64,000 nucleotides of DNA from an uncultured Planctomycetota bacterium (GTDB lineage: Bacteria > Planctomycetota > Phycisphaerae > UBA1845 > CAIVHJ01): positions 1,635 to 65,634 of the forward strand of contig CALODL010000010.1 of assembly GCA_942492115.1 (NCBI GenBank). Direction: 5' to 3'. Below the pieces are notes generated by a model. The model was not told the DNA's origin. It made no database searches and saw only the letters and a list, made by a program, of their open reading frames with translations. Made by a program: the position numbers and the translations under genes. Positions 1 through 64,000 of this stretch are shown one piece after another. The stretch's first letter is position 1. Each line of letters begins with the position of its first letter.

Positions 1-158
1 CACCATTGTCAACGATTGGGCAGCAGAATCCAGGTTCTATGCCGACTTCAAACGTCGTCGCCCCGCTGACGGGTCAGGACGCCACCGCCGGCGACAGTGC
101 CGGAACGGGCTTCCCGCCTTCAACAGCCGTTGTCGGCACATCGAATTCGAATGGCTGC

Positions 159-2095
159 TCACCATGAACGCACGAGACGCGCCGAATTGAAGCACACGAA
201 TGTACTCGACACGACGTGCAGGATCAGAGCGAACCACAGGGGCAGATCTGCCCCAGGCTGACCACCGCGGCTTCGGCCAGAACGATATACGCGATGCCGA
301 AGAGCAGGTTTTGCCAGATCACGCGCATGGTCGCACGGCTGAGTTTGACGAGGAATGGCAGGCGCGCGACAAATCGCTGCTCATCAGGGCTATGCTGGCC
401 GAATTGATCGCCACATCGCTGCCCGCGGCTCCATGGCGATACCGAGGTCACCCGCAGCCAATGCCGGAGCATCGTTGACTCCATCGCCTACGACCGCCAC
501 TTTATGGCCCCTTTCTTTCAGGGCCGACACGATATCGAGTTTTTCTGATGGCAGGACCTCTGCGTACACAGCAGTGCAACCCAGCTCGTTGCCAACACGA
601 TTGGCCACTGCTGTACGGTCACCGGTCACCATGGTGAGGTTGTTGATGCCAAGTTTGGGCAAGTCGATCAGCGCCGCGCGGGCTTCAGGACGCGTGCGAT
701 CCTCGAGCCCGATCCACCCGATGCAGGTCTTCTCGCGCACGACATACAACACACTGAGCCCTTCGGATTCCTGATAATCCGGATTGTCGAGGAGGCTCAT
801 GTCCGCGCCGTGTTCGCGCAACCAGGTCGCGCGGCCGACCATGACCTCGCGACCATCCACTGTGCCGCTAACGCCCAGACCGGCGGTCTCCTTGAAATTC
901 TTGACCTCGGTGATAGACAACTTGGCGCGACGGGCGACGGCTACGACAGCCCGAGCAATCGGATGCCGACTGGCATTCTCGACAGCAGCCGCGTACTTCA
1001 GCAACTCACCTCCATCGATACCCGGACCAGGCTTCATCTGGCTGACCGACAGTTCCCCGGTGGTCAATGTACCTGTCTTGTCCAACACCATCGCTGTCAG
1101 ATTGCGGGCATGTTCCAGACTGACCATACTCTTGATCAGAATACCGAGACGTGCGGCACACGACAGAGCAGCAACCATGGCTGTCGGTGTCGCAAGGATC
1201 AACGCACAGGGGCAGGCAACTACGAGCATCTTGATGGCGGTGCGAATGCCGGTGCCATCATCCATGGTGAAATACCATACGATCAGGGCCAGCATCAGAA
1301 TCGTTGGCGTGTACCACCCTGCATATTGATCGATGACCTTCATGAGCGGAATGCGCGTCCGTTCGGCATTCATGATGAGTTCCTGGACACGTCCCAGAGT
1401 CGTGTCACTCCCCGCCTTGGTCACCTCGACCTCGAGCAGGCCTGTCACGTTTACCGTACCGCCGAAGACTTCATCGCCGACCTGTTTGTCGACGGGCAGC
1501 GACTCGCCGGTAATATTCGCCTGGTTGATCGTCGACATTCCACTGACGATCTGACCATCGGCCGCGATGTTGTCACCGGGGCGAACTCGGATGCGATCGC
1601 CGGGCACCAGCGTCTTGGCCGCAACTTCGACTTCAGAGCCCTCGACGATCTTGTGCGCCTTCTCGGGAGTCAACTTGATGAGCGATTCGATAGCCGCGCG
1701 GCCCCCATGGCGGCGCGCGACTCGATCAGCTCGACGATGATCATGAAGAAGGCGATCAGGCCGGCCTCCTGGTACTCACCGATCGCGATCGCAGCCCCAA
1801 CGGCCATGGCCACCAACTCGTCCATGTGCATGACGCCATGCCACAGGTTCTTCAAGGCGGTCCAGATCAGTGGCAGTCCAAGAAGCAGGGCGCCCGCCAG
1901 GGCCATGAAGTCCGCGTGCGTGTTACGCTCAACCTGCTCGCCCGAGATCTGAACGAGTTGGGTCTGATCCGGGTAGATCAACGGTGCCAGGTATGACAAG
2001 AAAACCAGCACCCCGCCCAGCATCATGGTGAACAGCAGGAGGCGGGCGGAAAGGTTCTGCTTCTGCAGGGACTCGTGGACGTGGTCGTGGGCCAT
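159..2095 (-). pseudogene. Heavy-metal translocating P1B-type ATPase (CadA/ZntA/CopA-like), interrupted by at least 4 single-base frameshifts
   Basis: ORF 1670-2095 is the His-rich N-terminus and TM helices (MAHDHVHE...), ORF 390-1673 is the actuator/P-domain ('VLDKTGTLT', 'VGDGVNDAPALAA') and ORF 224-484 carries 'LSRATMRVIWQNLLFGIAY'. These are consecutive pieces of one ATPase in different frames. Manual translation across the junctions restores continuity at ~1690 (G5 run), ~440 (GG vs GGG), ~370 (GCGCGC) and ~230 (C4 vs C5), and the restored tail '...LWFALILHVVSS...NSARLVRSW' ends at ~159. Confidence 0.6.
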
Positions 2096-2369
2096 CGCAT
2101 GCTCCAGCTCAGTGAGCCAGCTCTAATGTTTCTAATCCAAATAATGCGCGCACGCGGCAGCGGGGACGCAGCCAATGCCATATACTACGTCAGTGAGCCC
2201 GCCCGGGTTCACCGGTCGTCATATGGGCCCGAGTCGCCTCATTGACCCGCCCGGGGCGACCGCTATACTGGAACTATATCCGTGAAGCGCACAAGCTTAA
2301 GTACAACATACCCCACGGGCCGACGGGCCGCGTGGCTGGTCCATCCGTCCAAGAGAGGGAGATGATTCG

Positions 2370-4569
2370 ATGAACCGGGAGCATCTGCGGACTGCGTGCG
2401 GTGCGGCTGTCGCCTTGGTGCTGTGTTTGCTCACAGCCCCTCCAGCTTCGGCCCAGACTTCCGCTGACGAGAACCGGGATCTGTTCGCCAACTTCCTGCA
2501 CAATGCCGTTCTGGGCAAGTTTGATCGCGCCGATGCCTTCGCGCAGAAACTCATCGATAACAACCCCGACCCGCTCGAGGTCATGCGCTATGCCGACGAA
2601 CATCGCAACGCGCTCAAGACGCTCATCCTGCTGGTCAATAATGAGGTCGTCAGCGACAGCGCCAAGACGATCCTGGGGATCATTCGTGAAGGCGAAAGCT
2701 TGCAACGTCAGGACCCCGAACGCATCAAGCTGAACATCGAGAAGCTATCGAACGACCCCCTCGCCGAATTCAATGCCATCAACCGCCTCAAGGAATCGGG
2801 CGAATACGCAGTCCCGTGGCTGGTGGCAACATTGCTCGATTCGAACAAGAAGGACCTGCACAACCGCATCGTCCGGATGTTGCCCAAGATGGGCAAGGAC
2901 GCCGTGACACCTTTGACGACCGCCCTGGCAATGACGGACGACGAGACGCGCGTACTCATCATTCGCGCCCTCGGTCAGATTGGCTACCCGCAGGCCGCTC
3001 CCTTTCTACTTGCCGCCGGAGCAGCCCCCGATATCTCACCCGAGATGCGCATGATCGTCGAAGAGGCCCTGCTGGACATGGGCTACACCGGCCCACGCGA
3101 CCCTTCTGCCGCGTTCCTGGCCCTTGCTCGACAGTATTACGTCAACCACGGCTCAGTACGTCCCGATCCGCGTAACGCAACGGCCAACTCCTGGTACTGG
3201 AACAACAACAGCCTGGAGCGTATCGCCGTGCCGGTGGAGATATTCGACGAAGTCATGGCCATGCGCAGCTGCGAGCGTGCCCTGGACCTCGACGCAAACA
3301 GTGGAGAAGCGATTGCGATTGGGCTGGGCTCCAATATCCGGCGTGAAGCAGATCTCGGCATGATCGTTGAGTCGGACGAGCCCAGTGAGCTGGCCGCCCT
3401 GGATACCACCAAACCGGACGATTTCCCGCGTAGCTGCCTACTTCGCGCGTGCCGCCGGACCGCGTTATTGCCACCGCGTTCTCGATCTGGCTCTGCAATA
3501 TCGCGAACCGGCTGTCGCCCTTGGTGCAATCGCCGCGCTGCGGACCGTCGCCGGCGCCAGTAGCCTGGTCGGCAGTGAGGACTTCAAGCAGCCACTCGCT
3601 TCGGCGTTGACCTTTCCGGACATGGTCGTGCGCATCAAGGCCGCCCTGGCCCTGGCGAACGCCATGCCGACAAGGCCGTTCAGCAGTGCCCACCGCGTAG
3701 TGCCCTCACTCGCCGAGGGCCTTGCCCAGCAAGGTGGTGACAACCTGCTGGTCATCGATCCCGACCCGCGTAACCTCAATCGGATCATGAGCGCCATCCG
3801 CTCCAATGGCTCGAACGCCATCGGTGAGACGACGTTCTACGGAGCACTCGAACGGGCCCGTGTCGATATGCCCGGGGTGTCAGGCATCTTGCTCGCCAGT
3901 GACGTGTTTTCGCCCCAGCTTCCTGCGGCCATCGCCACGTTGCGGGCCGACAATATCTATCGCATGACTCCGGTCGTCATCCTGATGCGTGATGGCGAGA
4001 CACCCGAGATCAAGGACCTGCTGGCCCAGGATGATGGCCTGGCAGCAATCGAGTCCGACGCGGATGCAGACAGCCTGGCGGCCGCATGGACCGATCTCTC
4101 GGAAGCAGTTGGCCAAACCCGCCTGCACAGCGAGTCCGCCCTCGAGCTGGCACTGGCCTGCGCCAAGGCGCTGCACGATCTCGCCATAGCGCACTCCGAG
4201 ATCCTCGACTTCCGCGTCGCAGAAGGAGCACTGATCGCCGCCGCCGCCAGCCCGGAGGAGGCACTGCAGACGGAGGTGGTCAAAGTTCTGGCCATGTTAC
4301 CCAGCAGCTCGGCACAACAAGCCATCGCGCGACTGGCGCTGTCCGAGGATGCCTCAGGCAGCCTCCGAATCACAGCATTCGGGGCCCTGGCGGATTCGGC
4401 AAAAATCAACGCCAATCTGTTGTCCGAGGGTCAGGTCGACCGCCTGATTTCGATCACCCTCGACGAGGACGATCTCGCCCTGCGCACTGCAGCCAGCCGG
4501 GCACTGGGCGCGCTGAACTTGCCGAGCAATAAGGCGGGTGCAATCATCGAGAAGTACGAACGCGGCTAG
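2370..4569 (+). CDS. Secreted HEAT/PBS-lyase-repeat protein (~730 aa), read across one frameshift near 3415-3425
   Basis: GAGAGGGAGA RBS before the ATG at 2370; N-terminal signal peptide (ALVLCLLTAPPASAQ). ORFs 2370-3563 and 3367-4569 overlap in different frames. Repeats of the HEAT type (AAxALGxIG...) run through both, and the frame switches between '...TKPDDFPR' and 'VAAYFARAAG' at a CGCG/CGCGG site. Confidence 0.6.
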
Positions 4570-4599
4570 GGCGGTCACGTTATCGACCAGATACGACGC

Positions 4600-4649
4600 G
4601 CGAGTCGTTTGAGGCGCCCAATGCCCCTCTGACGACTCGCGTTTTTTTT
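4600..4649 (+). terminator. Putative intrinsic terminator downstream of the HEAT protein gene
   Basis: GCGAGTCGT ... ACGACTCGC inverted repeat followed by a T8 run. The loop is long (~23 nt), so confidence is moderate. Confidence 0.45.
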
Positions 4650-4720
4650 GGGGTTCTTCACGAAATTCCGGGCTGGGCCTTCGCACATGATCCTGTGACG
4701 CACACGTGACGAGGGTTCGA
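4642..4720 (+). repeat. Copy A of a conserved ~80-nt post-terminator element (TTTTTTTGGGGTTCTTCACGAAATTCCGGGCTGGGCCTTCGCACATGATCCTGTGACGCACACGTGACGAGGGTTCG)
   Basis: About 88% identical to 16062-16145. Both copies begin at the T-run of a terminator downstream of a + strand gene. Confidence 0.6.
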
Positions 4721-4800
4721 GGCATTGGCCGCTGCGGGGGGAAAGCGGTGGGTGGCGTCGGGATTACCCGCGAGGAACATCGCTCTGTATAATCCTCGCC

Positions 4801-6984
4801 ATGTCAGAACTCCCATTACGACCGACGTGGCCGACTCTCATCGCGCTGTTCTTGAGCACGCTGGCAGCGGCACAGAACCCGCTCCCGGCCGAACCCGAAT
4901 CACTCCCGCGTAATACACCGCGAGAGCTGTTCCGCAGCTTTCTGATTTCTGCCTGGAATGTCGAGTCCAATCCGGCATCGAAGGTCCCGCTGGCGCTGGA
5001 ATGTCTTGATACGTCCGAAATCGCCTACGAGGACTACCAGGTCGAGGGGCTCAAGAAGGTCCAGCAACTCGCAACTATCCTCGATGAATTCCCGGCCTTT
5101 GACCTGCTCAAGATCCGCGATGACAACAGGCATGCGACCGAGAGATACGCCATACCGGATCTACCGGGCCGCGTGCTGGTGCTCACCCGCACCGACGCCT
5201 TCGACGATCAGTGGGTCTTCGATCTCGATACCGTCAATGCCCTCGAAGAACTCAGTGCAGCGGTCATCGAGGCCCGCAAGAGCCGATCCGAAGCCACCGA
5301 CGAGCAACTGGCCGCTGTTCCGGCTGCGCGGCGTACACCGCGGGCAACCATGGATACGTTCCTCAAAGCTGCGGCTGAACAGCGTTACGCAGAGGCTGCA
5401 GAATGCTTCGACCTCAGCAGTATCCAGGCAGCCATTCGCGACGAAGAAGGCCGGACGATGACCGACACAATGCTGTTCTGCATCAGTCGCCTGGGGCCGG
5501 TTGTTTTGCAGACGATCCCGCGTGACCCGGTTTACAAACCGTCGCCTTACCCATGGCGAACACGTGACCAATACAGCATTTCGTTGAACCGTATCGAGAG
5601 TGGTGACGATGCCGGACAGTGGAAGTTCTCGGCCAGGACCGTCGCGACCCTCCGAGACCTGGCAACCGTCCTGGGGGATGCCGCCCCGACCACGATGGGG
5701 ACTCAGACGACGACCGCCGTCAAAGTTCCGTGGGGCATCCGGCTGCGCCAGGCCATTCCGGACAGCCTCGAGCGCGAGCACTTCTTCATCGAGGACTGGC
5801 AGTGGCTCGCGTTGTTGAGCCTCGTGACCCTCGGCGTAGTCGGCGAGTTCATCGTCGCGCTCATCCTCGGCTACATGGTCAAGTTGTACTATGAGAGAGT
5901 CAGCAGTACGAGCATGGAGAAGCGCTTACGGCGACAGTTCGTACGTCCGATCGGCTGGCTGGCCATGGCATTGCTGTGGTGGATCGGATTGCGTTTTCTT
6001 GATCTCGACCACAGTGTACTTGCCGTCCTGCTCGGGGCCGTCAAGTTCTTTGCCGCAGTCGCCGGCGTGTGGAGCTGCTACCGCCTGGCCGATTTGATCG
6101 CCGGAATGCTCGAAAGCCGGGCCTCACGAACGACCAGCAAGTATGACGATCTGCTCGTCCCACTCATCCGCAAGTCGCTCAAGATTTTCGTTACCGTGTT
6201 CGGGGTCGTGTTCATCGCCGACACCATGGACTGGAAGATCCACACCCTGCTCACCGGCCTCGGCATTGGCGGACTGGCAGTTGCCTTCGCCGCGCGAGAA
6301 ACCCTGGGTAACATCCTCGGCTCCTTGACCGTTCTGCTCGACCGCCCCTTCCACATCGGGGACTGGGTCAAGATTGGAAACACCGAGGGCACCGTTGAAG
6401 CTGTCGGATTCCGCAGCACCCGCATCCGCACGTTCTACAACTCGGTGATCACGATTCCCAATTCCGATTGCGTGAACCATGCCATCGACAATATGGGTTC
6501 ACGAACCTACCGTCGATACAGCTGTCATATTTCGGTCGTGTATGCCACGACACCCGATCAGCTCGAAGCGTTTTGTGAAGGAATCCGTGAGTTGATTCGG
6601 CGGCACCCCTACACCAGGAAAGACTACTTCCATGTGTACGTGCACAATTTCGCTGCATCTTCGATCGACATCCTGCTGTATTGCTTCTGGCACGCCCCGG
6701 ACTGGGGCACGGAATTGCGCGAGCGGCAGCGTCTGCTCATCGACATCAAACGCCTGGCCGAGGGCCTCGGCGTCGATTTCGCGTTCCCGACCCAAACGCT
6801 TCACCTTCAGCAGGACGCGGCATCTCGTGCCATTCCGGAGCTGGGTGAAACGCCAGCACAAACGGGTATTCGTGATGCTCGGCGCATCGTCCAGGAGAAC
6901 CTCGGCCCACCGGGCAAGCCGCCGCCGCCGGTGACCTTCGAAATACGCCCATTCATAGGTGGCGAGGACGACGGCGGCGCTTGA
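4801..6984 (+). CDS. Large MscS-family mechanosensitive channel (MscK/YbiO-like: periplasmic N-domain + TM + MscS core)
   Basis: 727-aa ORF with an N-terminal signal peptide and multiple TM helices. The MscS core is recognisable: 'GIGGLAVAFAARETLGNILGSLTVLLDRPFHIGDWVKIGNTEGTVEAVGFRSTRIRTFYNSVITIPNS'. Confidence 0.85.
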   Translation: MSELPLRPTWPTLIALFLSTLAAAQNPLPAEPESLPRNTPRELFRSFLISAWNVESNPASKVPLALECLDTSEIAYEDYQVEGLKKVQQLATILDEFPAFDLLKIRDDNRHATERYAIPDLPGRVLVLTRTDAFDDQWVFDLDTVNALEELSAAVIEARKSRSEATDEQLAAVPAARRTPRATMDTFLKAAAEQRYAEAAECFDLSSIQAAIRDEEGRTMTDTMLFCISRLGPVVLQTIPRDPVYKPSPYPWRTRDQYSISLNRIESGDDAGQWKFSARTVATLRDLATVLGDAAPTTMGTQTTTAVKVPWGIRLRQAIPDSLEREHFFIEDWQWLALLSLVTLGVVGEFIVALILGYMVKLYYERVSSTSMEKRLRRQFVRPIGWLAMALLWWIGLRFLDLDHSVLAVLLGAVKFFAAVAGVWSCYRLADLIAGMLESRASRTTSKYDDLLVPLIRKSLKIFVTVFGVVFIADTMDWKIHTLLTGLGIGGLAVAFAARETLGNILGSLTVLLDRPFHIGDWVKIGNTEGTVEAVGFRSTRIRTFYNSVITIPNSDCVNHAIDNMGSRTYRRYSCHISVVYATTPDQLEAFCEGIRELIRRHPYTRKDYFHVYVHNFAASSIDILLYCFWHAPDWGTELRERQRLLIDIKRLAEGLGVDFAFPTQTLHLQQDAASRAIPELGETPAQTGIRDARRIVQENLGPPGKPPPPVTFEIRPFIGGEDDGGA

Positions 6985-7042
6985 TCCAGCAGTTCGTGCG
7001 GCCGAAGCGCCGAAGGTGCGCGTTATGCGTCGACGTCCGATA

Positions 7043-7312
7043 TCACGCCCCGTCCGGCGTGGCCGAGGCAACCAGGCCGTTGACCACCGCGCCCAGAATG
7101 GATTCCAGGCCGTCGCTCGCAGCACCGCTCGCATCCCCCGAGAACAACCCACCCATGAGCGAGGTGACCCCTACGCCCAGACCCGGGAGGGCCACCTGGC
7201 GGAATTCACGGGCTGTTTCTCCTGTAAAGCACAAACTCACGTTGAGTGTCCCGGCTGCACACGCCACAAGGGCGATTCGATTCAACTTGCACCATGTTTG
7301 ATTGACTGTCAT
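7043..7312 (-). CDS. Small hypothetical secreted Gly/Ala/Ser-rich protein (89 aa), divergent from the sigma-54 activator gene
   Basis: AGGAGG lies 7 nt upstream of ATG(ACAGTC). The N-terminus resembles a signal peptide (MTVNQTWCKLNRIALVACAAG) and the mature part is low-complexity. It could be a spurious GC-rich ORF. Confidence 0.25.
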   Translation of the reverse strand: MTVNQTWCKLNRIALVACAAGTLNVSLCFTGETAREFRQVALPGLGVGVTSLMGGLFSGDASGAASDGLESILGAVVNGLVASATPDGA

Positions 7313-7512
7313 CACCATACCTCCTGTGGCCCATGTCATCGGACACCCGGGACCATCCCCATGACCTGCGCGGCCCCGCGGATTCGAGCGGCCGGCGGCA
7401 CAGCGCAGATCCTGCCGGCGAAGGACGCTCGAGCCTCCATGGTTGCTTGGCCGGCGTTGCGGTGGTAAATATTACCCACATTTCCAACTACCTTTGATAT
7501 GGACGCAACGAT

Positions 7513-9012
7513 ATGAGCTTGTCCACCTCCGGCCTACCTCCACAAACGCTATCCGCTCTCCTCGATGCCACGGCGGCCATCACATCGAGCCTCGACCTGC
7601 CCGTCGTCCTCCAGGCCATCAGTCAGTCCGCCGCAGCCGTGATGCGCGCCGAAGCGTCCAGTGTCATGCTGCTCGACAAGCGGCGCCAGAAACTGATTTT
7701 CGAAGCCGCCGTCGGCGATCGTTCCGATGCCTTGCGTGGTGAAGAGTTCGATGCTGATCTCGGCATCGCAGGGAGGGTGTGCCGTACGGGTAAGCCGGAA
7801 CTGGTTCTCGATGTGCGCCAGAACAAACATTTCTTCAAGGGAATCGACGACAAGAGCAGCTTCCAGACCCGCGGCATGGCTGCCGCTCCTCTGGTCCACC
7901 AGGGCGAAATCGTGGGCGCAGTCGAAGTCATCAATCGCATCGGGGCGGAGAACTTTACTGAAGAGGATCTCGACCTCCTGATGATTTTCGCCAACCTCGC
8001 CGCGGCCGGAGTGCGCAATGCGCAGGCCCATCACGAACTGATCAAGGAAAACGAAGGGCTCCGCTCGAGCATGCGACAGAGCGACCACGTGGTCGGACGC
8101 TCCGAAGCAATCTGTCAGGTCCAGCAGTTGTGCAACCGCGTCGCCCCCACCAACGCGTCCGTGCTGTTGCTGGGCGAAACGGGCGTCGGCAAGGAGTTGT
8201 TTGCCCGTTTCGTGCACAACCACTCCAAGCAGGCCGATCGACCGTTTATCGCTATCAACTGTGCGGCACTCGCCGAAACACTGCTGGAGAGCGAGTTGTT
8301 CGGCCACGAAAAGGGCTCGTTCACCGGAGCTGTCAGCCAGAAGATCGGACGTTTCGAGATGGCTGACAAAGGCACGTTGTTCCTCGATGAAATAGGGGAG
8401 ATCAGCCCATCCGTGCAAGTCAAACTGCTGCGCGTCCTCCAGGAACGTGAATTTGTTCGTGTCGGCGGCACTAAGACGACTTCGTGCGACGTGCGAATCA
8501 TCGCTGCGACCAACCGTGATCTCGAAAAAGAGATGAAAGAAAACAACTTCCGCGAGGATCTGTACTACCGCTTGAATGTCTTTCCGATCAACATTCCCCC
8601 ATTGCGCGAACGTCGTGAGGACATTCCCCAGTTGGTCGAACACTTCATCGTTCGAGCTGCGACCGATCTCAAAGTCGAGAAACCCGAAGTCGACGACGAG
8701 TGTCAGGCGCTCCTCGTCAGCCACAACTGGCCGGGCAATATTCGTGAGTTGCAAAACGTCATCGAACGGGCCGTTCTGATGGCAGATGGTGGTGTCGTTC
8801 GTGTCGAACACCTGCCCGCGCAAATAGCCGGCAGTCAGGCCAAAGAGGCCACGGCTGGCGATGCCAGCCTGTGGGGCTATGAAAAAGCCATGATCATCAA
8901 GGCGTTGGAGTCCAGCAACTGGAACCAGTCGGGGGCCGCTCGAGAATTGGGGATCAGCCGCGACAACTTGCGCTACCGAATCAAGAAATACAGCATCACG
9001 AAGCCAAGTTAG
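7513..9012 (+). CDS. Sigma-54-dependent transcriptional activator (GAF sensor - AAA+ sigma-54 interaction domain - Fis-type HTH)
   Basis: Walker A 'GETGVGKE', the GAFTGA-type loop '[15 protein letters not shown]', '[16 protein letters not shown]', and a C-terminal HTH '[19 protein letters not shown]'. Confidence 0.9.
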
Positions 9013-9013
9013 A

Positions 9014-10303
9014 TCATGACGCAGTCGCGATGGTTTCCAGTGGAGTGCCGTGCGCCGAGAGTCGTTGGGCCCGTGCCATCCGATCAGCCCAGACGAACAC
9101 GCCCAGAGGGAGCAGGATGAGCGGCTGAACGCCGATCCACTGGGCCACGCCATAGATCGGGAACATCCCAAACCCGATGATGAGTAACACACGACCAGCA
9201 ACTGACAGTCCTCCCTCCAGCGCCAACTGCTGGTCGACCAGTAGAACTACCGGCAGGATCAGTAGCGCGACCTCGTAGTACTGGGCATGGGGACTGATGA
9301 GCAGCATGCCTGCGCACACCTGAGCCCAGCGTGCAGCCAATCTCGACCCATCCGCCATCGTGCCGCGCCACTGCCACAGCAAGCGCACGATGATCAGGCC
9401 CACCGCGCCCCATGACGCCCACGTCCACAGCCTGGCGGCCTGGGCACGCCCGGCGACTTCGAGAACTTGGACCACTGAGAAATCGACGGCCTCGGTGATC
9501 GAGATGTGCGAGAAACCGCTCACCACGCGCTCGTGCTGACGATAGACACCGCCGATGGCGGATATCATCTCACCGGGCCATCCCCAGCCGCAGCCGACGG
9601 CACCGACTGCGTAGAGCACGCCCCCCACAAGGACGGCCGTCAACACTGTCCGCCACTGGCGCTGCATCGCAAGCAAGCCGATGAACGGCAGTGCGTATTG
9701 CGGCTTGAATAACAACAGGCCCAGAGCCATGCCGGCCAGCACCGCCTGACCGCGGACACAGGCCTGATATGCCACCACGAGCAACAACAGGGTCAGCGCA
9801 GCGTTTTGACCGCCCGTGACCGTCTGGCTCATGGGAAACCACAGCATTCCGATCATCGCAACGATGTTCCGATGCGGATAGAGGGCCGACAAGTGCCGTG
9901 CGAGGAGGAATATGGCGCAAGCGTACGCCGCGATCATTCCAATGGTATTGACGTGTAACGCCGCGAGATAAGGCAGGCGTGCGAGCACGCTGTAAGCCAC
10001 TGCAACTGGAGCCGGGTTAATGTAGTACGCCAGACCATCGAGATGCTCTGGCGCGAGTACCGCGTCCTGTGTCCTGCGCTGACGATGAATGTCGTAGAGC
10101 TCTGTGCCGTGTCCCTCCGCGACGATACGACCTGCCAGATAGAAGGCCATGAAGTCCCGCCCGACCACGACTCCATCATCGACGACGAGGCGCGGCAACG
10201 TCGCGTAGAACAGTACGAGGGCCAACAGCCACCCGGCGACTCCACTGACGCCCACAAGTCGCAACACCGCGGGTGAGGTCAAACGCATGATCACGGCAGA
10301 CAT
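9014..10303 (-). CDS. Polytopic GT-C-fold membrane protein, DUF2029/GT87-like (polyprenol-phosphate-sugar dependent glycosyltransferase candidate)
   Basis: 429 aa with about 10 predicted TM helices. An N-terminal loop DF motif ('VVGRDFMAFYLAG') and 'GGQNAALTLLLL', 'FKPQYALPF', 'ISPHAQYYEVALLILPV' are shared with the paralog at 10443-11780. Confidence 0.55.
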   Translation of the reverse strand: MSAVIMRLTSPAVLRLVGVSGVAGWLLALVLFYATLPRLVVDDGVVVGRDFMAFYLAGRIVAEGHGTELYDIHRQRRTQDAVLAPEHLDGLAYYINPAPVAVAYSVLARLPYLAALHVNTIGMIAAYACAIFLLARHLSALYPHRNIVAMIGMLWFPMSQTVTGGQNAALTLLLLVVAYQACVRGQAVLAGMALGLLLFKPQYALPFIGLLAMQRQWRTVLTAVLVGGVLYAVGAVGCGWGWPGEMISAIGGVYRQHERVVSGFSHISITEAVDFSVVQVLEVAGRAQAARLWTWASWGAVGLIIVRLLWQWRGTMADGSRLAARWAQVCAGMLLISPHAQYYEVALLILPVVLLVDQQLALEGGLSVAGRVLLIIGFGMFPIYGVAQWIGVQPLILLPLGVFVWADRMARAQRLSAHGTPLETIATAS

Positions 10304-10442
10304 GCCAGTTGTATCGACTCACGGACCCCATCCCAGCACTATCAGGATGTGCGGCCACCGCGTCTGCAGAGTTATGAGACGCCGACAGAGTGAACCATGA
10401 TAGAAGCGGCGATGCACCTCGTGATCCGGGGACAGCTGGTCG

Positions 10443-11780
10443 ATGTCATGGACGTCTACGAGGGATCCGTTCATGCAGTCACCTACGCACATATCCGTCG
10501 GGCGCCATCAGCAGATGAAACGACTGATGCACATGGCCACGTCGACGCCGATCCTCCTGGCTTTCGGGCTGCTACTGGCGTCTGGAAGTATATGGACCAT
10601 GGGCCGCTACGTCTCATCACTCGATGGTGTAACCGACGCCCAGGGTCAGCTCGTCGCGGGTGACTTTCTCGCGTTCTATACCGGCGGTACCATCGTGGGC
10701 TCGGGTCACGGCCCAGCCCTGTACGATCTGTCCTACCAGCACGACATCGAGCATACTCTGATCGGTGTACCAGACTCTCCATGGCAACCGTACGTCAATC
10801 CGCCCTTGCTCGCCCTGGCCTTGAGTTGGGTCAACGGTGTGCCATTCGCCACGGCAATGCGTTTGTTCTGCGCCGCAATGTGCGCTGCCGCAGCCGGAAG
10901 TCTGGTATTGGCCGGCAGGAGCCTGCCGGCGCTGCGCGGCGATAGAATGCGGTGGCTGGCCGTGTGCTTACTGGTGCTGTCATTCCATCCCATTGCACGC
11001 ACAATGCTGGGGGGACAGAACACCCCGTTGACACTTGTCCTGCTGACCGGTGTCTTCGCAGGACTCCATCACCGCCACAGCGCACTGGCCGGCGTGTGCC
11101 TGGGGTTGCTCAGTTACAAGCCACAGTTCGCGTTGTTCATTGGCCTTGTGGTCCTGGGGCAACAGCGCTGGCGTGTAGCCGTGTGGGCCATCGCCATCGG
11201 CCTCGCCCACTACGTGGTCGCCGGGGTGGTATGCGGGTTCGATTGGCCATGGGCCATGCTCGATGCTTTGGCGATCTATCAACCACTCGAGGCGGCATCC
11301 AGCTACTACACACACATTGCGATCCTTCCCGTTTGCAACCACAGCTTGCCAGCGCCATGGAACCACCTCGTCGCCGCGACGGCAATCACGGCGGTCATTG
11401 GACTGTTTGTCGTCGCCGTTCTACGAGCCCGGCACTCCGACAAGCTCGTGTTCGGTGCCGCCGTGTGCGTAACGATGCTGATCAGCCCGCACCTGCAGTT
11501 CTATGACGTTGGTGTGCTCGTGCTCCCCGTACTCATCGGTCTAGATGATCTGTGCGCACGGGGCCAGCAACCATCCGAATCCCTGCGGGGCCTGTTGTGC
11601 GCGGGATACCTCGCATTCCCAATCTATGCGTTCAGCCATATGCTTGGTTTCCAACCCCTGATCCTATGGCCCCTGGGCGTGTTCCTGTGGCTGTGCCACC
11701 GGCTGTGGACCGCAGGACAGCCCAGTGTCATACCCGCCAGCAACCCGAGCATCGACCACTGCGAGAGGGTGCCAGGATGA
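10443..11780 (+). CDS. Paralogous DUF2029/GT87-like GT-C membrane protein (start uncertain: 10443, 10473 or 10515)
   Basis: 'GDFLAFYTGG', 'GGQNTPLTLVLL', 'YKPQFALFIG', 'ISPHLQFYDVGVLVLPVL'. Its stop overlaps the next gene's start (ATGA at 11777-11780). Confidence 0.55.
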   Translation: MSWTSTRDPFMQSPTHISVGRHQQMKRLMHMATSTPILLAFGLLLASGSIWTMGRYVSSLDGVTDAQGQLVAGDFLAFYTGGTIVGSGHGPALYDLSYQHDIEHTLIGVPDSPWQPYVNPPLLALALSWVNGVPFATAMRLFCAAMCAAAAGSLVLAGRSLPALRGDRMRWLAVCLLVLSFHPIARTMLGGQNTPLTLVLLTGVFAGLHHRHSALAGVCLGLLSYKPQFALFIGLVVLGQQRWRVAVWAIAIGLAHYVVAGVVCGFDWPWAMLDALAIYQPLEAASSYYTHIAILPVCNHSLPAPWNHLVAATAITAVIGLFVVAVLRARHSDKLVFGAAVCVTMLISPHLQFYDVGVLVLPVLIGLDDLCARGQQPSESLRGLLCAGYLAFPIYAFSHMLGFQPLILWPLGVFLWLCHRLWTAGQPSVIPASNPSIDHCERVPG

Positions 11781-12565
11781 GTGACACCATTATCGTTGTG
11801 CCCTGCTACAACGAAGAAAGCAGGTTGGATCTCACGCCGTTCGTTCAGCATGCTCAGCGGTTTTCGCGGACGCGGTTCCTGTTCGTCGACGACGGCAGCA
11901 GCGACGATACGTCCGATCTCATTCTGACGGCCGGGGTCGCGCGTACCGAGCAGATCGACTTGCTGACGATGCCACAAAACATGGGCAAAGCCGAAGCCGT
12001 GCGCCATGGATTCCAGGAGGCATTCAGCTCGGCTCCACGCTTTGTCGGATTCTGGGATGCCGACCTGGCAACCCCACTCGATGCCATTCCAGAATTCCAG
12101 TCCGTTCTCGAAGGCTCATGCGATCTCGACATGGTCTTCGGAGCACGCGTGCAGTTGCTCGGCAGGTCGATCGAACGCCACATGTGGCGCCACTACGTTG
12201 GGCGGGTGTTTGCCACAGCCGTCTCGATGGTGCTGCGGCTGCCGGTTTATGACACACAATGCGGGGCCAAGTTGTTTCGCAACGATGGCCGACTGGTGGA
12301 AGCCTTTGAAACACCGTTCCTGGCGCGGTGGGTTTTCGACGTCGAGATCATCGCCCGCTACATGAACATGCATCGCCGTGACCATCGACCTGCAGTGGAG
12401 GGCTGCATCTATGAGCTGCCTCTCGACCACTGGGAAGACGTTGCGGGCTCGAAGCTCAAACCGTCCGATTTTCTGACTGCAGCGTTGGACCTCGCGCACA
12501 TCGCGTGGACCTATCAACTGAGTCCAGCGCTGGCCGACCCGCATGCGTGGCCTGCGAAAGGCTGA
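11777..12565 (+). CDS. GT2 polyprenol-phosphate sugar synthase (Dpm1/Ppm1/GtrB-like)
   Basis: 'IIVVPCYNEE', 'FVDDGSSDDT' (DxD) and 'FWDADLATP' (DAD). No C-terminal TM segments. The ATG at 11777 overlaps the upstream stop, consistent with translational coupling. The ORF track starts at 11552, but the conserved region begins at MSDTIIVV. Confidence 0.75.
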   Translation: MSDTIIVVPCYNEESRLDLTPFVQHAQRFSRTRFLFVDDGSSDDTSDLILTAGVARTEQIDLLTMPQNMGKAEAVRHGFQEAFSSAPRFVGFWDADLATPLDAIPEFQSVLEGSCDLDMVFGARVQLLGRSIERHMWRHYVGRVFATAVSMVLRLPVYDTQCGAKLFRNDGRLVEAFETPFLARWVFDVEIIARYMNMHRRDHRPAVEGCIYELPLDHWEDVAGSKLKPSDFLTAALDLAHIAWTYQLSPALADPHAWPAKG

Positions 12566-12957
12566 CTGTGGAAGAATTGGATCGGATGAGGCCCACGCAG
12601 GGGCGGGTTGCGGGGACTGTCGCCGCCCGACGGGCAGTGACCTACGGTGTGACCAGGCCCATGAGGCCGGCCACCATGACCATCGCGAGGGCAATCACAC
12701 CGACTACGAGAACATTCTCGATCGCGGTGCCGGCGACTTGTTCAATCCATAATCGCTTCATGGGTCCTGCCGAATCCCCCGGACAGCTGGTATGGTTCAC
12801 GTTACCTTAGTGTAGGCAACTGACCACCGAGGATCAACGCCCTATTGAACCCGCAGCCCTCTTGGCGGTATGCTCGCGTCGCATTGACGCCCGGCACTGC
12901 CGTGCACCTGGCGTAGTGAGCGTCCCGGCTCCCCTGAATCAGCATTAGGAACGTGTC

Positions 12958-14394
12958 ATGTTCGAATCTCTGTCGCAGAAACTGGGTGATGTCTTCAAGG
13001 GGCTGCGTGGCCGCGGGAAAATCACCGAAGAGAATGTTGGCGAAGCGCTGCAGGCCATTCGGACGGCGCTGCTGGAAGCCGACGTGCACGTCGATCTCGT
13101 GCGTGAATTCTGCGATGAGGTGAAGAACAAAGCCATCGGCATGGAGATCCTGGATACGCTCCAGCCGGATCAGGTGATGGTCAAGGTCGTTCACGACGAG
13201 CTGGTTCGCTTGATGGGGCCGGTCGATCCCCGCATCCCCTACGTCTCACCCGGCCCGACGATCCTGTTGCTCGCCGGCCTGCAAGGCTCTGGAAAGACGA
13301 CCACCTGCGGCAAACTGGCGCGCATGATCGCGGCCAAGGGCAAGCGTCCACTCCTGGTTGCAGCCGACCTCAAGCGCCCGGCAGCCATTGACCAACTCGA
13401 AGTTCTCGGGGAACAACTCAGTATCCCCGTTCACACTGAGCGCAATCACCAGAACCCCGTGCGTGTTTGTCGCAACGCCATCAGCGTCGCCCGCAAAACG
13501 GACCGTGATGTCGTCATCCTCGATACCGCGGGCCGGCTGGCCATCGACGATGACCTCATGGCCGAAGTTGCCAAGATCGCCTCCACCACGCAACCGCATC
13601 AGGTTTACCTCGTCATAGATGCGATGACCGGCCAGGACGCCGTCGCCACGGCCAGGGCGTTCAACGAACGCCTGGAGCTGGATGGAGTCATCCTGACCAA
13701 GTTCGACTCTGATACCCGTGGCGGTGCTGCTCTGTCGGTCAAGAAGATCACGGGCAAGCCGATCAAGTTCATCGGTGTCGGTGAGAAACTCGAGAACATT
13801 GAAGCGTTCCACCCCGACCGCATTGCAGGCCGGATCCTCGGTATGGGCGATGTCCTGACCCTTGTCGAGCAGGCCCAACAACAATTCGAGGCCGACGAAG
13901 CCGAGCAGATCCAGAAGAAGATGGCCAAGGGTTCCATGACCCTCGACGACTTCCTCGATCAGTTTCGCAAGGTTCGCAAGATGGGACCGATGAAAGGCCT
14001 GCTGAAAAAGCTGCCCGGCATGGGCAACATGGCCGACGACATGGATGTCGATGAGGGCGAGCTCAAACGCATGGAAGCCATCGTGCTGTCCATGACGCGC
14101 CGGGAGCGGCACAATCCGTCGATCCTCGATGCCTCCCGTCGCCGTCGGATCGCCCGCGGCTGCGGTTGCGAGCCCCAGGACGTCTCCGGGTTGGTCAAGC
14201 AATTCACCCAGATGCGCGATCTGATGAAGAAAATGGCCAGCATGAGCATGGTCGACCGCATGAAATCCCTGGCCGGGCTCTCCCAGGCCGCCGCCGCCGG
14301 GCAGGCCCTGGGTAAGAAGGTCAAGGGCGGCACCACCAAGATTCGCAAGGTGTCTAATAAAGACAAGCGACGTAAGCGTAAGAAGCGTAGATAG
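12958..14394 (+). CDS. ffh: Signal recognition particle protein Ffh
   Basis: NG domain ('GLQGSGKTTTCGKLA', 'DTAGR', 'TKFDSDTRGG'), an M domain with a Met-rich segment, and a Lys/Arg tail. Confidence 0.95.
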   Translation: MFESLSQKLGDVFKGLRGRGKITEENVGEALQAIRTALLEADVHVDLVREFCDEVKNKAIGMEILDTLQPDQVMVKVVHDELVRLMGPVDPRIPYVSPGPTILLLAGLQGSGKTTTCGKLARMIAAKGKRPLLVAADLKRPAAIDQLEVLGEQLSIPVHTERNHQNPVRVCRNAISVARKTDRDVVILDTAGRLAIDDDLMAEVAKIASTTQPHQVYLVIDAMTGQDAVATARAFNERLELDGVILTKFDSDTRGGAALSVKKITGKPIKFIGVGEKLENIEAFHPDRIAGRILGMGDVLTLVEQAQQQFEADEAEQIQKKMAKGSMTLDDFLDQFRKVRKMGPMKGLLKKLPGMGNMADDMDVDEGELKRMEAIVLSMTRRERHNPSILDASRRRRIARGCGCEPQDVSGLVKQFTQMRDLMKKMASMSMVDRMKSLAGLSQAAAAGQALGKKVKGGTTKIRKVSNKDKRRKRKKRR

Positions 14395-14414
14395 TAACGT
14401 CAGAAGCCGGGCGC

Positions 14415-14442
14415 TTGCCTGCCTGTGCGATTTTGCTACAAT
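14415..14442 (+). promoter_or_regulatory. Candidate sigma-70-type promoter for rpsP-trmD-rplS (TTGCCT-16nt-TACAAT)
   Basis: -35 TTGCCT at 14415-14420 and -10 TACAAT at 14437-14442. An AAGGAG RBS at 14487-14492 lies 6 nt before the TTG start of rpsP. Confidence 0.4.
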
Positions 14443-14498
14443 GATTTGTCTTCATTTGACTTAAGAGGACAGCGTTCTACTTATCCAAGGAGCTTTGC

Positions 14499-14801
14499 TT
14501 GGTCAGGTTGCGATTAAAACGTTTGGGGCGGCGTCATCGCCCGTTCTACAGGATCGCCGTGGTCGATCAGCGCCGTGCGCGGGACAGCAGGGTCATCGAA
14601 GAGCTAGGTCACTTTGACCCGATCAATAAGGAAGAAGACAAGCAGGTCGTCCTGAATGATGACCGGGCCAAGTATTGGTTGAGTGTTGGGGCACAGCCTT
14701 CCGAGCGCGTGCACAGCATCCTCCGCCAGCGCGGCTTGGTCACCACTCATTTCCGCAACGAGAGCAAGAAGCAGCAGGCTCAGGCCAAAGCCGAAGCCTG
14801 A
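14499..14801 (+). CDS. rpsP: 30S ribosomal protein S16 (TTG start, Lys/Ala-rich C-terminal extension)
   Basis: 'VRLRLKRLGRRHRPFYRIAVVDQRRARDSRVIEELGHFDP'. Confidence 0.9.
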   Translation: MVRLRLKRLGRRHRPFYRIAVVDQRRARDSRVIEELGHFDPINKEEDKQVVLNDDRAKYWLSVGAQPSERVHSILRQRGLVTTHFRNESKKQQAQAKAEA

Positions 14802-14851
14802 TCTCAGGCTGGTCGATCTGCTATCTGCTTGCGTGAACTGGATGGTCGCCG

Positions 14852-15562
14852 ATGCGGATCGACGTGCTGACATTGTTTCCAGAGGTCTTCGAGACCTACC
14901 TCGAAACAAGCATCATCGGTCGAGCCCGGTCATCGGGAATCCTTGAAGTTGTTCTGACGCAAATCCGGGACTTCGCCACGGACAAACATCGGCGTGTCGA
15001 TGATCGCCCCTTTGGCGGCGGGCCTGGAATGGTCATGATGTGTCCCCCACTGTTCGATTGCGTCGAACAGGTGGAATCGGCAGGAGAAACGCCCCACCGG
15101 ATTCTGTTGAGTCCCCAGGGGCGGCCGTTGAGTCAGGAGCGGGTCGCCGAGCTTGCCGACAAGCAACGCCTGCTTTTGATCTGTGGGCACTACGAAGGCT
15201 TTGACGAACGGATCCGATTGGGTCTCAATGCTGAGGAGGTTTCGATTGGCGACTACGTGCTTTCGGGCGGTGAGCTGCCCGCACTCGTCCTGATCGATGC
15301 TGTCACGCGACTGTTGCCTGGTGCCCTGGGCGACGATGCCTCCGCTGAAAACGATTCATTCTCCCGCGGCCTGCTGGACCACCCACAGTACACGCGGCCC
15401 AGGGAGTTCAACGGTATGGAGGTCCCGGAGATTCTGCTCTCCGGAGACCATGCGAAGATAGAACTGTGGCGCCGCGAGCAATCACAAGCCCGCACGCGCG
15501 AGCGACGCCCTGAGTTGTTGGCCGATAGTACGACCGATCCCGAACCCGGAGCAGAACCATGA
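14852..15562 (+). CDS. trmD: tRNA (guanine37-N1)-methyltransferase TrmD
   Basis: '[14 protein letters not shown]', '[15 protein letters not shown]', '[21 protein letters not shown]'. Confidence 0.95.
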
Positions 15563-15996
15563 GAAATCAAATCATCAGCCTGGTCGAAGCAAAGCACCAG
15601 AGAGACATCCCCGAGTTTCGGGTTGGTCAGAGTGTCAGCGTCAATGTCCGCATCAGGGAAGGCGAGAAGGAACGCATCCAGGCGTTCAGCGGCGTCGTCA
15701 TCGCGCGCAAGGGAACCGGCCTCGGCGAAACGTTCAAAGTGCGGCGTATCGTCGCCAATAAGGGCGTTGAACGAACCTTCCTGCTCCACTCACCATTCAT
15801 TGCCAGCATCGAGGTCACCCGCACCGGCAAGGTTCGCCGGGCCAAGCTGTACTACCTGCGTGATCGCGTCGGCAAGTCCCGCAAACTGCGTGAGAAGCGT
15901 ATCAGCCAGGCCGGCCGTGCAGCCGCTGCCGAGGCACGAAAGACCGCGCGAAGCAAAGCCTCTGGCGAACCGCGGGAATTGGCCGCGGTGGAATAG
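15559..15996 (+). CDS. rplS: 50S ribosomal protein L19 (with a basic C-terminal extension)
   Basis: '[49 protein letters not shown]'. Its start overlaps the trmD stop (ATGA). Confidence 0.95.
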
Positions 15997-16024
15997 ACCC
16001 GCACCATCGACACGAACGACTTCC

Positions 16025-16068
16025 GCTGCCGGATCGAGCCGCACAGGCTGCCGATCCGGCAGTTTTTT
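16025..16068 (+). terminator. Rho-independent terminator after rplS
   Basis: Perfect 11-bp inverted repeat CTGCCGGATCG / CGATCCGGCAG followed by T7. Confidence 0.8.
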
Positions 16069-16145
16069 TGGGGGTGGTTCTTCACGACATTCCGGGATGG
16101 GCCTGCGCACATGATCCTGTTGACGCACGCGTGGCGGAGGGTCGA
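16062..16145 (+). repeat. Copy B of the conserved post-terminator element (TTTTTTTGGGGGTGGTTCTTCACGACATTCCGGGATGGGCCTGCGCACATGATCCTGTTGACGCACGCGTGGCGGAGGGTCG)
   Basis: About 88% identical to 4642-4720. A second T9 run follows at ~16201-16209, so the element may be the 5' part of a ~140-nt transcript. Confidence 0.6.
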
Positions 16146-16296
16146 TGGCTCGAGCCCGCCGTCGGGGAGGACGTCCGGTCCCGCAAACCCGTGCCGAGCT
16201 TTTTTTTTGCGCTCACCTCCCCCACCGTCGTCTTGACTACTGGAGCGACCACATCCCACGGCCATGTTTCAGGTCGCTCCTCTGGAGCCCTGGACG

Positions 16297-16662
16297 ATGA
16301 GTGAACATCTCCAAGTCGGACAGTACGGCGAAAACGCAGCCGCAGCGTATCTCGAGAGCCGCGGCTACCGCATCGTGGCACGCAACTACCGTTGCCCGAT
16401 CGGAGAGTTAGACATCGTTGCTGCGCGCGATGGCGTTCTGACATTCGTGGAGGTCAAAACGCGGGCCCACCCAGCCGCGTTGCCGGAGGAGTCCGTGCGG
16501 CTTGCCAAGCGACGGACACTGACCCGTCTGGCCCTCAGCTTCGTCAAACGTTACAAGCTCCACCACCTGCCATGTCAGTTCGATGTGCTGGCGATCAACC
16601 GCCCCGGCAGTGGAACACAACACATCGAGCATTTCGAGAATGCTTTCGAGGCCTGCGACTGA
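16297..16662 (+). CDS. YraN/UPF0102 family endonuclease
   Basis: 'GQYGENAAAAYLESRGYRIVARNYRCPIGELDIVAARDGVLTFVEVKTR'. Confidence 0.8.
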   Translation: MSEHLQVGQYGENAAAAYLESRGYRIVARNYRCPIGELDIVAARDGVLTFVEVKTRAHPAALPEESVRLAKRRTLTRLALSFVKRYKLHHLPCQFDVLAINRPGSGTQHIEHFENAFEACD

Positions 16663-16743
16663 ACCGTACACGGGGCGGGGTGGGTCGATATCCGCTCCTC
16701 GGACGACTCCAACCCATCGCCGAATTGGAGTATGCTGCTCCGA

Positions 16744-17519
16744 TGGAGTTAATCGACACCCATTGTCACCTGACCTCGGATGCCCTCTATCCGACACTCA
16801 AATCGGTGTGGACCCGCGCCGTGACGGCCAGGGTCGGGACGATGATCACAGTCGCCACCCATGGAGCTGACGCCGGCAGGTGCATCGCCGTAGCCGACCA
16901 TTACGACGGTGTCTTCGCAACCATTGGAGTCCATCCACACGAGGCCATTCACTGCACCGCAGGACATCTGCGACGTCTTCAAGAATTGCGTCACAACGTC
17001 CACACGGTGGCCTGGGGCGAGATCGGACTCGATTATCATTACGATTTCTCGCCACGAAAGGTCCAGCACGACGTGTTTGCGGCACAACTGGGCCTCGCAT
17101 ACCACACGGGCCTCCCTGTCGTCATCCATTGCCGCGAAGCGGTCGACGATACGGTGGCCATGCTCGAACAGCACGGTTACGGCGGACGCGACGTGGTGTT
17201 CCACTGCTTCACGGGCACACCGGGAGAGGCCACACGCATTCGCAATGCCGGCTGGCGCCTGTCCTTTACGGGAGTGGTGACATTCAAGAACAGCACCGCC
17301 CTTCAGGGCATTGCCCGCGACTACCCGCTTGACGAACTGATGCTCGAAACCGATGCGCCCTATCTAACACCGGTACCGCACCGCAACATCCGCCCCAATG
17401 AGCCGTCCATGCTCATCCACACGGCCCGGTTCCTCGCGCAGCTGAAGGGAATCACCGTCGAAGAAATTGCTGAGCGCACCACTGCCAATGCACGGGCGTT
17501 CTTCAACCTGCCCACCTGA
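16744..17519 (+). CDS. TatD family metal-dependent DNase/hydrolase
   Basis: 'MELIDTHCHL', 'GEIGLDYHY', 'VVIHCREA' and 'ETDAPYLTPVPHR'. The ORF track starts at 16392, but homology begins at MELIDTHCHL. Confidence 0.9.
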
Positions 17520-17540
17520 ACGGGGACCACATCGTGCGGT

Positions 17541-18515
17541 TTACAATCGGCGTTGCGTGATGAACTCGGCCATGCTTTGGAGGGCTTCGCGCGCTGGCGA
17601 TGGCGGCAGCACACCCAATTGCTCGATGGCAGATTGAACTCGCTGGCAGGCCGCTTCACGGGCGTGTTCAATATGATCGCTCAGCTCGGCCACGACTTCG
17701 TCACGCGACGTCGAGCTGAGCCAGGTCTGTAGCTTGGGCCGTTCGGCGGGTGATGCCTGTGCCAGGAAGCTGATGACCGGCAACGTGGGCTTGCCCCGGG
17801 CCAGATCCAGGCCCAGCGACTTGCCGACCTCATCTTCGCTTCCCACCACATCGAGAACGTCATCGACGATCTGGAAGGCAATCCCAGCATCCATTCCATA
17901 AGACTCCATCGCGCTCTGCACGCGGGGCTCGGCTCCCGCGTACCTGGCTCCAAGCAGACAGGCCGTGCTGGTCAAGGCTGCGGTCTTGCGGGAAACGATC
18001 GTCATGTAGTCTTCGACGGTCAAATCCCAGTTCATGCGATGACTGACCTGAAGAAGCTCACCCTCGCAAACGGTGTTGGTGCAGGATGCTATGGTCCGGG
18101 CGGCGTACTGCGAATCAAGGCTGCTGCACAAGTGGTAGGCATGACTGATAAGGTAGTCGCCGATCAAAACCGCCGTCTCGTTCGTGGTCATCGCACAGAG
18201 GGTTGGTAAATTGCGCCGAACGTCGGCCTCGTCCAGCACGTCATCGTGCACCAGAGTGGCCATGTGAACCATCTCGACGACCGCCGCGAGCGTGATATGT
18301 TCGCGGGTTACGCGGCCACAAGCCCGCGCGGACAGCAGCAGGAGGATTGGACGCATCATCTTGCCGCGGTAGCGGCGAATGTGATCGCAGAGTTCCTGAA
18401 CAAAGTGCAGGTCCCCGCGGAGTTCCTCATCGAACAGTGCCTCGACCGCGCGTAGATCGTCTTCGATCATTGCTGTCGCCTGGCTGAGCGCTTGGATGGC
18501 TGGAATCGAGCTCAT
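17541..18515 (-). CDS. Polyprenyl diphosphate synthase (IspB/heptaprenyl-octaprenyl type)
   Basis: First and second Asp-rich motifs 'LVHDDVLDEADVRRN' and 'GIAFQIVDDVLD'. Confidence 0.9.
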   Translation of the reverse strand: MSSIPAIQALSQATAMIEDDLRAVEALFDEELRGDLHFVQELCDHIRRYRGKMMRPILLLLSARACGRVTREHITLAAVVEMVHMATLVHDDVLDEADVRRNLPTLCAMTTNETAVLIGDYLISHAYHLCSSLDSQYAARTIASCTNTVCEGELLQVSHRMNWDLTVEDYMTIVSRKTAALTSTACLLGARYAGAEPRVQSAMESYGMDAGIAFQIVDDVLDVVGSEDEVGKSLGLDLARGKPTLPVISFLAQASPAERPKLQTWLSSTSRDEVVAELSDHIEHAREAACQRVQSAIEQLGVLPPSPAREALQSMAEFITQRRL

Positions 18516-18915
18516 TCATCCTCCATCTGGACTGCCGGACGGACTCGGTCCAGTGTGTGTGGCATTCTAACGATCCGCCCCGTCGGTTTTCCAACGCTTT
18601 CAAAAGATTTGAAAGTCTTGGACTACAACAGTTAACGGCCCACTGTGCCCCCTTCAAATCAGGGCGACTGTTTATAAGGTGGCGGTCGATAAACAGGGGG
18701 TAGATTGGTGGCTCAGGAGGAGCCGTTAGTGACTCAAATCGTGTGCATCGTGGCAACGCTGACTTGCGTAGCGGCAATCGCCGGCTCATCCGGGGCACTG
18801 CTTCGCGAGACCTCCTGTCGACCTTGCAATTGTCTCATTCGCCGTGATGCCCGGGCTGCCCCCAGTGTGGCACGTATCGGCGTCACGACTCGCTCGTTCA
18901 ACAGGAGATCTGACG

Positions 18916-20505
18916 ATGGCGATCTATGATTCCGATGGTGATCGCGGCCCATCGCCCCAGCGGCTGCCAGGAGCCAGGTTGGCCGGCGTCATCGGGACGC
19001 TGCTCAGTATCGTGGTGGGCATTCTGGCGCTGTATTGGTTCGTCTTCCGCATCGAGGTGCGCGAAGGCGAAGTACTGGTGCTGGTCAACAAGACCGGTCG
19101 GCGCCTTCCCGCCGAACTGGCCACCGATTATGGCGACCAGGTTGTACTCTACCCCGACCTCGTCGCTGCGCTCGCAGAGCACAGCGGCATGACGCCTGAA
19201 AAGGTCCTCGATTCCTACAAAGGGATTCGATACGATCCGCTGCCCACTACACGATATTTCTTCAACCCATATTCCTACAAACGCGTACGTATGCCGATGA
19301 CCGAAATCGGTCAGGACGAGGTTGGCGTGCTCATCAGACGCTACGGCAAGCCATTGCCCAGTCCGAAGACCGTCGCGACCGCCGCGGACGAACGCGGGCC
19401 TGTCGCCCAATTCATCGAACAAGGCTATTGGCCTGTCAATCTTCTGGCCTACGAAGTCCAGAAGTTCCCCGTCATGCAGATTCCGGAGGGACACGCGGGT
19501 GTGGTCACACTTCTGAGCGGCAGTGACCCGGAGACTCACAATACATATACCGTCGCACCGGGTGAAAAGGGGGTCCAGCGCACAACGCTGCCACCGGGAC
19601 GTGTGCCATACAATCCGTACCTTCGAAAAATAGAGATCGTCGATATTCGCAGCCACAAGTACGACATGCTCGACGAGGATGCCATTCGCTTTCCGTCCAA
19701 CGACGGTTTCACGATCACGCTCGAAGGTACCATCGAATGGGCCATCATGCCTGACCAGGTTGCAGAAGTGACCGTGGCATACGGTGACGAGCAGGACATT
19801 CTCAACAAGGTTATCCTGCCCAATGCCCGCAGCATCTCACGCATCCAGGGTTCGAAACTCAAGGCCCGCGAGTTCATCAGCGGCAAACTGCGGCAGCAGT
19901 TCCAGGAGCGCCTGCTCGCCGAACTGCGTGGTGAGTGCCGCCAGCAGGGCATCAACATCAAGGCAGCCCTCGTCCGTGAGATTCAGCCCCCCTCGGAAAT
20001 TGCCGGCCTCATTAGCCACCGCGAACAGGCCGACCAGGAGATCGAGCGGTCGACCAACCAGATGGAAGAGGCGAAGGCCGAAGTCATGCTGGTCGAGCAA
20101 CGCGAGCTGCAATCACGCAATCGTGATTTGGGCAACGCCCGCCGCGATGTCGTTGGCTTGATCAAGAAGGCTGAACAGCGCCAGACGGTTGCTGTCACAC
20201 AGGCCAATCGTGAGCTCGAGGTCAGTCGACTCCACCTCGAAGCCGCCGAAAAGGAAGCCGCGGCGTTGCGTTCGCGCGGCCAGGCGGAGGCCAACGTCGT
20301 GCTGTTCGAGTACCAGGCCAGAGCGGAACCACTCGAGTCTGCTGTCGCAGCCTTTGGCGGCGGAGAGGCCTATGCCCAGTTGTTTTTCCTTGAAAAAATC
20401 GCACCTTCGATTCAAACCATCCTGACCAACACCGACGGGAACTTCGCGGAGATCTTCAAGCAGTTCCAGTCATTCCCGGCCTCAACACCGACCGGAGGTG
20501 AATAG
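18916..20505 (+). CDS. SPFH/band-7 domain membrane protein with N-terminal TM, an inserted domain and a C-terminal coiled coil (flotillin/HflK-like)
   Basis: TM 'VIGTLLSIVVGILALYWFVF', SPFH core '...RFPSNDGFTITLEGTIEWAIMPDQVAEV...', and a long coiled coil (EQADQEIERSTNQMEEAKAEV...). Start taken at MAIYDSDG. Confidence 0.7.
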   Translation: MAIYDSDGDRGPSPQRLPGARLAGVIGTLLSIVVGILALYWFVFRIEVREGEVLVLVNKTGRRLPAELATDYGDQVVLYPDLVAALAEHSGMTPEKVLDSYKGIRYDPLPTTRYFFNPYSYKRVRMPMTEIGQDEVGVLIRRYGKPLPSPKTVATAADERGPVAQFIEQGYWPVNLLAYEVQKFPVMQIPEGHAGVVTLLSGSDPETHNTYTVAPGEKGVQRTTLPPGRVPYNPYLRKIEIVDIRSHKYDMLDEDAIRFPSNDGFTITLEGTIEWAIMPDQVAEVTVAYGDEQDILNKVILPNARSISRIQGSKLKAREFISGKLRQQFQERLLAELRGECRQQGINIKAALVREIQPPSEIAGLISHREQADQEIERSTNQMEEAKAEVMLVEQRELQSRNRDLGNARRDVVGLIKKAEQRQTVAVTQANRELEVSRLHLEAAEKEAAALRSRGQAEANVVLFEYQARAEPLESAVAAFGGGEAYAQLFFLEKIAPSIQTILTNTDGNFAEIFKQFQSFPASTPTGGE

Positions 20506-20507
20506 CC

Positions 20508-22202
20508 ATGAAGAAACTCATTCCCATCCTTTTCGTTGCCGCGCTCGGCAGCGTAGGAGCCATCAGTGCCCTGGTGTGGACGACATGCCGTATCTACGTT
20601 CCCGTTGACCAGTGCGCTGTCCTGACCCGCAAGACAGGAGAGCGGTTGCCGACTGGCCAGATCGTGGCCACTGAGCCACACCAGAAAGGCATCCAGATGG
20701 AAGTTCTCGGGCCAGGCAGGCATTTCTACGACCCCATCCGCTGGGAATGGCGCCTCGAACCACTGACGGTCATTCCAGCCGGTGCCCCCAAGACCTGGCA
20801 GTGGATCCACTCGCTCGACGCCCGGCAACGCGACGAGCTCCGAGCGGGAACTTTCAAGTTCAAGGGCGAGTTCCCCGAGATTGGTGTGGTTACGCGCAAG
20901 GTTGGCAGTGCCCCACCGTCATCGAGCGATGACAGCGATGACGGACAGACGATCGTATCCATGGATTCGGGCCATCGTGGTATTCTCCGCGAGGTCCTGA
21001 CACCGGGAACATACAAACTCAATCCCTATGTCTACGATGTCCAACTTCACCCGGCAACAGTTATTCCTGCGGGGTTCGTCGGCGTGGTCACCAATCTCGT
21101 CGGACATACCCCGGGGCGCTCGGCAACCCCCAGCGCTGACGCCGAACCGTCGCCTTACGAAGTCCGCCCTCTGGCGCTCCCCGGAGAGCGTGGAACGTTG
21201 CGTAATGTCCTGCAACCGGGCGTGTATTTCATCAACCCCAAGATACAGAAAGTCACCCTCATCGAAATCGGATACAACGAGTACTCCGAACTCGGGACCA
21301 AGGCGACCGAGGACCCCATTAGTTTCCCGTCCGATACCGGTTACATGATCCAGGTCGGCGTCACGGTCGTCTGGGGCATCGATCCGCAGCATGCCGCGGA
21401 GGTCATCAACGAATTCGGTAACATCGATCGTGTACTCGATAAGGTCATCAAGCCACAATTACGTTCGATCTGTCGCAACATCGGGTCGACTTATGCCGCG
21501 CGCGATTTCATTCAGGGCGAAAAACGGGAGATGTTCCAGAAGGATCTGACCGACGAAATGCGGCGGGTCTGTGGCTCGAAGAACGTCGATATTCTCCTGG
21601 CGCTGGTTCGCGAAATAGAGGTGTTGTCCCCCGACCGTGGCGGCGAGGTCACCGAGGACTTGCGGCGCACGATACAGGAGAGTTTCGTAGCTGTTGAGAA
21701 CCGCCTGACCAAGGAAAAGCAAACCGAAGCTGCAACGGTTCGCGCCCAACTCGAAGAAACACAGAAGAAGATCGATATTGCCCGCGAGAACATCCAGGCA
21801 GAAACGCGCCTGCAGGTGGCCGGAATCGGCGCGGAGGGCGAGAAATCCTCGGCAGAAATCGACGCTCATACGGCCCTCGAAGTGGCCGGAATACAGCAGC
21901 AAGTTGCCCAATTGGATGCCCAGCGCACCGAGATCCTCGGACAAGCGAACGCCGATGTCACCAAGATGAAGAAAGGCGCCGAGGCCGAAGGATACGCCAT
22001 GCTGGTGAATGCTCTGGGCAGCCCGAAGGCGTACAACCTGTACACCTTCGCGCAGAACTTCGAACCGCAATCGATTCAGATGTTCTACGCGGGCGACGGC
22101 ACCTTGTGGACCGATCTCAAACGCTTCGAAGATGTCGGCGCCGCCAGGCTCATGGAACAGACCTCTCAACCGGCCCCTCGGCTTCCGCGAAACGGCGAGT
22201 GA
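20508..22202 (+). CDS. Second SPFH/band-7 domain membrane protein (paralog of the upstream gene; an HflK/HflC-like tandem pair)
   Basis: TM 'LIPILFVAALGSVGAISALVW', SPFH core 'ISFPSDTGYMIQVGVTVVWGIDPQHAAEV', and a C-terminal coiled coil. It starts 3 nt after the upstream stop. Confidence 0.7.
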   Translation: MKKLIPILFVAALGSVGAISALVWTTCRIYVPVDQCAVLTRKTGERLPTGQIVATEPHQKGIQMEVLGPGRHFYDPIRWEWRLEPLTVIPAGAPKTWQWIHSLDARQRDELRAGTFKFKGEFPEIGVVTRKVGSAPPSSSDDSDDGQTIVSMDSGHRGILREVLTPGTYKLNPYVYDVQLHPATVIPAGFVGVVTNLVGHTPGRSATPSADAEPSPYEVRPLALPGERGTLRNVLQPGVYFINPKIQKVTLIEIGYNEYSELGTKATEDPISFPSDTGYMIQVGVTVVWGIDPQHAAEVINEFGNIDRVLDKVIKPQLRSICRNIGSTYAARDFIQGEKREMFQKDLTDEMRRVCGSKNVDILLALVREIEVLSPDRGGEVTEDLRRTIQESFVAVENRLTKEKQTEAATVRAQLEETQKKIDIARENIQAETRLQVAGIGAEGEKSSAEIDAHTALEVAGIQQQVAQLDAQRTEILGQANADVTKMKKGAEAEGYAMLVNALGSPKAYNLYTFAQNFEPQSIQMFYAGDGTLWTDLKRFEDVGAARLMEQTSQPAPRLPRNGE

Positions 22203-22216
22203 TCCCCTGTACACAC

Positions 22217-22248
22217 GGCGCGCTCCGACGACGACCCCGGAGCGCGCC
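22217..22248. terminator. Hairpin between the convergent SPFH and lpdA genes (candidate bidirectional terminator)
   Basis: Perfect 11-bp inverted repeat GGCGCGCTCCG / CGGAGCGCGCC with a 10-nt loop and no T-run. Confidence 0.35.
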
Positions 22249-22341
22249 GGCTACCCCTGCGGCAATAGCTTTGCGGATCCCGCGACAGAACAACGACGTC
22301 AACATCAGGGGGGAGGGGTGCTACGCCATCGCCTCATTCAA

Positions 22342-23748
22342 TTAATGAACCGCCCCAACACCGAACATGTCCGCGACATCCTGGTAGGTTTCCGAAAGAG
22401 TTGGATGCGGGTGGATGGTCGCAGCGATGTCTTCAGCAACGGCGCCCATCTCGATGGCGACGGCGGCTTCGGCGATCATTTCACCGGCGTGCGGCCCGGT
22501 GATGCCCACACCGATCAAGCGTTGGCTGTCGGCGTCGACGATGATCTTGGTCAGACCGTCAGGGCGACCAAGAGACACGGCGCGACCGCTGCCGCCCCAC
22601 GGCATCTTCTTGACCTTGATGTTGAGTCCTTGAGCCTTGGCCTCGTTCTCGGTCAAGCCGGCCCACGCCACCTCGGGATCAGTGAACACAACCGCAGGAA
22701 TGACGACGTTGTCGAACTCGGCGTTACCGCCGGCAATGACGTCCGCGGCGACCTTGCCTTCACGGATGGCTTTGTGGGCGAGCATCGGGTTACCGATGGC
22801 GTCGCCGATGGCGAAGATGCGCTTGTCTGCAGTACGCATCTGGCTGTCGACCTGGATGAAGCCGCGCTCGTCGACGACCACGGCGGTCTTGTCGAGACCG
22901 AGCTCATCCGTGTTCGGGCGCCGCCCGACACTCACCAGGATGCGATCGAACTTCGTCGTCGGAGGCGGGCTCTTGCCGTCGTATTCGACTGTGACGGCCT
23001 TGCCCGCATCGCTCACTTTGGTCACTTTGGTGCCAAGGTGAATCCCACCGGTGAACATATCCTTGAGTCGCTTGCCCAGTGGGCGCGCAAGGTCCGAATC
23101 GAGACCGGCCAGAATGCTGTCCATCATCTCGACGACCGTGACCCGACTACCGAGCGCGGCGTAGACCTGGCCCAGCTCGAGACCGATGTAGCCCCCGCCG
23201 ATGACGAGCAGATCGGCCGGGATGTCCTCGAGCTCCAGGGCACCCGTAGAGTCCATGACCCGCGGGCTGTCGATGCTCACCCCGGGAATGGCCACGGGAC
23301 GACTGCCCGTGGCGATGATCGCACGACGGAACTTGATGCGGTCGACATCGCTATCGTGCAAGCGCATTTGCTTGCCGCTCTCGAACACAGCGCGGCCCTT
23401 GATGACGTCGATCTTGGCATTCTTGCACAAAGTCGCTACGCCACCACTGAGGCGCTCGATGACACCGGTCTTGTAAGCCCGCATGCGCTCGAGGTCGATC
23501 TTGGGCTTGCCAAAGCTCACACCTTTGTCGGCGGCGGTTTCAGCATCGTGAATCAGGGCTCCGATGTGCAGGAATGTCTTTGATGGAATACAGCCGACAC
23601 GCAGGCAAACGCCGCCCAGCTGAGGATTGTCCTCGATGAGGGTCACCTTCTGGCCTTGGGCGGCCGCGCGCAATGCGGCAGTGTAGCCTCCGGGACCACC
23701 GCCGATGACGACCTGATCCGACTCTTGAGTGAATTCACCTACGACCAT
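22342..23748 (-). CDS. lpdA: Dihydrolipoyl dehydrogenase (E3)
   Basis: 'VIGGGPGGYTAALRAAAQGQKVTLIE', the redox disulfide 'GGVCLRVGCIPSK', and C-terminal 'HPHPTLSE'. Confidence 0.95.
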   Translation of the reverse strand: MVVGEFTQESDQVVIGGGPGGYTAALRAAAQGQKVTLIEDNPQLGGVCLRVGCIPSKTFLHIGALIHDAETAADKGVSFGKPKIDLERMRAYKTGVIERLSGGVATLCKNAKIDVIKGRAVFESGKQMRLHDSDVDRIKFRRAIIATGSRPVAIPGVSIDSPRVMDSTGALELEDIPADLLVIGGGYIGLELGQVYAALGSRVTVVEMMDSILAGLDSDLARPLGKRLKDMFTGGIHLGTKVTKVSDAGKAVTVEYDGKSPPPTTKFDRILVSVGRRPNTDELGLDKTAVVVDERGFIQVDSQMRTADKRIFAIGDAIGNPMLAHKAIREGKVAADVIAGGNAEFDNVVIPAVVFTDPEVAWAGLTENEAKAQGLNIKVKKMPWGGSGRAVSLGRPDGLTKIIVDADSQRLIGVGITGPHAGEMIAEAAVAIEMGAVAEDIAATIHPHPTLSETYQDVADMFGVGAVH

Positions 23749-23866
23749 CAGCGTGACCCCTGCCGTTTCTCAACATATTCCGTGTGGTGTCCATGAGCGT
23801 GTTGCCCGAATCGCACGAGGGCTTGCTCGACGACGCTGCGCGCCACCGCTGAGCGCCCACGCGGCA

Positions 23867-25156
23867 TTAGTCCTCGAGCAGCAACCGACCAGGCACCTCG
23901 AGATAACCCATCACTTCAGAGCAAAAACGTGCTGCGTCGGCGCCGTCGATGACCCGGTGGTCGAATGACATGTTCATGGGCAGCATATAGCGGGCGACAA
24001 TTTCGCCGTTGCGCACAACCGGCTTCATGTCTGCCTTGCCGAGTCCGAGGATTGCGACCTCGGGATAGTTGATGATCGGCGTCGAGACCAATCCGCCAAG
24101 CGACCCGATATTGGTCAGCGTGAACGTGCCGCCTCGAAGGTCTTCGATTGCAAAGTTGCCCTCGCGGGCCCGTTCGCCAAGCTGGGTCAACTCGCCAGCC
24201 AACTCGCGAATCGACTTGCGGTCGACGTCACGAATCACAGGAACGATCAAACCGCGCGGCGTGTCCACGGCTATGCCAAAATTGAAGTATTCTTTGTAAA
24301 TGATCTCGTTGGCCTTGTGATCGAAGCTCGCATTGAACACCGGGTAGTGCCGCATGGCCGCACAGCAGGCCTTGAGGACGAACGGCAACAGCGTCAACTT
24401 GGGATCATTTTCGGAGCGGCGGGAATTGTGATCCTTACGCAGCTGATCGAGCATGGTGATGTCGGCCATGTCGTGATGCGTAACGTGGACATTGATCGCT
24501 TCCGAACGGACCATCTGATTCGAAATGGCCTTGCGAATCTGCGGAATCGCCTCGCGGCGAATCGATCCCCATTTGGTGAAGTCGGGTAGATCGCTATCTG
24601 GAGGCATGGACACCGTCGACGGAGTTGAAACCGCGGCTGCCGCGGCTGGTCGCGTGGCCGCGCTGGCGCTTCCACCGGTGCCGTCGAGATCGCCGCGTGT
24701 AATCCGACCGCCCGGACCGGAGCCCTGGATCGTGGCCAGGTCGATCCCGCGTTCCTTGGCCAGTCGCCGCACGACCGGAGAGGCCGCGACTCTGGCGGGC
24801 GTGCCCGATCGAGCTGGAGACGTCGCGGCAGGCGCCGCGGCAACTGTCGTTGGCGCGGGCGCCGCAGCTGGCGGCGAGGCCGGCGCTGACCGAGCGGGGG
24901 CCGGCGCTGCAGCGGCCGCCCCATCGCCGAACGTGACCAGCACGGCGCCAACATTGACCGTCTGCCCCGCGTCGACATGGATCTTGCCGATTTTGCCGGA
25001 ATGTGGCGAAGGAATCTCGACCGCCGCCTTGTCGGTCTCGACCTCCATCAGTGGCTGGTCCTCTGAGACCGAGTCACCTTCTTTGACCAGGATCTGAATG
25101 ATCTGCGCTTCGTGGATTCCTTCACCCAGATCGGGAAGGAGAAATTCTTCTGCCAT
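23867..25156 (-). CDS. Dihydrolipoamide acyltransferase (E2) of a 2-oxoacid dehydrogenase complex
   Basis: Lipoyl domain 'VETDKAAVEIPSP', an Ala/Pro linker, an E3-binding domain and a catalytic domain 'SFDHRVIDGADAARF'. Start set at MAEEFLLPD because the longer ORF would overlap E1-beta by 70 nt. Confidence 0.9.
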   Translation of the reverse strand: MAEEFLLPDLGEGIHEAQIIQILVKEGDSVSEDQPLMEVETDKAAVEIPSPHSGKIGKIHVDAGQTVNVGAVLVTFGDGAAAAAPAPARSAPASPPAAAPAPTTVAAAPAATSPARSGTPARVAASPVVRRLAKERGIDLATIQGSGPGGRITRGDLDGTGGSASAATRPAAAAAVSTPSTVSMPPDSDLPDFTKWGSIRREAIPQIRKAISNQMVRSEAINVHVTHHDMADITMLDQLRKDHNSRRSENDPKLTLLPFVLKACCAAMRHYPVFNASFDHKANEIIYKEYFNFGIAVDTPRGLIVPVIRDVDRKSIRELAGELTQLGERAREGNFAIEDLRGGTFTLTNIGSLGGLVSTPIINYPEVAILGLGKADMKPVVRNGEIVARYMLPMNMSFDHRVIDGADAARFCSEVMGYLEVPGRLLLED

Positions 25157-25221
25157 GATTCGTTTCCGAGACTCTAAGTTCGAGTTCGTCAGCGCCTGCG
25201 TCCGTGCACACACCAACTGGA

Positions 25222-26202
25222 TTAGTAGTTCATCGTATCCTGCACGGCCTTGATAATTCGATCTGCGTCCGGCAGATAGATCTGTTCGCAAGCAAAGTAT
25301 GGGAAGTGGATATCGAAACTGGTCACCCGTTTGATGGGTGCCTCGAGATACCCGAAAGCCTTTTCGTTCAGTCGCGCGATGATCTCGGCCGCCACACCGC
25401 AGGTGCGGTTTCCTTCGTTGATGATAACCGCACGGCCGGTCTTCTCGACCGAAGCGACCAGCGTCGCGTCATCCATCGGTGAGATGGTCAGCAGGTCGAC
25501 AACCTCGGCATTGATATCGTGCAGGTCGGCAAGGTCCTCGGCCGCCTCCAGGGTGGCGCGCATTGATGCACCATACGAGATCAACGTGATATGCTCGCCC
25601 GGTCGAACGACCTCGGACTTGCCGATCGTCATCTGCTCGGGCGCCTCGGGGACCTCTTCGCGAAAGGCCCTGTATACGGCCTTGGGTTCATAGAACACCA
25701 CGGGATCAGGATCGTTGATCGCAGCTGCCAGTAGCGCCCGCGCGTTACGCGGCCCCGACGGGATAACCACTTTCAAGCCCGGAATGTGGGCCCAGAACGC
25801 CTCCTTGCTTTCGGAGTGATGCTCGACTGCGCGGATGCCGCCGCCGTACGGAGCGCGCAGCACCATGGGCACGGTATAGCGCCCGCGAGTCCGATTGCGA
25901 AACCGGGCCATGTGCTGCTCTATTTGGTGAAAACCCTGGTAAATGAACCCCGAGAACTGAATCTCGGTCACCGGCTTCAAACCGTAGAGGGCCATCCCAA
26001 TGCTCGTCCCGATGATGCCGGCCTCCGCCAGAGGCGAGTCGAGCACGCGATCGGAACCAAACTTGTCCAGCAACCCCTCGGTCACGCGGAACACGCCCTC
26101 GTCCTGACCGACATCCTCGCCGCACACGACAACGAGTTCGTCATCTTGCATGCACTGATGCAACGCCAGGTTGAGGGCTTTGACCATTGTCAATTCGGGC
26201 AT
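25222..26202 (-). CDS. 2-oxoacid dehydrogenase E1 component beta subunit (transketolase-like)
   Basis: 'MPELTMVKALNLALHQCMQDDELVVVCGEDVG'. Confidence 0.95.
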   Translation of the reverse strand: MPELTMVKALNLALHQCMQDDELVVVCGEDVGQDEGVFRVTEGLLDKFGSDRVLDSPLAEAGIIGTSIGMALYGLKPVTEIQFSGFIYQGFHQIEQHMARFRNRTRGRYTVPMVLRAPYGGGIRAVEHHSESKEAFWAHIPGLKVVIPSGPRNARALLAAAINDPDPVVFYEPKAVYRAFREEVPEAPEQMTIGKSEVVRPGEHITLISYGASMRATLEAAEDLADLHDINAEVVDLLTISPMDDATLVASVEKTGRAVIINEGNRTCGVAAEIIARLNEKAFGYLEAPIKRVTSFDIHFPYFACEQIYLPDADRIIKAVQDTMNY

Positions 26203-26217
26203 GGATCGTTTCCTGCT

Positions 26218-27303
26218 CTAACTTTTCTTGGCCGCGAGAATCTCCAGGAACTCTTTCTTCTGTTCCTGCAGCTCGACGGGCATTTCTGCGTAGGTGTAGT
26301 CAAACATCTTCTCGGGCGCCGGAACGCACTTGGCTTCGAAGCGCTCTATTCCACGACGAACCTCTTCCTGCGCATCCTTGCGGATCTCCTCGATCATGGC
26401 GTCGTCGATATCGCCCTTCTTCAGCAGATAACGCTCGAAACGGAGGATCGGGCACTTCTTCTGCCACAACTTGACCTCCTCATCGGAACGGTATTTCTTG
26501 GGATCGTCAGCAGTGGTGTGCATTTCCATCCGGTAGGTATAGGCTTCGATCATTGTCGGCCCGCCGCCTCTGCGGGCCTTGTCCACGGCTTCGCGCGTCG
26601 CGCTCATCATCGCAAAAATATCATTGCCATCGACTTTGATCCCATCGAAGCCGAACGCCAGGCTCTTCTGGGCGATCGTCTGGGCCGCAGTCTGCTTGTC
26701 GCGCGGCAGCGAAATCGCGTACTGATTGTTCTCACACACGAACACGATCGGAGCTTTGTAAACCCCCGCAAAATTGAACGCCTCGAGGACGTCACCCTCC
26801 GAAGTCGAGCCATCGCCGAACGCGGTCAGCACGATCGAATCCTTCTTGCGGATCTTCATGGCCATGGCAATGCCGACGCCAAGTATGGGGTGCGAGCCAA
26901 CAGGAATGGCCACCGGAAGATCATTTACGCCTTCCGGCGTGCATGCCCCCTCCTCATAACCGTTCCAGAACAACAGGATCTGTTCCATGGTCCATCCGCG
27001 CCACAGTTGTGCGCCGGGGGCCCTGTAGGATGGGGCCACCCAGTCTTCCTTGCGCAGCGGCTGGATGTATCCAATCTGCGTGGCCTCCTGACCCCAGCAC
27101 GGAGCAAACGTGCCGAGCTTGCCCTGACGCTGCATCTTGATCATGCGGGCGTCGAGCTCACGAGTAAGCACCATGAAGCGATAGAGCCTGATCAGCTCAT
27201 CGCTGTTGAGCTTCGGGTCAAGGGCCGGATCGACGTGACCGTCTACGTCGAGGATAGACATCTCCTCGACCCTATGTGATAGCGAAAGTGTCTTTCTAGG
27301 CAC
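26218..27303 (-). CDS. 2-oxoacid dehydrogenase E1 component alpha subunit (TPP-dependent)
   Basis: 'GQEATQIGY' and the TPP-binding 'GDGSTSEGDVLEAFNFAGV'. The start could instead be at MSILD (27261). Confidence 0.9.
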   Translation of the reverse strand: MPRKTLSLSHRVEEMSILDVDGHVDPALDPKLNSDELIRLYRFMVLTRELDARMIKMQRQGKLGTFAPCWGQEATQIGYIQPLRKEDWVAPSYRAPGAQLWRGWTMEQILLFWNGYEEGACTPEGVNDLPVAIPVGSHPILGVGIAMAMKIRKKDSIVLTAFGDGSTSEGDVLEAFNFAGVYKAPIVFVCENNQYAISLPRDKQTAAQTIAQKSLAFGFDGIKVDGNDIFAMMSATREAVDKARRGGGPTMIEAYTYRMEMHTTADDPKKYRSDEEVKLWQKKCPILRFERYLLKKGDIDDAMIEEIRKDAQEEVRRGIERFEAKCVPAPEKMFDYTYAEMPVELQEQKKEFLEILAAKKS

Positions 27304-27435
27304 CGGATTCGTCCTTCACGTTTTCTGCGCAAGATGTTGGGCGTCAGAGCCATCGGCGATGTCGCGCCAACGCCGAAGAGCCCTCCTCAGGAAGGCGAGC
27401 CTATACCATACAGGCGGCCCGTCCACCCGTCCAGA

Positions 27436-27954
27436 TCAGCGGTCAGTCGCTGCGGATTTGATGTGCTCGAAGGGGTTACGACACGCCTCACAGTAATGTG
27501 TGGCGCGGCAGCGGGTCGGGCCGAAAGGACTGTCGACACGGGTGGAACTGGATCCGCAGAATGGACACGGCACGGCAGAATCGGCGGGAAGCCCCAATTG
27601 GACAAGCTCGGGGGCCGCGACCGTCACACCATGCCCGGCCAGGCGTGCCCGACCGTCCGCGGAAATGCGAGCCGCACTCCATGGCGGGTCGAACACGTGA
27701 CGCAGGACCACCTCCTGCACATCGTTCAATTGACCGACACGCTCTTTGATCAACCCATCGATCATGTCCAGCGCCGGACAACCCGTATAAGTCGGCGTGA
27801 TGTCGATCGCAATCGTTCCATCGCGGCAATCAACGCGCACGACAATCCCAAGATCAACGATGCTGATCGGCATCTCCGGATCGTCAATCGATCGCAAAAC
27901 TTCCCATACGGTACTCTCTTGAACAGACATGGTCTTGAGCAGACGGGCTACCAT
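27436..27954 (-). CDS. paaD: 1,2-phenylacetyl-CoA epoxidase subunit D (PaaD; DUF59 Fe-S assembly-like domain + C-terminal Zn ribbon)
   Basis: 'DDPEMPISIVDLGIV...ITPTYTGCPA...' followed by 'CPFCGSS...CEACRNPFE'. Confidence 0.8.
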   Translation of the reverse strand: MVARLLKTMSVQESTVWEVLRSIDDPEMPISIVDLGIVVRVDCRDGTIAIDITPTYTGCPALDMIDGLIKERVGQLNDVQEVVLRHVFDPPWSAARISADGRARLAGHGVTVAAPELVQLGLPADSAVPCPFCGSSSTRVDSPFGPTRCRATHYCEACRNPFEHIKSAATDR

Positions 27955-28751
27955 TCGGCGCCGGGGTCCAACTGAAACACTTCACTGACTTCGGCCAGTA
28001 ACTCGGTCAACGCCGGATCATGCTGACCGAGGCGCCCGGGGTCACTGAGACAGAGGGCTGCCGCAGGTACAGGAATCCGCGCCCTTTTGCACAGTCGGGT
28101 GATGTCATCGTACCAGCCATCGGCCAGCTTCTGCGCGGGGCCAACCAGGATCTGGTCTGTGGCCAGCGCCTCCTGGCCCTCGACCGGAGCAAACAGCCCA
28201 CCCGCAAGCGGCCACAAGCGTTCAACGGCCCGGTGCACGCGCTCGGCGGCTTCTCCGCCCGATTGGCCCAGGCGCGTCATCCAGCCATCAAAATGTTCAA
28301 TGTGGAACGAAACCTCCTGCATCATCTTTCCAGCCAGTTCGGCCACCGGCCGGAACGCCGATGCCTGCAAAGCCGCCAGTCGATGGCGATCCGCATGGTC
28401 GAAGAAACACTGCCGGGCCACTGCCATGGCCCAGTCGAACTCGTCCTCCGGTTCGACGATTGAGGCATTCAGTCTTTCGTGTGCCGGGCGCGCGTACGCC
28501 AGTTGATTGGCCTCGGCGACGAGGTCCGTCCCTCCATCGATGGCCGCAACGAGTTTGAACAGCTCCTGCGCGTGAGCCACCTCGTCCTGGGCGATGTTGG
28601 AAAAAGCGATGTCCGCTTCGAGGAACGGTCCCAGTCCGGTCCACTCGCCGTTATGATGCCCCAATAGAAATTTGTCATCTGCCAGGGCCAGCAGCACTCG
28701 GCGAACAGCATCTCGCGCATGGTGTGGTATGTCATTGGACGTTTTGAACAT
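27948..28751 (-). CDS. paaC: 1,2-phenylacetyl-CoA epoxidase subunit C (PaaC)
   Basis: 'LALADDKFLLGHHNGEWTGLGPFLEADIAFSNIAQDEVAHA', matching the PaaC signature. Confidence 0.8.
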   Translation of the reverse strand: MFKTSNDIPHHARDAVRRVLLALADDKFLLGHHNGEWTGLGPFLEADIAFSNIAQDEVAHAQELFKLVAAIDGGTDLVAEANQLAYARPAHERLNASIVEPEDEFDWAMAVARQCFFDHADRHRLAALQASAFRPVAELAGKMMQEVSFHIEHFDGWMTRLGQSGGEAAERVHRAVERLWPLAGGLFAPVEGQEALATDQILVGPAQKLADGWYDDITRLCKRARIPVPAAALCLSDPGRLGQHDPALTELLAEVSEVFQLDPGAEW

Positions 28752-28947
28752 ACAGGCAGTCTATCAGACGCTCGAATCGTTGGCCAAACCGACACGGTCG
28801 AAGACACATGCCAGACACGCATGGATACCCCTGTCTGTTCTACCGGCTCGTCATCGTCCCGGTGATCGACATACGCCGGATGTTCATATTTACGCAGTCG
28901 GCGCCGCGATTGTGTGATTTTTCGCCAGGCACGATTGGACTCAGACC

Positions 28948-30171
28948 ATGCATTTCGTGACCCATCTTGAATCAGCCCTCGATCAGACGCGGTTCGCCGC
29001 AAACACGATCCACACACTGCACAAGGACCGTCCACTGTGGGTGCGTTACGACCTCGATGCAATCGGTGCCGCGGTGTCCCCCGGCACATTGAGCGGCCGC
29101 CGCCCGGATCTATGGCGTTATCACGAGCTCCTGCCGGCCGCACCGGCAGAAGCTGTTTCGCTTGGCGAAGGGATGACGCCCCTGCTGCGGGCAGAACGCC
29201 TGGGCCGTGACATCGGGCTCAACGCGCTGTGGATCAAGGACGAATCGCAACTCCCGACCGGGTCGTTCAAGAGTCGCGGCATGGCCATGGCCGTCACCAT
29301 GGCGCACAAGTTCGGAATCAGGCGGGTGGCCGCACCCACTGCAGGAAACGCGGGCGGAGCTCTGGCTGCCTACGGGGCCGCGGCGGGCATGGACGTCTAT
29401 CTGTTCATGCCCCGCGATACGCCGACGGCCATCCAGGCGGAGTGTGTCGGATACGGGGCGCGCGTGTTTCTCGTCGACGGACTGATCACCGACTGCGGAC
29501 GGCTCGTCCGTTCGGGAATCGACTCTGCAGGCTGGTTCGACATGGCCACACTCAAAGAGCCCTATCGCATCGAAGGCAAGAAGACGATGGGGCTCGAGCT
29601 CGCCGAACAGTTCGACTGGCACCTGCCCGATGTCATTGTCTATCCAACGGGCGGCGGCACGGGCTTGATCGGCATGTGGAAGGCCTTCCAGGAACTGCAC
29701 ACGCTGGGCTGGCTCAAGAACGATGCGTTTCCCCGCATGATTGCTGTCCAGAGCACGGGCTGCGCGCCCATCGTCCGGGCGTTCGACGCGGGTGAGCGCT
29801 TCGCCACACCCTGGTCGCCCGCCACGACAACGTCCTGGGGCATACGCGTTCCAGCCGCGGTGGGTGACTTCATGATTCTCGACGCCATCCGTGAGTCGAG
29901 GGGGCGTGCGGTTGCCGTGCCCGAAGTGGAGTTGCATGACTGGGCTCACCGATCCTCTGCGGCCGAGGGTATTTCGATGTGTTCCGAGAGTGGTGCCTGT
30001 GTGGCTGCCGCCCGCCAGCTCGTCGCCGACGGGGTCATCGGCCAGGACGAGAGAGTCGTCGTGTTCAACACCGGATCGGCCCTGAAGTACCACGACGGCA
30101 CAGTCCCCGAACTGCCGGTATGGGCTGCGGATGCCGAGCCGGACTACGCACGTCTCGTTGAGACGGACTGA
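28948..30171 (+). CDS. Threonine synthase-like PLP-dependent enzyme (tryptophan synthase beta superfamily)
   Basis: 'WIKDESQLPTGSFKSRGMAMAV' (PLP-lysine motif) and 'GNAGGALAAYGAAAGMDVYLFMP'. Confidence 0.8.
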   Translation: MHFVTHLESALDQTRFAANTIHTLHKDRPLWVRYDLDAIGAAVSPGTLSGRRPDLWRYHELLPAAPAEAVSLGEGMTPLLRAERLGRDIGLNALWIKDESQLPTGSFKSRGMAMAVTMAHKFGIRRVAAPTAGNAGGALAAYGAAAGMDVYLFMPRDTPTAIQAECVGYGARVFLVDGLITDCGRLVRSGIDSAGWFDMATLKEPYRIEGKKTMGLELAEQFDWHLPDVIVYPTGGGTGLIGMWKAFQELHTLGWLKNDAFPRMIAVQSTGCAPIVRAFDAGERFATPWSPATTTSWGIRVPAAVGDFMILDAIRESRGRAVAVPEVELHDWAHRSSAAEGISMCSESGACVAAARQLVADGVIGQDERVVVFNTGSALKYHDGTVPELPVWAADAEPDYARLVETD

Positions 30172-31278
30172 TCAACTGGCGCTCTTGAGTGCTTTGATCG
30201 TCTCGAACGCCCCCTGAACGAGAAGTGTGTCGCCGGGAGCCAGAAGGGTATTCGGCGCCGGAAAGACAGCTGGCTCGCCATCGGCGGGACGGCGCTCCGC
30301 GACGCCAATGCCGTGTTGCACCATGAGATCCGCCACGGTCTTACCCTGTAATGGGCCGTGCGCCTGGACATGCCAGCGTTTCATGACCACCAGTTGCCGC
30401 CCCACCATGAAACTACCGACGATCGAACGGTCGATGGCGGCCGTAGCGAACGCTGGCGCCGACATCGCCGACTGTGACATGGCGATGTGAATGTCGAATC
30501 CCTCGCGGATCTTGTCGGCCATGTTCTGGTCGAACATCCGCAACACGACACGCACCTCGGGATTCAGTTTGCGGGCGTCGAGCGCAATCTCCAGGTTGGC
30601 CAGATCGTCATTGGTCGCCAGGATGATACTGCGGGCGCCGGCAATATTGGCCTCCTGGAGCAGCACATCACGGCGACCATCACCAATGAGCAGCGGCGAG
30701 CCATCCCGACGAACCTCCTCGATGAACTGCTTGTCCGCGTCACTCTCGATCACGACGACCTGCTCTCCCAGGTGCCGTAACAAACAAAACGTGCGGTAGC
30801 CCAGTTTCCCAAGTCCGACGAGGATCACGTGATTGGACATCGATGCTGCCATGATGTTGCACCAGCTTCTTTCGTAACGCAGGCGATTGCCCATCATCAG
30901 CGCCAGGTCCACAACGCCTTCTATAATGACGGTCAACCCCAGAATGGGCACGACGAAGAACAACGCCCTTAGAACAACGTGTCGCGGGAAAGCCTCTGGC
31001 GGCTCGCCGAAAACCAGGCACCAGGTAAAGTACGTTGCTTCGAGCAGGGAGTGGTTTTTCTCGGGTTCCAGGTATTTGAACAGCAGGCCGCCGCCCAGGA
31101 GAATTGTAAACATGACCGCGAACCGCACGCGGAAGTGGCGGAACGCGGTCCGCAGGAAGCACCACTCGCGCCACAGGCGTTCGCCCCGGCCCGGAGGCGG
31201 CGGAACAAGTGGCAGACCATCGACACGATTGGGCACGGCAGACTCCGAGAGTGGTCGGAGGCGACGGTGACACGTCAC
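30172..31278 (-). CDS. Kch/MthK-like ion channel with RCK (TrkA-N) and TrkA-C domains and a non-canonical pore loop
   Basis: N-terminal 2-TM + re-entrant segment 'TWCLVFGEPPEAF', Rossmann 'ILVGLGKLGYRTFCLLRHLGEQVVVIESD', and a C-terminal TrkA-C domain. Start uncertain. Confidence 0.7.
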   Translation of the reverse strand: MTCHRRLRPLSESAVPNRVDGLPLVPPPPGRGERLWREWCFLRTAFRHFRVRFAVMFTILLGGGLLFKYLEPEKNHSLLEATYFTWCLVFGEPPEAFPRHVVLRALFFVVPILGLTVIIEGVVDLALMMGNRLRYERSWCNIMAASMSNHVILVGLGKLGYRTFCLLRHLGEQVVVIESDADKQFIEEVRRDGSPLLIGDGRRDVLLQEANIAGARSIILATNDDLANLEIALDARKLNPEVRVVLRMFDQNMADKIREGFDIHIAMSQSAMSAPAFATAAIDRSIVGSFMVGRQLVVMKRWHVQAHGPLQGKTVADLMVQHGIGVAERRPADGEPAVFPAPNTLLAPGDTLLVQGAFETIKALKSAS

Positions 31279-31324
31279 CGCCGCCCATCGCGCCGCTGCT
31301 TATAGCGTGCCTCGGTGGTTCGAA

Positions 31325-32677
31325 TCAACCCTTGATCTGTGCCGCGGCGGTATCCGAGCCGTTTGTCGTGCTACCACTCGATACGCGACCGGCAATTGAT
31401 TTGGTCAGTTCCTGGAGATCGATACCCAACACACTCTCGACGGCCGCAACCGAGTCACGCAACATCCGCACACGGCTCATGGCCGCACCAGAGATGGCTT
31501 CGCCGTGTCCGCCATCGATCACCGTAATCTCCCCAAGCTCGACACTCGAGACAGAGTTCGACAATTGCCGGACCACGTCGGGCAGCATCTCGGCCAGCAT
31601 GACCTTGAGTGCCTCGGGGTGTCGCTGGATGGCCTGACCAATGCTCTCGATCGCCGTCGCGCGGGCTTTGCCCTCTTCCAGGATCGAAGCCGCCTGGCCT
31701 TCGGCTGCAGCCTTGGACACATCGCGCGCGGCCTGGGCAGCTTTGACATCGGAGGCTTGCAATCTCGCCTCTTCGGCCTCGGCCATGGCCAGCTGCATCA
31801 GCTTTTCCTGGCCTGCCGCATCGCGGTCGAGATCTGCCTTGCGGATGCGCAATGCCGTCTCTGATTCAGCAATCGCCTGTTCGGCGGACAACCTGGCCTG
31901 CTCGGCCTTCTGGCGACTGACCGCTTCGGTCGCGCGGGCCTCACTGTCACGTTCGGCCTGAGCCTGACGTGAGAACGACTGGGCCTGGGCTTCCTTGATT
32001 TCGGCTTCACTCTTGCGTTCGGCTTCATACTGCCGGGCTTCGGCCCGAACTTTGGCTGACGCCTTACGGGCAATGGAGTCGAGATACTCGCCCTCGTCAT
32101 GGACATTCTGAATATTGACACTGTCTATGACCATACCCAGCTTACGGAAGTCGTCGGTCACCTCGTTCATGACGGTCGCAACGAACTTGTCGCGATCCTC
32201 GACGATTTCCTCGGGGGTCATCTTGCCGATCACCGCACGCAGGCCACCTTCGAGGGTCTCGCGGGCCACACGCTGGAGTTCGGCAACCGGCTGATCCAGG
32301 AACCGCTCGATGGCGTTGCCGCGCATCGCCGGCTCGGACGAGACCTTGACATTGGCCACACCGGTCACGGCCACCGGGATCATGTTGCCGCCGCCTGATT
32401 GCGCGGTCACCTCCAACGCCACCTGCATATTCCGCAAACTCAGGCGGGAAACCTTCTCGAGCAAAGGAATGACTACCGTGCGGCCGCCGATCAGAGTGCG
32501 GTATCCGTTACCGTCGGCCTTGCGTCCACTGATCACAAGCAGCTCACTCGGGTTCCCCACGACCATACACTTAACAACGAGGAGGATGAACGCTATGGCG
32601 GCACCAAGAAGCACCCCACCGATAACCAAACCGGAATTGGCGCTATTTGCTTGTGCGATTAGCGTGTACATGCTCAT
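31325..32677 (-). CDS. Flotillin-like SPFH protein (YqiK/FloT family)
   Basis: N-terminal TM, SPFH domain, and a long Ala/Glu-rich coiled coil ('EAQAQSFSRQAQAERDSEARATEAVSRQKAEQARLSAEQAIAE'). Confidence 0.85.
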   Translation of the reverse strand: MSMYTLIAQANSANSGLVIGGVLLGAAIAFILLVVKCMVVGNPSELLVISGRKADGNGYRTLIGGRTVVIPLLEKVSRLSLRNMQVALEVTAQSGGGNMIPVAVTGVANVKVSSEPAMRGNAIERFLDQPVAELQRVARETLEGGLRAVIGKMTPEEIVEDRDKFVATVMNEVTDDFRKLGMVIDSVNIQNVHDEGEYLDSIARKASAKVRAEARQYEAERKSEAEIKEAQAQSFSRQAQAERDSEARATEAVSRQKAEQARLSAEQAIAESETALRIRKADLDRDAAGQEKLMQLAMAEAEEARLQASDVKAAQAARDVSKAAAEGQAASILEEGKARATAIESIGQAIQRHPEALKVMLAEMLPDVVRQLSNSVSSVELGEITVIDGGHGEAISGAAMSRVRMLRDSVAAVESVLGIDLQELTKSIAGRVSSGSTTNGSDTAAAQIKG

Positions 32678-33365
32678 GGGTACCTCCTGGAGTTGAATTG
32701 GCTACGAACTCGTACTCTTCACGCGATATGACTTCAGCAACACCATTGTTGTAAGCAACAATGACGACGCGGTCTCCAACCTCGAACGAATCGTCGGAAC
32801 GACGGGCCATGGCGGGAATGAACCGTTCCGCCCTGGCAACTTCTGCGCTGACCTCACCCGTGCGCCCCGGAGCGACGGCGACACTCACGCGCGCGGCCCG
32901 GTCGACATAGTCCTCGTGCCGTGTTGCGCTGTTGCCACCTGTCTTCTTGATGATACGGAACAGCTGCTGAACGACCTGACCACCCACGATACCGGCCCCC
33001 CCCGCAACGATGGCGATCCACGGCGGTGCAACGTCGGTCATGAACACCAGTGCCGTCCCAATCCCGCCCATGATGGCCAGAAAGAAAATCCCGAACCGCA
33101 ATGACAGCCACGTGGACAATCCAAATGCCGAGTCTCCGGCGCCATCGACGAACAAGTCGCCGTCCGCATCCGCATCGACGTCCAGGTCGATGTCCACATC
33201 ACCCAGGTCACCCGCATCGGCACCGTCCGCATCACCACCTGCGGCCACGGAGAACATCAGCAACCCGCCCCCGAGGACCAGGCTGGCAATGTAGACCGTC
33301 GGCATCACGGCCCACATACCCTCCCCGTCGATCGCACTCAGTAGATCAATGATCATCATGTGCAC
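32643..33365 (-). CDS. NfeD-like membrane protein (YqiJ family; TM region + C-terminal OB-fold), partner of flotillin
   Basis: Multiple TM helices and a C-terminal beta-domain 'FEVGDRVVIVAYNNGVAEVISREEYEF'. Its 3' end overlaps the flotillin start. Confidence 0.75.
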   Translation of the reverse strand: MHMMIIDLLSAIDGEGMWAVMPTVYIASLVLGGGLLMFSVAAGGDADGADAGDLGDVDIDLDVDADADGDLFVDGAGDSAFGLSTWLSLRFGIFFLAIMGGIGTALVFMTDVAPPWIAIVAGGAGIVGGQVVQQLFRIIKKTGGNSATRHEDYVDRAARVSVAVAPGRTGEVSAEVARAERFIPAMARRSDDSFEVGDRVVIVAYNNGVAEVISREEYEFVANSTPGGTHEHVHANRTSK

Positions 33366-33673
33366 TCCAGGTCAGACCCCGTTAGCTTACAACGCCTTTC
33401 GGACCCGGGCATTAGCAAGAATGTGATTCGAATCTGCTATTGCCGTCCCGCCGTCCTGCACAATCCGACGATCGGATCCGCGGCCCTCAACGCAATGTCA
33501 ACTTACCCTGGTAGTTGAGTTTCGGCCATTCCAACGGCCAAGTGCGTTTATACCTGCCCTGCGGCCGAAAATACCTGGTCCTACGCGTTTTGGTTGATAT
33601 CGTTGCTGTCATTTCCAGCCGTAGACGGCCAGGCAGATGTGAACGGACGCACACGATTGCAGCGCCGGTGACC

Positions 33674-34069
33674 TCAGTAGGCTTCTTTGAGGTCTTCTTT
33701 TTCGTATTCCTTGAGCGCCGGTTCCTTCTGGAAACGCTGCCACAGGCTGCGGACCCCCTGGTAGTCTCGCGCGTAACGGTAGGCGTGCGGAATGGCCTTG
33801 TTGATCGGGGCCGTAGTATCAGTGGTCTCACCGATCTCAGAACGTTCGACGACCCAGATGTTGACGCAAGCCTCGTCCTGGCCGTAGTGCTCACGAGCCA
33901 GTTCCACAGCAGCCTCCCGATCCGGCGCCTGCAACGCACCGGCGTGGATGTGGGGAGAACCGTGCGTCTTGCGCGTAAACACTTCGAACAACTTCATGTC
34001 CGGTTCGGGCGTCAACGGCTCGGATGCCTGGGACGCTCCACCGATTTGTCTGATTCTGGAAAGAGGCAT
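33674..34069 (-). CDS. paaB: 1,2-phenylacetyl-CoA epoxidase subunit B (PaaB)
   Basis: 'KLFEVFTRKTHGSPHIHAGALQAPDREAAVELAREHYGQDEACVNIWVV' parallels PaaB. The start was chosen at MPLSR; MKLFEV at 33997 is the alternative. Confidence 0.75.
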   Translation of the reverse strand: MPLSRIRQIGGASQASEPLTPEPDMKLFEVFTRKTHGSPHIHAGALQAPDREAAVELAREHYGQDEACVNIWVVERSEIGETTDTTAPINKAIPHAYRYARDYQGVRSLWQRFQKEPALKEYEKEDLKEAY

Positions 34070-34095
34070 GACTGATCGAGTCCGTTCAGAATTGC

Positions 34096-35109
34096 TTAGT
34101 TCTGGTGTGTCATGATCGCCTGACGCACCCAAATCCCTTGCTCATAGCTGAAGCGCCGGAGAGCCACACGGTCCTTGTTCAGCGGGCCATTGCCGCGAAT
34201 GACGCGGTAGAACTCGTCCCAATCGGGCGTGCTGAAGCCCCAGTGCCCGGTCTTGTCATCACGCACGGACAGGGGATCCTCGACGAGGTTCGGGTTGGGC
34301 TGTGACGGATCGTCCATGACCGGCCCCGGCAGATTGACTTTGAGCCCCAGTGCCTTGGCCGCAGGGGTGAAGCGGTCGACGAACTTCTGCCGCAACGTGT
34401 CGTTGGTCGCGGTCTTGATGCGCCAGCGCATCATGAGCGAACCGTGGGTCGATTCCTTGTCGGGCGGCCCGAAGAACATCAGGCACGGCCACCACCAGCG
34501 GTCGAAGGCAGACTGCATCATGGCCTTCTGGCGCGCCGTGCCGCTCATGAGCGTGAGAACCATTTCCTCACCGGACTTGAAATGGAAGGCCTCTTCCATG
34601 TTGATGCGTTTCATCGTCCGGATATAGGGCCCGTAGCTGCCCTCGGCGAGGGACTTCTGGTTCATGATTGCCGCACCATCGACCAGCCACTGGATCGCGC
34701 ACACATCCGCCCACGTGGGCGCGGGATAATTGAATACATTGTGGTACTTCGTGCGCCCTTCGCACAAGTCGCGCAGCATTTCATCACGCGGCTTGCCGAG
34801 ATCCTCGGACACGCGGTAGAGCATCTGACCGTGGCCGACCTCGTCCTGGACCTTGGCCATGAGGGCCAGTTTCCGGCGCAACGAAGGTGCACGATTGATC
34901 CACTCTCCTTCAGGTAGTGCGCCCACGATTTCGGAATTGGCGTGGTGCTCGGCAACACGGAGCATTCCGAGGCGATAGTCCTCGGGCATGTAGTCTTCAC
35001 GTTCGATCAATTCCCCCCGTGACACACGCTCCTCGAATTGCATCAACTGATGCGGATCTTCGGGATGCTTCAGGTCCTGAGGGGGCTCATAGCCAGCACT
35101 GACGCTCAT
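34096..35109 (-). CDS. paaA: 1,2-phenylacetyl-CoA epoxidase catalytic subunit A (PaaA, ferritin-like di-iron)
   Basis: 'EDYMPEDYRLGMLRVAEHHANSEIVGALPEGEWINRAPSLRRKLALMAKVQDEVGHG' and 'WLVDGAAIMNQ'. An AAGAGGA RBS precedes the ATG at 35107-35109. Confidence 0.9.
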   Translation of the reverse strand: MSVSAGYEPPQDLKHPEDPHQLMQFEERVSRGELIEREDYMPEDYRLGMLRVAEHHANSEIVGALPEGEWINRAPSLRRKLALMAKVQDEVGHGQMLYRVSEDLGKPRDEMLRDLCEGRTKYHNVFNYPAPTWADVCAIQWLVDGAAIMNQKSLAEGSYGPYIRTMKRINMEEAFHFKSGEEMVLTLMSGTARQKAMMQSAFDRWWWPCLMFFGPPDKESTHGSLMMRWRIKTATNDTLRQKFVDRFTPAAKALGLKVNLPGPVMDDPSQPNPNLVEDPLSVRDDKTGHWGFSTPDWDEFYRVIRGNGPLNKDRVALRRFSYEQGIWVRQAIMTHQN

Positions 35110-35439
35110 GGGAATCCTCTTCACAAGGCCTTGGAGTACACAATCCATTTTATGTGATGAGCGTCCAACCGGCCACCCCCCTCGTCCTGCTCTGCGGAGA
35201 TAGCGCTCACCCTTGCACGGGGCGCGCCTCGCCAGACATGGGCCGTGTCTCTCTGCGCTGGCCTGTGCAAATTGCTCAGCCCGTCGACCGCACCTCACGG
35301 GCCAGGAGACACCTGCGCTGCTGACCGCGCGGCCGTGCCCGCGGGCGCGATCGGCAGCAGCGTTTGCTGGACATCAGTCGCTATTGGGGATTAAATGAGC
35401 GCCAGCGTTGGCAACTTCATCCCTTACAGGAATTGACCC

Positions 35440-37143
35440 ATGCGTTCATCGCTCGCCATCGGTTTCCCGGTGCTGCTGGTTCTCAGCAGCGTAGTGGAAA
35501 GTTCCTCAAACGCTCATGTGCTGTTGCAAGTCCTCGAAGAAGAACTGCAGTACGCGACCGAGAACCTCAAGACCGAGGATGGCACCGCCCCATACTACCT
35601 GGCATACACGATCACGGATGTCACGAGCCACTCGATCGGAGCTGAGCTGGGTGCGCTGTACAACGATGACACCGGACACCAGCGCCTGCTCGACGTCGAT
35701 GTCCGCGTTGGGGACTACACGGTCGACAACACTCACAAACTCCGCAGCGGCGGTATGGGCTTCGATCCGTCCGATTTCATGGGGCGCGGAGCCACCCCGG
35801 TCAGCATCGAAAACGATTCCAGCGCTATCAAGCAGGCTATCTGGCTCGCTACGGATCGGAAGTTCAAGAGTGCCGTCAAGAAGTACCAGCGGGTACTGAC
35901 CAACCTCAAGACCAAGGTTGAAGAGGAGGACAAGGCTGCTGACTTCTCGAAGGAACCGCCGAGCAACTTCACTGAAGAACCGATCGAATTCAATCTCGAT
36001 CACGCGGCGTGGGCTGATCGGCTGCGACGCGTGTCGAGACTGGCTCAGACATATCCACTCATCTACAAGTCATCGGTCGCACTGCGTGCATCGGCCGAGA
36101 ATCGCTTCATGGTCAGCAGTGAAGGCACGCGATTGCAAACCAGCCGTCCGCTGTTGCGTGTCGTGGTCTCGGCCTCGACCCGCGCCGAAGATGGCATGAA
36201 CCTCAACCAATCGCACATCTTCAACACCGCCACAGGGGATGCACTCCCCACCGAAGAAGAACTTGCCACGGCCTTCAAGAAAGTCATCGAGCAGGTTCTT
36301 GCGCTGCGCGAGGCGCCACTGGTCGAGCCCTACACGGGTCCGGCAATCCTGCTCAACCGAGCCAGCGGCGTGTTCTTTCACGAAATCTTTGGCCATCGCA
36401 TCGAAGGGCATCGCCAGAAGGATGTGGATGAGGGCCAGACATTCACGAAAATGATCGACCAGGAAGTATTGCCCCAGTTCCTGACGGTGCGCGACGATCC
36501 CACGCGACCCCGCTTCGGCGAGATCGACCTTCGCGGATTTTACAAGTACGACGACGAAGGCGTGCCCGCGCAAAACGTCACCCTGGTGGACAACGGCATC
36601 CTCAAGACCTTCCTGCTGTCTCGCTCGCCGGTCCAGGATTTTGTGCGGTCCAACGGCCACGGGCGGCGTGAGCCGGGCCAACGATGCGTGGCCCGCCAGG
36701 GTAATCTCATCGTCGAATCGACCAAGCGCGTGTCGTTCAGCACATTACGAGAACTGCTCATTGAGGAATGCAAGCAGCAGGACAAGCCCTATGGCCTGTT
36801 GTTCGAGGACATCACCGGCGGATTCACGACGACGCGACGACGCGGAGCACAATCGTTCAAGGTGCTGCCCGTCGTAGTCTATCGAATCTACGCGGACGGG
36901 CGCCCCGACGAACTCGTCCGCGGTGTCGACATCGTTGGCACACCACTGAGTTGCTTCTCCAAAATTACGCACACTGCCGACGACGACGCGGTATTCAACG
37001 GATCCTGCGGAGCAGAGTCGGGGTGGGTCCCGGTCTCGGCCATTTCTCCCAGTGTGCTGGTATCTCAAATCGAGATCGAGAAACGGCAGCGGGCGCAAGA
37101 CAAGCTACCACTCCTCGATCCGCCGATCGCCGAAGTGCAATGA
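35440..37143 (+). CDS. Secreted TldD/PmbA-family metallopeptidase (peptidase U62)
   Basis: Signal peptide and 'FHEIFGHRIEGH' (HExxxH). Family-typical length of 567 aa. Confidence 0.8.
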   Translation: MRSSLAIGFPVLLVLSSVVESSSNAHVLLQVLEEELQYATENLKTEDGTAPYYLAYTITDVTSHSIGAELGALYNDDTGHQRLLDVDVRVGDYTVDNTHKLRSGGMGFDPSDFMGRGATPVSIENDSSAIKQAIWLATDRKFKSAVKKYQRVLTNLKTKVEEEDKAADFSKEPPSNFTEEPIEFNLDHAAWADRLRRVSRLAQTYPLIYKSSVALRASAENRFMVSSEGTRLQTSRPLLRVVVSASTRAEDGMNLNQSHIFNTATGDALPTEEELATAFKKVIEQVLALREAPLVEPYTGPAILLNRASGVFFHEIFGHRIEGHRQKDVDEGQTFTKMIDQEVLPQFLTVRDDPTRPRFGEIDLRGFYKYDDEGVPAQNVTLVDNGILKTFLLSRSPVQDFVRSNGHGRREPGQRCVARQGNLIVESTKRVSFSTLRELLIEECKQQDKPYGLLFEDITGGFTTTRRRGAQSFKVLPVVVYRIYADGRPDELVRGVDIVGTPLSCFSKITHTADDDAVFNGSCGAESGWVPVSAISPSVLVSQIEIEKRQRAQDKLPLLDPPIAEVQ

Positions 37144-37168
37144 GCCTGACCTTCCCAGGAGTCCTGAA

Positions 37169-38914
37169 ATGACCGTCTGTTCACTGACATTGTCCCTGGC
37201 CCTTCTGGCACAAACAGCGGACCCGTCATCCGACATCATCGCCGACAACGATGTCGTCATGCGGGCACTGGTCGATGAGATGCAACGGTCCATGACGCTG
37301 CAGATGGAAGATCTGCAAAAGCCTTATTTCATACAATACACCGTCGATGACGACATCACATACCAGATGTCCGCGAGCTACGGGGCCATCACGACATTCA
37401 ATCGCGACCGCTCGCGTTCATTCCTCGGCCAGGTCCGCGTCGGCTCGCCGGAACTGGACAATACGAATTTTGCAGGCGGACGCATGTTCCGTTTTGGTGG
37501 TGGGAGCGGCGGCCGAGCGGCCCTGCCACTTGATGACGACTACATGGCCATTCGGCAGGCCATCTGGTGGGCCACGGACAACATGTACAAGCAGGCTGTC
37601 GAGACCCTGACTCGCAAGCAAGCCTACATGGAAGACAAGCAGCTCGAGGACCGGCCCGATGACCTTGTGCCGTCCAAGCCCTCCGAACATCTCGACCCGG
37701 GCGCTGAAGTCCATTTTGACCAAGCTGCCTGGCGCGCCCATGTCAAGACGCTGTCCGCGGTCTTTTCGCAGTATCCCATCGTCCAGGACTCCAACGTCCG
37801 CCTGCTGATCGGTGGCGGTAACACCTATGTGGCCAATTCGGCAGGCACACGGGTGCGCAAGAACGACCATGGCGTGCTACTGATCATAACGGCCGAGACG
37901 CAGGCCGAAGACGGTATGCGCATATCAGATGGCTTGTCTTATTCGGGCGAGACGACAAACGATCTCCCGGCAGTCGAAGCGATCCTCAAGGATATCGCCA
38001 ACATGGTCACAGGACTCGATGCCGCGCGAAACGCGCCGTACCTCGAAAGCTACAGTGGGCCAGTTCTGTTCGACGGTCACGCATCGTGCCAGATGTTCCA
38101 GTCGCTGATCTCGACTGCCATCGCCGGCAGCGTCGAACCCGTCGGCTCGCAGCGTCGGTCGATGAGCGCCAGCGGCAACATGGAGAAAAAACTCAACAAA
38201 CGCATCCTGCCCAAGTCGTTCCAGATCTATGATGATCCGACTATCAAGAAACACGGCGACCATTTGCTGTTTGGCCACTATGTTTACGATGACGAGGGTG
38301 TGCCTGCAGAACGGGTGACGATTGTCGAGAACGGTGTGCTCAAGTCCCTGGTCATGTCACAGGTTCCCACGAAGAAACTGACCGGCAGCAACGGTCATGC
38401 ACGCCGCAGCGGCGACGGCGGGCTGGCGCGGGCGGCTATCGCGAACCTGTTCATCGTCGATGACAAGGGTAAGTCAATGGACGAACTCAAAGCCGAGCTC
38501 ATCGAAGCGGCCGAAGATGCCGACCTCGAGTACGGCATCCTGATCAAATCCTTGAGGTCGGCCGGCATCGCTTCGAGCCAATCAGATCTCATGTCGTTTT
38601 TCATGCGCGCCCAACGTCGCGGGGCGCCGTCTCTGGGCGATCCGGTGTTCGCGTACAAAGTCTATGTCGAGGATGGCCGCGAAGAACTCATTCGTGGTCT
38701 GGAGTTCGCCCCCGTGGAAGCTCGAGAGTTGAAGAACATCATGGCCGCTGGCAACACGCAGGTCGTGCATAATTATGTCGGGTTCGGCACGACGGGGACG
38801 ACCCCGGCCACGTCGATCATCGCCCCGGCGGTACTCTTCGAGGAGTTGGAACTGGCCAAGATCGAGCAAGAGAAGGACAAGCTACCGATCCTGAAAGCAC
38901 CTGTCGCACGCTAG
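37169..38914 (+). CDS. Second secreted TldD/PmbA-family protein (tandem partner)
   Basis: AGGAG RBS before MTVCSLTLSLALLAQ (signal peptide). PmbA/TldD-like throughout; paired with the upstream gene as in TldD/TldE heterodimers. Confidence 0.8.
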   Translation: MTVCSLTLSLALLAQTADPSSDIIADNDVVMRALVDEMQRSMTLQMEDLQKPYFIQYTVDDDITYQMSASYGAITTFNRDRSRSFLGQVRVGSPELDNTNFAGGRMFRFGGGSGGRAALPLDDDYMAIRQAIWWATDNMYKQAVETLTRKQAYMEDKQLEDRPDDLVPSKPSEHLDPGAEVHFDQAAWRAHVKTLSAVFSQYPIVQDSNVRLLIGGGNTYVANSAGTRVRKNDHGVLLIITAETQAEDGMRISDGLSYSGETTNDLPAVEAILKDIANMVTGLDAARNAPYLESYSGPVLFDGHASCQMFQSLISTAIAGSVEPVGSQRRSMSASGNMEKKLNKRILPKSFQIYDDPTIKKHGDHLLFGHYVYDDEGVPAERVTIVENGVLKSLVMSQVPTKKLTGSNGHARRSGDGGLARAAIANLFIVDDKGKSMDELKAELIEAAEDADLEYGILIKSLRSAGIASSQSDLMSFFMRAQRRGAPSLGDPVFAYKVYVEDGREELIRGLEFAPVEARELKNIMAAGNTQVVHNYVGFGTTGTTPATSIIAPAVLFEELELAKIEQEKDKLPILKAPVAR

Positions 38915-38938
38915 ACCCGGGAACCACTGGAACAACCC

Positions 38939-39235
38939 ATGGCGGATACACCACCCTACGAATCCGTGTGCATCTACATCGCACATGTCCTTGTCGATCG
39001 CGCCGATGGACCGACCAAGATCTATTGTTTCGTCCCGGCGCCGTCGGAATCCGCGGCCGACGTACGGCTCCGCGAGGCACTCGCGAGCCGCAACCTCAAG
39101 TACAAAGCGACGGAATTCATTAAGTCATACTGGGACTACGAATGGGATACCAAGAAGCTCCAGAAGCAATATGATCGTCTCGCCGAAGAGGCATACAAGT
39201 CGCGTGAAGTGACCATCGCTGACCTGGATGCATGA
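38939..39235 (+). CDS. Hypothetical protein (98 aa)
   Basis: Intact ORF between the TldD pair and the thiolase. No recognisable motif. Confidence 0.45.
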   Translation: MADTPPYESVCIYIAHVLVDRADGPTKIYCFVPAPSESAADVRLREALASRNLKYKATEFIKSYWDYEWDTKKLQKQYDRLAEEAYKSREVTIADLDA

Positions 39236-39292
39236 GCAACCGGAACAGGCCACCAACCGCACACCCACGAATGCATACCGAGGACACCGCAC

Positions 39293-40489
39293 ATGAGAAG
39301 AGCAGCAATTGTCACCGCCCTGCGCACGCCGATCGGCCGTTATGGAGGCGCATTGAGCGCAGTGCGCCCAGACGACCTTGCGGCCCTGGTCATCCGCAGT
39401 GTTGTCGAGCGCAGCGGCATCAACTCGGCTCGAATCGATGACATTTATTTCGGCGCCGCCAACCAGGCTGGCGAGGATAACCGCAACGTGGCGCGGATGG
39501 CAGCACTGCTCGCCGAACTCCCCGAGTCAATCCCCGGCAGTACCGTTAACCGGCTGTGTGCCTCCAGCCTGGATGCCATCAACATCTGTGCCCGCATGAT
39601 CGAAGCCAACCATGGCGACATCATGATCGCAGGAGGCGTGGAGAGCATGTCGCGGGCCCCGTTCGTCGTGGCCAAGGGAACGACTGCGTTCTCGAGAACC
39701 GCCGAGATGTACGACACCACAATAGGCTGGCGCTTCACGAACCCCAGGCTGGCTCAGATGCACCAGCCGTTCTCGATGGGTGAAACAGCAGAGAACGTGG
39801 CGCAGCGTTATGAACTGACCCGCCTCGAACAGGATGAATTTGCAGTCACCAGCCAGGCCCGCTGTGCGACGGCGGTCAGAGCCGGTCGTTTTCTCGACGA
39901 GATCGTCGCCGTACCCGTGCCCCAGCGTAAGGGCGATCCCGTGATCGTCGAAAAGGATGAGCATCCACGTCCCGACACGACCCTCGAAGCTCTGGGGAAA
40001 CTTCGACCCGCCTTTGCCAGAGACGGTACGGTCACGGCCGGCAACGCCTCCGGTGTCAACGATGGCGCTGCAGCACTGCTGCTGGTCGAAGAGGAGCTGG
40101 CCCGCGAACAGGGTTTCGAGATCCTTGCGATCGTTGGCCCGTCGGCATCCGCTGGAGTCACTCCTGATATGATGGGGCTTGGTCCAATACCGGCTACCCG
40201 CAAAGCCCTCGACCGCGCCGGACTGACCGTTGACGACCTCGACGTCATCGAACTCAACGAGGCGTTCGCTTCCCAGTCGCTGGTCTGTCTGCGCGAACTG
40301 GGACTCGACCCGGAAAAGGTCAATCCCAACGGGGGTGCCATCGCCCTCGGTCATCCACTGGGTTGCAGCGGTGCACGCATTGCGACGACTTTGATTCACG
40401 AAATGAACCGCGGTAACGCCAAACGCGGACTGGCGACGATGTGCGTTGGCGTCGGCCAGGGTGTTGCGACATTGTTCTACCGCGACTGA
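39293..40489 (+). CDS. Acetyl-CoA C-acyltransferase (thiolase; PaaJ/beta-ketoadipyl-CoA thiolase-like)
   Basis: 'AAIVTALRTPIGRYGGAL', 'NRLCASSLDAI', and C-terminal 'GHPLGCSGARI'/'CVGVGQGVA'. Confidence 0.9.
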   Translation: MRRAAIVTALRTPIGRYGGALSAVRPDDLAALVIRSVVERSGINSARIDDIYFGAANQAGEDNRNVARMAALLAELPESIPGSTVNRLCASSLDAINICARMIEANHGDIMIAGGVESMSRAPFVVAKGTTAFSRTAEMYDTTIGWRFTNPRLAQMHQPFSMGETAENVAQRYELTRLEQDEFAVTSQARCATAVRAGRFLDEIVAVPVPQRKGDPVIVEKDEHPRPDTTLEALGKLRPAFARDGTVTAGNASGVNDGAAALLLVEEELAREQGFEILAIVGPSASAGVTPDMMGLGPIPATRKALDRAGLTVDDLDVIELNEAFASQSLVCLRELGLDPEKVNPNGGAIALGHPLGCSGARIATTLIHEMNRGNAKRGLATMCVGVGQGVATLFYRD

Positions 40490-41709
40490 GCACGATTCAC
40501 AGCGGCACCGTATCGATCTGCCGGCGCAAATCGGTCGTCGTCGACTGTCTCGTTCAGAGCCGTCAGCACGGCTCCCACGCGCGCATGGCCCAATGCAGCC
40601 GCCCATTCCAGGAGCCCGCGCGGATAGTTCGTGCCCTTCTGCATGGCCAGGTCGATGTCCGCATCTGTCGCCACCCCTTCTTGAGCTGCAAGGGCCGCCT
40701 CATTCATCAGGGCGCACAGAATGCGCGCAAAGACATATCCTGACTCGGCCTTGATGGAGTAACCACCGGCCCTGGCAAGGTCGGACAACGCTGCACGAAC
40801 GGCCACGGGAATGTCGAACCCGCGACACTCGGAACGCAATCCGAGTTTGACCTCGTCGCCACGATAGACGTACACACCCTCACCGGTCTTGCGGCCCAGC
40901 TTGCCCTGTTGAACGAGCGACGCCTGGATCGGCGACGGCTTGAAGCGTGACGGCTCGCCTGACTGGACGTACACGCTGCAGGTCACAGCGTAGTTGATGT
41001 CGATCCCCACGAGGTCCATCAACTCGAATGGTCCCATGCGGAACCCGCCGACCTCTTTCATCACCAGATCGATGCTGAACGGATCACCGCGGCCCTCTTC
41101 GACGATACGCAGGGCCTCGAGATAGTATGGCCGCGCCACGCGGTTGACAATGAAGCCGGGCGTATCCTTGACCCGCACCGCGGTCTTGCCCCAGGCGACG
41201 GCGAGATCAAACACGCGCTGTACGGCAGCGGGCTGTGTGCCGCGTCCGGCGATGACTTCGACCAGAGGCATCAGTGGTGCCGGATTGAAGAAATGCATGC
41301 CACATACGCGCTCCGGAGCGCCCAACTGTTCTCCAAGTTGACTGACCGACAGGGACGACGTGTTGCTGGCAATGACCCCCGTCGGCCCCAGAAGACGCAG
41401 CACTTTCGACAACACGGCAACCTTGGCTTCCATCTTCTCGACAATGGCCTCGATCACCACGGTGCAATCGGCAAGGTCCTGGGGCGCGCCACTTGGATGC
41501 AGCCGCGCTGCGCAGGCCTCTGCCTGCTCGACCGTAAGCTTGCCCTTCTCGACCAGCCGCGCAAACCGCTTGGCGATGCCGGCGATCGCCCGTTCAGCCG
41601 TCGCCAGGTCAACCTCCAGAACCCGAACAACATGGCCGCACGTCGCCGCCACCTGCGCAATCCCCGCCCCCATGGTTCCACCGCCAATGACTCCGATGAT
41701 TTCGCTCAT
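40477..41709 (-). CDS. 3-hydroxyacyl-CoA dehydrogenase (PaaH-like, with a duplicated C-terminal domain)
   Basis: 'IGVIGGGTMGAGIAQVAA' NAD-binding motif, 'GFIVNRV', and a second C-domain repeat. Confidence 0.9.
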   Translation of the reverse strand: MSEIIGVIGGGTMGAGIAQVAATCGHVVRVLEVDLATAERAIAGIAKRFARLVEKGKLTVEQAEACAARLHPSGAPQDLADCTVVIEAIVEKMEAKVAVLSKVLRLLGPTGVIASNTSSLSVSQLGEQLGAPERVCGMHFFNPAPLMPLVEVIAGRGTQPAAVQRVFDLAVAWGKTAVRVKDTPGFIVNRVARPYYLEALRIVEEGRGDPFSIDLVMKEVGGFRMGPFELMDLVGIDINYAVTCSVYVQSGEPSRFKPSPIQASLVQQGKLGRKTGEGVYVYRGDEVKLGLRSECRGFDIPVAVRAALSDLARAGGYSIKAESGYVFARILCALMNEAALAAQEGVATDADIDLAMQKGTNYPRGLLEWAAALGHARVGAVLTALNETVDDDRFAPADRYGAAVNRAQSR

Positions 41710-41781
41710 GTCCGTGGTAACCCTCGCATGGTACGGTGTGGTGATGCAGCCCAGTCATCGGGCTCTCGACGCCCCCTCGGT

Positions 41782-42605
41782 CTACATCTGCAGGATGTCG
41801 CGCGCAACTAACTCCCCCTTGAACTCCGGCGTGCGCTTCTCGATGAACGCCCGCACTCCTTCGAAGTGATCCTTGGTCTTGCCGGCCGTCTCCTGAACAA
41901 ACGCCTCGGCCTCGAGTTGCTCCTCGAGCGTATTGTCGAACGTCTGGTTCAGCAGGCGCTTGGTCAATCCTAAGGCCCGCGTCGGCATCGCCGCCAGTTG
42001 ATGCGCCCAGGCATGCGCGGCGTCACTCAATTCGTCATCGGCAACGACCTTGTTGGTCAACCCGAGGCGCAGGGCGTCGGCCGCATTCACCCGGTCTCCC
42101 GTGAAACACAACTCCATGGCCTGCCCCAAACCGACAAGCCGCGGTAACGTAAAAGTGCTGCCGCTGTCAGGAATCAGGCCTACATTGACGAACACCTCGA
42201 TCAGCTTAGCGCCCTCCGCCATGACCCGCAGATCACAGGCCAACGCCAGACTGCATCCGGCGCCTGCTGCTACGCCGTTGATGGCTGCGATAATGGGTTT
42301 CTCGATTTGCCGCATCTTGAGGATGACCGGGTTGTACCCTTGCGCAGGCGCTTGCCGAGCACCGGCACGAAGTCCCCGACATACTGGCCCTCCAGATCCT
42401 TGAGGTCCTGACCCGAACAGAATGCCTTACCTGCCCCAGTGATGACCACGGCGCGTACCGCTGCATCCTTGTCACTATTCTTGAGCGCCGCAAGCAACTC
42501 GTCAGTCATGCGCTCGTTGAAGGCATTGAACACATCGGGACGGTTGAGCGTTATGGTTGCCACACTGCCATCAACCAGGTACGTAATCGTTTCGTAGTCA
42601 GCCAT
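41782..42605 (-). CDS. Enoyl-CoA hydratase/isomerase (crotonase family), interrupted by a 1-bp indel at ~42318-42326 (GGG run)
   Basis: ORF 42270-42605 (N-terminal half, 'ITGAGKAFCSGQDLK') and ORF 41782-42315 ('MRQIEKPIIAAINGVAAGAG') join as '...LGKRLRKG|YNPVILKMRQIEKP' if one G is added. Confidence 0.7.
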
Positions 42606-42619
42606 AGGAGATCTCCGAG

Positions 42620-43390
42620 CTACTTGCCCTTGAATTGTGGCCGCCTCTTTTCAAAAAAGGCCCGCATGCCTTCTTTCTGGTCCTCGGACGCAAACAGCAT
42701 ATAGAACAGTTTTCGCTCATACTCGAGGCCGTCGGACAACGACATTTCGAACGCCTTCAGCACTGACTCTTTGGCCAGCCTCAACGCCAGTGGTGGCTTG
42801 GTACACAGCTCGCGAGCCACTCCCAGGGCGACGTCATAGAAATTCTCTTTGGGCACAACACGAGAGACCAGGCCGGCGTCACGCGCTTCATGGGCCGTCA
42901 AGAAGCGCCCCCCCAGCACCACGTCCATAGCAATGGCCTTACCGACCGCGCGGGTCATACGCTGCGTTCCTCCGGCACCAGGGATCACCCCAATATTGAT
43001 CTCGGGCTGACCGAACCGCGCCGATTCCGAAGCGATGATGATGTCACACAGCATGGCCAGCTCGCAACCGCCGCCGAGGGCATAGCCACTGACGGCAGCG
43101 ACGATGGGCTTCGAGATACGCTTGATGCGCTCCCACCGTGCGAACTGATTGCGCTCGTACATATCGAAGGCCGACGCCTCGGCCATGTCCTTGATATCTG
43201 CTCCCGCAGCCCACACGCGTTCGCTTCCAGACAGCAGGATGGCATAGATCTCCGGATCATTGTCGTATGCGTCGAGCTGATCGACGAGTTGTTTCATGAG
43301 GTCGAGACTGAGTGCGTTGAGCACATCTGGCCGGTTAAGCTTGATGATGCCCACGTGACCATCGCGTTCTGCCAGGATGGGCTCGGACAT
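42620..43390 (-). CDS. Enoyl-CoA hydratase (crotonase family, PaaF-like)
   Basis: 'AAGADIKDM', 'ISKPIVAAVSGYALGGGCELAMLCDIIIA', and C-terminal 'EGMRAFFEKRRPQFKGK'. Confidence 0.85.
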   Translation of the reverse strand: MSEPILAERDGHVGIIKLNRPDVLNALSLDLMKQLVDQLDAYDNDPEIYAILLSGSERVWAAGADIKDMAEASAFDMYERNQFARWERIKRISKPIVAAVSGYALGGGCELAMLCDIIIASESARFGQPEINIGVIPGAGGTQRMTRAVGKAIAMDVVLGGRFLTAHEARDAGLVSRVVPKENFYDVALGVARELCTKPPLALRLAKESVLKAFEMSLSDGLEYERKLFYMLFASEDQKEGMRAFFEKRRPQFKGK

Positions 43391-43422
43391 GACGTTTCCT
43401 CCGTTTCGTGAACGACAACAAC

Positions 43423-44259
43423 TCACGGTTGCGGTCGCAGCGCATCATAATCGACGCGGCGTTTTTCGTTGAATGCCTCGAGGCCGGCATGGACCTCTGG
43501 AGCACGATTGTGCACGGCAAGCCAGTCACGGGCGTGGCCGATGGTCATGCTCCAGGAGAAATCTTTCCAGAAGTTGAGCTGTTGCTTGGTGTAGCGCATG
43601 CACTCGGGAAGTTTCTCGGCCAGTCGCGTACACATGTCATCGACCTCCGCATCCAGGGAGGCTCGTGGAACGACACGATTGACCAGCCCCCAATCCAGTG
43701 CCTGGGCTGCCGGAATCTCGTCACAGAGCATGAGCACTTCACGAGCGCGGCGATCACCGATCATCAACGGCAGCCACTGCGTTGCCCCAGCCGCCGCGAC
43801 GCTACCCATGGCCGCACCGACCTGTTTGATATAGATGTCGTCGCACGCCACGGCCAGATCACACGACATGTTGAATTCGTTGCCTCCCCCCACGACGATG
43901 CCGTTGAGCCGCGCCACCGTCGGTTTCCCGATCCCGCGTAGCAGTTCGTGTGCGCGGCAGAACTCGCCCATCCACTTCCAGTACTCATTGGGTGCGTCGA
44001 CGTATTCCCTCTGTTGCTCTTTGAGATCGGCCCCTGTACAAAACGCCCGGTCGCCAGCGCCGGTCAGGACCACCACTGCCACACTGTCGTCCCACGAGGC
44101 ATCGAGAAAAGCCTGCTGCAGCTCCTGCAGGGTCGGCAAGTCTACACAATTCAACACGGCAGGACGATTGATGGTCACCGTGGCTCGGCGCCCATCCTTG
44201 ACGTAGATGATGTTCTTGAAATCGAAGTCCGCAGGGTCACGCGGTGCGGTCGAAGTCAT
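43423..44259 (-). CDS. MenB/BadI-like crotonase-superfamily enzyme (enoyl-CoA hydratase/isomerase or CoA-ester ring hydrolase)
   Basis: 'VARLNGIVVGGGNEFNMSCDLAVA' and 'AVHNRAPEVHAGLEAFNEKRRVDY', resembling the MenB/BadI branch. Confidence 0.8.
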   Translation of the reverse strand: MTSTAPRDPADFDFKNIIYVKDGRRATVTINRPAVLNCVDLPTLQELQQAFLDASWDDSVAVVVLTGAGDRAFCTGADLKEQQREYVDAPNEYWKWMGEFCRAHELLRGIGKPTVARLNGIVVGGGNEFNMSCDLAVACDDIYIKQVGAAMGSVAAAGATQWLPLMIGDRRAREVLMLCDEIPAAQALDWGLVNRVVPRASLDAEVDDMCTRLAEKLPECMRYTKQQLNFWKDFSWSMTIGHARDWLAVHNRAPEVHAGLEAFNEKRRVDYDALRPQP

Positions 44260-44283
44260 GTCCTGACGCTCCTGTCCACAGGG

Positions 44284-44676
44284 TTACTGATGGCGTTCGA
44301 TAAGACTGTCGAGAACTCTCTTGGGCAGGACACGTTGATGCTGTACCCCACGACCAATAAGTCGCTCGCCATCATATGCTCGCACATCACAGATTACGCG
44401 TTTCCCGTCGACTGCAGTGCACAAGGCCTCGACACGCACGACCTTGCCGACCGGCGTCGGCGCCAGGTGGTCGATCGACAGGTGCGTACCGATCCCCTCT
44501 TCGTCCGCGTCGAGATGGGGGGCCAGCACCTTCCTGGCCGCCAGTTCCATGTGGTGCGCCAGCGACCACGTGGAGTACACCCGGTGCACGATGATCCCGT
44601 CAAACGCCGGACACATGTCGGGCGTGACTTCGATCTCGACCGTAGCACTCACGCCAGGCTGCAGGGCTGCGTGCAT
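44284..44676 (-). CDS. Hotdog-fold acyl-CoA thioesterase (PaaI/FlK-like)
   Basis: 130-aa ORF with a hotdog-like pattern ('VHRVYSTWSLAHHMELAARK...', 'GKRVICDVRAYDGERLIGRG'). Confidence 0.65.
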   Translation of the reverse strand: MHAALQPGVSATVEIEVTPDMCPAFDGIIVHRVYSTWSLAHHMELAARKVLAPHLDADEEGIGTHLSIDHLAPTPVGKVVRVEALCTAVDGKRVICDVRAYDGERLIGRGVQHQRVLPKRVLDSLIERHQ

Positions 44677-44687
44677 GGTAGCCCCTC

Positions 44688-46700
<2,013 letters not shown>

Positions 46701-46989
46701 GTGTAGTGGTTTCCTTGGATCACTGGTTCATGAACGGGCATGAATCCAAACTGTAAGAAGGCGACCTGCTAAAATGGCTGCCTGCCAACCTTGATGGTTC
46801 GACGTCAGCACTACGACGTGTACAAGTCGCTAGATTGTCAATAGGATGCGGCCGTCGGCGCCTGGAATCTTGGGGCGGTAGTGTCCCAGAAATCACAGGG
46901 CCGGTCAAGAAATGGCCGACGGTAATGAAGTACCCAATTTGACATGTTGTCACGGCTGCGGTTTGCGCGAAGTGACGTCCAGGCGAGCG

Positions 46990-47650
46990 ATGAACAAGCG
47001 CACTATGAACAGGGCTCTGGCCGATGAACGGTTCGTGCGTCGTGCACGACGCGCCTTGTCCGCTCATGATGCGATCATGTCGCGGATCATCAAGACTGTG
47101 GGTGCGTTTCGCCCCAATACAGTCGACGGTGTTTTCGAGGCACTCGTGCTGTCCATCGTACATCAACAGGTATCGATGAAGGCAGCGCAGACGATCTGCC
47201 GACGCGTGCGCGATCTCTGTCCCGCGCCGGTGTATTACGGTCTCCGCGATGACACAATGTTCCCTGGACGACCTGCGCGGCGCCGGATTGTCACGCCCCA
47301 AGGCTGCTTACGTCCACAACGTATGCGCTCATTTCGCCGACAGGCGAGTGAACCCTCGTCGACTGCCCCATCTGTCCGACGCAGACATCATCACCTGCCT
47401 CAGCGCCATCAAGGGAGTTGGGGTGTGGACCTCAGAAATGATTCTCATCTTCACCCTGCAGCGTCCCGACGTGTGGCCGGTCGATGACCTCGGCTTGCGC
47501 CAGGCACTGCACCATGCTTACCAGGTACCCCGGGAGGCCACGCGGGATCGTCTCGTGCAAGCCGGTGAGCGTTTCCGCCCCTATCGCAGTATCGCAACAT
47601 GGTACTTGTGGAGCAGCCTGAACACGGGGATCACGCCTGGATTCACATGA
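46990..47650 (+). CDS. HhH-GPD DNA glycosylase (AlkA/Mag-like), interrupted by a frameshift near 47255-47275
   Basis: ORFs 46912-47487 and 47249-47650 overlap in different frames. The second carries the HhH-GPD core 'LSAIKGVGVWTSEMILIF...RPDVWPVDDLGLRQAL'. Confidence 0.6.
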
Positions 47651-47717
47651 TCGTCCGGCATTTCGTCCGTCGTTCCGCTATGCTGATGAAGTTGAGACGG
47701 AGGCACGTCTGGCCCCC

Positions 47718-48563
47718 ATGCAACGTCACGTGAGCATCCATACCGATCTGCCGTGCACGAGATGCACGTACAATCTGCGCGGCCTGGCGCGCTGCGGTTC
47801 ATGCCCAGAGTGCGCCGCCCCCATCGAGCACTCGACGCGGGGGGTGCTGCTCAAGTACAGCGATCCGCGATGGTTGGCGACGGTGCGCTGGGGAATCGCT
47901 CTGACGCTGTGGAACATCCCAATCCGAACCGTCGTGTTGCTCCCCATCCTGCTGCCACCGACCATGTCATTCGGAGTGGCGATTGCAGCTGCGGTCTTGA
48001 CCCTTGCCGGTACCGCTTGCCTGCTCTGCCGCGAGCCCAGAGCAGTACTCTATCGCGCCACGCTGCCGTGGCGCGCCGCCATCATCGTGTGTGCCACCGT
48101 TGAACTGCTGAGCGGACTCGGCCCTCTCGTCATTGCTCTCCTCCCCCATGCCCATTGGATGCACTGGCTGTGTGCCGTGTCTTTTGCCGCAGGACTGATC
48201 GCTCGGCTGCAATACCTCCATCGTTACGACCATCGCATCTCGGATGCCGACCTCGTATTGAGCACGGCCGTCCTGCTGTGGCTCATCGGTGTCGCAATGC
48301 TCTGCCTCGCGCCGCTCATATTCATGACCCTGATTCGTGCCACGCACCAGTTCGGGCCGTTCCCCGAGGAACTCATGTGGACGGTGATGATCATTGCGGC
48401 ACTGCTGTGGATCGTCATCGCGCTGGTGCGGTACCTGGCGGGCTTCCGGCGTGGCCAGCGCGAAGCCGCTTTGGTTGCCATCGCTCTGGCCGAGCGCCCA
48501 GCCGAAACTGAGGACGGCACATCGGTTCCGGCCCAAGGGCGGTCAAGGCCACCTCCGGCGTGA
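47718..48563 (+). CDS. Hypothetical membrane protein with an N-terminal zinc ribbon (CxxC...CxxC) and ~6 TM helices
   Basis: 'CTRCTYNLRGLARCGSCPEC' followed by hydrophobic helices. Confidence 0.5.
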   Translation: MQRHVSIHTDLPCTRCTYNLRGLARCGSCPECAAPIEHSTRGVLLKYSDPRWLATVRWGIALTLWNIPIRTVVLLPILLPPTMSFGVAIAAAVLTLAGTACLLCREPRAVLYRATLPWRAAIIVCATVELLSGLGPLVIALLPHAHWMHWLCAVSFAAGLIARLQYLHRYDHRISDADLVLSTAVLLWLIGVAMLCLAPLIFMTLIRATHQFGPFPEELMWTVMIIAALLWIVIALVRYLAGFRRGQREAALVAIALAERPAETEDGTSVPAQGRSRPPPA

Positions 48564-48618
48564 ACGCTGGCAGGTCATATCGGCAAGACAGCACGGCATG
48601 GGCATTCCGCTGACTTGG

Positions 48619-51600
48619 CTACCGTTCGCGTCGGTGCACGACTTCGATGTGCGCTGCCGTAACCTCTTCAATCGCGATGTAGCCGTGCGCTGACGTCGGA
48701 AACAATACCGTACGCGCAGAGGCATCGTCGGGATCGTAAGCAAGCGACACGATGAAAGTGCCCCGTGCATCTTTGCTGGCCCGCAGCGTCAGTGTGGCGA
48801 GGTATGCACCGTCCAATGCATTCACACCTGGACGATCAAGCCCTGCTACCAACTGCCGCGTGCGCAGGTTGTAGGCATCCCACCAGGCGCCGGGATCGAA
48901 TACATGATCATCATGCTCCTGAACGGCCAAATCGATGAGATCGAGTGCCCCCGCCGTGCCACCGAGCACCTCGAAATGGAGTTGATAACCTCGTAAGTCA
49001 AAGACTGCAGCATCCAGGCGTACGGTCACCTCCACGGTACCGCCCGGGCGAACGGCGGGGCTCTGCGGGTCCAGACGTACGGCAGTGGTCCCAACGACCT
49101 CGGGGGTGATCATCGGCGACGGACCGCCATCCAACGGGCAACTGCACGACGACGCCCCCTCGAAAGCGTTCAAGGCGGCAAATGCATCGTTGCCGTCACA
49201 CACACCATCTGGTTCGCAGCTACCAAACTGACCACCGCAATCCACATTAAAGGCCACTGGAGCCTCCACCTCACACGGGAATGATGCCGGCGGCGGTGTG
49301 TTGGGATCGACGTCAGCGAAACAGTTCAACGCCAGAAAGCGATCGTTACCATCTGCGGTCCCATCAGGTGCACACGCGCCGAACTGGCCGCCCATGTCGC
49401 CGAATACGACTTCGGTTGCCTGGCACACACCCGCTCCGCACAGCCACCACACGCAGCCATCGTCGCGCACCCCATTGTTGTCCAGATCGGCGCAGTCGGA
49501 CACGATCGTACAGTCACCCCCTCCACAACCGATGGCATCTTCATCGAGTTCGTCATCGCAGTCATCATCGATACCGTCGCACGTCGCATCCTCTGCCGCC
49601 GGTTCGCCCGGCATACAGTCATCGATGACCACACCCTCGACACAGACGGTCATGCCACTGGCCATACACGCGCCTATCCCACAGAGGGTCTTACTGGCTT
49701 CGAAGTCCTCATCGAAGATGGCATCACAGTCATCATCGATGCCATCACACGTCGCGTCATCCACGGCCGGAGTACCCGGGACGCAACTGTCGGTCGGGAC
49801 ACCGTCAACACAACCCGACAGCCCCTCGGACGCACACGCACCCACGCCGCACGTCGTCGCCGTGCTCATCACATCCTCGTCGGTCAGACCGTCGCAATCA
49901 TCGTCGACCCCGTCGCACGTCGCATCGTCCACGGCCGGAGTGCCCGGGACGCAACTGTCGGTCGGGACACCGTCAACACAGCCCGACAACCCCTCGGACG
50001 CACACGCACCCACGCCGCACGTCGTCGCCGTGCTCATCACGTCCTCGTCGGTCAGACCGTCGCAATCATCGTCGACCCCGTCGCACGTCGCGTCGTCCAC
50101 GGCCGGAGTGCCCGGGACGCAACTGTCGGTCGGGACACCGTCAACACAGCCCGACAGCCCTTCGGACGCACACGCACCCACGCCGCACGTCGTCGCCGTG
50201 CTCATCACGTCCTCGTCGGTCAGACCGTCGCAATCATCGTCGACCCCGTCGCACGTCGCGTCGTCCACGGCCGGAGTACCCGGAACGCAGCTGTCGGTCG
50301 GGACACCGTCAACACAGCCCGACAGCCCTTCGGACGAACACGCGCCCACACCGCACGTCGTCGCCGTGCTCATCACGTCCTCGTCGGTCAGACCGTCGCA
50401 ATCATCGTCGACCCCGTCGCACGTCGCGTCGTCCACGGCCGGAGTACCCGGAACGCAGCTGTCGGTCGGGACACCGTCAACACAGCCCGACAGCCCTTCG
50501 GACGCACACGCGCCCACACCGCACGTCGTCGCCGTGCTCATCACGTCCTCGTCGGTCAGGCCGTCGCAATCATTGTCGACCCCGTCGCACGTCGCGTCGT
50601 CCACGGCCGGAGTACCCGGAACGCAGCTGTCGGTCGGGACACCGTCAACACAGCCCGACAGCCCTTCGGACGCACACGCACCCACGCCGCACGTCGTCGC
50701 CGTGCTCATCACGTCCTCGTCGGTCAGACCGTCGCAGTCCTCGTCCACTCCGTCACACAGCGTGTCACTGACCGCTGCACCCGCGAACGGGTCACATGAA
50801 TCCTCGACAGCACCCGCCACACACGTCAGCACACCGGTGTTGCCGGCACAGGCTCCTACGCCACACTCTGATGGACTGGACACATAATCTTCATCGAACG
50901 AACCATCACAATCGTCATCGAGGCCATCGCATGTCGGATCGGTTGGCGCGGGTGGAGAATGGTCACACACCCCTGCCACACAGGTATCGAGGGTGCAGTC
51001 GTCAAAGTCATCACACAAACTGTCGTCGGGCACGCCCACGCAGGACCCGTCGGTACAGGTATCGACGGTGCACACGAGACCATCATCACATGGCAACGTG
51101 TTGTCCGTCGCGACGCAATTCCCGGCCCCGTCACACGCATCATCGGTACATGGATTGGTGTCGGCCGTACACGGGGTTCCCGCAGAACTGGCCACATTGC
51201 TACACACACCTGCGGTACAGGAATCATCAGTGCACTCGAGACCATCGGCGCAATCGGCCGGGGTCACGACATCGAGGGTCGCAACCAGACTGGTCGCATC
51301 CCCACAGGAGTTGGTCACGACCACGTCGTAATCACCCGCATCGGCAGGTCCCACTGGATCGATGAGCAACGTCGGTTGATCTGCTCCAGGAATCGGTGTG
51401 CCCTGGAATCGCCATGCATAGGTCAACGGCACGCTGCCACTCGGCGTGACGTCCAACACCACGCTGTCGCCCGAGCACACGCTGGAAGATTCAGGTGGAG
51501 TGACAATCACCGGCGGCACACATGGCCCCGTGATGCAGAAGCGCTCGAAAGAAAACACCTGCGCTGCCGGCGCATTGCGGTGAGTCGCAAACAGACCCGC

Positions 51601-54600
51601 GAACGTCACGGGGCCCGTCATCCCATCCGGTAGAACCACGCCATTGAACAGGTCGGAGGTCATCACGACGGTGCCGACCGGCACAGCGGCGCCACCATTC
51701 ACGGCATAGGCGGCGGTCACCTCCTGGGTCGTTGGATCGAGTGACATCGACAGAACGACGTCGTCACCGCTGACCGCGATGTTCTCGATCTCGACCCCAC
51801 CGGGGCTGCTCCCGCCCTCCTCTCCACGGACCTCGACGTCATAGTTCCCGGGGGTCGATGAGAAAACAATGAGTTTGACGTAGGTGTCCTCATCGAGAAA
51901 GACCCACCCACCTGCCTGCGCAAACCCGCGCGTCGCGACGGGCAAGTTGTTGAGCGCAATGTCAACATTCAGTTCGGACGTCGCATCGACGGCCACACCG
52001 AGTCCATTGTCCAGTGAGTTGTTGGAGGTGAACTGGATGCCGGCCGTCGTCGTTAGCGCCAGCTCACCACTCACGATGTCCACATCGATTTGCCCGGGCA
52101 GATACCCGGCCGCGTTCGATGGCGGATCGACCATGGTGAATCCCGTGCCGTCCCCATCGACATCCTCCAAGCCCCCCTCGTCCATCTCCCAGTCGAGCTT
52201 GAACGGCAGGCTGACGGGCACATCGACGCAGTCGAGCATTGAAATCGGGTTGCACCCGGCACCTGGCGTCACTTGTAAGGTGACCATGAGTGTCGCGTCG
52301 GCGTAGCCACTGGATGTGGCCGTTACCGTCGCCGTGTACGCCCCCGGCGCCAGGCCATCGGTCGCGACTTCTACATCGAACGGGATGTCGGCCGTGACCT
52401 GCGCCGCGACCGTCAACCAAGTCGGCTCCAGACCGGTCGCATCGTCAACCGCCGCAATGTCCGCAGTCGGGGATTGTCCGTCGTTGGCGGTGACCGTGGT
52501 GCTGGCCGAGTCGATATTGCTGCCTTCTTCCATCATGAACGGCAGGAGCGCGGGTGAGAACGCCAATGCAGGCGGAGCAGCGGGCTCCGCAAGGCAGAAA
52601 TCCTCGAAGACGAAATCGAGTGTCGAGCCGTTGCGCTGCGTTGCGAATACACCCGCGAAACTGACTGGGCCGGTCATGCCGTCGGGCAAAGTGACGCCAG
52701 AGAACAGGGCATTGTTCACGGTGATCGCATCAACCAGCATCTCGCCACCACCGTTGACCTGCACAAGCCCACTGACCTCGGAAGTTTGCGGATCGAGGAC
52801 CATCGTCAGCTTGACGTGATCACCAGGTACGACGATGCTCGCGGTAGCAGAACTCTCGACGAACTGATTGCTCTGCTCGTAGAGAATCTCGACCTTGTAG
52901 CTGCCGGTGACGTCCGAAACGACGACCAACTTGATGTAGTGCGATTCATTCAGGAAGAACCACACGCCCGCCTGCTCGAACTGACCGCTGACGGCAGGCA
53001 GGTTGATTATCGTTGTTTCAATGCGCGTGTCCTGGGCGCTGGCATCCCAGGCGACGCCCAGGCCATTATCCAGAGAATTGGGATTGTTGGCCGTCTCGCC
53101 GAACTGAATCCCGGGCGTCGTTGTGATCGTGAGTGTTCCCGCTCCAGTGTCGACGGCCAGATTGTTCGGCAGGTATCCGGCCCCATTGCTCGGCGGATCA
53201 ACCATGGTGAAGCCGGTCCCCACGCCAGAATTGTCCACCAGACCGTCTTCCGAAGCGTCCCAGTCAAGCTTGTGCGGCAGCGTAACCGGCACGTCGGCGC
53301 AGACGGGTTGGGCCAACACAGCGCAATCGCCGGATGGAGCCAACTGCACGTTCATGACCACGAAATCAAAGTCCTGGTAGTCGCCATGAAATGCGTCCTC
53401 GAAGGCGACGAAATAGGCGTATGGCACAACGAAACCCTGGCGGTCCTTCAACGGGTAAACCCTTGCGGAATGCGCTGACTGCGCTGGATTGAGCGCGATG
53501 TTAAGATCGTCTTCGGTGTAAGCCGTGTGCGAAGGGCTGGTGATGTAGAATCCGAATGCCCCAGGCCCAGGATCGAATGTCGTCACCCCGGAAGTCATCT
53601 CGGGAAACAGCGTCTGGTGCTCCGCCGGACTCGATGCGCCGCTGAGTACCCCCACTTGCGTGAGGGACGGGGCTGCGCCGTTCGGCCCGTAGTACCCATA
53701 GGGCAGCGCGAATGCTGGAGAATAACGTGCGACCGGCACCATGACCACGTCACCGGATCCGGACTTTGTGAACAGTGATGCGGGCACTTCGTCACCAATG
53801 GGTGCTGCGTCGACGCCCAGCTCCAGCTCCGTTCCCCCGACGTCGATAGCATGCCCCAACGTCTGAACAACATCGTGCAACGTAGGTTCATTGGAGCCCT
53901 CGAGGCCGTCGGCACTGAGGCCGTGAACACCCACCTGAACGACGGCCTCATTGGGGTCGTCGCTGGCGATCTCAACAGCGGCGCTGAATGTGCCAACGGC
54001 TGTCGCACCGGGCGAAAAAGCGATATCGATCATCACTTCCGCGCCGGGTATCAGCGTCACGGGGGTGGTCGGCGGGGTCACGATGGTGAACTCACCCGCA
54101 TCAGCGCCGGTCAATGCCACGGTTGCAATCTCGAGATCTGCCGTGCCGGTGTTGGATAGAGTCAAAACCTGCGCTGGCGTGACTGTATCCTTAAGGCCGC
54201 TGTACACCAGGTCAGATGCCGACAAGCCAATATCCGGTACACCGGATCCGCCGAGAGGACGACACAACGTGATTTTGGATGCCCCGAATTCAGATACATA
54301 AAGATGCCCATTGTCGAGGTTCTCGACGACATCGAGCGGGTTATTGAAACCGGTGAGACCCGTGATCCCCGTCTGCGATGCCACGATCTCCAAACCGCTG
54401 CCACTTGGCGTCAGGGCCATGAGATCATCTCCGCTGCTGTAGCGGACGACCAGCAATGCCCCCTGAAGGTCACCGGCTGAACGATACTCGATGATCCCAT
54501 TCGGCGATTTGTGCGTACCAAAATCGAAGACCGCCCCACGGTAGTTGCTGTCCGGCAGGGTCCCCTCGGGATATTCGGTGACCTCGAGTGGATCTACTGC

Positions 54601-55575
54601 TGCCGTCGGATTCGCGCCGCTCATGGCAAACTCGCAGCGCTGCGGATTGGGATGACCGTAGTAACCACCGGGTTCGATGCGCAGCAGATAGTCCGGTTGA
54701 ATCGACACACCGACCAGGCCGGTCACGGCCGGCCCGCCGTATGAACTGCCGTCGGCGCAGGCCGCACCCACCACGCCTTCGGGGGTATTGCCATTGGGAG
54801 CAGAACCGTTGTTCGGTATGTACAGGTGACCGTTGCCATGCCACACCAGATCGTAGGCGTTGCGCAGCCCGCTGGCATGGATGGTCAGAGCAGCGCCCGG
54901 CGCATAGGGATCATACGTGCCCGGCAGCTCGGTCATGACGTCGAGTGGCGGAGTCGCCACGCCCAGCGTGTCGAAGCGCAACACCGCCGCGGACAGTCCC
55001 CGTTCTGCACGGTCAGCCCACGCGGGGTCGGGTGCGCCCATCGCGGAATTGGATCCCTGCACGACATACAATGCTCCGTCGGGCCCGAATACCATGCTGT
55101 TGGTCGTGTGGTCGCGACTCGAGCGCGGCAGGCCGACAATGAAGTCCTGGACGTTCTGCAAGTGGCTGCCACTCAAACGGGTGATCTTGCCGGTCCAGTC
55201 CGCCATTTCAGAAAAACCGTATTCGCTGTGGCTGACCCAGGCAATGAGGTTCTGTGGTGTAGAGGCTGGATCGAAAGCCAATCCGATCGCCAGACGATCT
55301 GCTCCCTCGGCAACTTGCAGCGCATCAAGGATCTCGACTGCCCCCAGGATGCCATCTGAATCGATGGACCAGCGCCGCACCTGCCCCTCGAGCGTCAAGC
55401 CATAGAGCTGCCCATCCGGTCCGATCGTCAGACTCGTATACTGTGCTCCTGCGGACGTAGGCAACGATACCTGTTCAAAAGTCGCGCCGTCTGCGCCGGC
55501 CAGGGCAGCCAGGCACGACATCATCCCCACGACCGCTGGCCTGATAGCAATGTTCACGAACGTTCCCTCCTGCAC
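48619..55575 (-). CDS. Giant secreted multidomain protein (2318 aa): SGDH-like beta-propeller, choice-of-anchor-D/ASH-like domain, two ConA/LamG-like modules, Ig-like domain, ~10 Cys-rich 'CDGxDDDCDGxxDED' repeats, two dockerin-like repeats, C-terminal beta-domain
   Basis: Single uninterrupted ORF. N-terminal domain motifs 'FGPDGALYVVQGSNSAMG' and 'GLRNAYDLVWHGNGHLY' (glucose/sorbosone dehydrogenase-like). Two internally duplicated ~330-aa modules. Cys-rich repeats of the Myxococcus-type pattern. 'GGQFGACAPDGTADGNDRFLALNCF' occurs twice (dockerin-like Ca loops). Confidence 0.9.
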   Translation of the reverse strand: MQEGTFVNIAIRPAVVGMMSCLAALAGADGATFEQVSLPTSAGAQYTSLTIGPDGQLYGLTLEGQVRRWSIDSDGILGAVEILDALQVAEGADRLAIGLAFDPASTPQNLIAWVSHSEYGFSEMADWTGKITRLSGSHLQNVQDFIVGLPRSSRDHTTNSMVFGPDGALYVVQGSNSAMGAPDPAWADRAERGLSAAVLRFDTLGVATPPLDVMTELPGTYDPYAPGAALTIHASGLRNAYDLVWHGNGHLYIPNNGSAPNGNTPEGVVGAACADGSSYGGPAVTGLVGVSIQPDYLLRIEPGGYYGHPNPQRCEFAMSGANPTAAVDPLEVTEYPEGTLPDSNYRGAVFDFGTHKSPNGIIEYRSAGDLQGALLVVRYSSGDDLMALTPSGSGLEIVASQTGITGLTGFNNPLDVVENLDNGHLYVSEFGASKITLCRPLGGSGVPDIGLSASDLVYSGLKDTVTPAQVLTLSNTGTADLEIATVALTGADAGEFTIVTPPTTPVTLIPGAEVMIDIAFSPGATAVGTFSAAVEIASDDPNEAVVQVGVHGLSADGLEGSNEPTLHDVVQTLGHAIDVGGTELELGVDAAPIGDEVPASLFTKSGSGDVVMVPVARYSPAFALPYGYYGPNGAAPSLTQVGVLSGASSPAEHQTLFPEMTSGVTTFDPGPGAFGFYITSPSHTAYTEDDLNIALNPAQSAHSARVYPLKDRQGFVVPYAYFVAFEDAFHGDYQDFDFVVMNVQLAPSGDCAVLAQPVCADVPVTLPHKLDWDASEDGLVDNSGVGTGFTMVDPPSNGAGYLPNNLAVDTGAGTLTITTTPGIQFGETANNPNSLDNGLGVAWDASAQDTRIETTIINLPAVSGQFEQAGVWFFLNESHYIKLVVVSDVTGSYKVEILYEQSNQFVESSATASIVVPGDHVKLTMVLDPQTSEVSGLVQVNGGGEMLVDAITVNNALFSGVTLPDGMTGPVSFAGVFATQRNGSTLDFVFEDFCLAEPAAPPALAFSPALLPFMMEEGSNIDSASTTVTANDGQSPTADIAAVDDATGLEPTWLTVAAQVTADIPFDVEVATDGLAPGAYTATVTATSSGYADATLMVTLQVTPGAGCNPISMLDCVDVPVSLPFKLDWEMDEGGLEDVDGDGTGFTMVDPPSNAAGYLPGQIDVDIVSGELALTTTAGIQFTSNNSLDNGLGVAVDATSELNVDIALNNLPVATRGFAQAGGWVFLDEDTYVKLIVFSSTPGNYDVEVRGEEGGSSPGGVEIENIAVSGDDVVLSMSLDPTTQEVTAAYAVNGGAAVPVGTVVMTSDLFNGVVLPDGMTGPVTFAGLFATHRNAPAAQVFSFERFCITGPCVPPVIVTPPESSSVCSGDSVVLDVTPSGSVPLTYAWRFQGTPIPGADQPTLLIDPVGPADAGDYDVVVTNSCGDATSLVATLDVVTPADCADGLECTDDSCTAGVCSNVASSAGTPCTADTNPCTDDACDGAGNCVATDNTLPCDDGLVCTVDTCTDGSCVGVPDDSLCDDFDDCTLDTCVAGVCDHSPPAPTDPTCDGLDDDCDGSFDEDYVSSPSECGVGACAGNTGVLTCVAGAVEDSCDPFAGAAVSDTLCDGVDEDCDGLTDEDVMSTATTCGVGACASEGLSGCVDGVPTDSCVPGTPAVDDATCDGVDNDCDGLTDEDVMSTATTCGVGACASEGLSGCVDGVPTDSCVPGTPAVDDATCDGVDDDCDGLTDEDVMSTATTCGVGACSSEGLSGCVDGVPTDSCVPGTPAVDDATCDGVDDDCDGLTDEDVMSTATTCGVGACASEGLSGCVDGVPTDSCVPGTPAVDDATCDGVDDDCDGLTDEDVMSTATTCGVGACASEGLSGCVDGVPTDSCVPGTPAVDDATCDGVDDDCDGLTDEDVMSTATTCGVGACASEGLSGCVDGVPTDSCVPGTPAVDDATCDGIDDDCDAIFDEDFEASKTLCGIGACMASGMTVCVEGVVIDDCMPGEPAAEDATCDGIDDDCDDELDEDAIGCGGGDCTIVSDCADLDNNGVRDDGCVWWLCGAGVCQATEVVFGDMGGQFGACAPDGTADGNDRFLALNCFADVDPNTPPPASFPCEVEAPVAFNVDCGGQFGSCEPDGVCDGNDAFAALNAFEGASSCSCPLDGGPSPMITPEVVGTTAVRLDPQSPAVRPGGTVEVTVRLDAAVFDLRGYQLHFEVLGGTAGALDLIDLAVQEHDDHVFDPGAWWDAYNLRTRQLVAGLDRPGVNALDGAYLATLTLRASKDARGTFIVSLAYDPDDASARTVLFPTSAHGYIAIEEVTAAHIEVVHRRER
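49575..50760. repeat. 168-bp tandem repeat array inside the giant gene (about 6 near-identical core units at 49744-50752, flanked by degenerate units)
   Basis: Period-168 recurrence of 'GTCGCACGTCGC' at 49912, 50080, 50248, 50416 and 50584. Each unit encodes a 56-aa 'CDGVDDDCDGLTDEDVMSTATTCGVGACASEGLSGCVDGVPTDSCVPGTPAVDDAT'. Units differ by 0-3 nt. Confidence 0.85.
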
Positions 55576-56276
55576 AACAGGTCATCCGTCGCGACGATAC
55601 GACGTACACCATAAGTGCACTGAGCGCGTCGATCACTCATATGACAACCCGCGCCCTTGATCCCGTGTAACCGAATGTGTTTCGAAAATGTCTGTCCGCG
55701 TGACACAGTGGCATTGCCGATCACGAAAGCGCGAGCATGACTTGACGGACGCACTACCCCACGCCCGCAGAGGTCACTGCGCCAGGGCGAATTCCAGTAG
55801 TTGGACCCGTATATCGAGCTTTGAATCGTCGCCTGAGCCATCGTACGTCGGACGCGCGGAAACTTGCAATACGCAGACGCCCCCGCGTTGTGCCACAGGT
55901 TTGAGCGGGCCGCGACCGCTTGGGGGTCGGGAGCCGGAACGTACTGCAAATACTCGACCTGCATCGCCTGATCAGGACAGCCGCCCGTTCGGACTTCACG
56001 GATTCCCTTTCTCATTTTCTGAGGGGCCGCGCTCCGGCCGACCGCTGCCGATCGCCCCCGCCGGTCCCGTCATCCGGTCGGATGGCGCGTCATTCGGGAC
56101 CTCCAACGGCTCAAACCGTTCGGGCGCACGCCTCAAACGCACCGCGAACACCATGACTATCATTAAGTTAGATCAAGAGGGGAACCGATATAGCTGAGGT
56201 AGATTCACCAAAGAATGTTGTGGTAACCTGACACGCTCATCCTGGGGGCAGGACCAGCTATTTGGAGCAGTAACAG

Positions 56277-56936
56277 ATGAATAAGACTCAATATGCAACC
56301 ATGACCGTCATGACCGCCGCATTGTTGGCCCTGACCGGATGCGGCAACCAAGGCGGTGGGGGTGGCTCGAGTACATGCGCCTCAGCCACGATCACTGGTA
56401 ACGGCGCCAACAACGCCTTCACTGCGATGGCTGCGACGCAATGCAATGTCGAGTTTGAAGGAACCACATTGATCATCGACCTGCTCGAGTTGAACGACAC
56501 AGGTGCAAGCCCGCGCGTCCGTTTCACGCTGCGCGACCTCAGCATGGCTGATCTCATCGATGGGGCCAGCTTCCCGTTGACTCGCGATGATGACGAACTG
56601 CCCGAACCCGCGATCTACCAGGAGTTCATCGGCGCGACGATGGACGAAAACATGAACGCCGACGGCCCATTCTGGACGTCGAATGCCGGCTCGCTCGACA
56701 TCACCGTTGACGACACCGGCGAGGTCTCAGCGTCATTCGACTTCACCGCCGATAACCCGCGGCCCGACATGCCGTCCACGGCCACAGGCACGGTCACGGT
56801 CGATGGCGGCCCGATGGTTCTGTTCGCCGGGACCACTGGAGGCGGTGGTGGATGTGGCGCGTTTGGTGCAGGCGGTATCGCTTTGATGATGATGTGCCTG
56901 ACCATCACCTCCCGTCGAATGCGCCGTCGACGGTAA
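56277..56936 (+). CDS. Lipoprotein with a Gly-rich C-terminal TM/Arg-cluster tail (possible second sorting signal)
   Basis: Lipobox 'LLALTGCGNQ' and C-terminal 'TTGGGGGCGAFGAGGIALMMMCLTITSRRMRRRR*'. Confidence 0.65.
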   Translation: MNKTQYATMTVMTAALLALTGCGNQGGGGGSSTCASATITGNGANNAFTAMAATQCNVEFEGTTLIIDLLELNDTGASPRVRFTLRDLSMADLIDGASFPLTRDDDELPEPAIYQEFIGATMDENMNADGPFWTSNAGSLDITVDDTGEVSASFDFTADNPRPDMPSTATGTVTVDGGPMVLFAGTTGGGGGCGAFGAGGIALMMMCLTITSRRMRRRR

Positions 56937-56981
56937 CGTCCACAGTGCAAAACGAGCCTGCGTGTGAAGCCACATGTGGGC

Positions 56982-57015
56982 TTTTTTTTGGTTCTTCACG
57001 CATTTTGCGGGACCG
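56982..57015 (+). repeat. Partial third copy of the post-terminator element (TTTTTTTTGGTTCTTCACGCATTTTGCGGGACCGG)
   Basis: Shares 'T-run + GGTTCTTCACG..ATT..CGGG' with copies A and B, immediately after the lipoprotein stop. Similarity fades after ~30 nt. Confidence 0.35.
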
Positions 57016-57160
57016 GACGTCCTCCCAGACCGCGGGCTCGAGCCCTTGGCCGCAGTTGATCCGCACTCACCGCAGGCAAGACTGCACAATCTCTTCGCGG
57101 TGTTCGAGGAGGATGGTGCGAAATTCGCCCCTATCGCCCGTCGGTAGGCCACGTCCTCAT

Positions 57161-58111
57161 TCAGTTAACCTTTTTGCGCACCTTTGGTTTAGGCGGAACA
57201 CGTCGTTGAGGAGCTGGCGACCGCGGCAGCGACGGTCCCACGGGCGAGTCAGCCGGGCGCGTCAGTGGATGCGGATACGCTGCGTCCAATGCCGGTGCTT
57301 CGTGGAACACTTCGGTGCGACCACTACGCACGGCGATGCGCATGATGCGGGGGTTCATGCGCTGCCCCACCGGATCACGGTCCTGGCGCATGAACAGAAT
57401 CTCCGTCGCGTCAGCTGAGAACACGGGACGCGTGTCGCAGTGTTCACCAGTCGTGAGCATCTTCACGTAATCGGAATCGAGCTCTTTCACACGCAGCCCG
57501 CCGTTGGACACAAAAGCGAGGAGATGCCCATCCGGAGCCACTGCAACCTCGACGGCCGTCGTAATCGTGCCATCGCGATCGTAGGCAATCCGCTGGACGC
57601 GTCGGGTGTCGGGATCGAAGCGGTAGATGTGGGAGAGTGCGTCTGTATCGTTCTCGAACAGCAGCCCCCGTGAGTCGGGCATCCAGGCCGGAAGCCTGCC
57701 GCGCGCGACCACATGGGAGATCCCTGTGCCTTCGTCGAGTGTATAGACACTCCAACCGGCCTGGGCGGTATAGCCGGAAAAAGCCAGCCGCATGCCATCC
57801 GGCGAGACGACTAGTCCATCCAGCATTTTCCAGCCGGCGGAGACGAGTCTGCGGCCGCTGCCGTCCAGCGCGACATACCACAAACTGGTATCGCCAGCGA
57901 AGTACACGCCACGGTTGTCCGCAGAGAAGGCTACGGCCGATGTGTCGGCGGTTCCCGGGATCGGACGGCGGCCGCCGCTGTCGTAATGGAGCACGATGGC
58001 CTTTGGCGTCACGACCGCTGCATACAGCGAATCGACCTGCTGCGTGCCGGCTTGAACGACGGGCATCTGAGCGCAGGTCGTCACCAAGATGTTGAGCACA
58101 AACAAGATCAT
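57161..58111 (-). CDS. Periplasmic PD40/TolB-like beta-propeller repeat protein
   Basis: Signal peptide 'MILFVLNILVTTCAQMPVVQAG' and repeated 'SPDG../..FSADG../..APDG' blade motifs. Last gene of the STK-sigma operon. Confidence 0.7.
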   Translation of the reverse strand: MILFVLNILVTTCAQMPVVQAGTQQVDSLYAAVVTPKAIVLHYDSGGRRPIPGTADTSAVAFSADNRGVYFAGDTSLWYVALDGSGRRLVSAGWKMLDGLVVSPDGMRLAFSGYTAQAGWSVYTLDEGTGISHVVARGRLPAWMPDSRGLLFENDTDALSHIYRFDPDTRRVQRIAYDRDGTITTAVEVAVAPDGHLLAFVSNGGLRVKELDSDYVKMLTTGEHCDTRPVFSADATEILFMRQDRDPVGQRMNPRIMRIAVRSGRTEVFHEAPALDAAYPHPLTRPADSPVGPSLPRSPAPQRRVPPKPKVRKKVN

Positions 58112-58151
58112 GAAAACTGTCCTGATCGATACGTGTGCTGAATGGTCCAGG

Positions 58152-58754
58152 CTACTCGAGAATGTCACCCAGCTCGTGCCGCAAGCGTTGCAACACGCGT
58201 GAACGAGCCACGCGCACCCCAACAGGACTCATGCCCAACTCATTAGCGACGTCAGCTGTCGGACGTCCATCCACGACCGTAGCCCAGAAAGCCGACCATG
58301 TGTTGTCCCTGAAGTGCTCTTGCACCTGCATGAGCGCTCTGCGCAATACACTGTTGAACGCTGTCTCTTCTTCGGACGCGTCGACCCTGATCTGCGCCTG
58401 GAACGGCACCTCTGACATACGACGTTGGATTTCGGTTCCACCCTGACCGGGTGGTTCTCGATCGCGACGGCGATAGAGGTCACACACCTTGCTGTACGTA
58501 ATCGTGCGCAGCCATCCGCGGAAGGTCCCGCCCTCACTGCGTACCTCGAACCGCGACAGGTTGGCCGCTGCAGCGTGGAACACCTCTTGAAATACGTCGG
58601 CAAGATCTGCCTCGGGCACCTGCCATCTGCGACACCAGTGGTACACCAGAGGCGCGTACAATTGTACGAGGCGCCCCCACGCCTCGGCATCGTTGGCCCG
58701 GGCGCGTTCCAGCAGGCTCGGTGAAGTCCTGGCGCTGTCCGTAATCCTGTTCAT
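58152..58754 (-). CDS. ECF (sigma-70 family) RNA polymerase sigma factor
   Basis: Region 2 'LVQLYAPLVYHWCRRW...ADLADVFQEVF' and region 4 'ANELGMSPVGVRVARSRVLQRLRHELG'. The ATG overlaps the kinase stop (ATGA at 58751-58754). Confidence 0.85.
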   Translation of the reverse strand: MNRITDSARTSPSLLERARANDAEAWGRLVQLYAPLVYHWCRRWQVPEADLADVFQEVFHAAAANLSRFEVRSEGGTFRGWLRTITYSKVCDLYRRRDREPPGQGGTEIQRRMSEVPFQAQIRVDASEEETAFNSVLRRALMQVQEHFRDNTWSAFWATVVDGRPTADVANELGMSPVGVRVARSRVLQRLRHELGDILE

Positions 58755-60559
58755 CGCCGCCCCAATCGTTCGAATACCGCGACGCTGACCGCCGAGATCA
58801 AACACGCGCTGGCAATCCCGATGATCCACACAAACGTTCCACGCAACCCGGCGCGCGTACGCGCCAGATCCCGTTCCAACGGATGAATGATCTCGAGCAC
58901 ACCGCGCACATCGCCGACCTTCCAGTCCGTCTTCGTGCTCGCAGGATGGCTGTTGTGGCATCCGATACACGACGCCTGCATCAACCGCGCGGTTGCATAC
59001 CGCAACGCATAGCGACCATCGACGTGCTCGAAGCGATAGACCGGGTCCGCGGGCACATTCCTCAGTGACATGAGAGCTGCGCGTTCGAATTCGTCACGCG
59101 GTCCGCCATCTGTCCGCGTTGTGAAAGGATAATCACTATACAGCCTCACTTGCATACCATATTCACTCTTACGCATGTCCTCACCCAGTGCAATGGTGAA
59201 TGTTGCCGGGAGCGGGATGGCACCGGCGCGACCGACGAAGTCATGGGTTACATCCACACCGGCGGCGTGCATCGGCGTGGCAACCGCAATGCTGTAGAGT
59301 GCATTCATTCGCTCGAGCATCTCAGCCTGCATTGCGGCGCTATCGAGCGCAGTTTGTTCCATGAGATGGCCAGACAATCTTGACAGATGCAGCAGTCCTC
59401 CCGCCAATCCGAGAACAACCGCGACGGTGAGCGAGGACACTACGGGATTGCGCCGACTCCAGCGCCACACACGCTCGGGAGCGCCAATCGGGCGGGCGGC
59501 GATCGGTTCACCAGCCAGAAAGCGCCGTTGATCGCATGCCAGGTCGCCAGCTGTCGCATAGCGCCGTGCCGGGCTCTTGGCCATGGCCTTGAGGCATATG
59601 GTCTCGAGATCTCGCGGAATACGATCGTTCAAGCGCCGCGGTGGCCTGGGATCCTCCTCCAGGACCTGCATGAGGACCATGCGCCGCTGACCACGAAAGG
59701 GCCGCTCGCCAGTGAGCAACTCATACATCATCACGCCAAGGCTGAACACGTCGCTGCGCGCATCGACAAAATGCCCTTCGCCTCGGGCCATCTCCGGGGA
59801 CATGTACGCTGGAGTGCCCATCACGTCGCCGGCACGGGTCACGGTGACCTCGCCCGCGTCGCGTTTGGCCAGACCAAAGTCCATGACATGCGGCTGACCG
59901 TTGGAATCGATCATGATATTGGCGGGTTTGATATCACGATGAATGATCCCGCGCGTGTGGGCGTAATGCAGGGCCTCGGACACTGTTAGCAGCAGATCAC
60001 AGACAACGCGCGGATCGCAGCGCTCATTGCGGATGCGATGCTCGAGTGTCTGCCCTGCGATATACTCACTCACCAGGTAGCACGTGCCGTCATCCGTCTC
60101 ACCGGCCTCGAACAATGCGACAATGTTCTGGTGCTTGAGTTGCGCCGCGCTGCGGGCCTCACGCAGAAAACGTTGGCGATCTTCATCTGTGCCCAGCACG
60201 TGGCTGCGGCAGACCTTGACGGCTACGATGCGTTCGAGCTGCGTATCGCGGGCTCGAAACACGTGGCCAAAGGACCCGCTGCCCAACTCGGACAGTAGCT
60301 CGAAGCGTCCGACACGCACAACCCCATCGCGCAATGCACGGGCCATGCGCCGGCCGGGATCGACGACAAGTTCTGCGCCTTCGGCCATTGCCGTCAGTGC
60401 CGCATCGAGCAACGGACGGGGTAGAGTCACTTCGTCGCTGACACCAGATGCTTCAAGACTCGACAGACGTTCGAACAGTTCGTCGGTCGGACGGTCGAGC
60501 TCACCAAGCGCGAGGGCACAGGATTCGCAAACCGCGACATGCTCGGCAATGACATGCAA
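58751..60559 (-). CDS. Hanks-type Ser/Thr protein kinase with an N-terminal CxxC segment, a TM-flanked periplasmic DUF3365/Tll0287-like domain carrying CxxCH, and a second C-terminal TM
   Basis: 'LGSGSFGHVFRA', 'VAVK', 'HRDIKPANIM', 'DFG', 'GTPAYMSPE'. TM1 'LTVAVVLGLAGGLLHL', then a periplasmic segment with 'CIGCHNSHP', then TM2 'FVWIIGIASACLISAVSVAVF'. Confidence 0.9.
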   Translation of the reverse strand: MHVIAEHVAVCESCALALGELDRPTDELFERLSSLEASGVSDEVTLPRPLLDAALTAMAEGAELVVDPGRRMARALRDGVVRVGRFELLSELGSGSFGHVFRARDTQLERIVAVKVCRSHVLGTDEDRQRFLREARSAAQLKHQNIVALFEAGETDDGTCYLVSEYIAGQTLEHRIRNERCDPRVVCDLLLTVSEALHYAHTRGIIHRDIKPANIMIDSNGQPHVMDFGLAKRDAGEVTVTRAGDVMGTPAYMSPEMARGEGHFVDARSDVFSLGVMMYELLTGERPFRGQRRMVLMQVLEEDPRPPRRLNDRIPRDLETICLKAMAKSPARRYATAGDLACDQRRFLAGEPIAARPIGAPERVWRWSRRNPVVSSLTVAVVLGLAGGLLHLSRLSGHLMEQTALDSAAMQAEMLERMNALYSIAVATPMHAAGVDVTHDFVGRAGAIPLPATFTIALGEDMRKSEYGMQVRLYSDYPFTTRTDGGPRDEFERAALMSLRNVPADPVYRFEHVDGRYALRYATARLMQASCIGCHNSHPASTKTDWKVGDVRGVLEIIHPLERDLARTRAGLRGTFVWIIGIASACLISAVSVAVFERLGRR

Positions 60560-60849
60560 CGCGGTGCTATCGAGTTTGCCGACTGCAAAGGCGGCCAGAG
60601 TGACGCCATCTGGACAGGTGTCGACCCCCAGGGCTCTGCTCCTTTAGGTTAGCGCCCGAACCAATGTGCATTCTACAGCATCAGCGGCTGGCTGATTGGC
60701 AGAAACTGAACGTCATCAACGCTTTGGGCTTTCCACAACGAGAATCCACGTGAGTGTAACGCTCCTTCGTTGTATAGGGTGGCCCGTAAGTCGTTTGTCA
60801 TTGCATCAATCTCACATTTGCACACGGAACACCATTGAAGGAGACCGCC

Positions 60850-62415
60850 ATGCACCCCGCAAACCGCCGTGAATTCCTTGCCGAGGTCGGGCGAGGCATG
60901 TTGGTCGCGAGCGTCGGAGCACCACTTGCATGCGAGCTGGGCCTGGCGCACGCGTTCGCAGGTGATACGAACTCCGCTCTGCGTTTCGGAACGCTCGAAC
61001 CGCTGGTCGCCCTCATGCAGGACACCCCCGTAGATCGACTCCAGCCCGCTCTCGTCGAGCAACTCGCACATGGGACGACGCTCCGCACCCTCATCGCCGC
61101 GGGTGCGCTGGCCAACGCACGGTCCTTCGGCGGACAGCACTATGTCGGCTACCACACGCTGATGGCGTTGATGCCAGCATACGATATGGCTCAACAGTTG
61201 CCTGCCGCCGAACAGGCTCTTCCTGTTCTCAAGGTGCTCTATCGCAACACGGATACGATCCAGCAGGAAGGGGGTCGGTCGAGCGAGGTCCTTGAGGAGA
61301 TCGACGATCATGATCACCCGGCCCCCACCGCAGAACGCCTTGTGGACCGGACGCGTGCCTGCGATATGGTCGGAGCCGAGCGCGTCTTCGCTGCGATGAT
61401 GAAACAGCAGGAAGCCTCGGAAGCCTACAACAACCTGCAGTTCATCGTGCAGGATGATATCGACGTTCACCGTGTCGTGCTCGCGTGGCGAGCATGGGAT
61501 ACGTTGCGTATTGCGGGTGCCGCGCACGCCCACACGCTCTTGCGCCAATCAGTCCGACATTGTGTCGATGTCGAACAGCGGCGCCTGGACCGCGGGAAAC
61601 CCGAACCACGCATTAGAACACTGCTACCCCAGTTGCTCAATCGCTATAAGCTCTTCGAGAAACCACTTGGCGCGCGCTCGGCGCCGGACGGTTGGGTGGA
61701 CAGTATGGCGCGCACCATCTTCTCGAGCACGCGCGCCCGGGCAGCCGATGCCGCAGCGGCAGCGCTGGCCGAAGGCATCGCTCCCGAGGCGGTCGGCGAA
61801 GCCATCTCGCTGGCGGCCAACATGCTGGTACTGTACGACCGCGGCCGCAGTCAGGACGAGAGCCCCGATAAGCCCGCGGGGAGCGTGCACGGCGCTTCGG
61901 TCGGTGTCCATGCATCGGACTCGGCCAACGCGTGGCGGCATATCGCGCGCGTCAGCAACACGCGCAACACTGCTGCAAGCCTCATCGTTGGTGCGTATCA
62001 CACTGCGGGGCAACACGGCCGTGTAGGAGATGTGCCGTGGGCCGGATCGGATCACGCGAAGATCCAGGCGGTTGATCCCGCCACATTACTGAAAGACGCC
62101 GAGCAGGCCATCCGTGATAACGACCAGGCCAGGGCCAGCACCATCGTTGCGCGCTACGGCACGCTCGAACTGCCCGCCGAGCCGATGTTCGGTATGTTGA
62201 TCAAGTACGGGGTCAGTGAGGATGGTGCATTGCATGCTGAGAAGTACTACCACACCGTGCGCGAGGAGTTCTACAGTACGCGTCCCGCATTCCGCTGGCG
62301 GCACGTGGTAGCACTGGCGCGGGTCACGGCCAGTGAATATGGTCTACCCGCTCCCGGAATGGCGCAGGCCCGGGCGCTGCTTGGTTTGAGCCCGGGGCAG
62401 TCTCTCGGGTCCTGA
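60850..62415 (+). CDS. Tat-signal (twin-arginine) exported all-helical protein of unknown function
   Basis: AAGGAG RBS 6 nt before the ATG at 60850. 'MHPANRREFLAEVGRGMLVASVGAPLA' is a Tat signal. No recognisable catalytic motif. Confidence 0.7.
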   Translation: MHPANRREFLAEVGRGMLVASVGAPLACELGLAHAFAGDTNSALRFGTLEPLVALMQDTPVDRLQPALVEQLAHGTTLRTLIAAGALANARSFGGQHYVGYHTLMALMPAYDMAQQLPAAEQALPVLKVLYRNTDTIQQEGGRSSEVLEEIDDHDHPAPTAERLVDRTRACDMVGAERVFAAMMKQQEASEAYNNLQFIVQDDIDVHRVVLAWRAWDTLRIAGAAHAHTLLRQSVRHCVDVEQRRLDRGKPEPRIRTLLPQLLNRYKLFEKPLGARSAPDGWVDSMARTIFSSTRARAADAAAAALAEGIAPEAVGEAISLAANMLVLYDRGRSQDESPDKPAGSVHGASVGVHASDSANAWRHIARVSNTRNTAASLIVGAYHTAGQHGRVGDVPWAGSDHAKIQAVDPATLLKDAEQAIRDNDQARASTIVARYGTLELPAEPMFGMLIKYGVSEDGALHAEKYYHTVREEFYSTRPAFRWRHVVALARVTASEYGLPAPGMAQARALLGLSPGQSLGS

Positions 62416-62507
62416 GGCTCTGACAACGATTCCGGCCAACGCGTTGACCTGCGCCCAACTCCCAGCATGCGGCACGACCTGAACGGAACCCATGGGCAGC
62501 GCGTTTT

Positions 62508-62780
62508 CTACTGGGGCTTGGTCACAGGTTCATACATACCCTGACCGCAATACCTCAACTTGCCTTGAGCCACCAGCGCGTCCCACACAGCACGTGGATA
62601 CTGACTCGGTGGCACGACCGCAACGATCGATGATTTCTTGCCGCCAGTCAGTGGCCCACGGCCCAGGCTCGACTCGGCCTCCAGCCGCATCAGCTTCAGT
62701 CGTTTCTTGAATGCCTTCATTGCTCGTTTGAGCTCGTCGGGATCAGGTCCGTCGATCGGCGTTGTGTCTGAATCTGACAA
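62508..62780 (-). CDS. Hypothetical small protein (90 aa, TTG start with AAGGAG RBS)
   Basis: AAGGAG lies 6 nt upstream of the TTG. Basic/helical N-terminus 'ELKRAMKAFKKRLKLMRLEAE'. Confidence 0.45.
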   Translation of the reverse strand: MSDSDTTPIDGPDPDELKRAMKAFKKRLKLMRLEAESSLGRGPLTGGKKSSIVAVVPPSQYPRAVWDALVAQGKLRYCGQGMYEPVTKPQ

Positions 62781-62886
62781 GTTGTTCTCCTTGTGGCATC
62801 AACTCGACGTCGCACCAGGCCCAACCCGACGGTGATGCACACACGACAATAACACAAAGTTGGCGACGGCAAGCATGAATAGTCGC

Positions 62887-63468
62887 CTACTTGGCATAGG
62901 GCTTCTCATGCCGGGCCATCATGTCGACGAACTCTCTGATGCGGCGTGTACGTGTGTCGGCCCGTTTGGCCGTCTGAATCTTGAACAATACGGCGTAGCG
63001 GTTGCGACTATCGAGTGTCGCAAAAAAAGCTTTGGCCTTACGGTTCTTGTTCAGCATGGCCTGCAGGTCCTCGGGGACCGAGGCGGTTCGCGGACCGTCG
63101 TAGGCTGCATTCCACCGTCCGTCCGCCCGGGCTCGATCGATTTCGGCCTGCCCGGCGGGCTGCATGCGCCCCTCCTCGATCAAGCGTGCGACCTTGTCGC
63201 GATTGACCTTCGACCACATGCTGCGGGCGCGACGCGGTGTGAACTTCTGCAGCCAGTAGCCGTCGTCGCGGCTCTTCTTCTGACCGTCGATCCACCCATA
63301 GCACAGCGCTACGTCGAGACCCTCGGCATATGTGATGGACGTATGGCCTGAGTCCTTACGGGCCAGTTGCATCCACACACCGTTGGCCGACGCATGATGC
63401 TTGCTGAACCACGACTCAGCATCACGGATACGCTTGAACAGCTTGACTTGATAGTCTGTCGATGACAT
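62887..63468 (-). CDS. YdeI/OmpD-associated family protein (DUF1801-like)
   Basis: 'WFSKHHASANGVWMQLARKDSGHTSITYAEGLDVALCYGWIDGQKKSRDDGYWLQKFTPRRARSMWSKVNRDKV', matching the YdeI/OmdA family pattern. Confidence 0.7.
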   Translation of the reverse strand: MSSTDYQVKLFKRIRDAESWFSKHHASANGVWMQLARKDSGHTSITYAEGLDVALCYGWIDGQKKSRDDGYWLQKFTPRRARSMWSKVNRDKVARLIEEGRMQPAGQAEIDRARADGRWNAAYDGPRTASVPEDLQAMLNKNRKAKAFFATLDSRNRYAVLFKIQTAKRADTRTRRIREFVDMMARHEKPYAK

Positions 63469-63499
63469 GGCCCCATCGTATCGGCCACGCGCAGAAGTC

Positions 63500-63898
63500 T
63501 CAAACTGGAGTGTTGCGCGACGAAGCCAGTACACGCCACCGCCGCCACAAGGATATGGCGACGCTCCACAGCGCGCCTGCAATGAACCCCAACATGCTGT
63601 TCAACAACACAATGTACGGCTGTGCAACATGCGCCAGATGTTCGCTGCTCGTAGCGTTGTCGCCCAGTATGAACATCCAGGTGAACAGAATGCCAGGAAG
63701 GTTGGCAATGCCCCGCGCCACGTTCTGTGGATCAGCCACCGCCCCGAGGACAACCGTGCTACCGACGAATACCAGCGCTCCACACACGCCCCCCCGCATG
63801 GCTCGGCGCCTGCATGCGGCCCCTCGACAGTCGGCCAGCAGCGCTTCGCGCTGTGCGCACTCAGGCGGCTTCTGCTTCAGCGTCATGGTGACCTCCAT
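63500..63898 (-). CDS. Hypothetical small membrane protein
   Basis: ATGGAGG...ATGACGCTGAAG start region and two hydrophobic helices ('VCGALVFVGSTVVLGAV', 'YIVLLNSMLGFIAGALWSVAISLW'). Weak support. Confidence 0.3.
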   Translation of the reverse strand: MEVTMTLKQKPPECAQREALLADCRGAACRRRAMRGGVCGALVFVGSTVVLGAVADPQNVARGIANLPGILFTWMFILGDNATSSEHLAHVAQPYIVLLNSMLGFIAGALWSVAISLWRRWRVLASSRNTPV

Positions 63899-64000
63899 TC
63901 CGCGCCTGGTGGCGGAACATGTCGTGACGGTGCCGGTTGAAGTCGTCACAGTAGAGTCTTTGTGCCAAATCGAAGAATCCGGCCCGGAGTTGCTCGACCG

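Follow-up and report, generated by a model that had tools for sequence, protein, structure and literature searches.

A giant exported protein of a Planctomycetota-like bacterium with a sugar dehydrogenase-like head and a widespread C-terminal module that joins dockerin-like repeats to a predicted cohesin domain

The open reading frame and its surroundings

The window, that is, the whole stretch of 64,000 nucleotides that was analysed, contains an open reading frame (ORF) of 2318 codons plus a stop at positions 48619..55575 of the minus strand, the strand that also carries all the protein features described below; over its 6.9 kb, the frame is not broken by a single stop codon or frame change. 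The database version of the product, P0001 (NCBI-derived, 2312 aa), starts six codons downstream, at codon 7, and is 100% identical to it; the ORF is real and intact. The product has hundreds of homologues, with E-values down to 0, so the ORF is not a chance one. A probable Sec signal peptide, recognized by reading the sequence, covers residues 1-28 (55492..55575) and ends in NIAIRPAVVGMMSCLAALAGA immediately before DG; the alignments with homologues start at residues 26-33. The ORF encodes a large modular protein that a Planctomycetota-like bacterium exports, in agreement with the original prediction of a secreted mosaic protein, all the quoted motifs of which were found and the domain order of which is largely as described.

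The ORF is next to genes for a POT transporter, enoyl-CoA hydratases, a PD40 protein and a Ser/Thr kinase and to several ORFs that gave no hits, and none of these neighbours points to a functional link with it. The window contains no second cohesin or dockerin and gives zero matches to Rfam, and neither genes for PQQ synthesis nor a redox partner domain turned up in those of its genes that were examined. The Ffh protein encoded in the window has its best matches, at only 53-55% identity, in Planctomycetota of several classes.

The N-terminal head

Following the signal peptide, residues 29-445 (54241..55491) comprise an SGDH-like beta-propeller with the motifs LPRSxxDH156xTN, FGPDGxLY, GxR238N239xYD and GGYYGHPN. 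In HMM searches, residues ~48-290 yield weak matches to the GSDH family and to TIGR03606; in particular, the propeller scores 21.6 bits against PF07995, below the cut-off of 25, and 28.8 bits against TIGR03606, below the cut-off of 434.55. A profile of the propeller family matches the sGDH of A. calcoaceticus (1c9u/5min) with E 1.4e-6, and in the profile alignment D155-H156 is equivalent to sGDH His144, and R238-N239 to Arg228/Asn229. At least 95% of 111 homologues retain D155-H156, R238-N239 and the 'GG(N/Y)YG(W/H)P' motif, and H156, R238 and N239 are invariant in a set of 16 sequences. The HMMER alignments to sGDH end at sGDH residue ~250-290, and so include only the N-terminal ~60% of the propeller, the C-terminal half giving no alignment to sGDH. 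Many homologues of the head pass the PF07995 threshold in precomputed annotation. The relationship to SGDH that was originally proposed for the propeller is therefore supported; its catalytic activity, with scores below every curated cut-off, is not.

The propeller is followed by a choice-of-anchor D / HYDIN-VesB Ig-like domain (residues 449-545; 53941..54231; PF22544), the prediction of which is borne out by NF012200 (55.2 bits against a threshold of 45), and by a conserved, unassigned domain of ~190 aa, denoted X here (residues 555-745; 53341..53913), which in homologues always comes after the propeller and the choice-of-anchor D domain. Domain X ends in the motif 'AFED..GDYQDF', which we take to resemble the DUF4114 signature; a match to DUF4114 was obtained for only 2 of 16 domain X members, with E 0.03, and the domain X profile yielded zero matches among PDB sequences. 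Further downstream are two ConA-like modules (residues 746-1004, 52564..53340, PF17851 GH43_C2; and residues 1103-1350, 51526..52269), with GH43_C2 HMM matches at residues ~866-985 and ~1213-1339, and between them lies an Ig-like spacer (residues 1005-1102; 52270..52563) with weak similarity to cadherin and He_PIG domains (E 0.16-0.6), which recurs in homologues (query residues 997-1104). The two modules are indeed duplicates, with 49% mutual identity, as had been noticed, but each spans ~255 aa, not ~330 aa. The head is completed by the anticipated Ig-like domain, an immunoglobulin domain of the Ig_3 / I-set type (43 bits) at residues 1354-1429 (51289..51516).

The head cassette consisting of the propeller, the choice-of-anchor D domain and domain X is widespread: it was detected in 110 proteins, at 37-59% identity and usually together with ConA-like modules, and is found in more than 100 giant surface proteins across phyla. 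Eight homologues of this N-terminal cassette contain the canonical Pfam Dockerin_1 domain, so the combination of an SGDH-like propeller with a dockerin, which had been presented as unfamiliar, is not unique. We found no paper that pairs any two of the terms 'sorbosone dehydrogenase', 'malectin' and 'choice-of-anchor'.

The cysteine-rich stalk

The segment of residues 1433-1540 contains 16 cysteines and includes four units of the 'CxDxxxCTxDxC' type (residues 1441-1540; 50956..51255), three of which were identified by a regular expression and the fourth, CTADTNPCTDDAC, by eye; these units are of the same type as the Dicty_CTDC/DUF4215 units of paralogues. They are followed by nine MopE-type units of 56-58 aa (CDGxDxDCDGxxDED plus CGxGxC...; residues 1541-2014; 49534..50955) with 50 cysteines, in which the MopE-type motif PF11617 scores 48.3 bits against a gathering threshold of 27. 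Thus, the array of about ten 'CDGxDDDCDGLTDED' repeats that had been described does exist as a Cys-rich array, with a corrected count of nine and four additional units of the other type. A 168-bp tandem DNA repeat (49730..50758; 6.1 copies, 96% identical, in frame) encodes six near-identical 56-aa units of the stalk. The stalk is disulfide-rich, and six of its nine MopE-type units are the result of a recent expansion of this 168-bp tandem repeat. Its role would be to hold the head at a distance from the point of assembly.

The C-terminal module

The last ~300 residues form a conserved module that consists of a cysteine hairpin, two loop-helix repeats, a Pro-rich linker and a domain with a cohesin-like fold. 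The module starts with a DxDxxGxxDD loop and a disulfide beta-hairpin (C.ADLDxxGxRDDxCxWWxCxxGxC; residues 2015-2057; 49405..49533; strands 28-33 and 36-41). The dockerin-like pair (residues 2058-2146; 49138..49404) comprises repeats A (residues 2058-2089) and B (residues 2106-2141), with CSC at the end. Each repeat has the pattern GGxFGxCxPDGxxDGNDxFxALNxF, a loop followed by a helix (predicted helices: module residues 62-73 and 114-125), and the HMMs of the two repeats cross-match with E ~1e-10, which indicates that they are mutually homologous.

The sole curated model that detects these repeats is NF041540, 'dockerin_GC', a family that is not described in any paper we found. It matches residues ~2060-2145 in two stretches, with 28.3 bits for the segment of residues 2040-2170 (cut-off 29) and 23.1 bits for the segment of residues 2015-2154; in both repeats, the match is limited to model positions ~4-36 of 67. 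The same model also matches 22 of 27 members of the tail family (E≤0.01; lowest E-value 1.1e-6). Dockerin_1 (PF00404) matches neither the ORF segment at E≤1 nor any of the 27 family members; the profile of the dockerin-like family finds no dockerin among PDB sequences at E≤10; and a search for homologues with the dockerin-like alignment retrieved only 18 unnamed fragments. In a manual register of the EF-hand loop, aligned to the helix start, conservation is seen at D5, G6, D9 and D12; positions 1 and 3 vary, and an invariant cysteine occupies position 2. Moreover, the invariant pair C2126/C2085 mirrors the pair 2074/2137, which consists of two alanines in 87 sequences and of two cysteines in 19, and these mirror-image pairs support a pseudo-twofold packing of the repeats. 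The region is thus predicted to be two duplicated loop-helix (F-hand) segments with a pseudo-twofold, dockerin-like fold. Of the calcium-binding dockerin pair in the original prediction, the loop-helix fold stands; given the failure of Dockerin_1 and the missing ligand positions 1 and 3, calcium binding stays putative. Inter-repeat disulfides may, in part, stand in for the N-terminal half of the usual calcium site.

A short Pro/Gly-rich linker (residues 2147-2158; 49102..49137; in the family, median length 13 aa and 29% Pro) leads to the last domain (residues 2159-2314; 48634..49101), which ends 4 aa before the end of the protein. The AF2 model of the ~300-aa tail module has a pLDDT of 82.5 and a pTM of 0.80, with pLDDT >90 for the C-terminal 155 residues (module residues 145-300), and the top 30 Foldseek matches obtained with this model are all cohesins, with E-values down to 1.8e-7. 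As modelled, this C-terminal domain adopts the cohesin fold, a nine-stranded flattened beta-sandwich that can be superposed on solved cohesins. No Pfam family, including the cohesin family PF00963, matches residues 2160-2318 at E≤1, precomputed annotation of 37 tail homologues gives no Pfam domain (0/37), and the fused unit of dockerin-like repeats and cohesin is covered by neither Pfam nor NCBIfam models. The invariant residues of the domain are D2193-LRGYQLH-2200, W2232, N2236, Q2241 and D2247; the polar ones among them, R2195, Y2197, Q2198, H2200, N2236, Q2241 and D2247, are on predicted strands 3, 5 and 6. In cohesins, the dockerin-binding face is made up of strands 8-3-6-5. The model of the dockerin-like region alone is poor (pLDDT 56.8, pTM 0.39), and the pLDDT of this region is higher in the model that includes the cohesin-fold domain.

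The C-terminal beta domain without a transmembrane anchor that was originally noticed is therefore real, and no membrane anchor was identified; what had been missed is its cohesin fold. With this fold at its end, the protein has a potential partner built in, and no scaffold with cohesins of its own is required. The T9SS C-terminal sorting domain PF18962 does not match the ORF product and is present only in the Bacteroidota homologues of the head; identification of the last domain as a sorting domain of the T9SS or another known type was rejected since it lacks HMM support and the predicted fold is that of cohesins.

The family of the C-terminal module

Searches with the tail module detected 967 protein clusters at E≤1e-3 and 358 at E≤1e-30, and in 189 fetched proteins the module ends at a median distance of 9 aa from the C-terminus. 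The module is the C-terminal end of these 967 clusters, and the passenger domains that precede it are unrelated to each other; among 36 tail-bearing proteins, they include Reprolysin (3), P_proprotein (2), TSP_3 (2) and LTD (1). With the same tail on about 1000 other secreted clusters, the gene described here is part of a large, barely described, putative surface-assembly system. Between 11 and 12 cysteines are conserved in the module, with C2022 present in 73% of the members.

Exactly one dockerin-like pair and one cohesin are found in 151 of the 189 tail proteins. The variants include six proteins with a cohesin on either side of the dockerin pair, six with two dockerin pairs and one cohesin, and two with the whole module twice. 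None of the ~190 module-bearing proteins scanned contains more than two cohesins, and neither a membrane anchor nor a multi-cohesin scaffold was identified. The same tail is present in two paralogues that are apparently encoded on one contig, the purple acid phosphatase P0192 and P0246, which has a propeller and malectin; for four JGI homologues, the gene context is dispersed and a conserved operon is absent. MI/APC covariation in 170 tails revealed clear intra-domain pairs and weak, subfamily-driven pairs between the dockerin-like and cohesin domains, and the latter were set aside as evidence of an interface because the signal is weak and confounded by subfamilies. When genome contigs were scanned with the alignment of the tail, none of the 44 pattern matches was a true relative, and the corresponding metagenome scan found nothing; a metagenome scan with a degenerate DNA pattern for DLRGYQLH(L) gave 96 stretches, with one real short contig among the 80 loci listed.

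Possible functions of the head and the C-terminal module

We propose that the ORF product is a glycan-directed surface protein that is joined to others via cohesin-dockerin contacts, in an arrangement close to the hypothetical 'planctosome', an explanation to which we would give an even chance. Under this proposal, the most likely role of the head is to bind a sugar or a glycan and possibly to oxidise it with PQQ, and the tail would be a device for protein-protein assembly, the dockerin-like part of one protein plugging into the cohesin-like part of another. Diverse secreted enzymes and binding proteins could thus be linked, head-to-tail or in branches, at the cell surface into a scaffold-poor, cellulosome-like or 'planctosome'-like assembly. 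Evidence for binding in trans comes from the unbalanced variants, with their extra cohesin, extra dockerin pair or doubled module, and from the presence of the same tail in P0192 and P0246, apparently on the same contig. A bolder version, which we consider rather doubtful as a whole, is that the tail is a self-complementary plug-and-socket tag, in which a disulfide-stapled, possibly calcium-independent dockerin and its cognate cohesin cause dozens of enzymes per genome to polymerise into a scaffoldin-free coat, with the ORF product as a sugar-oxidising or lectin subunit. Such polymerisation would proceed head-to-tail on planctomycete-type cells and would branch via the adaptors that have two cohesins or two dockerin pairs.

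The long ORF itself could, in principle, be an artefact of assembly or annotation, if mis-assembly of the 168-bp repeat had produced or altered it or if it really comprised several genes. The six copies are 96% identical, and the copy number of near-identical repeats is commonly wrong in short-read assemblies; nevertheless, the repeat unit is 56 codons, so the frame is preserved whatever the copy number, and no stop codon or frame change occurs in 6.9 kb. Furthermore, independent full-length homologues cover the head with the MopE repeats (P0005 and P0121) and the repeats with the tail (P0246), and we regard an artefact as extremely improbable. A question of a different kind, independent of the tail, is whether the propeller is an enzyme at all. 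Some proteins with the SGDH fold are non-catalytic ligand binders, and it is a serious possibility, to which we assign somewhat less than an even chance, that the propeller is a ligand-binding domain that retains SGDH motifs, the protein being an adhesin or lectin. This is compatible with the scores below the cut-offs (21.6 against 25 bits for PF07995, 28.8 against 434 for TIGR03606), with the confinement of the sGDH alignment to the first ~250 residues, with the lectin-like and Ig-like domains that flank the propeller and the frequent presence of malectin among the homologues, and with the failure to find PQQ genes or a redox partner domain among the window genes examined. By contrast, the retention of the His144, Arg228 and Asn229 equivalents in at least 95% of 111 homologues suggests selection for an active site, the 'GG(N/Y)YG(W/H)P' motif is kept to the same extent, and many of the homologues are above the PF07995 threshold in precomputed annotation.

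With regard to the tail, the dockerin-like part might instead bind the cohesin of its own chain, so that the 300 residues would form a rigid, cis-locked tag for sorting to, or anchoring in, an export or attachment system or the envelope. By analogy, this tag would be a positional counterpart of the T9SS C-terminal domain and not a device for intermolecular assembly, a role for which the Bacteroidota homologues of the head, with PF18962 at the equivalent C-terminal position, offer a parallel. The 1:1 ratio in 151 of 189 proteins, the short linker (median 13 aa) and the better model of the dockerin-like part next to the cohesin fit same-chain binding equally well, and the proximity of the module to the C-terminus (median 9 aa in 189 proteins) and the whole-module pTM of 0.80 are in line with it. 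However, an extra N-terminal or internal cohesin, or a second dockerin pair, leaves at least one module unpaired, and a Pro/Gly-rich linker is what would be expected between independent modules; on balance, we deem the cis-locked tail, including its analogy to the T9SS domain, unlikely although worth keeping in mind. Still less probable, in our opinion, is a classical arrangement in which the ORF product is a cellulosome-type enzyme subunit whose dockerin docks into a separate multi-cohesin scaffoldin, its own C-terminal domain being incidental. The dockerin-like fold of residues 2058-2146, the existence of head-cassette homologues with canonical Dockerin_1 and the separate anchor and adaptor proteins of the published planctosome model are all consistent with such docking, but the ORF product possesses its own cohesin, none of the ~190 scanned module-bearing proteins goes beyond two cohesins, and there is no other cohesin or dockerin in the window.

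Programmed extracellular protein assembly has its standard example in the cohesin-dockerin pairing, which is much reused in biotechnology; to our knowledge, what is known of this pairing beyond cellulolytic Firmicutes comes almost entirely from counts of domains. In the present case, both partners are fused in one conserved C-terminal unit, on about 1000 clusters with very different enzymatic heads. If binding in trans, as in the explanation that we favour, is true, it would explain the surface organisation of the many giant secreted proteins of these bacteria, would put the planctosome idea on a molecular footing that can be tested and would provide a compact, disulfide-stabilised, possibly calcium-independent pair for protein engineering. 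If the plug-and-socket version is also true, this would be a new way to build extracellular multi-enzyme assemblies and the first mechanistic basis for the planctosome. The head cassette, in turn, is widespread and uncharacterised, so that definition of its substrate would annotate hundreds of environmental proteins.

Comparison with known systems

The best solved relative of the propeller is A. calcoaceticus sGDH (1c9u; PF07995), in which the counterparts of the invariant H156 and R238-N239 are His144, which is catalytic, and Arg228 and Asn229, which are PQQ/substrate residues. Unlike sGDH, the propeller described here sits inside a 2318-aa multidomain protein and does not reach any of the curated cut-offs. 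The combination of this propeller with the choice-of-anchor D domain and domain X also occurs in giant proteins of Bacteroidota (for example, P0028 of Poritiphilus flavus and P0056 of Flavimarina), with cassettes 39-42% identical to that of the ORF product and with ConA-like or malectin modules as well. In these Bacteroidota homologues, the dedicated C-terminal module for surface attachment is PF18962, a tail that is cleaved and lipid-linked by the T9SS, whereas in the ORF product this place is taken by the dockerin-like and cohesin module.

With respect to the tail, the closest parallel is the 'planctosome' that was proposed for Nemodlikiaceae (CL500-3, Phycisphaerae) on the basis of non-cellulosomal cohesin and dockerin proteins, in a purely bioinformatic model with cohesins on an anchor and an adaptor and dockerins on peptidases (Andrei et al. 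2019, ISME J, PMC6461901). Both cases involve planctomycete-type genomes and secreted giant cohesin/dockerin proteins that are unrelated to cellulose. The planctosome passengers, namely, LTD, the proprotein-convertase P domain, TSP3 and M12B reprolysin (PMC6461901), recur in the tail family, a likeness at the level of domain type. In contrast to the planctosome, nearly every member of the tail family combines the dockerin-like pair and the cohesin in a single fixed unit at the C-terminus, and the ORF product has a sugar-dehydrogenase-like/lectin head as its passenger. To judge from nothing but its name, 'GC-type dockerin domain-anchored protein', and its length of 67 positions, NF041540 represents a terminal dockerin alone, whereas in the present module a cohesin follows.

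The cellulosomal type I pair (the Xyn10B dockerin and CipA cohesin of C. thermocellum; 1ohz, 2ccl) resembles the module in that its dockerin consists of two duplicated loop-helix segments, and D5, G6, D9 and D12 of the F-hand loop are retained in the dockerin-like repeats. The identity to this pair is 9-24%, however, and the Pfam Dockerin_1 and cohesin models are both unmatched. In the dockerin-like repeats, loop positions 1 and 3 are non-acidic, position 2 is an invariant cysteine, and the two repeats are ~52 aa apart, not adjacent. Moreover, both partners are on one polypeptide with 11-12 conserved cysteines, and the tail has no link to plant cell-wall enzymes. Finally, the non-cellulosomal cohesin/dockerin protein of Archaeoglobus fulgidus (cohesin 2xdh) is archaeal and contains a dockerin of the canonical calcium type without cysteine staples; it is a single protein, whereas the tail described here is a tag common to hundreds of proteins.

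The C-terminal dockerin-cohesin tail

The protein encoded by the gene examined here (window 48619-55575, minus strand) belongs to a large family, whose noteworthy feature is a C-terminal tail with predicted dockerin and cohesin folds. A search with aa 2040-2318 retrieved 37 proteins of 208-488 aa, most covering more than 85% of the query segment at 35-57% identity, with no Pfam domain detected in any of them. The alignment of these tails showed that the unit begins upstream of aa 2040, at about aa 2015, with a cysteine hairpin of the form 'C..xxCADLDxDGxRDDxCxWWxCxxGxC'. The last domain (aa 2159-2314) had no match in any HMM library used, and no Pfam or NCBIfam model covers the tail. When aa 2015-2318 were modelled with AlphaFold2 from 38 sequences, a pLDDT of 82.5 and a pTM of 0.80 were obtained, with the last ~155 residues exceeding 90, and the best 30 Foldseek hits of the last domain were cohesins without exception, at probability 1.00. 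Thus, judging by the model, the query ends in a cohesin that directly follows the dockerin-like repeats; it is here above all that the original prediction, which noted a C-terminal beta domain but missed its fold, needs correcting.

The two repeats that precede this domain ('GGxFGxCxPDGxxDGNDxFxALNxF', aa ~2060-2145) score 28.3 bits against the 'GC-type dockerin' model NF041540 (cut-off 29), on which we found no literature. Among 27 members of the tail family, 22 match NF041540, under its threshold, and none matches Pfam Dockerin_1; the family profile of this region also found no solved dockerin. Each repeat consists of a loop followed by a helix of 11-12 residues, and the HMMs of repeats A and B match each other's sites (E ~1e-10), indicating that the repeats arose by internal duplication. 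Modelled alone, the region is predicted poorly (pLDDT 56.8). An invariant cysteine pair, C2126 in loop B and C2085 in helix A, has its mirror image in positions 2074 (loop A) and 2137 (helix B), which are Ala/Ala in 87 and Cys/Cys in 19 of 170 sequences and yield the fifth-strongest covariation signal; such mirrored pairs would be expected of a pseudo-twofold packing in which two F-hands are stapled by inter-repeat disulfides. With the loop register assigned manually from the start of the helix, the loops retain D, G, D and D at positions 5, 6, 9 and 12, vary at positions 1 and 3 and have the invariant cysteine at position 2, so that the calcium site would be partial at best. By sequence, then, the repeats qualify as dockerins only marginally; by predicted fold they do, with the caveat that the model is poor. 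The predicted pair of homologous loop-helix repeats therefore stands, as a dockerin-fold variant outside the canonical family, given the sub-threshold NF041540 matches, the lack of Dockerin_1 matches, the fold and the partial calcium site.

Distribution and architectures of the tail family

When 1.84 billion cluster representatives were searched exhaustively with HMMER and the tail profile, 967 proteins matched at E<=1e-3, 358 of them at E<=1e-30. Among the 189 proteins with a local HMM match, for which architectures were counted, 151 have the order hairpin-Doc-Doc-Coh (Doc, dockerin-like repeat; Coh, cohesin-fold domain) and 12 have Doc-Doc-Coh with the hairpin undetected. The rest comprise Coh only (7, some of them fragments), Coh-hairpin-Doc-Doc-Coh (6), two Doc pairs before one Coh (6, one pair being partial in 2 proteins), short Doc-Coh fragments (4), the whole unit twice (2) and Doc-Coh-hairpin-Doc-Doc-Coh (1). 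Proteins in which the cohesin, the dockerin pair or the whole module occurs a second time (P0123, P0152, P0164, P0212, P0219, P0297; P0159, P0162, P0299; P0161, P0306) are candidates for a branching or adaptor role. The median distance from the end of the cohesin to the C-terminus is 9 residues, and the Doc-Coh linker has a median length of 13 aa, 29% of it proline.

The tail-bearing proteins (290-2316 aa among the 150 representatives listed) carry mutually unrelated passengers: in 36 members, these are beta-helix (5), FG-GAP (3) and M12B reprolysin (3) domains, along with disintegrin, P-domain, TSP3, LTD, purple acid phosphatase, malectin and several propellers. In the small tail-bearing proteins P0124, P0126, P0130, P0140 and P0147, we noticed in alignment columns ~200-300 an N-terminal motif of ~60 aa, 'Y.L..TIDGGGG.S.GG.Y.L.GTIGQPdaG...GG.Y.L.GGFW', that belongs to no Pfam family. 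Two proteins of ~2,300 aa are apparently paralogs encoded in the query's genome outside the window: both share the query's Cys-rich stalk and dockerin-cohesin tail but differ from it in the head. P0192 has a purple acid phosphatase and disintegrin head, and P0246 contains a distant propeller, malectin and MopE units, with a tail region 54% identical to that of the query. The genome thus uses the tail repeatedly, with the query's copy being the only one in the window. The family comprises ~1,000 clusters in the protein databases, whereas the DNA collections yielded essentially none: two alignment-based scans of genome and metagenome contigs found no relatives, and a DNA pattern found one short contig. 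The lineage seems to be poorly represented in these collections.

The head, the stalk and the integrity of the gene

The domain list of the original prediction is essentially right. The SGDH-like propeller (aa 29-445; PF07995, 21.6 bits against a cut-off of 25; TIGR03606, 28.8 against 434) is followed by a choice-of-anchor D domain (aa 449-545; 55.2 bits, cut-off 45), a conserved domain with no Pfam or NCBIfam match (aa 555-745) and two ConA-like modules (PF17851; aa 746-1004 and 1103-1350; 49% identical) of ~255 rather than ~330 aa, separated by an Ig-like spacer (aa 1005-1102) with only weak cadherin/He_PIG matches. Beyond these lie an Ig_3/I-set domain (aa 1354-1429; 43 bits), four CxDxxxCTxDxC-type units (aa 1441-1540; three found by regular expression, one by eye) and nine, not ~10, MopE-type units (aa 1541-2014; PF11617, 48 bits).

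A whole-protein search detected 672 proteins at E<=1e-5, and mapping of the matches identified aa ~31-745 as a single block shared, at 37-59% identity, by 110 proteins of 1,300-4,000 aa; it is usually accompanied by the same ConA-like module and often by malectin, Big_5 or He_PIG. Far from being unique to the query, the head is a common cassette, and its named carriers include Bacteroidota (with the T9SS tail PF18962), Tepidisphaeraceae, Gaiellaceae, Ilumatobacter, Gemmatimonadaceae and Myxococcales. Overall, the architecture most like that of the query is found in a protein from a Myxococcales MAG (P0005/P0121, TFH22034.1), with a 58% identical head followed by MopE repeats. Eight head homologs (P0003, P0012, P0013, P0014, P0017, P0050, P0061, P0078) contain canonical Dockerin_1, so the combination of propeller and dockerin, originally thought to be unprecedented, was already present in databases.

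Homology of the propeller to the SGDH family is supported by matches to A. calcoaceticus sGDH in a single-sequence phmmer search (E 5.5e-4) and with a 16-sequence profile (E 1.4e-6), along with residue conservation, although the curated thresholds of PF07995 and TIGR03606 are not reached and the C-terminal blades do not align. 'GLPRSSRDH156TTN' aligns with sGDH 'GLP-SSKDH144QSG' and 'GLR238N239AYDL' with 'GHR228N229PQGL'; in our own reading, 'GGYYGHPN' resembles 'GGNYGWP'. The motif residues are invariant in the 16-sequence set and at least 95% conserved in the 111-sequence cassette alignment. The three best-known catalytic residues of sGDH are thus kept, and catalysis is plausible. For the aa 555-745 domain, a PDB search gave nothing and DUF4114 matched weakly in only 2 of 16 members; its terminal motif, 'AFED..GDYQD', resembles the DUF4114 signature. 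Given the lectin-like modules and the malectin of relatives, the head is most likely glycan-directed, and PQQ-dependent oxidation is possible.

As predicted, the gene is a single open frame of 2318 codons, and a 2312-aa protein from the NCBI-derived set (P0001), starting six codons further in, is 100% identical to its product. The N-terminal sequence (…NIAIRPAVVGMMSCLAALAGA|DG) looks like a Sec signal peptide, and the alignments of homologs start at aa 26-33. The sole part of the frame not to be trusted without long reads is the copy number of a 168-bp tandem unit (window 49730-50758; 6.1 copies, 96% identity) that encodes six near-identical Cys-rich stalk units; the array looks like a recent expansion, whose copy number is likely to be variable and unreliable in short-read assemblies. 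Because the unit equals 56 codons, the frame is kept at any copy number.

Genomic surroundings

G+C is uniform, about 60%, over the whole window, and the Ffh encoded in the window shares no more than 53-55% identity with its best matches, from Planctomycetota of several classes. The source is probably a planctomycete-type bacterium that lacks a close reference genome. The neighbors of the gene (a POT transporter, two enoyl-CoA hydratases, a PD40 propeller, a Ser/Thr kinase and several ORFs without matches) offer no functional link to it, and the homologs on four JGI contigs are likewise scattered. The PD40/TolB-like gene (57161-58222, minus strand) adjoins a Ser/Thr protein kinase fused to a Tll0287-like domain (58751-60559, minus strand). 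In another locus (L082), the gene of tail-bearing P0158 is flanked upstream by a gene with weak cohesin-like matches (4068-4958; E 5.5e-6) and on the other side by a PD40/Tricorn-N propeller gene (6458-7471); the presence of a PD40 gene in both places may be coincidence. Elsewhere in the window are divergent GT87-family glycosyltransferase paralogs (9014-10303, minus; 10443-11780, plus), three SPFH/Band 7 genes (the adjacent pair 18844-20505 and 20508-22202, plus; 31325-32677, minus) and overlapping TldD/PmbA-type metallopeptidase genes (35440-37143 and 37052-38914, plus).

Possible role of the tail and relationship to known systems

Fused as the obligatory C-terminus of many secreted proteins that are unrelated to each other, the dockerin and cohesin folds point, on the simplest reading, to a tag for protein-protein assembly, in which the dockerin-like part of one protein would bind the cohesin of another. 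We attach about as much belief as doubt to such assembly in trans. It is favored by the unbalanced variants with an extra cohesin or dockerin pair, by the Pro-rich linker and by the strong family-wide conservation of putative recognition residues, namely 'GND(R/A)FHALNxF' in both helices and, in the cohesin, 'DLRGYQLH', N2236 and Q2241 (predicted strands 3, 5 and 6). Conversely, the 1:1 Doc:Coh ratio in 80% of the members, the shortness of the linker and the more confident modelling of the dockerin region together with the cohesin than alone are what one would expect if the tail were locked in cis, as a single-chain anchoring or sorting domain; this we consider rather improbable. Classical docking of the query to a separate scaffoldin appears more doubtful still, to the point of being very unlikely.

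The nearest published idea to assembly through such tails is the 'planctosome', a system of cohesin and dockerin modules in Nemodlikiaceae (Phycisphaerae), proposed on bioinformatics alone, with carrier proteins that contain LTD, P-domains, TSP3, HYR and M12B/M14 peptidases (Andrei et al. 2019, PMC6461901). The passengers of the two systems overlap. In the family described here, however, both modules are fixed in one tail, its dockerin being a variant stapled by cysteines, and the passenger of the query is an SGDH-like/lectin head.

What the first reader, a model, noticed from the sequence alone, without database searches (positions are those of the whole stretch)
57161..60559. STK -> ECF sigma -> PD40 operon; kinase has a TM-flanked periplasmic CxxCH (c-heme, Tll0287/DUF3365-like) sensor domain and an N-terminal CxxC segment
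The kinase stop overlaps the sigma-factor start (ATGA at 58751-58754) and the PD40 protein follows 40 nt later, so the three are co-transcribed. The kinase topology is: cytoplasmic N-terminal 'VAVCESCALALGEL' (zinc-finger-like, reminiscent of anti-sigma ZAS motifs), Hanks kinase domain, TM1, ~190-aa periplasmic domain with 'CIGCHNSHP', TM2. This suggests a redox or heme-ligand-sensing kinase that controls, or acts as a pseudo anti-sigma for, its cognate ECF sigma, with a periplasmic beta-propeller as output or co-sensor. ECF-STK coupling is known in Planctomycetes, but a heme-c sensor on the kinase would be an unusual input.
Basis: partly seen in the sequence, partly recalled or inferred. Interest (0 to 1): 0.7.

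Follow-up and report, generated by a model that had tools for sequence, protein, structure and literature searches.

The report
Heme-sensing kinase with built-in anti-sigma domain
A membrane protein kinase from a planctomycete-like bacterium combines an outward-facing heme sensor with an inward-facing zinc "anti-sigma" segment and is always encoded beside one particular sigma factor, which suggests an undescribed way of linking an outside gas or redox signal to gene switching.

Summary
Three minus-strand genes encode a Hanks kinase, an ECF sigma (ATGA overlap) and a PD40 protein 40 nt downstream. The kinase has two TM helices flanking a Tll0287/DUF3365 (sCache_heme) domain with CxxCH.

Corrections:
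- The kinase starts 24 codons earlier, at CTG 60631. This restores a complete ZAS zinc motif (C6-x24-H31-x3-C35-x2-C38, the same spacing as ChrR).
- PD40 is absent from all 11 related loci.

Always conserved:
- The adjacent sigma (11/11 loci).
- A TGTAACGC-N4-KCGTTA element (10/10 loci with DNA).

Often conserved is a TAT-exported 515-aa protein with no Pfam hit (window 60850-62415). Its model resembles BTG13-type non-heme-iron dioxygenases.

The sigma keeps its acidic sigma2.2 patch (D50 and D53 in 44/44). It therefore lacks the defining ECF43 (EcfP/PknT) substitution and needs a negative regulator; the kinase's own N-terminus is the candidate.

Most likely mechanism: the periplasmic c-heme senses NO or redox state, this activates the kinase, and the sigma is released from or activated at the fused anti-sigma domain. 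Binding, heme attachment, ligand and phosphosite are all untested.

The family is abundant in planctomycete metagenomes but uncharacterised. I rate it a new variant of known kinds.

The parts
58751..60631 (-). Kinase gene, corrected extent (626 aa): ZAS-like N-terminus, Hanks kinase, TM1, sCache_heme sensor, TM2
   Evidence: ORF and in-frame upstream reading. Met1 of 21 homologues aligns with the CTG codon. Pfam Pkinase 2e-52 and Tll0287-like 5.2e-16.
60631..60645 (-). Shine-Dalgarno-like AAGGAG (60644-60639), 7-nt spacer, and proposed CTG start codon (60631-60629)
   Evidence: Read directly. In-frame stop TAA at 60646-60644. No ATG, GTG or TTG lies between that stop and the conserved Cys6 codon.
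60437..60631 (-). N-terminal ZAS-type anti-sigma-like segment (aa 1-65): C6-x24-H31-x3-C35-x2-C38
   Evidence: C6, H31, C35 and C38 invariant in 22/22 sequences. Full motif in 118/120 homologues; the two exceptions are 5'-truncated gene calls. Profile hits ChrR 2q1z E 4.9e-4, DdvA 8rlz 5.5e-4, RslA 3hug 0.15. TIGR02451 E 2.4e-5. Pfam zf-HC2 E 0.054.
59492..60310 (-). Hanks-type Ser/Thr kinase domain (aa 108-380) with intact catalytic residues
   Evidence: Pfam Pkinase. K139, H231-R232-D233, N238, D251-x-G253 (DFG motif; F252 nearly invariant) and T273-P274-x-Y276 invariant in alignment A1.
59375..59446 (-). TM helix 1 (aa ~396-419)
   Evidence: Kyte-Doolittle 19-residue window, peak 2.03. Basic stretch RWSRRNP on the kinase side.
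58841..59374 (-). Periplasmic sCache_heme (Tll0287/DUF3365) sensor domain (aa ~420-597)
   Evidence: PF11845 E 5.2e-16. AF2 model pLDDT 90.8. Foldseek top hit GSU0935 heme-c sensor 3b42, followed by WalK, DcuS and CitA sCache domains.
58955..58969 (-). CIGCH c-type heme attachment motif (C555, C558, H559)
   Evidence: Read. Invariant in 22/22 sequences and 120/120 homologues. No other Cys in the sensor domain.
58775..58840 (-). TM helix 2 (aa ~598-619), followed by a 7-residue cytoplasmic tail
   Evidence: Hydropathy peak 2.35.
58152..58754 (-). ECF sigma factor (200 aa), translationally coupled to the kinase (ATGA overlap)
   Evidence: Sigma70_r2 1e-10 and r4_2 1.1e-3. TIGR02937 1.1e-19. An orthologue is adjacent to the kinase in 11/11 other loci. 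D50, D53 and Q56 conserved 44/44; G105-G106-[ST]107 conserved 44/44.
57161..58111 (-). PD40/TolB-like beta-propeller protein with signal peptide (316 aa). Probably co-transcribed here, but not a conserved member of the module.
   Evidence: PD40 Pfam 3.3e-7. TolB propeller 2.3e-11. N-terminal hydrophobic segment. No homologue in any related locus (and the gene tables).
60755..60771 (+). Conserved cis element TGTAACGCTCCTTCGTT (family consensus TGTAACGC-N4-KCGTTA) in the divergent intergenic region
   Evidence: Single match in the 64-kb window against 0.01 expected. Present in every family locus with DNA and in 0 of 79 unrelated kinase loci.
60850..62415 (+). Divergent TAT-signal protein (521 aa; RREFL) of a large uncharacterised family; frequent third partner of the module

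Best explanation
The kinase appears to be a one-polypeptide transmembrane signalling device that controls the neighbouring ECF sigma factor.

Shown by sequence or homology:
- A periplasmic sCache_heme domain with an invariant CxxCH sits between two TM helices.
- It is connected through TM1 and a conserved juxtamembrane segment to a catalytically intact cytoplasmic Hanks kinase.
- The kinase is preceded by a ZAS-type (Cys/His3Cys2Cys zinc) anti-sigma-like segment.
- A sigma gene of one family always lies beside the kinase. That sigma keeps the acidic sigma2.2 patch needed for core RNA polymerase binding.

Inferred mechanism:
1. At rest, the N-terminal ZAS segment holds the sigma at the membrane.
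2. A diatomic gas binds the c-heme, or the heme changes redox state. By analogy with characterised fused sCache_heme receptors that lack an axial Cys, the most likely ligand is NO.
3. The signal passes through the membrane and switches on the kinase.
4. Phosphorylation releases or activates the sigma. The best candidate site is the invariant Thr/Ser107 in the GG[ST][ED] motif of the sigma2-sigma4 linker.
5. The freed sigma then transcribes units marked by the TGTAACGC-N4-KCGTTA element. Here these would be the shared divergent region serving the kinase-sigma(-PD40) operon and the TAT-exported BTG13-like putative iron enzyme. In some relatives the target is a radical-SAM/MFS/DUF418 operon instead.

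The zinc-thiolate site could add a second, cytoplasmic thiol-oxidation or nitrosation input.
For: Domain identities:
- Pfam and NCBIfam hits for kinase, sensor and sigma.
- Sensor model and fold match to a c-heme sensor.
- CxxCH, HxxxCxxC and the catalytic motifs conserved across 120 homologues.
- The N-terminal profile finds anti-sigma factors (ChrR, DdvA) as its top PDB hits, aligned at identical residue numbers to ChrR's H6/H31/C35/C38.

Partnership:
- Sigma adjacent in 11/11 loci in three different gene orders, so the link is not an accident of operon inheritance.
- ATGA coupling in the window, L088 and L091.
- In an independent set of 80 kinase loci, an HxxxCxxC N-terminus goes with an adjacent sigma of this family: 4/5 against 4/75, Fisher p 2e-4. 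The ratio becomes 5/6 after finding the second kinase in L004.
- No separate anti-sigma gene appears in any gene table.

Need for a negative regulator:
- D50, D53, Q56 and E/D57 conserved 44/44, aligned to the DAED region of SigE and CnrH.
- Reviews state that non-ECF43 STK-linked ECFs keep DAED and that their mechanism is unknown (PMC8999054).
- These groups are described as lacking anti-sigma factors (PMC7826278).

Ligand analogy:
- Fused sCache_heme domains behave as NO sensors, and an NO-bound Cache_heme receptor stimulates phosphorylation by a partner Ser/Thr kinase (bioRxiv 10.64898/2026.02.01.703092 and 10.64898/2026.05.25.727664).
- 107/120 homologues have no extra Cys that could serve as a Tll0287-type axial ligand.

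Target element.
Against: - No experiment has been done. Binding of the N-terminus to the sigma, zinc content, heme attachment, ligand identity and phosphosite are all inferred.
- The similarity to anti-sigma domains is weak (E about 5e-4 by profile; Pfam zf-HC2 only 0.054). It covers about 55 residues, roughly helices I-III, so a complete four-helix ASD is not demonstrated.
- The conserved DNA element has AAC and CGT only 7 nt apart. It therefore cannot be a full ECF -35/-10 pair, its core is palindromic, and it may be bound by something other than this sigma.
- The sensor profile gives no sequence-level hit to Tll0287 or GSU0582/0935 in the PDB. Foldseek TM-scores are modest (0.36-0.47).
- The ECF group of the sigma could not be assigned.
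Confidence: 0.5

Rival explanations
1. Pure phospho-activation, as in ECF43 EcfP/PknT. The kinase only phosphorylates the sigma to make it competent for RNA polymerase binding. The N-terminal zinc segment is a substrate-docking or dimerisation module with no inhibitory role.
For: - STK-ECF synteny is the hallmark of ECF43 and ECF59-62/217, and direct sigma phosphorylation has been shown for EcfP and EcfK.
- An invariant Thr/Ser107 sits in the sigma2-sigma4 linker, comparable to the linker phosphosite T106 of EcfK.
- T10, S11 and S13 are also conserved.
Against: - The defining ECF43 feature, loss of the acidic DAED patch, is tested here and not met: D50 and D53 are 44/44.
- A sigma that can bind core polymerase without modification needs restraint.
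- The N-terminal segment resembles anti-sigma factors specifically, with ChrR and DdvA as the top hits.
Confidence: 0.25
2. The ZAS segment is the primary sensor (cytoplasmic thiol oxidation or nitrosative stress, as in RsrA/RshA/ChrR). The heme domain and kinase only tune or localise the protein.
For: - A complete Cys-His-Cys-Cys zinc motif is conserved in 118/120 homologues.
- Precedent: ZAS anti-sigmas release their sigma on oxidation, and some are additionally phosphorylated by PknB (PMC8999054).
Against: - The sensor and kinase domains are conserved more strongly than the N-terminus: mean column identity 69% for the sensor against 46% for the N-terminus.
- CxxCH and the catalytic residues are invariant, which is hard to explain for accessory parts.
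- Many ZAS proteins are not redox-active (background knowledge).
Confidence: 0.1
3. Kinase and sigma are neighbours only because the sigma drives kinase expression. The kinase's substrates lie elsewhere, and the N-terminal motif is an unrelated zinc ribbon.
For: - The conserved DNA element lies upstream of the kinase in most loci, so co-regulation alone could maintain the linkage.
- The anti-sigma similarity is statistically weak.
Against: - Adjacency persists through three rearranged gene orders in 11/11 loci.
- The HxxxCxxC N-terminus and the sigma family co-occur across kinases with unrelated C-terminal domains, such as the WD40 forms in L022 and L072.
- Translational coupling through the ATGA overlap.
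Confidence: 0.1
4. One reading: the PD40 beta-propeller is an integral output or co-sensor of the system.
For: 40-nt spacing and no terminator between sigma and PD40 in this window. It carries a signal peptide, so it shares the periplasm with the sensor domain.
Against: No PD40 homologue in any of 11 related loci, including the closest relative at 67% identity. The positions next to the pair are taken instead by the 515-aa TAT protein or by a radical-SAM operon.
Confidence: 0.05

Closest known systems
ECF43 sigma / Hanks kinase pairs (EcfP-PknT of Vibrio parahaemolyticus; EcfK-PknS of Xanthomonas citri)
   Same: A transmembrane Hanks kinase with an extracytoplasmic sensor domain is encoded next to an ECF sigma with no separate anti-sigma gene. 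PknS also has a conserved N-terminal extension of about 83 aa of unknown role. A possible linker phosphosite is present.
   Different: ECF43 sigmas replace the acidic DAED/DxxD patch with uncharged residues (STTA/QTTA), and a phospho-Thr restores the charge. This sigma keeps DxxDxxQE in 44/44 sequences. The sensor domains differ (TPR in PknS). No ZAS motif is reported for those kinases.
Planctomycete STK-linked ECF groups ECF59-ECF62 and ECF217 (Jogler 2012; Casas-Pastor 2021)
   Same: Same phylum-level setting and same sigma-kinase synteny. Reviews note that these groups keep a DAED-like motif and that their mechanism is unknown.
   Different: Group membership could not be tested because no ECF group models were available. 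The published description says these groups lack anti-sigma factors. Here the kinase itself carries a ZAS-like segment, and the papers I could read do not mention the heme sensor.
ZAS class I anti-sigma factors (ChrR, RsrA, RslA, DdvA)
   Same: Same zinc-ligand pattern and spacing: C6/H31/C35/C38 here against H6/H31/C35/C38 in ChrR. They are the top PDB profile hits. The motif is N-terminal, cytoplasmic and encoded next to an ECF sigma.
   Different: Here the segment is fused to a Hanks kinase rather than to a cupin, a TM anchor, or nothing. Only about 55 residues are detectably similar. Sigma binding is untested.
sCache_heme (DUF3365/Tll0287) receptors, including the Cache_heme-HAMP receptor plus separate STPK of Pseudomonas azotoformans
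   Same: A periplasmic Cache fold with an inserted CxxCH and no axial Cys. In P. azotoformans, NO binding to the heme domain enhances phosphorylation by a Ser/Thr kinase.
   Different: In P. azotoformans, receptor and kinase are separate proteins joined through a HAMP domain, and no sigma factor is involved. Here sensor and kinase are one chain in reversed order (output-TM-sensor-TM). Pkinase is not among the output domains listed for the family.
Anti-sigma factor kinases RsbW / SpoIIAB
   Same: One protein combines sigma sequestration with Ser/Thr-directed kinase activity.
   Different: These have an unrelated GHKL-type fold, are soluble, phosphorylate an anti-anti-sigma factor, and act on group 3 sigmas rather than ECFs (background knowledge).

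Membership tests
Tll0287-like / DUF3365 / sCache_heme (PF11845) | Match to the family profile above the curated threshold | tested here: met
   PF11845 E 5.2e-16, 59.8 bits against a cut-off of 24.1, covering profile positions 5-144 of 144.
Tll0287-like / DUF3365 / sCache_heme (PF11845) | Canonical CxxCH heme-c motif, conserved in 99% of the family according to the defining paper | tested here: met
   C555-I-G-C558-H559, invariant in 120/120 homologues. Family criterion taken.
Tll0287-like / DUF3365 / sCache_heme (PF11845) | Extracytoplasmic location, required for c-heme attachment | tested here: met
   The domain lies between two predicted TM helices, with basic residues on the kinase side of TM1.
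Tll0287-like / DUF3365 / sCache_heme (PF11845) | Single-Cache fold with a helix carrying CxxCH inserted before the last strand | tested here: met
   AF2 model pLDDT 90.8 with helix 132-140 (model numbering) between strands. Best Foldseek matches are GSU0935 (3b42), WalK, DcuS and CitA, with modest TM-scores of 0.36-0.51.
Tll0287-like / DUF3365 / sCache_heme (PF11845) | Covalently bound heme and ligand (NO) binding | not testable with these tools
   Needs heme staining, UV-vis spectroscopy and NO titration of the expressed domain.
Hanks-type Ser/Thr protein kinase | Kinase domain profile plus intact catalytic residues (VAIK Lys, HRD, DFG, activation-loop TP) | tested here: met
   Pkinase E 2e-52. 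K139, H231-R232-D233, N238, D251-x-G253 (DFG motif; F252 nearly invariant) and T273-P274 invariant.
ZAS class I anti-sigma domain | H/C-x23-26-H-x3-C-x2-C zinc motif | tested here: met
   C6-x24-H31-x3-C35-x2-C38 after correcting the start codon. Present in 118/120 homologues.
ZAS class I anti-sigma domain | Detectable homology to known anti-sigma domains | tested here: inconclusive
   Profile against PDB: ChrR E 4.9e-4, DdvA 5.5e-4, RslA 0.15. TIGR02451 E 2.4e-5 but far below its cut-off. Pfam zf-HC2 E 0.054, below its cut-off.
ZAS class I anti-sigma domain | Encoded next to, and binds, a cognate ECF sigma | tested here: inconclusive
   Adjacency is met in 11/11 loci, and the motif correlates with the sigma family (p 2e-4). 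Binding itself cannot be tested here.
ECF sigma factor (sigma-70 group 4) | Only sigma2 and sigma4 regions, about 200 aa | tested here: met
   Sigma70_r2 1e-10 and r4_2 1.1e-3. TIGR02937 sigma70-ECF 70.6 bits against a cut-off of 42.9. PDB hits are all ECF sigmas.
ECF43 (phosphorylation-activated ECF sigma) | Acidic DAED/DxxD patch of sigma2.2 replaced by uncharged residues with a conserved Thr (QTTA/STTA) | tested here: not met
   D50-L-A-D53-V-F-Q56-E57, with D50, D53 and Q56 in 44/44 sequences. Aligned to 'DAEDLTQE' of SigE and 'DVDDVVQD' of CnrH. Criterion taken.
ECF43 (phosphorylation-activated ECF sigma) | Hanks kinase gene in the conserved neighbourhood and no anti-sigma gene | tested here: met
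   Gene tables.
ECF59-62 / ECF217 (planctomycete STK-linked groups) | Assignment by the ECF Hub group HMMs | not testable with these tools
   No group models or reference sequences were available. NCBIfam Sig-70_plancto1 scores 38.9 bits against a cut-off of 183.75, so the sigma is not a member of that model.
DUF4243 / BTG13-type non-heme iron dioxygenase (for the 521-aa neighbour) | Sequence match to the family | tested here: not met
   No Pfam hit even at E<=10. No PDB sequence hit at E<=10 with a 31-sequence profile.
DUF4243 / BTG13-type non-heme iron dioxygenase (for the 521-aa neighbour) | Shared all-alpha fold | tested here: met
   [not shown]
DUF4243 / BTG13-type non-heme iron dioxygenase (for the 521-aa neighbour) | 4-His + carboxylated-Lys iron site | not tested
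   Six invariant His (102, 207, 347, 354, 384, 462) and two invariant Lys (128, 465) exist. Their equivalence to the BTG13 ligands could not be mapped because no residue-level structural alignment was available.

The most novel reading that the evidence does not exclude
Planctomycete Ser/Thr kinases that sit next to DAED-retaining ECF sigmas may carry their own ZAS anti-sigma domain. That would define a regulatory class, the 'anti-sigma Hanks kinase', in which one membrane protein both sequesters and phosphorylates its sigma. This locus would be the version with a periplasmic c-heme (NO/redox) input. Its output would be a TAT-exported iron enzyme distantly related to BTG13, transcribed from a promoter marked by an unusual palindromic element. 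If true, this answers the open question of how the non-ECF43 kinase-linked ECF groups are controlled.
Probability: 0.35. Interest if true: 0.8.

Novelty: new variant of a known kind. Interest (0 to 1): 0.62.

Why it matters
ECF sigma factors are among the main bacterial signalling systems. The kinase-linked groups are understood only for ECF43, where phosphorylation supplies a missing negative charge. Reviews state that the other kinase-linked groups keep that charge and that their mechanism is unknown (PMC8999054). The current classification records these groups as lacking anti-sigma factors (PMC7826278).

This locus and its many relatives show a conserved zinc anti-sigma-like segment inside the kinase. 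That gives a concrete, cheaply testable hypothesis for those groups.

It also adds a Ser/Thr kinase output, a sigma-factor route and the phylum Planctomycetota to the newly defined heme-Cache (NO sensor) family.

Finally, it links the system to a very large uncharacterised family of TAT-exported proteins (6998 homologues at E<=1e-10) whose fold suggests an unusual iron oxygenase.

Tried and rejected
Searches and look-ups that led nowhere:
It returned 79 unrelated kinases and only one true family locus (L001). I reused those 79 as negative controls.
- The exact look-up of the window's own annotated 602-aa protein found no contig.
- Two protein searches timed out before a third succeeded.
- The afdb50 fold library was unavailable.
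- Jogler 2012 and Wiegand 2020 are not held, and the Casas-Pastor supplements are not held. I therefore could not check whether the kinase N-terminus or the heme domain was noted there, and I could not assign an ECF group.
- Literature searches for zf-HC2 + Pkinase, and for Planctomycetes + ECF + STK + anti-sigma, found nothing.
- Sequence searches of the sensor against the PDB, by single sequence and by profile, found no Tll0287 or GSU hit. The fold search was needed instead.

Ideas considered and rejected:
- The conserved DNA element as a complete ECF promoter. The AAC-to-CGT spacing is 7 nt rather than about 16-17, and no conserved -10 lies at the expected distance.
- The same element as an RNA hairpin. 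The arms are invariant in sequence rather than covarying.
- PD40 as a module member (0/11 loci).
- An ECF43-type charge switch (DxxD retained).

Full report
**1. The observation**

The three genes lie on the minus strand. The mechanical ORF list gives the kinase as 58751..60559 (TTG start, 602 aa), a sigma-containing ORF ending at 58152, and a PD40 ORF ending at 57161.

Reading the strand confirms three points:
- The kinase stop TGA overlaps the sigma ATG (ATGA, 58754-58751).
- The sigma ends with TAG at 58154-58152.
- The first ATG of the PD40 gene is at 58111, exactly 40 nt downstream.

No terminator-like hairpin is found on the minus strand across the three genes.

Pfam scores:

| Protein | Family | E-value |
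|---|---|---|
| Kinase | Pkinase | 2e-52 |
| Kinase | Tll0287-like (PF11845) | 5.2e-16 |
| Sigma | Sigma70_r2 | 1e-10 |
| Sigma | Sigma70_r4_2 | 1.1e-3 |
| PD40 protein | PD40 | 3.3e-7 |

Hydropathy places two TM helices at aa ~396-419 and ~598-619. They flank a sensor of about 178 aa and leave a tail of about 7 residues.

**2. A correction that matters: the start codon**

Translating upstream in frame gives '...LGVDTCPDGVTLAAFAVGKLDSTALHVIAEHVAVCESC...' after a TAA stop only four codons before the Leu.
- In an alignment with 21 homologues, their Met1 aligns with that Leu (CTG, 60631).
- The 24 extra residues contain the family-invariant C6, P7, L12, F15 and G18.
- An AAGGAG lies 7 nt upstream of the CTG.
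- No ATG, GTG or TTG exists between the stop and Cys6, so CTG is the only plausible start.

The public annotation of this same gene (P0001, 602 aa) uses the internal TTG and so loses the first zinc ligand.

With the correction, the N-terminus reads C6-x24-H31-x3-C35-x2-C38. This is the ZAS zinc motif, with the same residue numbers as ChrR (H6/H31/C35/C38).

**3. What the kinase is**

- *Kinase domain.* Catalytic residues are invariant: K139, HRD 231-233, N238, the DFG motif at 251-253 (D251 and G253 invariant, F252 nearly so) and T273-P274. It is an active-type Hanks kinase.
- *Sensor domain.* It passes the PF11845 threshold. Its AF2 model is confident (pLDDT 90.8). The model's best PDB match is the c-heme periplasmic sensor of GSU0935, followed by the WalK, DcuS and CitA single-Cache domains.
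- *Heme motif.* CxxCH is present in 120/120 homologues, and 107/120 have no further Cys in the sensor.
- *N-terminus.* An N-terminal profile of 22 sequences finds ChrR (E 4.9e-4) and DdvA (5.5e-4) as the best PDB sequences, with RslA further down the list at 0.15. NCBIfam's ChrR model hits aa 9-58 (E 2.4e-5). Pfam zf-HC2 is weak (0.054).

This fits the 2026 description of DUF3365/Tll0287 as 'sCache_heme'. In that work CxxCH is 99% conserved. Stand-alone Cys/His forms look redox-like, and fused forms without the axial Cys behave as NO sensors (bioRxiv 10.64898/2026.02.01.703092). That paper lists histidine kinase, MCP, GGDEF/EAL and cyclase outputs. It does not mention Pkinase or Planctomycetes.

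The N-terminal similarity is consistent but weak, which would explain why automated pipelines miss it.

**4. How common it is**

- At least 120 clusters (90% identity level) share 54-67% identity over 95-100% of the length. All have Pkinase + PF11845. Those that carry an organism name are from Gemmataceae, Isosphaeraceae and Planctomycetota.
- A profile of the sensor alone finds 3219 representatives (50% clusters) at E<=1e-3 and 1097 at E<=1e-30.
- These fall into two placements. One is C-terminal in kinases like this one. The other is N-terminal in hybrid histidine kinases with PAS/GAF, HisKA, HATPase_c, receiver and Hpt domains.

The sensor is therefore a widely reused module, and the kinase fusion is a common planctomycete architecture. 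It is unstudied rather than rare.

**5. Genomic context**

I read eleven further loci: L001, L081, L084-L091, and one gene table without DNA.

| Feature | Loci |
|---|---|
| Orthologous sigma (46-64% identity) next to the kinase: downstream and overlapping, upstream co-directional, divergent, or convergent | 11/11 |
| PD40 homologue | 0/11 |
| 507-516-aa protein with a TAT signal and no Pfam hit, 51-71% identical to window 60850..62415 | 5/10 with DNA; probably also the DNA-less locus |
| Divergent radical-SAM/MFS/DUF418 operon instead | 3/10 |

**6. The conserved DNA element**

All ten loci with DNA carry the element TGTAACGC-N4-KCGTTA.
- It occurs once in the 64-kb window (60755-60771) against 0.01 expected.
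- I catalogued fourteen copies in nine loci and found further copies in L090 and L091.
- It has 0 hits in 79 unrelated kinase loci.
- It has 0 hits in five loci with other ZAS-kinase/sigma pairs.

It sits 38-174 nt before the start codon of the kinase, the 515-aa gene or the radical-SAM operon, and is oriented toward that gene.

Its AAC and CGT are only 7 nt apart and its core is a palindrome (TAACGC-N4-GCGTTA). It is therefore not a complete ECF -35/-10 pair. What binds it remains open (notebook 'unexplained').

**7. The sigma factor**

- Alignment with solved ECF sigmas places 'E-A-D50-L-A-D53-V-F-Q56-E57' on the DAED/DxxDxxQE region.
- In 44 orthologues, D50, D53 and Q56 are invariant and position 57 is always E or D.
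- The ECF43 switch depends on this patch being replaced by uncharged residues, with a phospho-Thr restoring the charge (PMC8999054, PMC13147305). That defining feature is not met here.
[quoted passage not shown] - The sigma does have an invariant hydroxyl residue, T/S107, in a GG[ST][ED] motif of the sigma2-sigma4 linker. It also has conserved T10, S11 and S13. EcfK has a functional linker phosphosite.

**8. Is the ZAS-kinase / sigma pairing general?**

In the 80 loci retrieved through kinase-domain patterns alone, five kinases have HxxxCxxC within 160 aa before the kinase domain.
- Four of those five have a sigma of this family within 1 kb. The fifth lies at a contig end.
- Only 4 of the 75 kinases without the motif have such a sigma (Fisher p 2e-4).
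- One of those four apparent exceptions (L004) has a second, ZAS-bearing kinase starting 2 nt after its sigma.
- The other ZAS kinases carry WD40 propellers or no recognised C-terminal domain.

The N-terminal ZAS segment therefore tracks the sigma, not the sensor. That pattern is expected if the segment is the sigma-binding part.

**9. The third partner**

The 521-aa protein has the following properties:
- An invariant RRxFL twin-arginine motif.
- 6998 homologues at E<=1e-10. None of the 120 listed carries a name other than 'hypothetical protein'.
- An all-alpha model with pLDDT 83.
- No sequence-level signal.

BTG13-type enzymes bind iron through four His and a carboxylated Lys (PMC12173810). 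The family here has six invariant His and two invariant Lys, but I could not map them onto the BTG13 site. TAT export fits a protein that acquires its cofactor before export, and it would share the periplasm with the heme sensor. This is a fold-level lead, not a membership claim.

**10. Mechanism and rivals**

The best-supported reading has four steps:
1. The periplasmic c-heme senses NO or redox state. NO is favoured only by analogy.
2. TM1 and the juxtamembrane segment activate the kinase.
3. The sigma, held by the N-terminal ZAS segment, is phosphorylated (candidate site T107) and released.
4. The sigma transcribes units marked by the conserved element.

I put this composite at about 0.5. 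Confidence in the individual steps is uneven:

| Step | Confidence |
|---|---|
| Heme-c binding | ~0.9 |
| Functional kinase-sigma partnership | ~0.9 |
| Sigma binding by the N-terminus | ~0.65 |
| NO as the ligand | ~0.4 |

Rival explanations:

| Rival | Confidence |
|---|---|
| Pure phospho-activation, with the zinc segment as a docking site | 0.25 |
| ZAS as the main redox sensor | 0.1 |
| Mere co-regulation of neighbouring genes | 0.1 |
| PD40 as co-sensor | 0.05 |

**11. Novelty and score**

Each part is known:
- Hanks kinase-ECF synteny in Planctomycetes.
- ZAS anti-sigma motifs.
- sCache_heme sensors.
- An NO-Cache_heme receptor working with a separate Ser/Thr kinase (bioRxiv 10.64898/2026.05.25.727664).

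I did not find the combination in one chain in the searchable literature. Nor did I find the implication that kinase-linked, DAED-retaining ECFs have a hidden anti-sigma domain.

I classify the finding as a new variant of known kinds, with interest 0.62. It is not a new category, but it makes an acknowledged open question directly testable and brings a very large uncharacterised protein family into view.

Noticed in passing
[not shown]
   Followed up: partly
window 60755-60771 (+); also L001, L081, L084-L091: Conserved element TGTAACGC-N4-KCGTTA (palindromic core TAACGC-N4-GCGTTA) upstream of the kinase, the 515-aa gene or a radical-SAM operon in every family locus with DNA. It is absent from 79 control loci. 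The spacing rules out a complete ECF -35/-10 pair, and the binder is unknown.
   Followed up: partly
window 60559-60631 (-): The public gene call for this kinase (602 aa, TTG start) appears 24 codons too short. The conserved N-terminus requires a CTG start at 60631, preceded by AAGGAG. The truncation removes the first zinc ligand (Cys6).
   Followed up: yes
L004 10806-12593, L008, L022, L047, L072: Other planctomycete Hanks kinases with the same HxxxCxxC N-terminus sit next to sigmas of the same family. Their C-terminal domains are different (WD40 propellers in L022 and L072). This suggests a general ZAS-kinase platform with exchangeable sensor domains.
   Followed up: partly
L088 3075-4601, L089 3259-4785, L090 2286-3683 (all minus strand): In three relatives, the divergent partner of the kinase-sigma pair is a radical-SAM / MFS transporter / DUF418 operon instead of the 515-aa gene. 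The same DNA element is present in all three intergenic regions, and in L088 and L090 a copy faces the radical-SAM operon.
   Followed up: partly
representative proteins P0248, P0251, P0254, P0258, P0279: A sensor domain of the same subfamily (E 1e-66 to 1e-74 against the kinase-sensor profile) occurs at the N-terminus of hybrid histidine kinases with PAS/GAF, receiver and Hpt domains. One heme sensor type therefore feeds both two-component and Ser/Thr-kinase pathways.
   Followed up: partly
window 48619-55575 (-): A giant 2318-aa ORF containing at least seven nearly identical tandem Cys-rich repeats ('ATCDGVD[DN]DCDGLTDEDVMSTATTCGVGAC[AS]SEGLSGCVDGVPTDSCVPGTPAVDD'), plus immunoglobulin-like and lectin-like stretches. 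It is probably a surface or adhesin protein.
   Followed up: no
window 56277-56936 (+): A 219-aa protein convergent with the PD40 gene. It has a lipoprotein-like signal ('LTGC') and a Gly-rich, hydrophobic, Arg-rich C-terminus ('GGGGCGAFGAGGIALMMMCLTITSRRMRRRR') that resembles a PEP-CTERM-type sorting tail. It has no Pfam hit.
   Followed up: no
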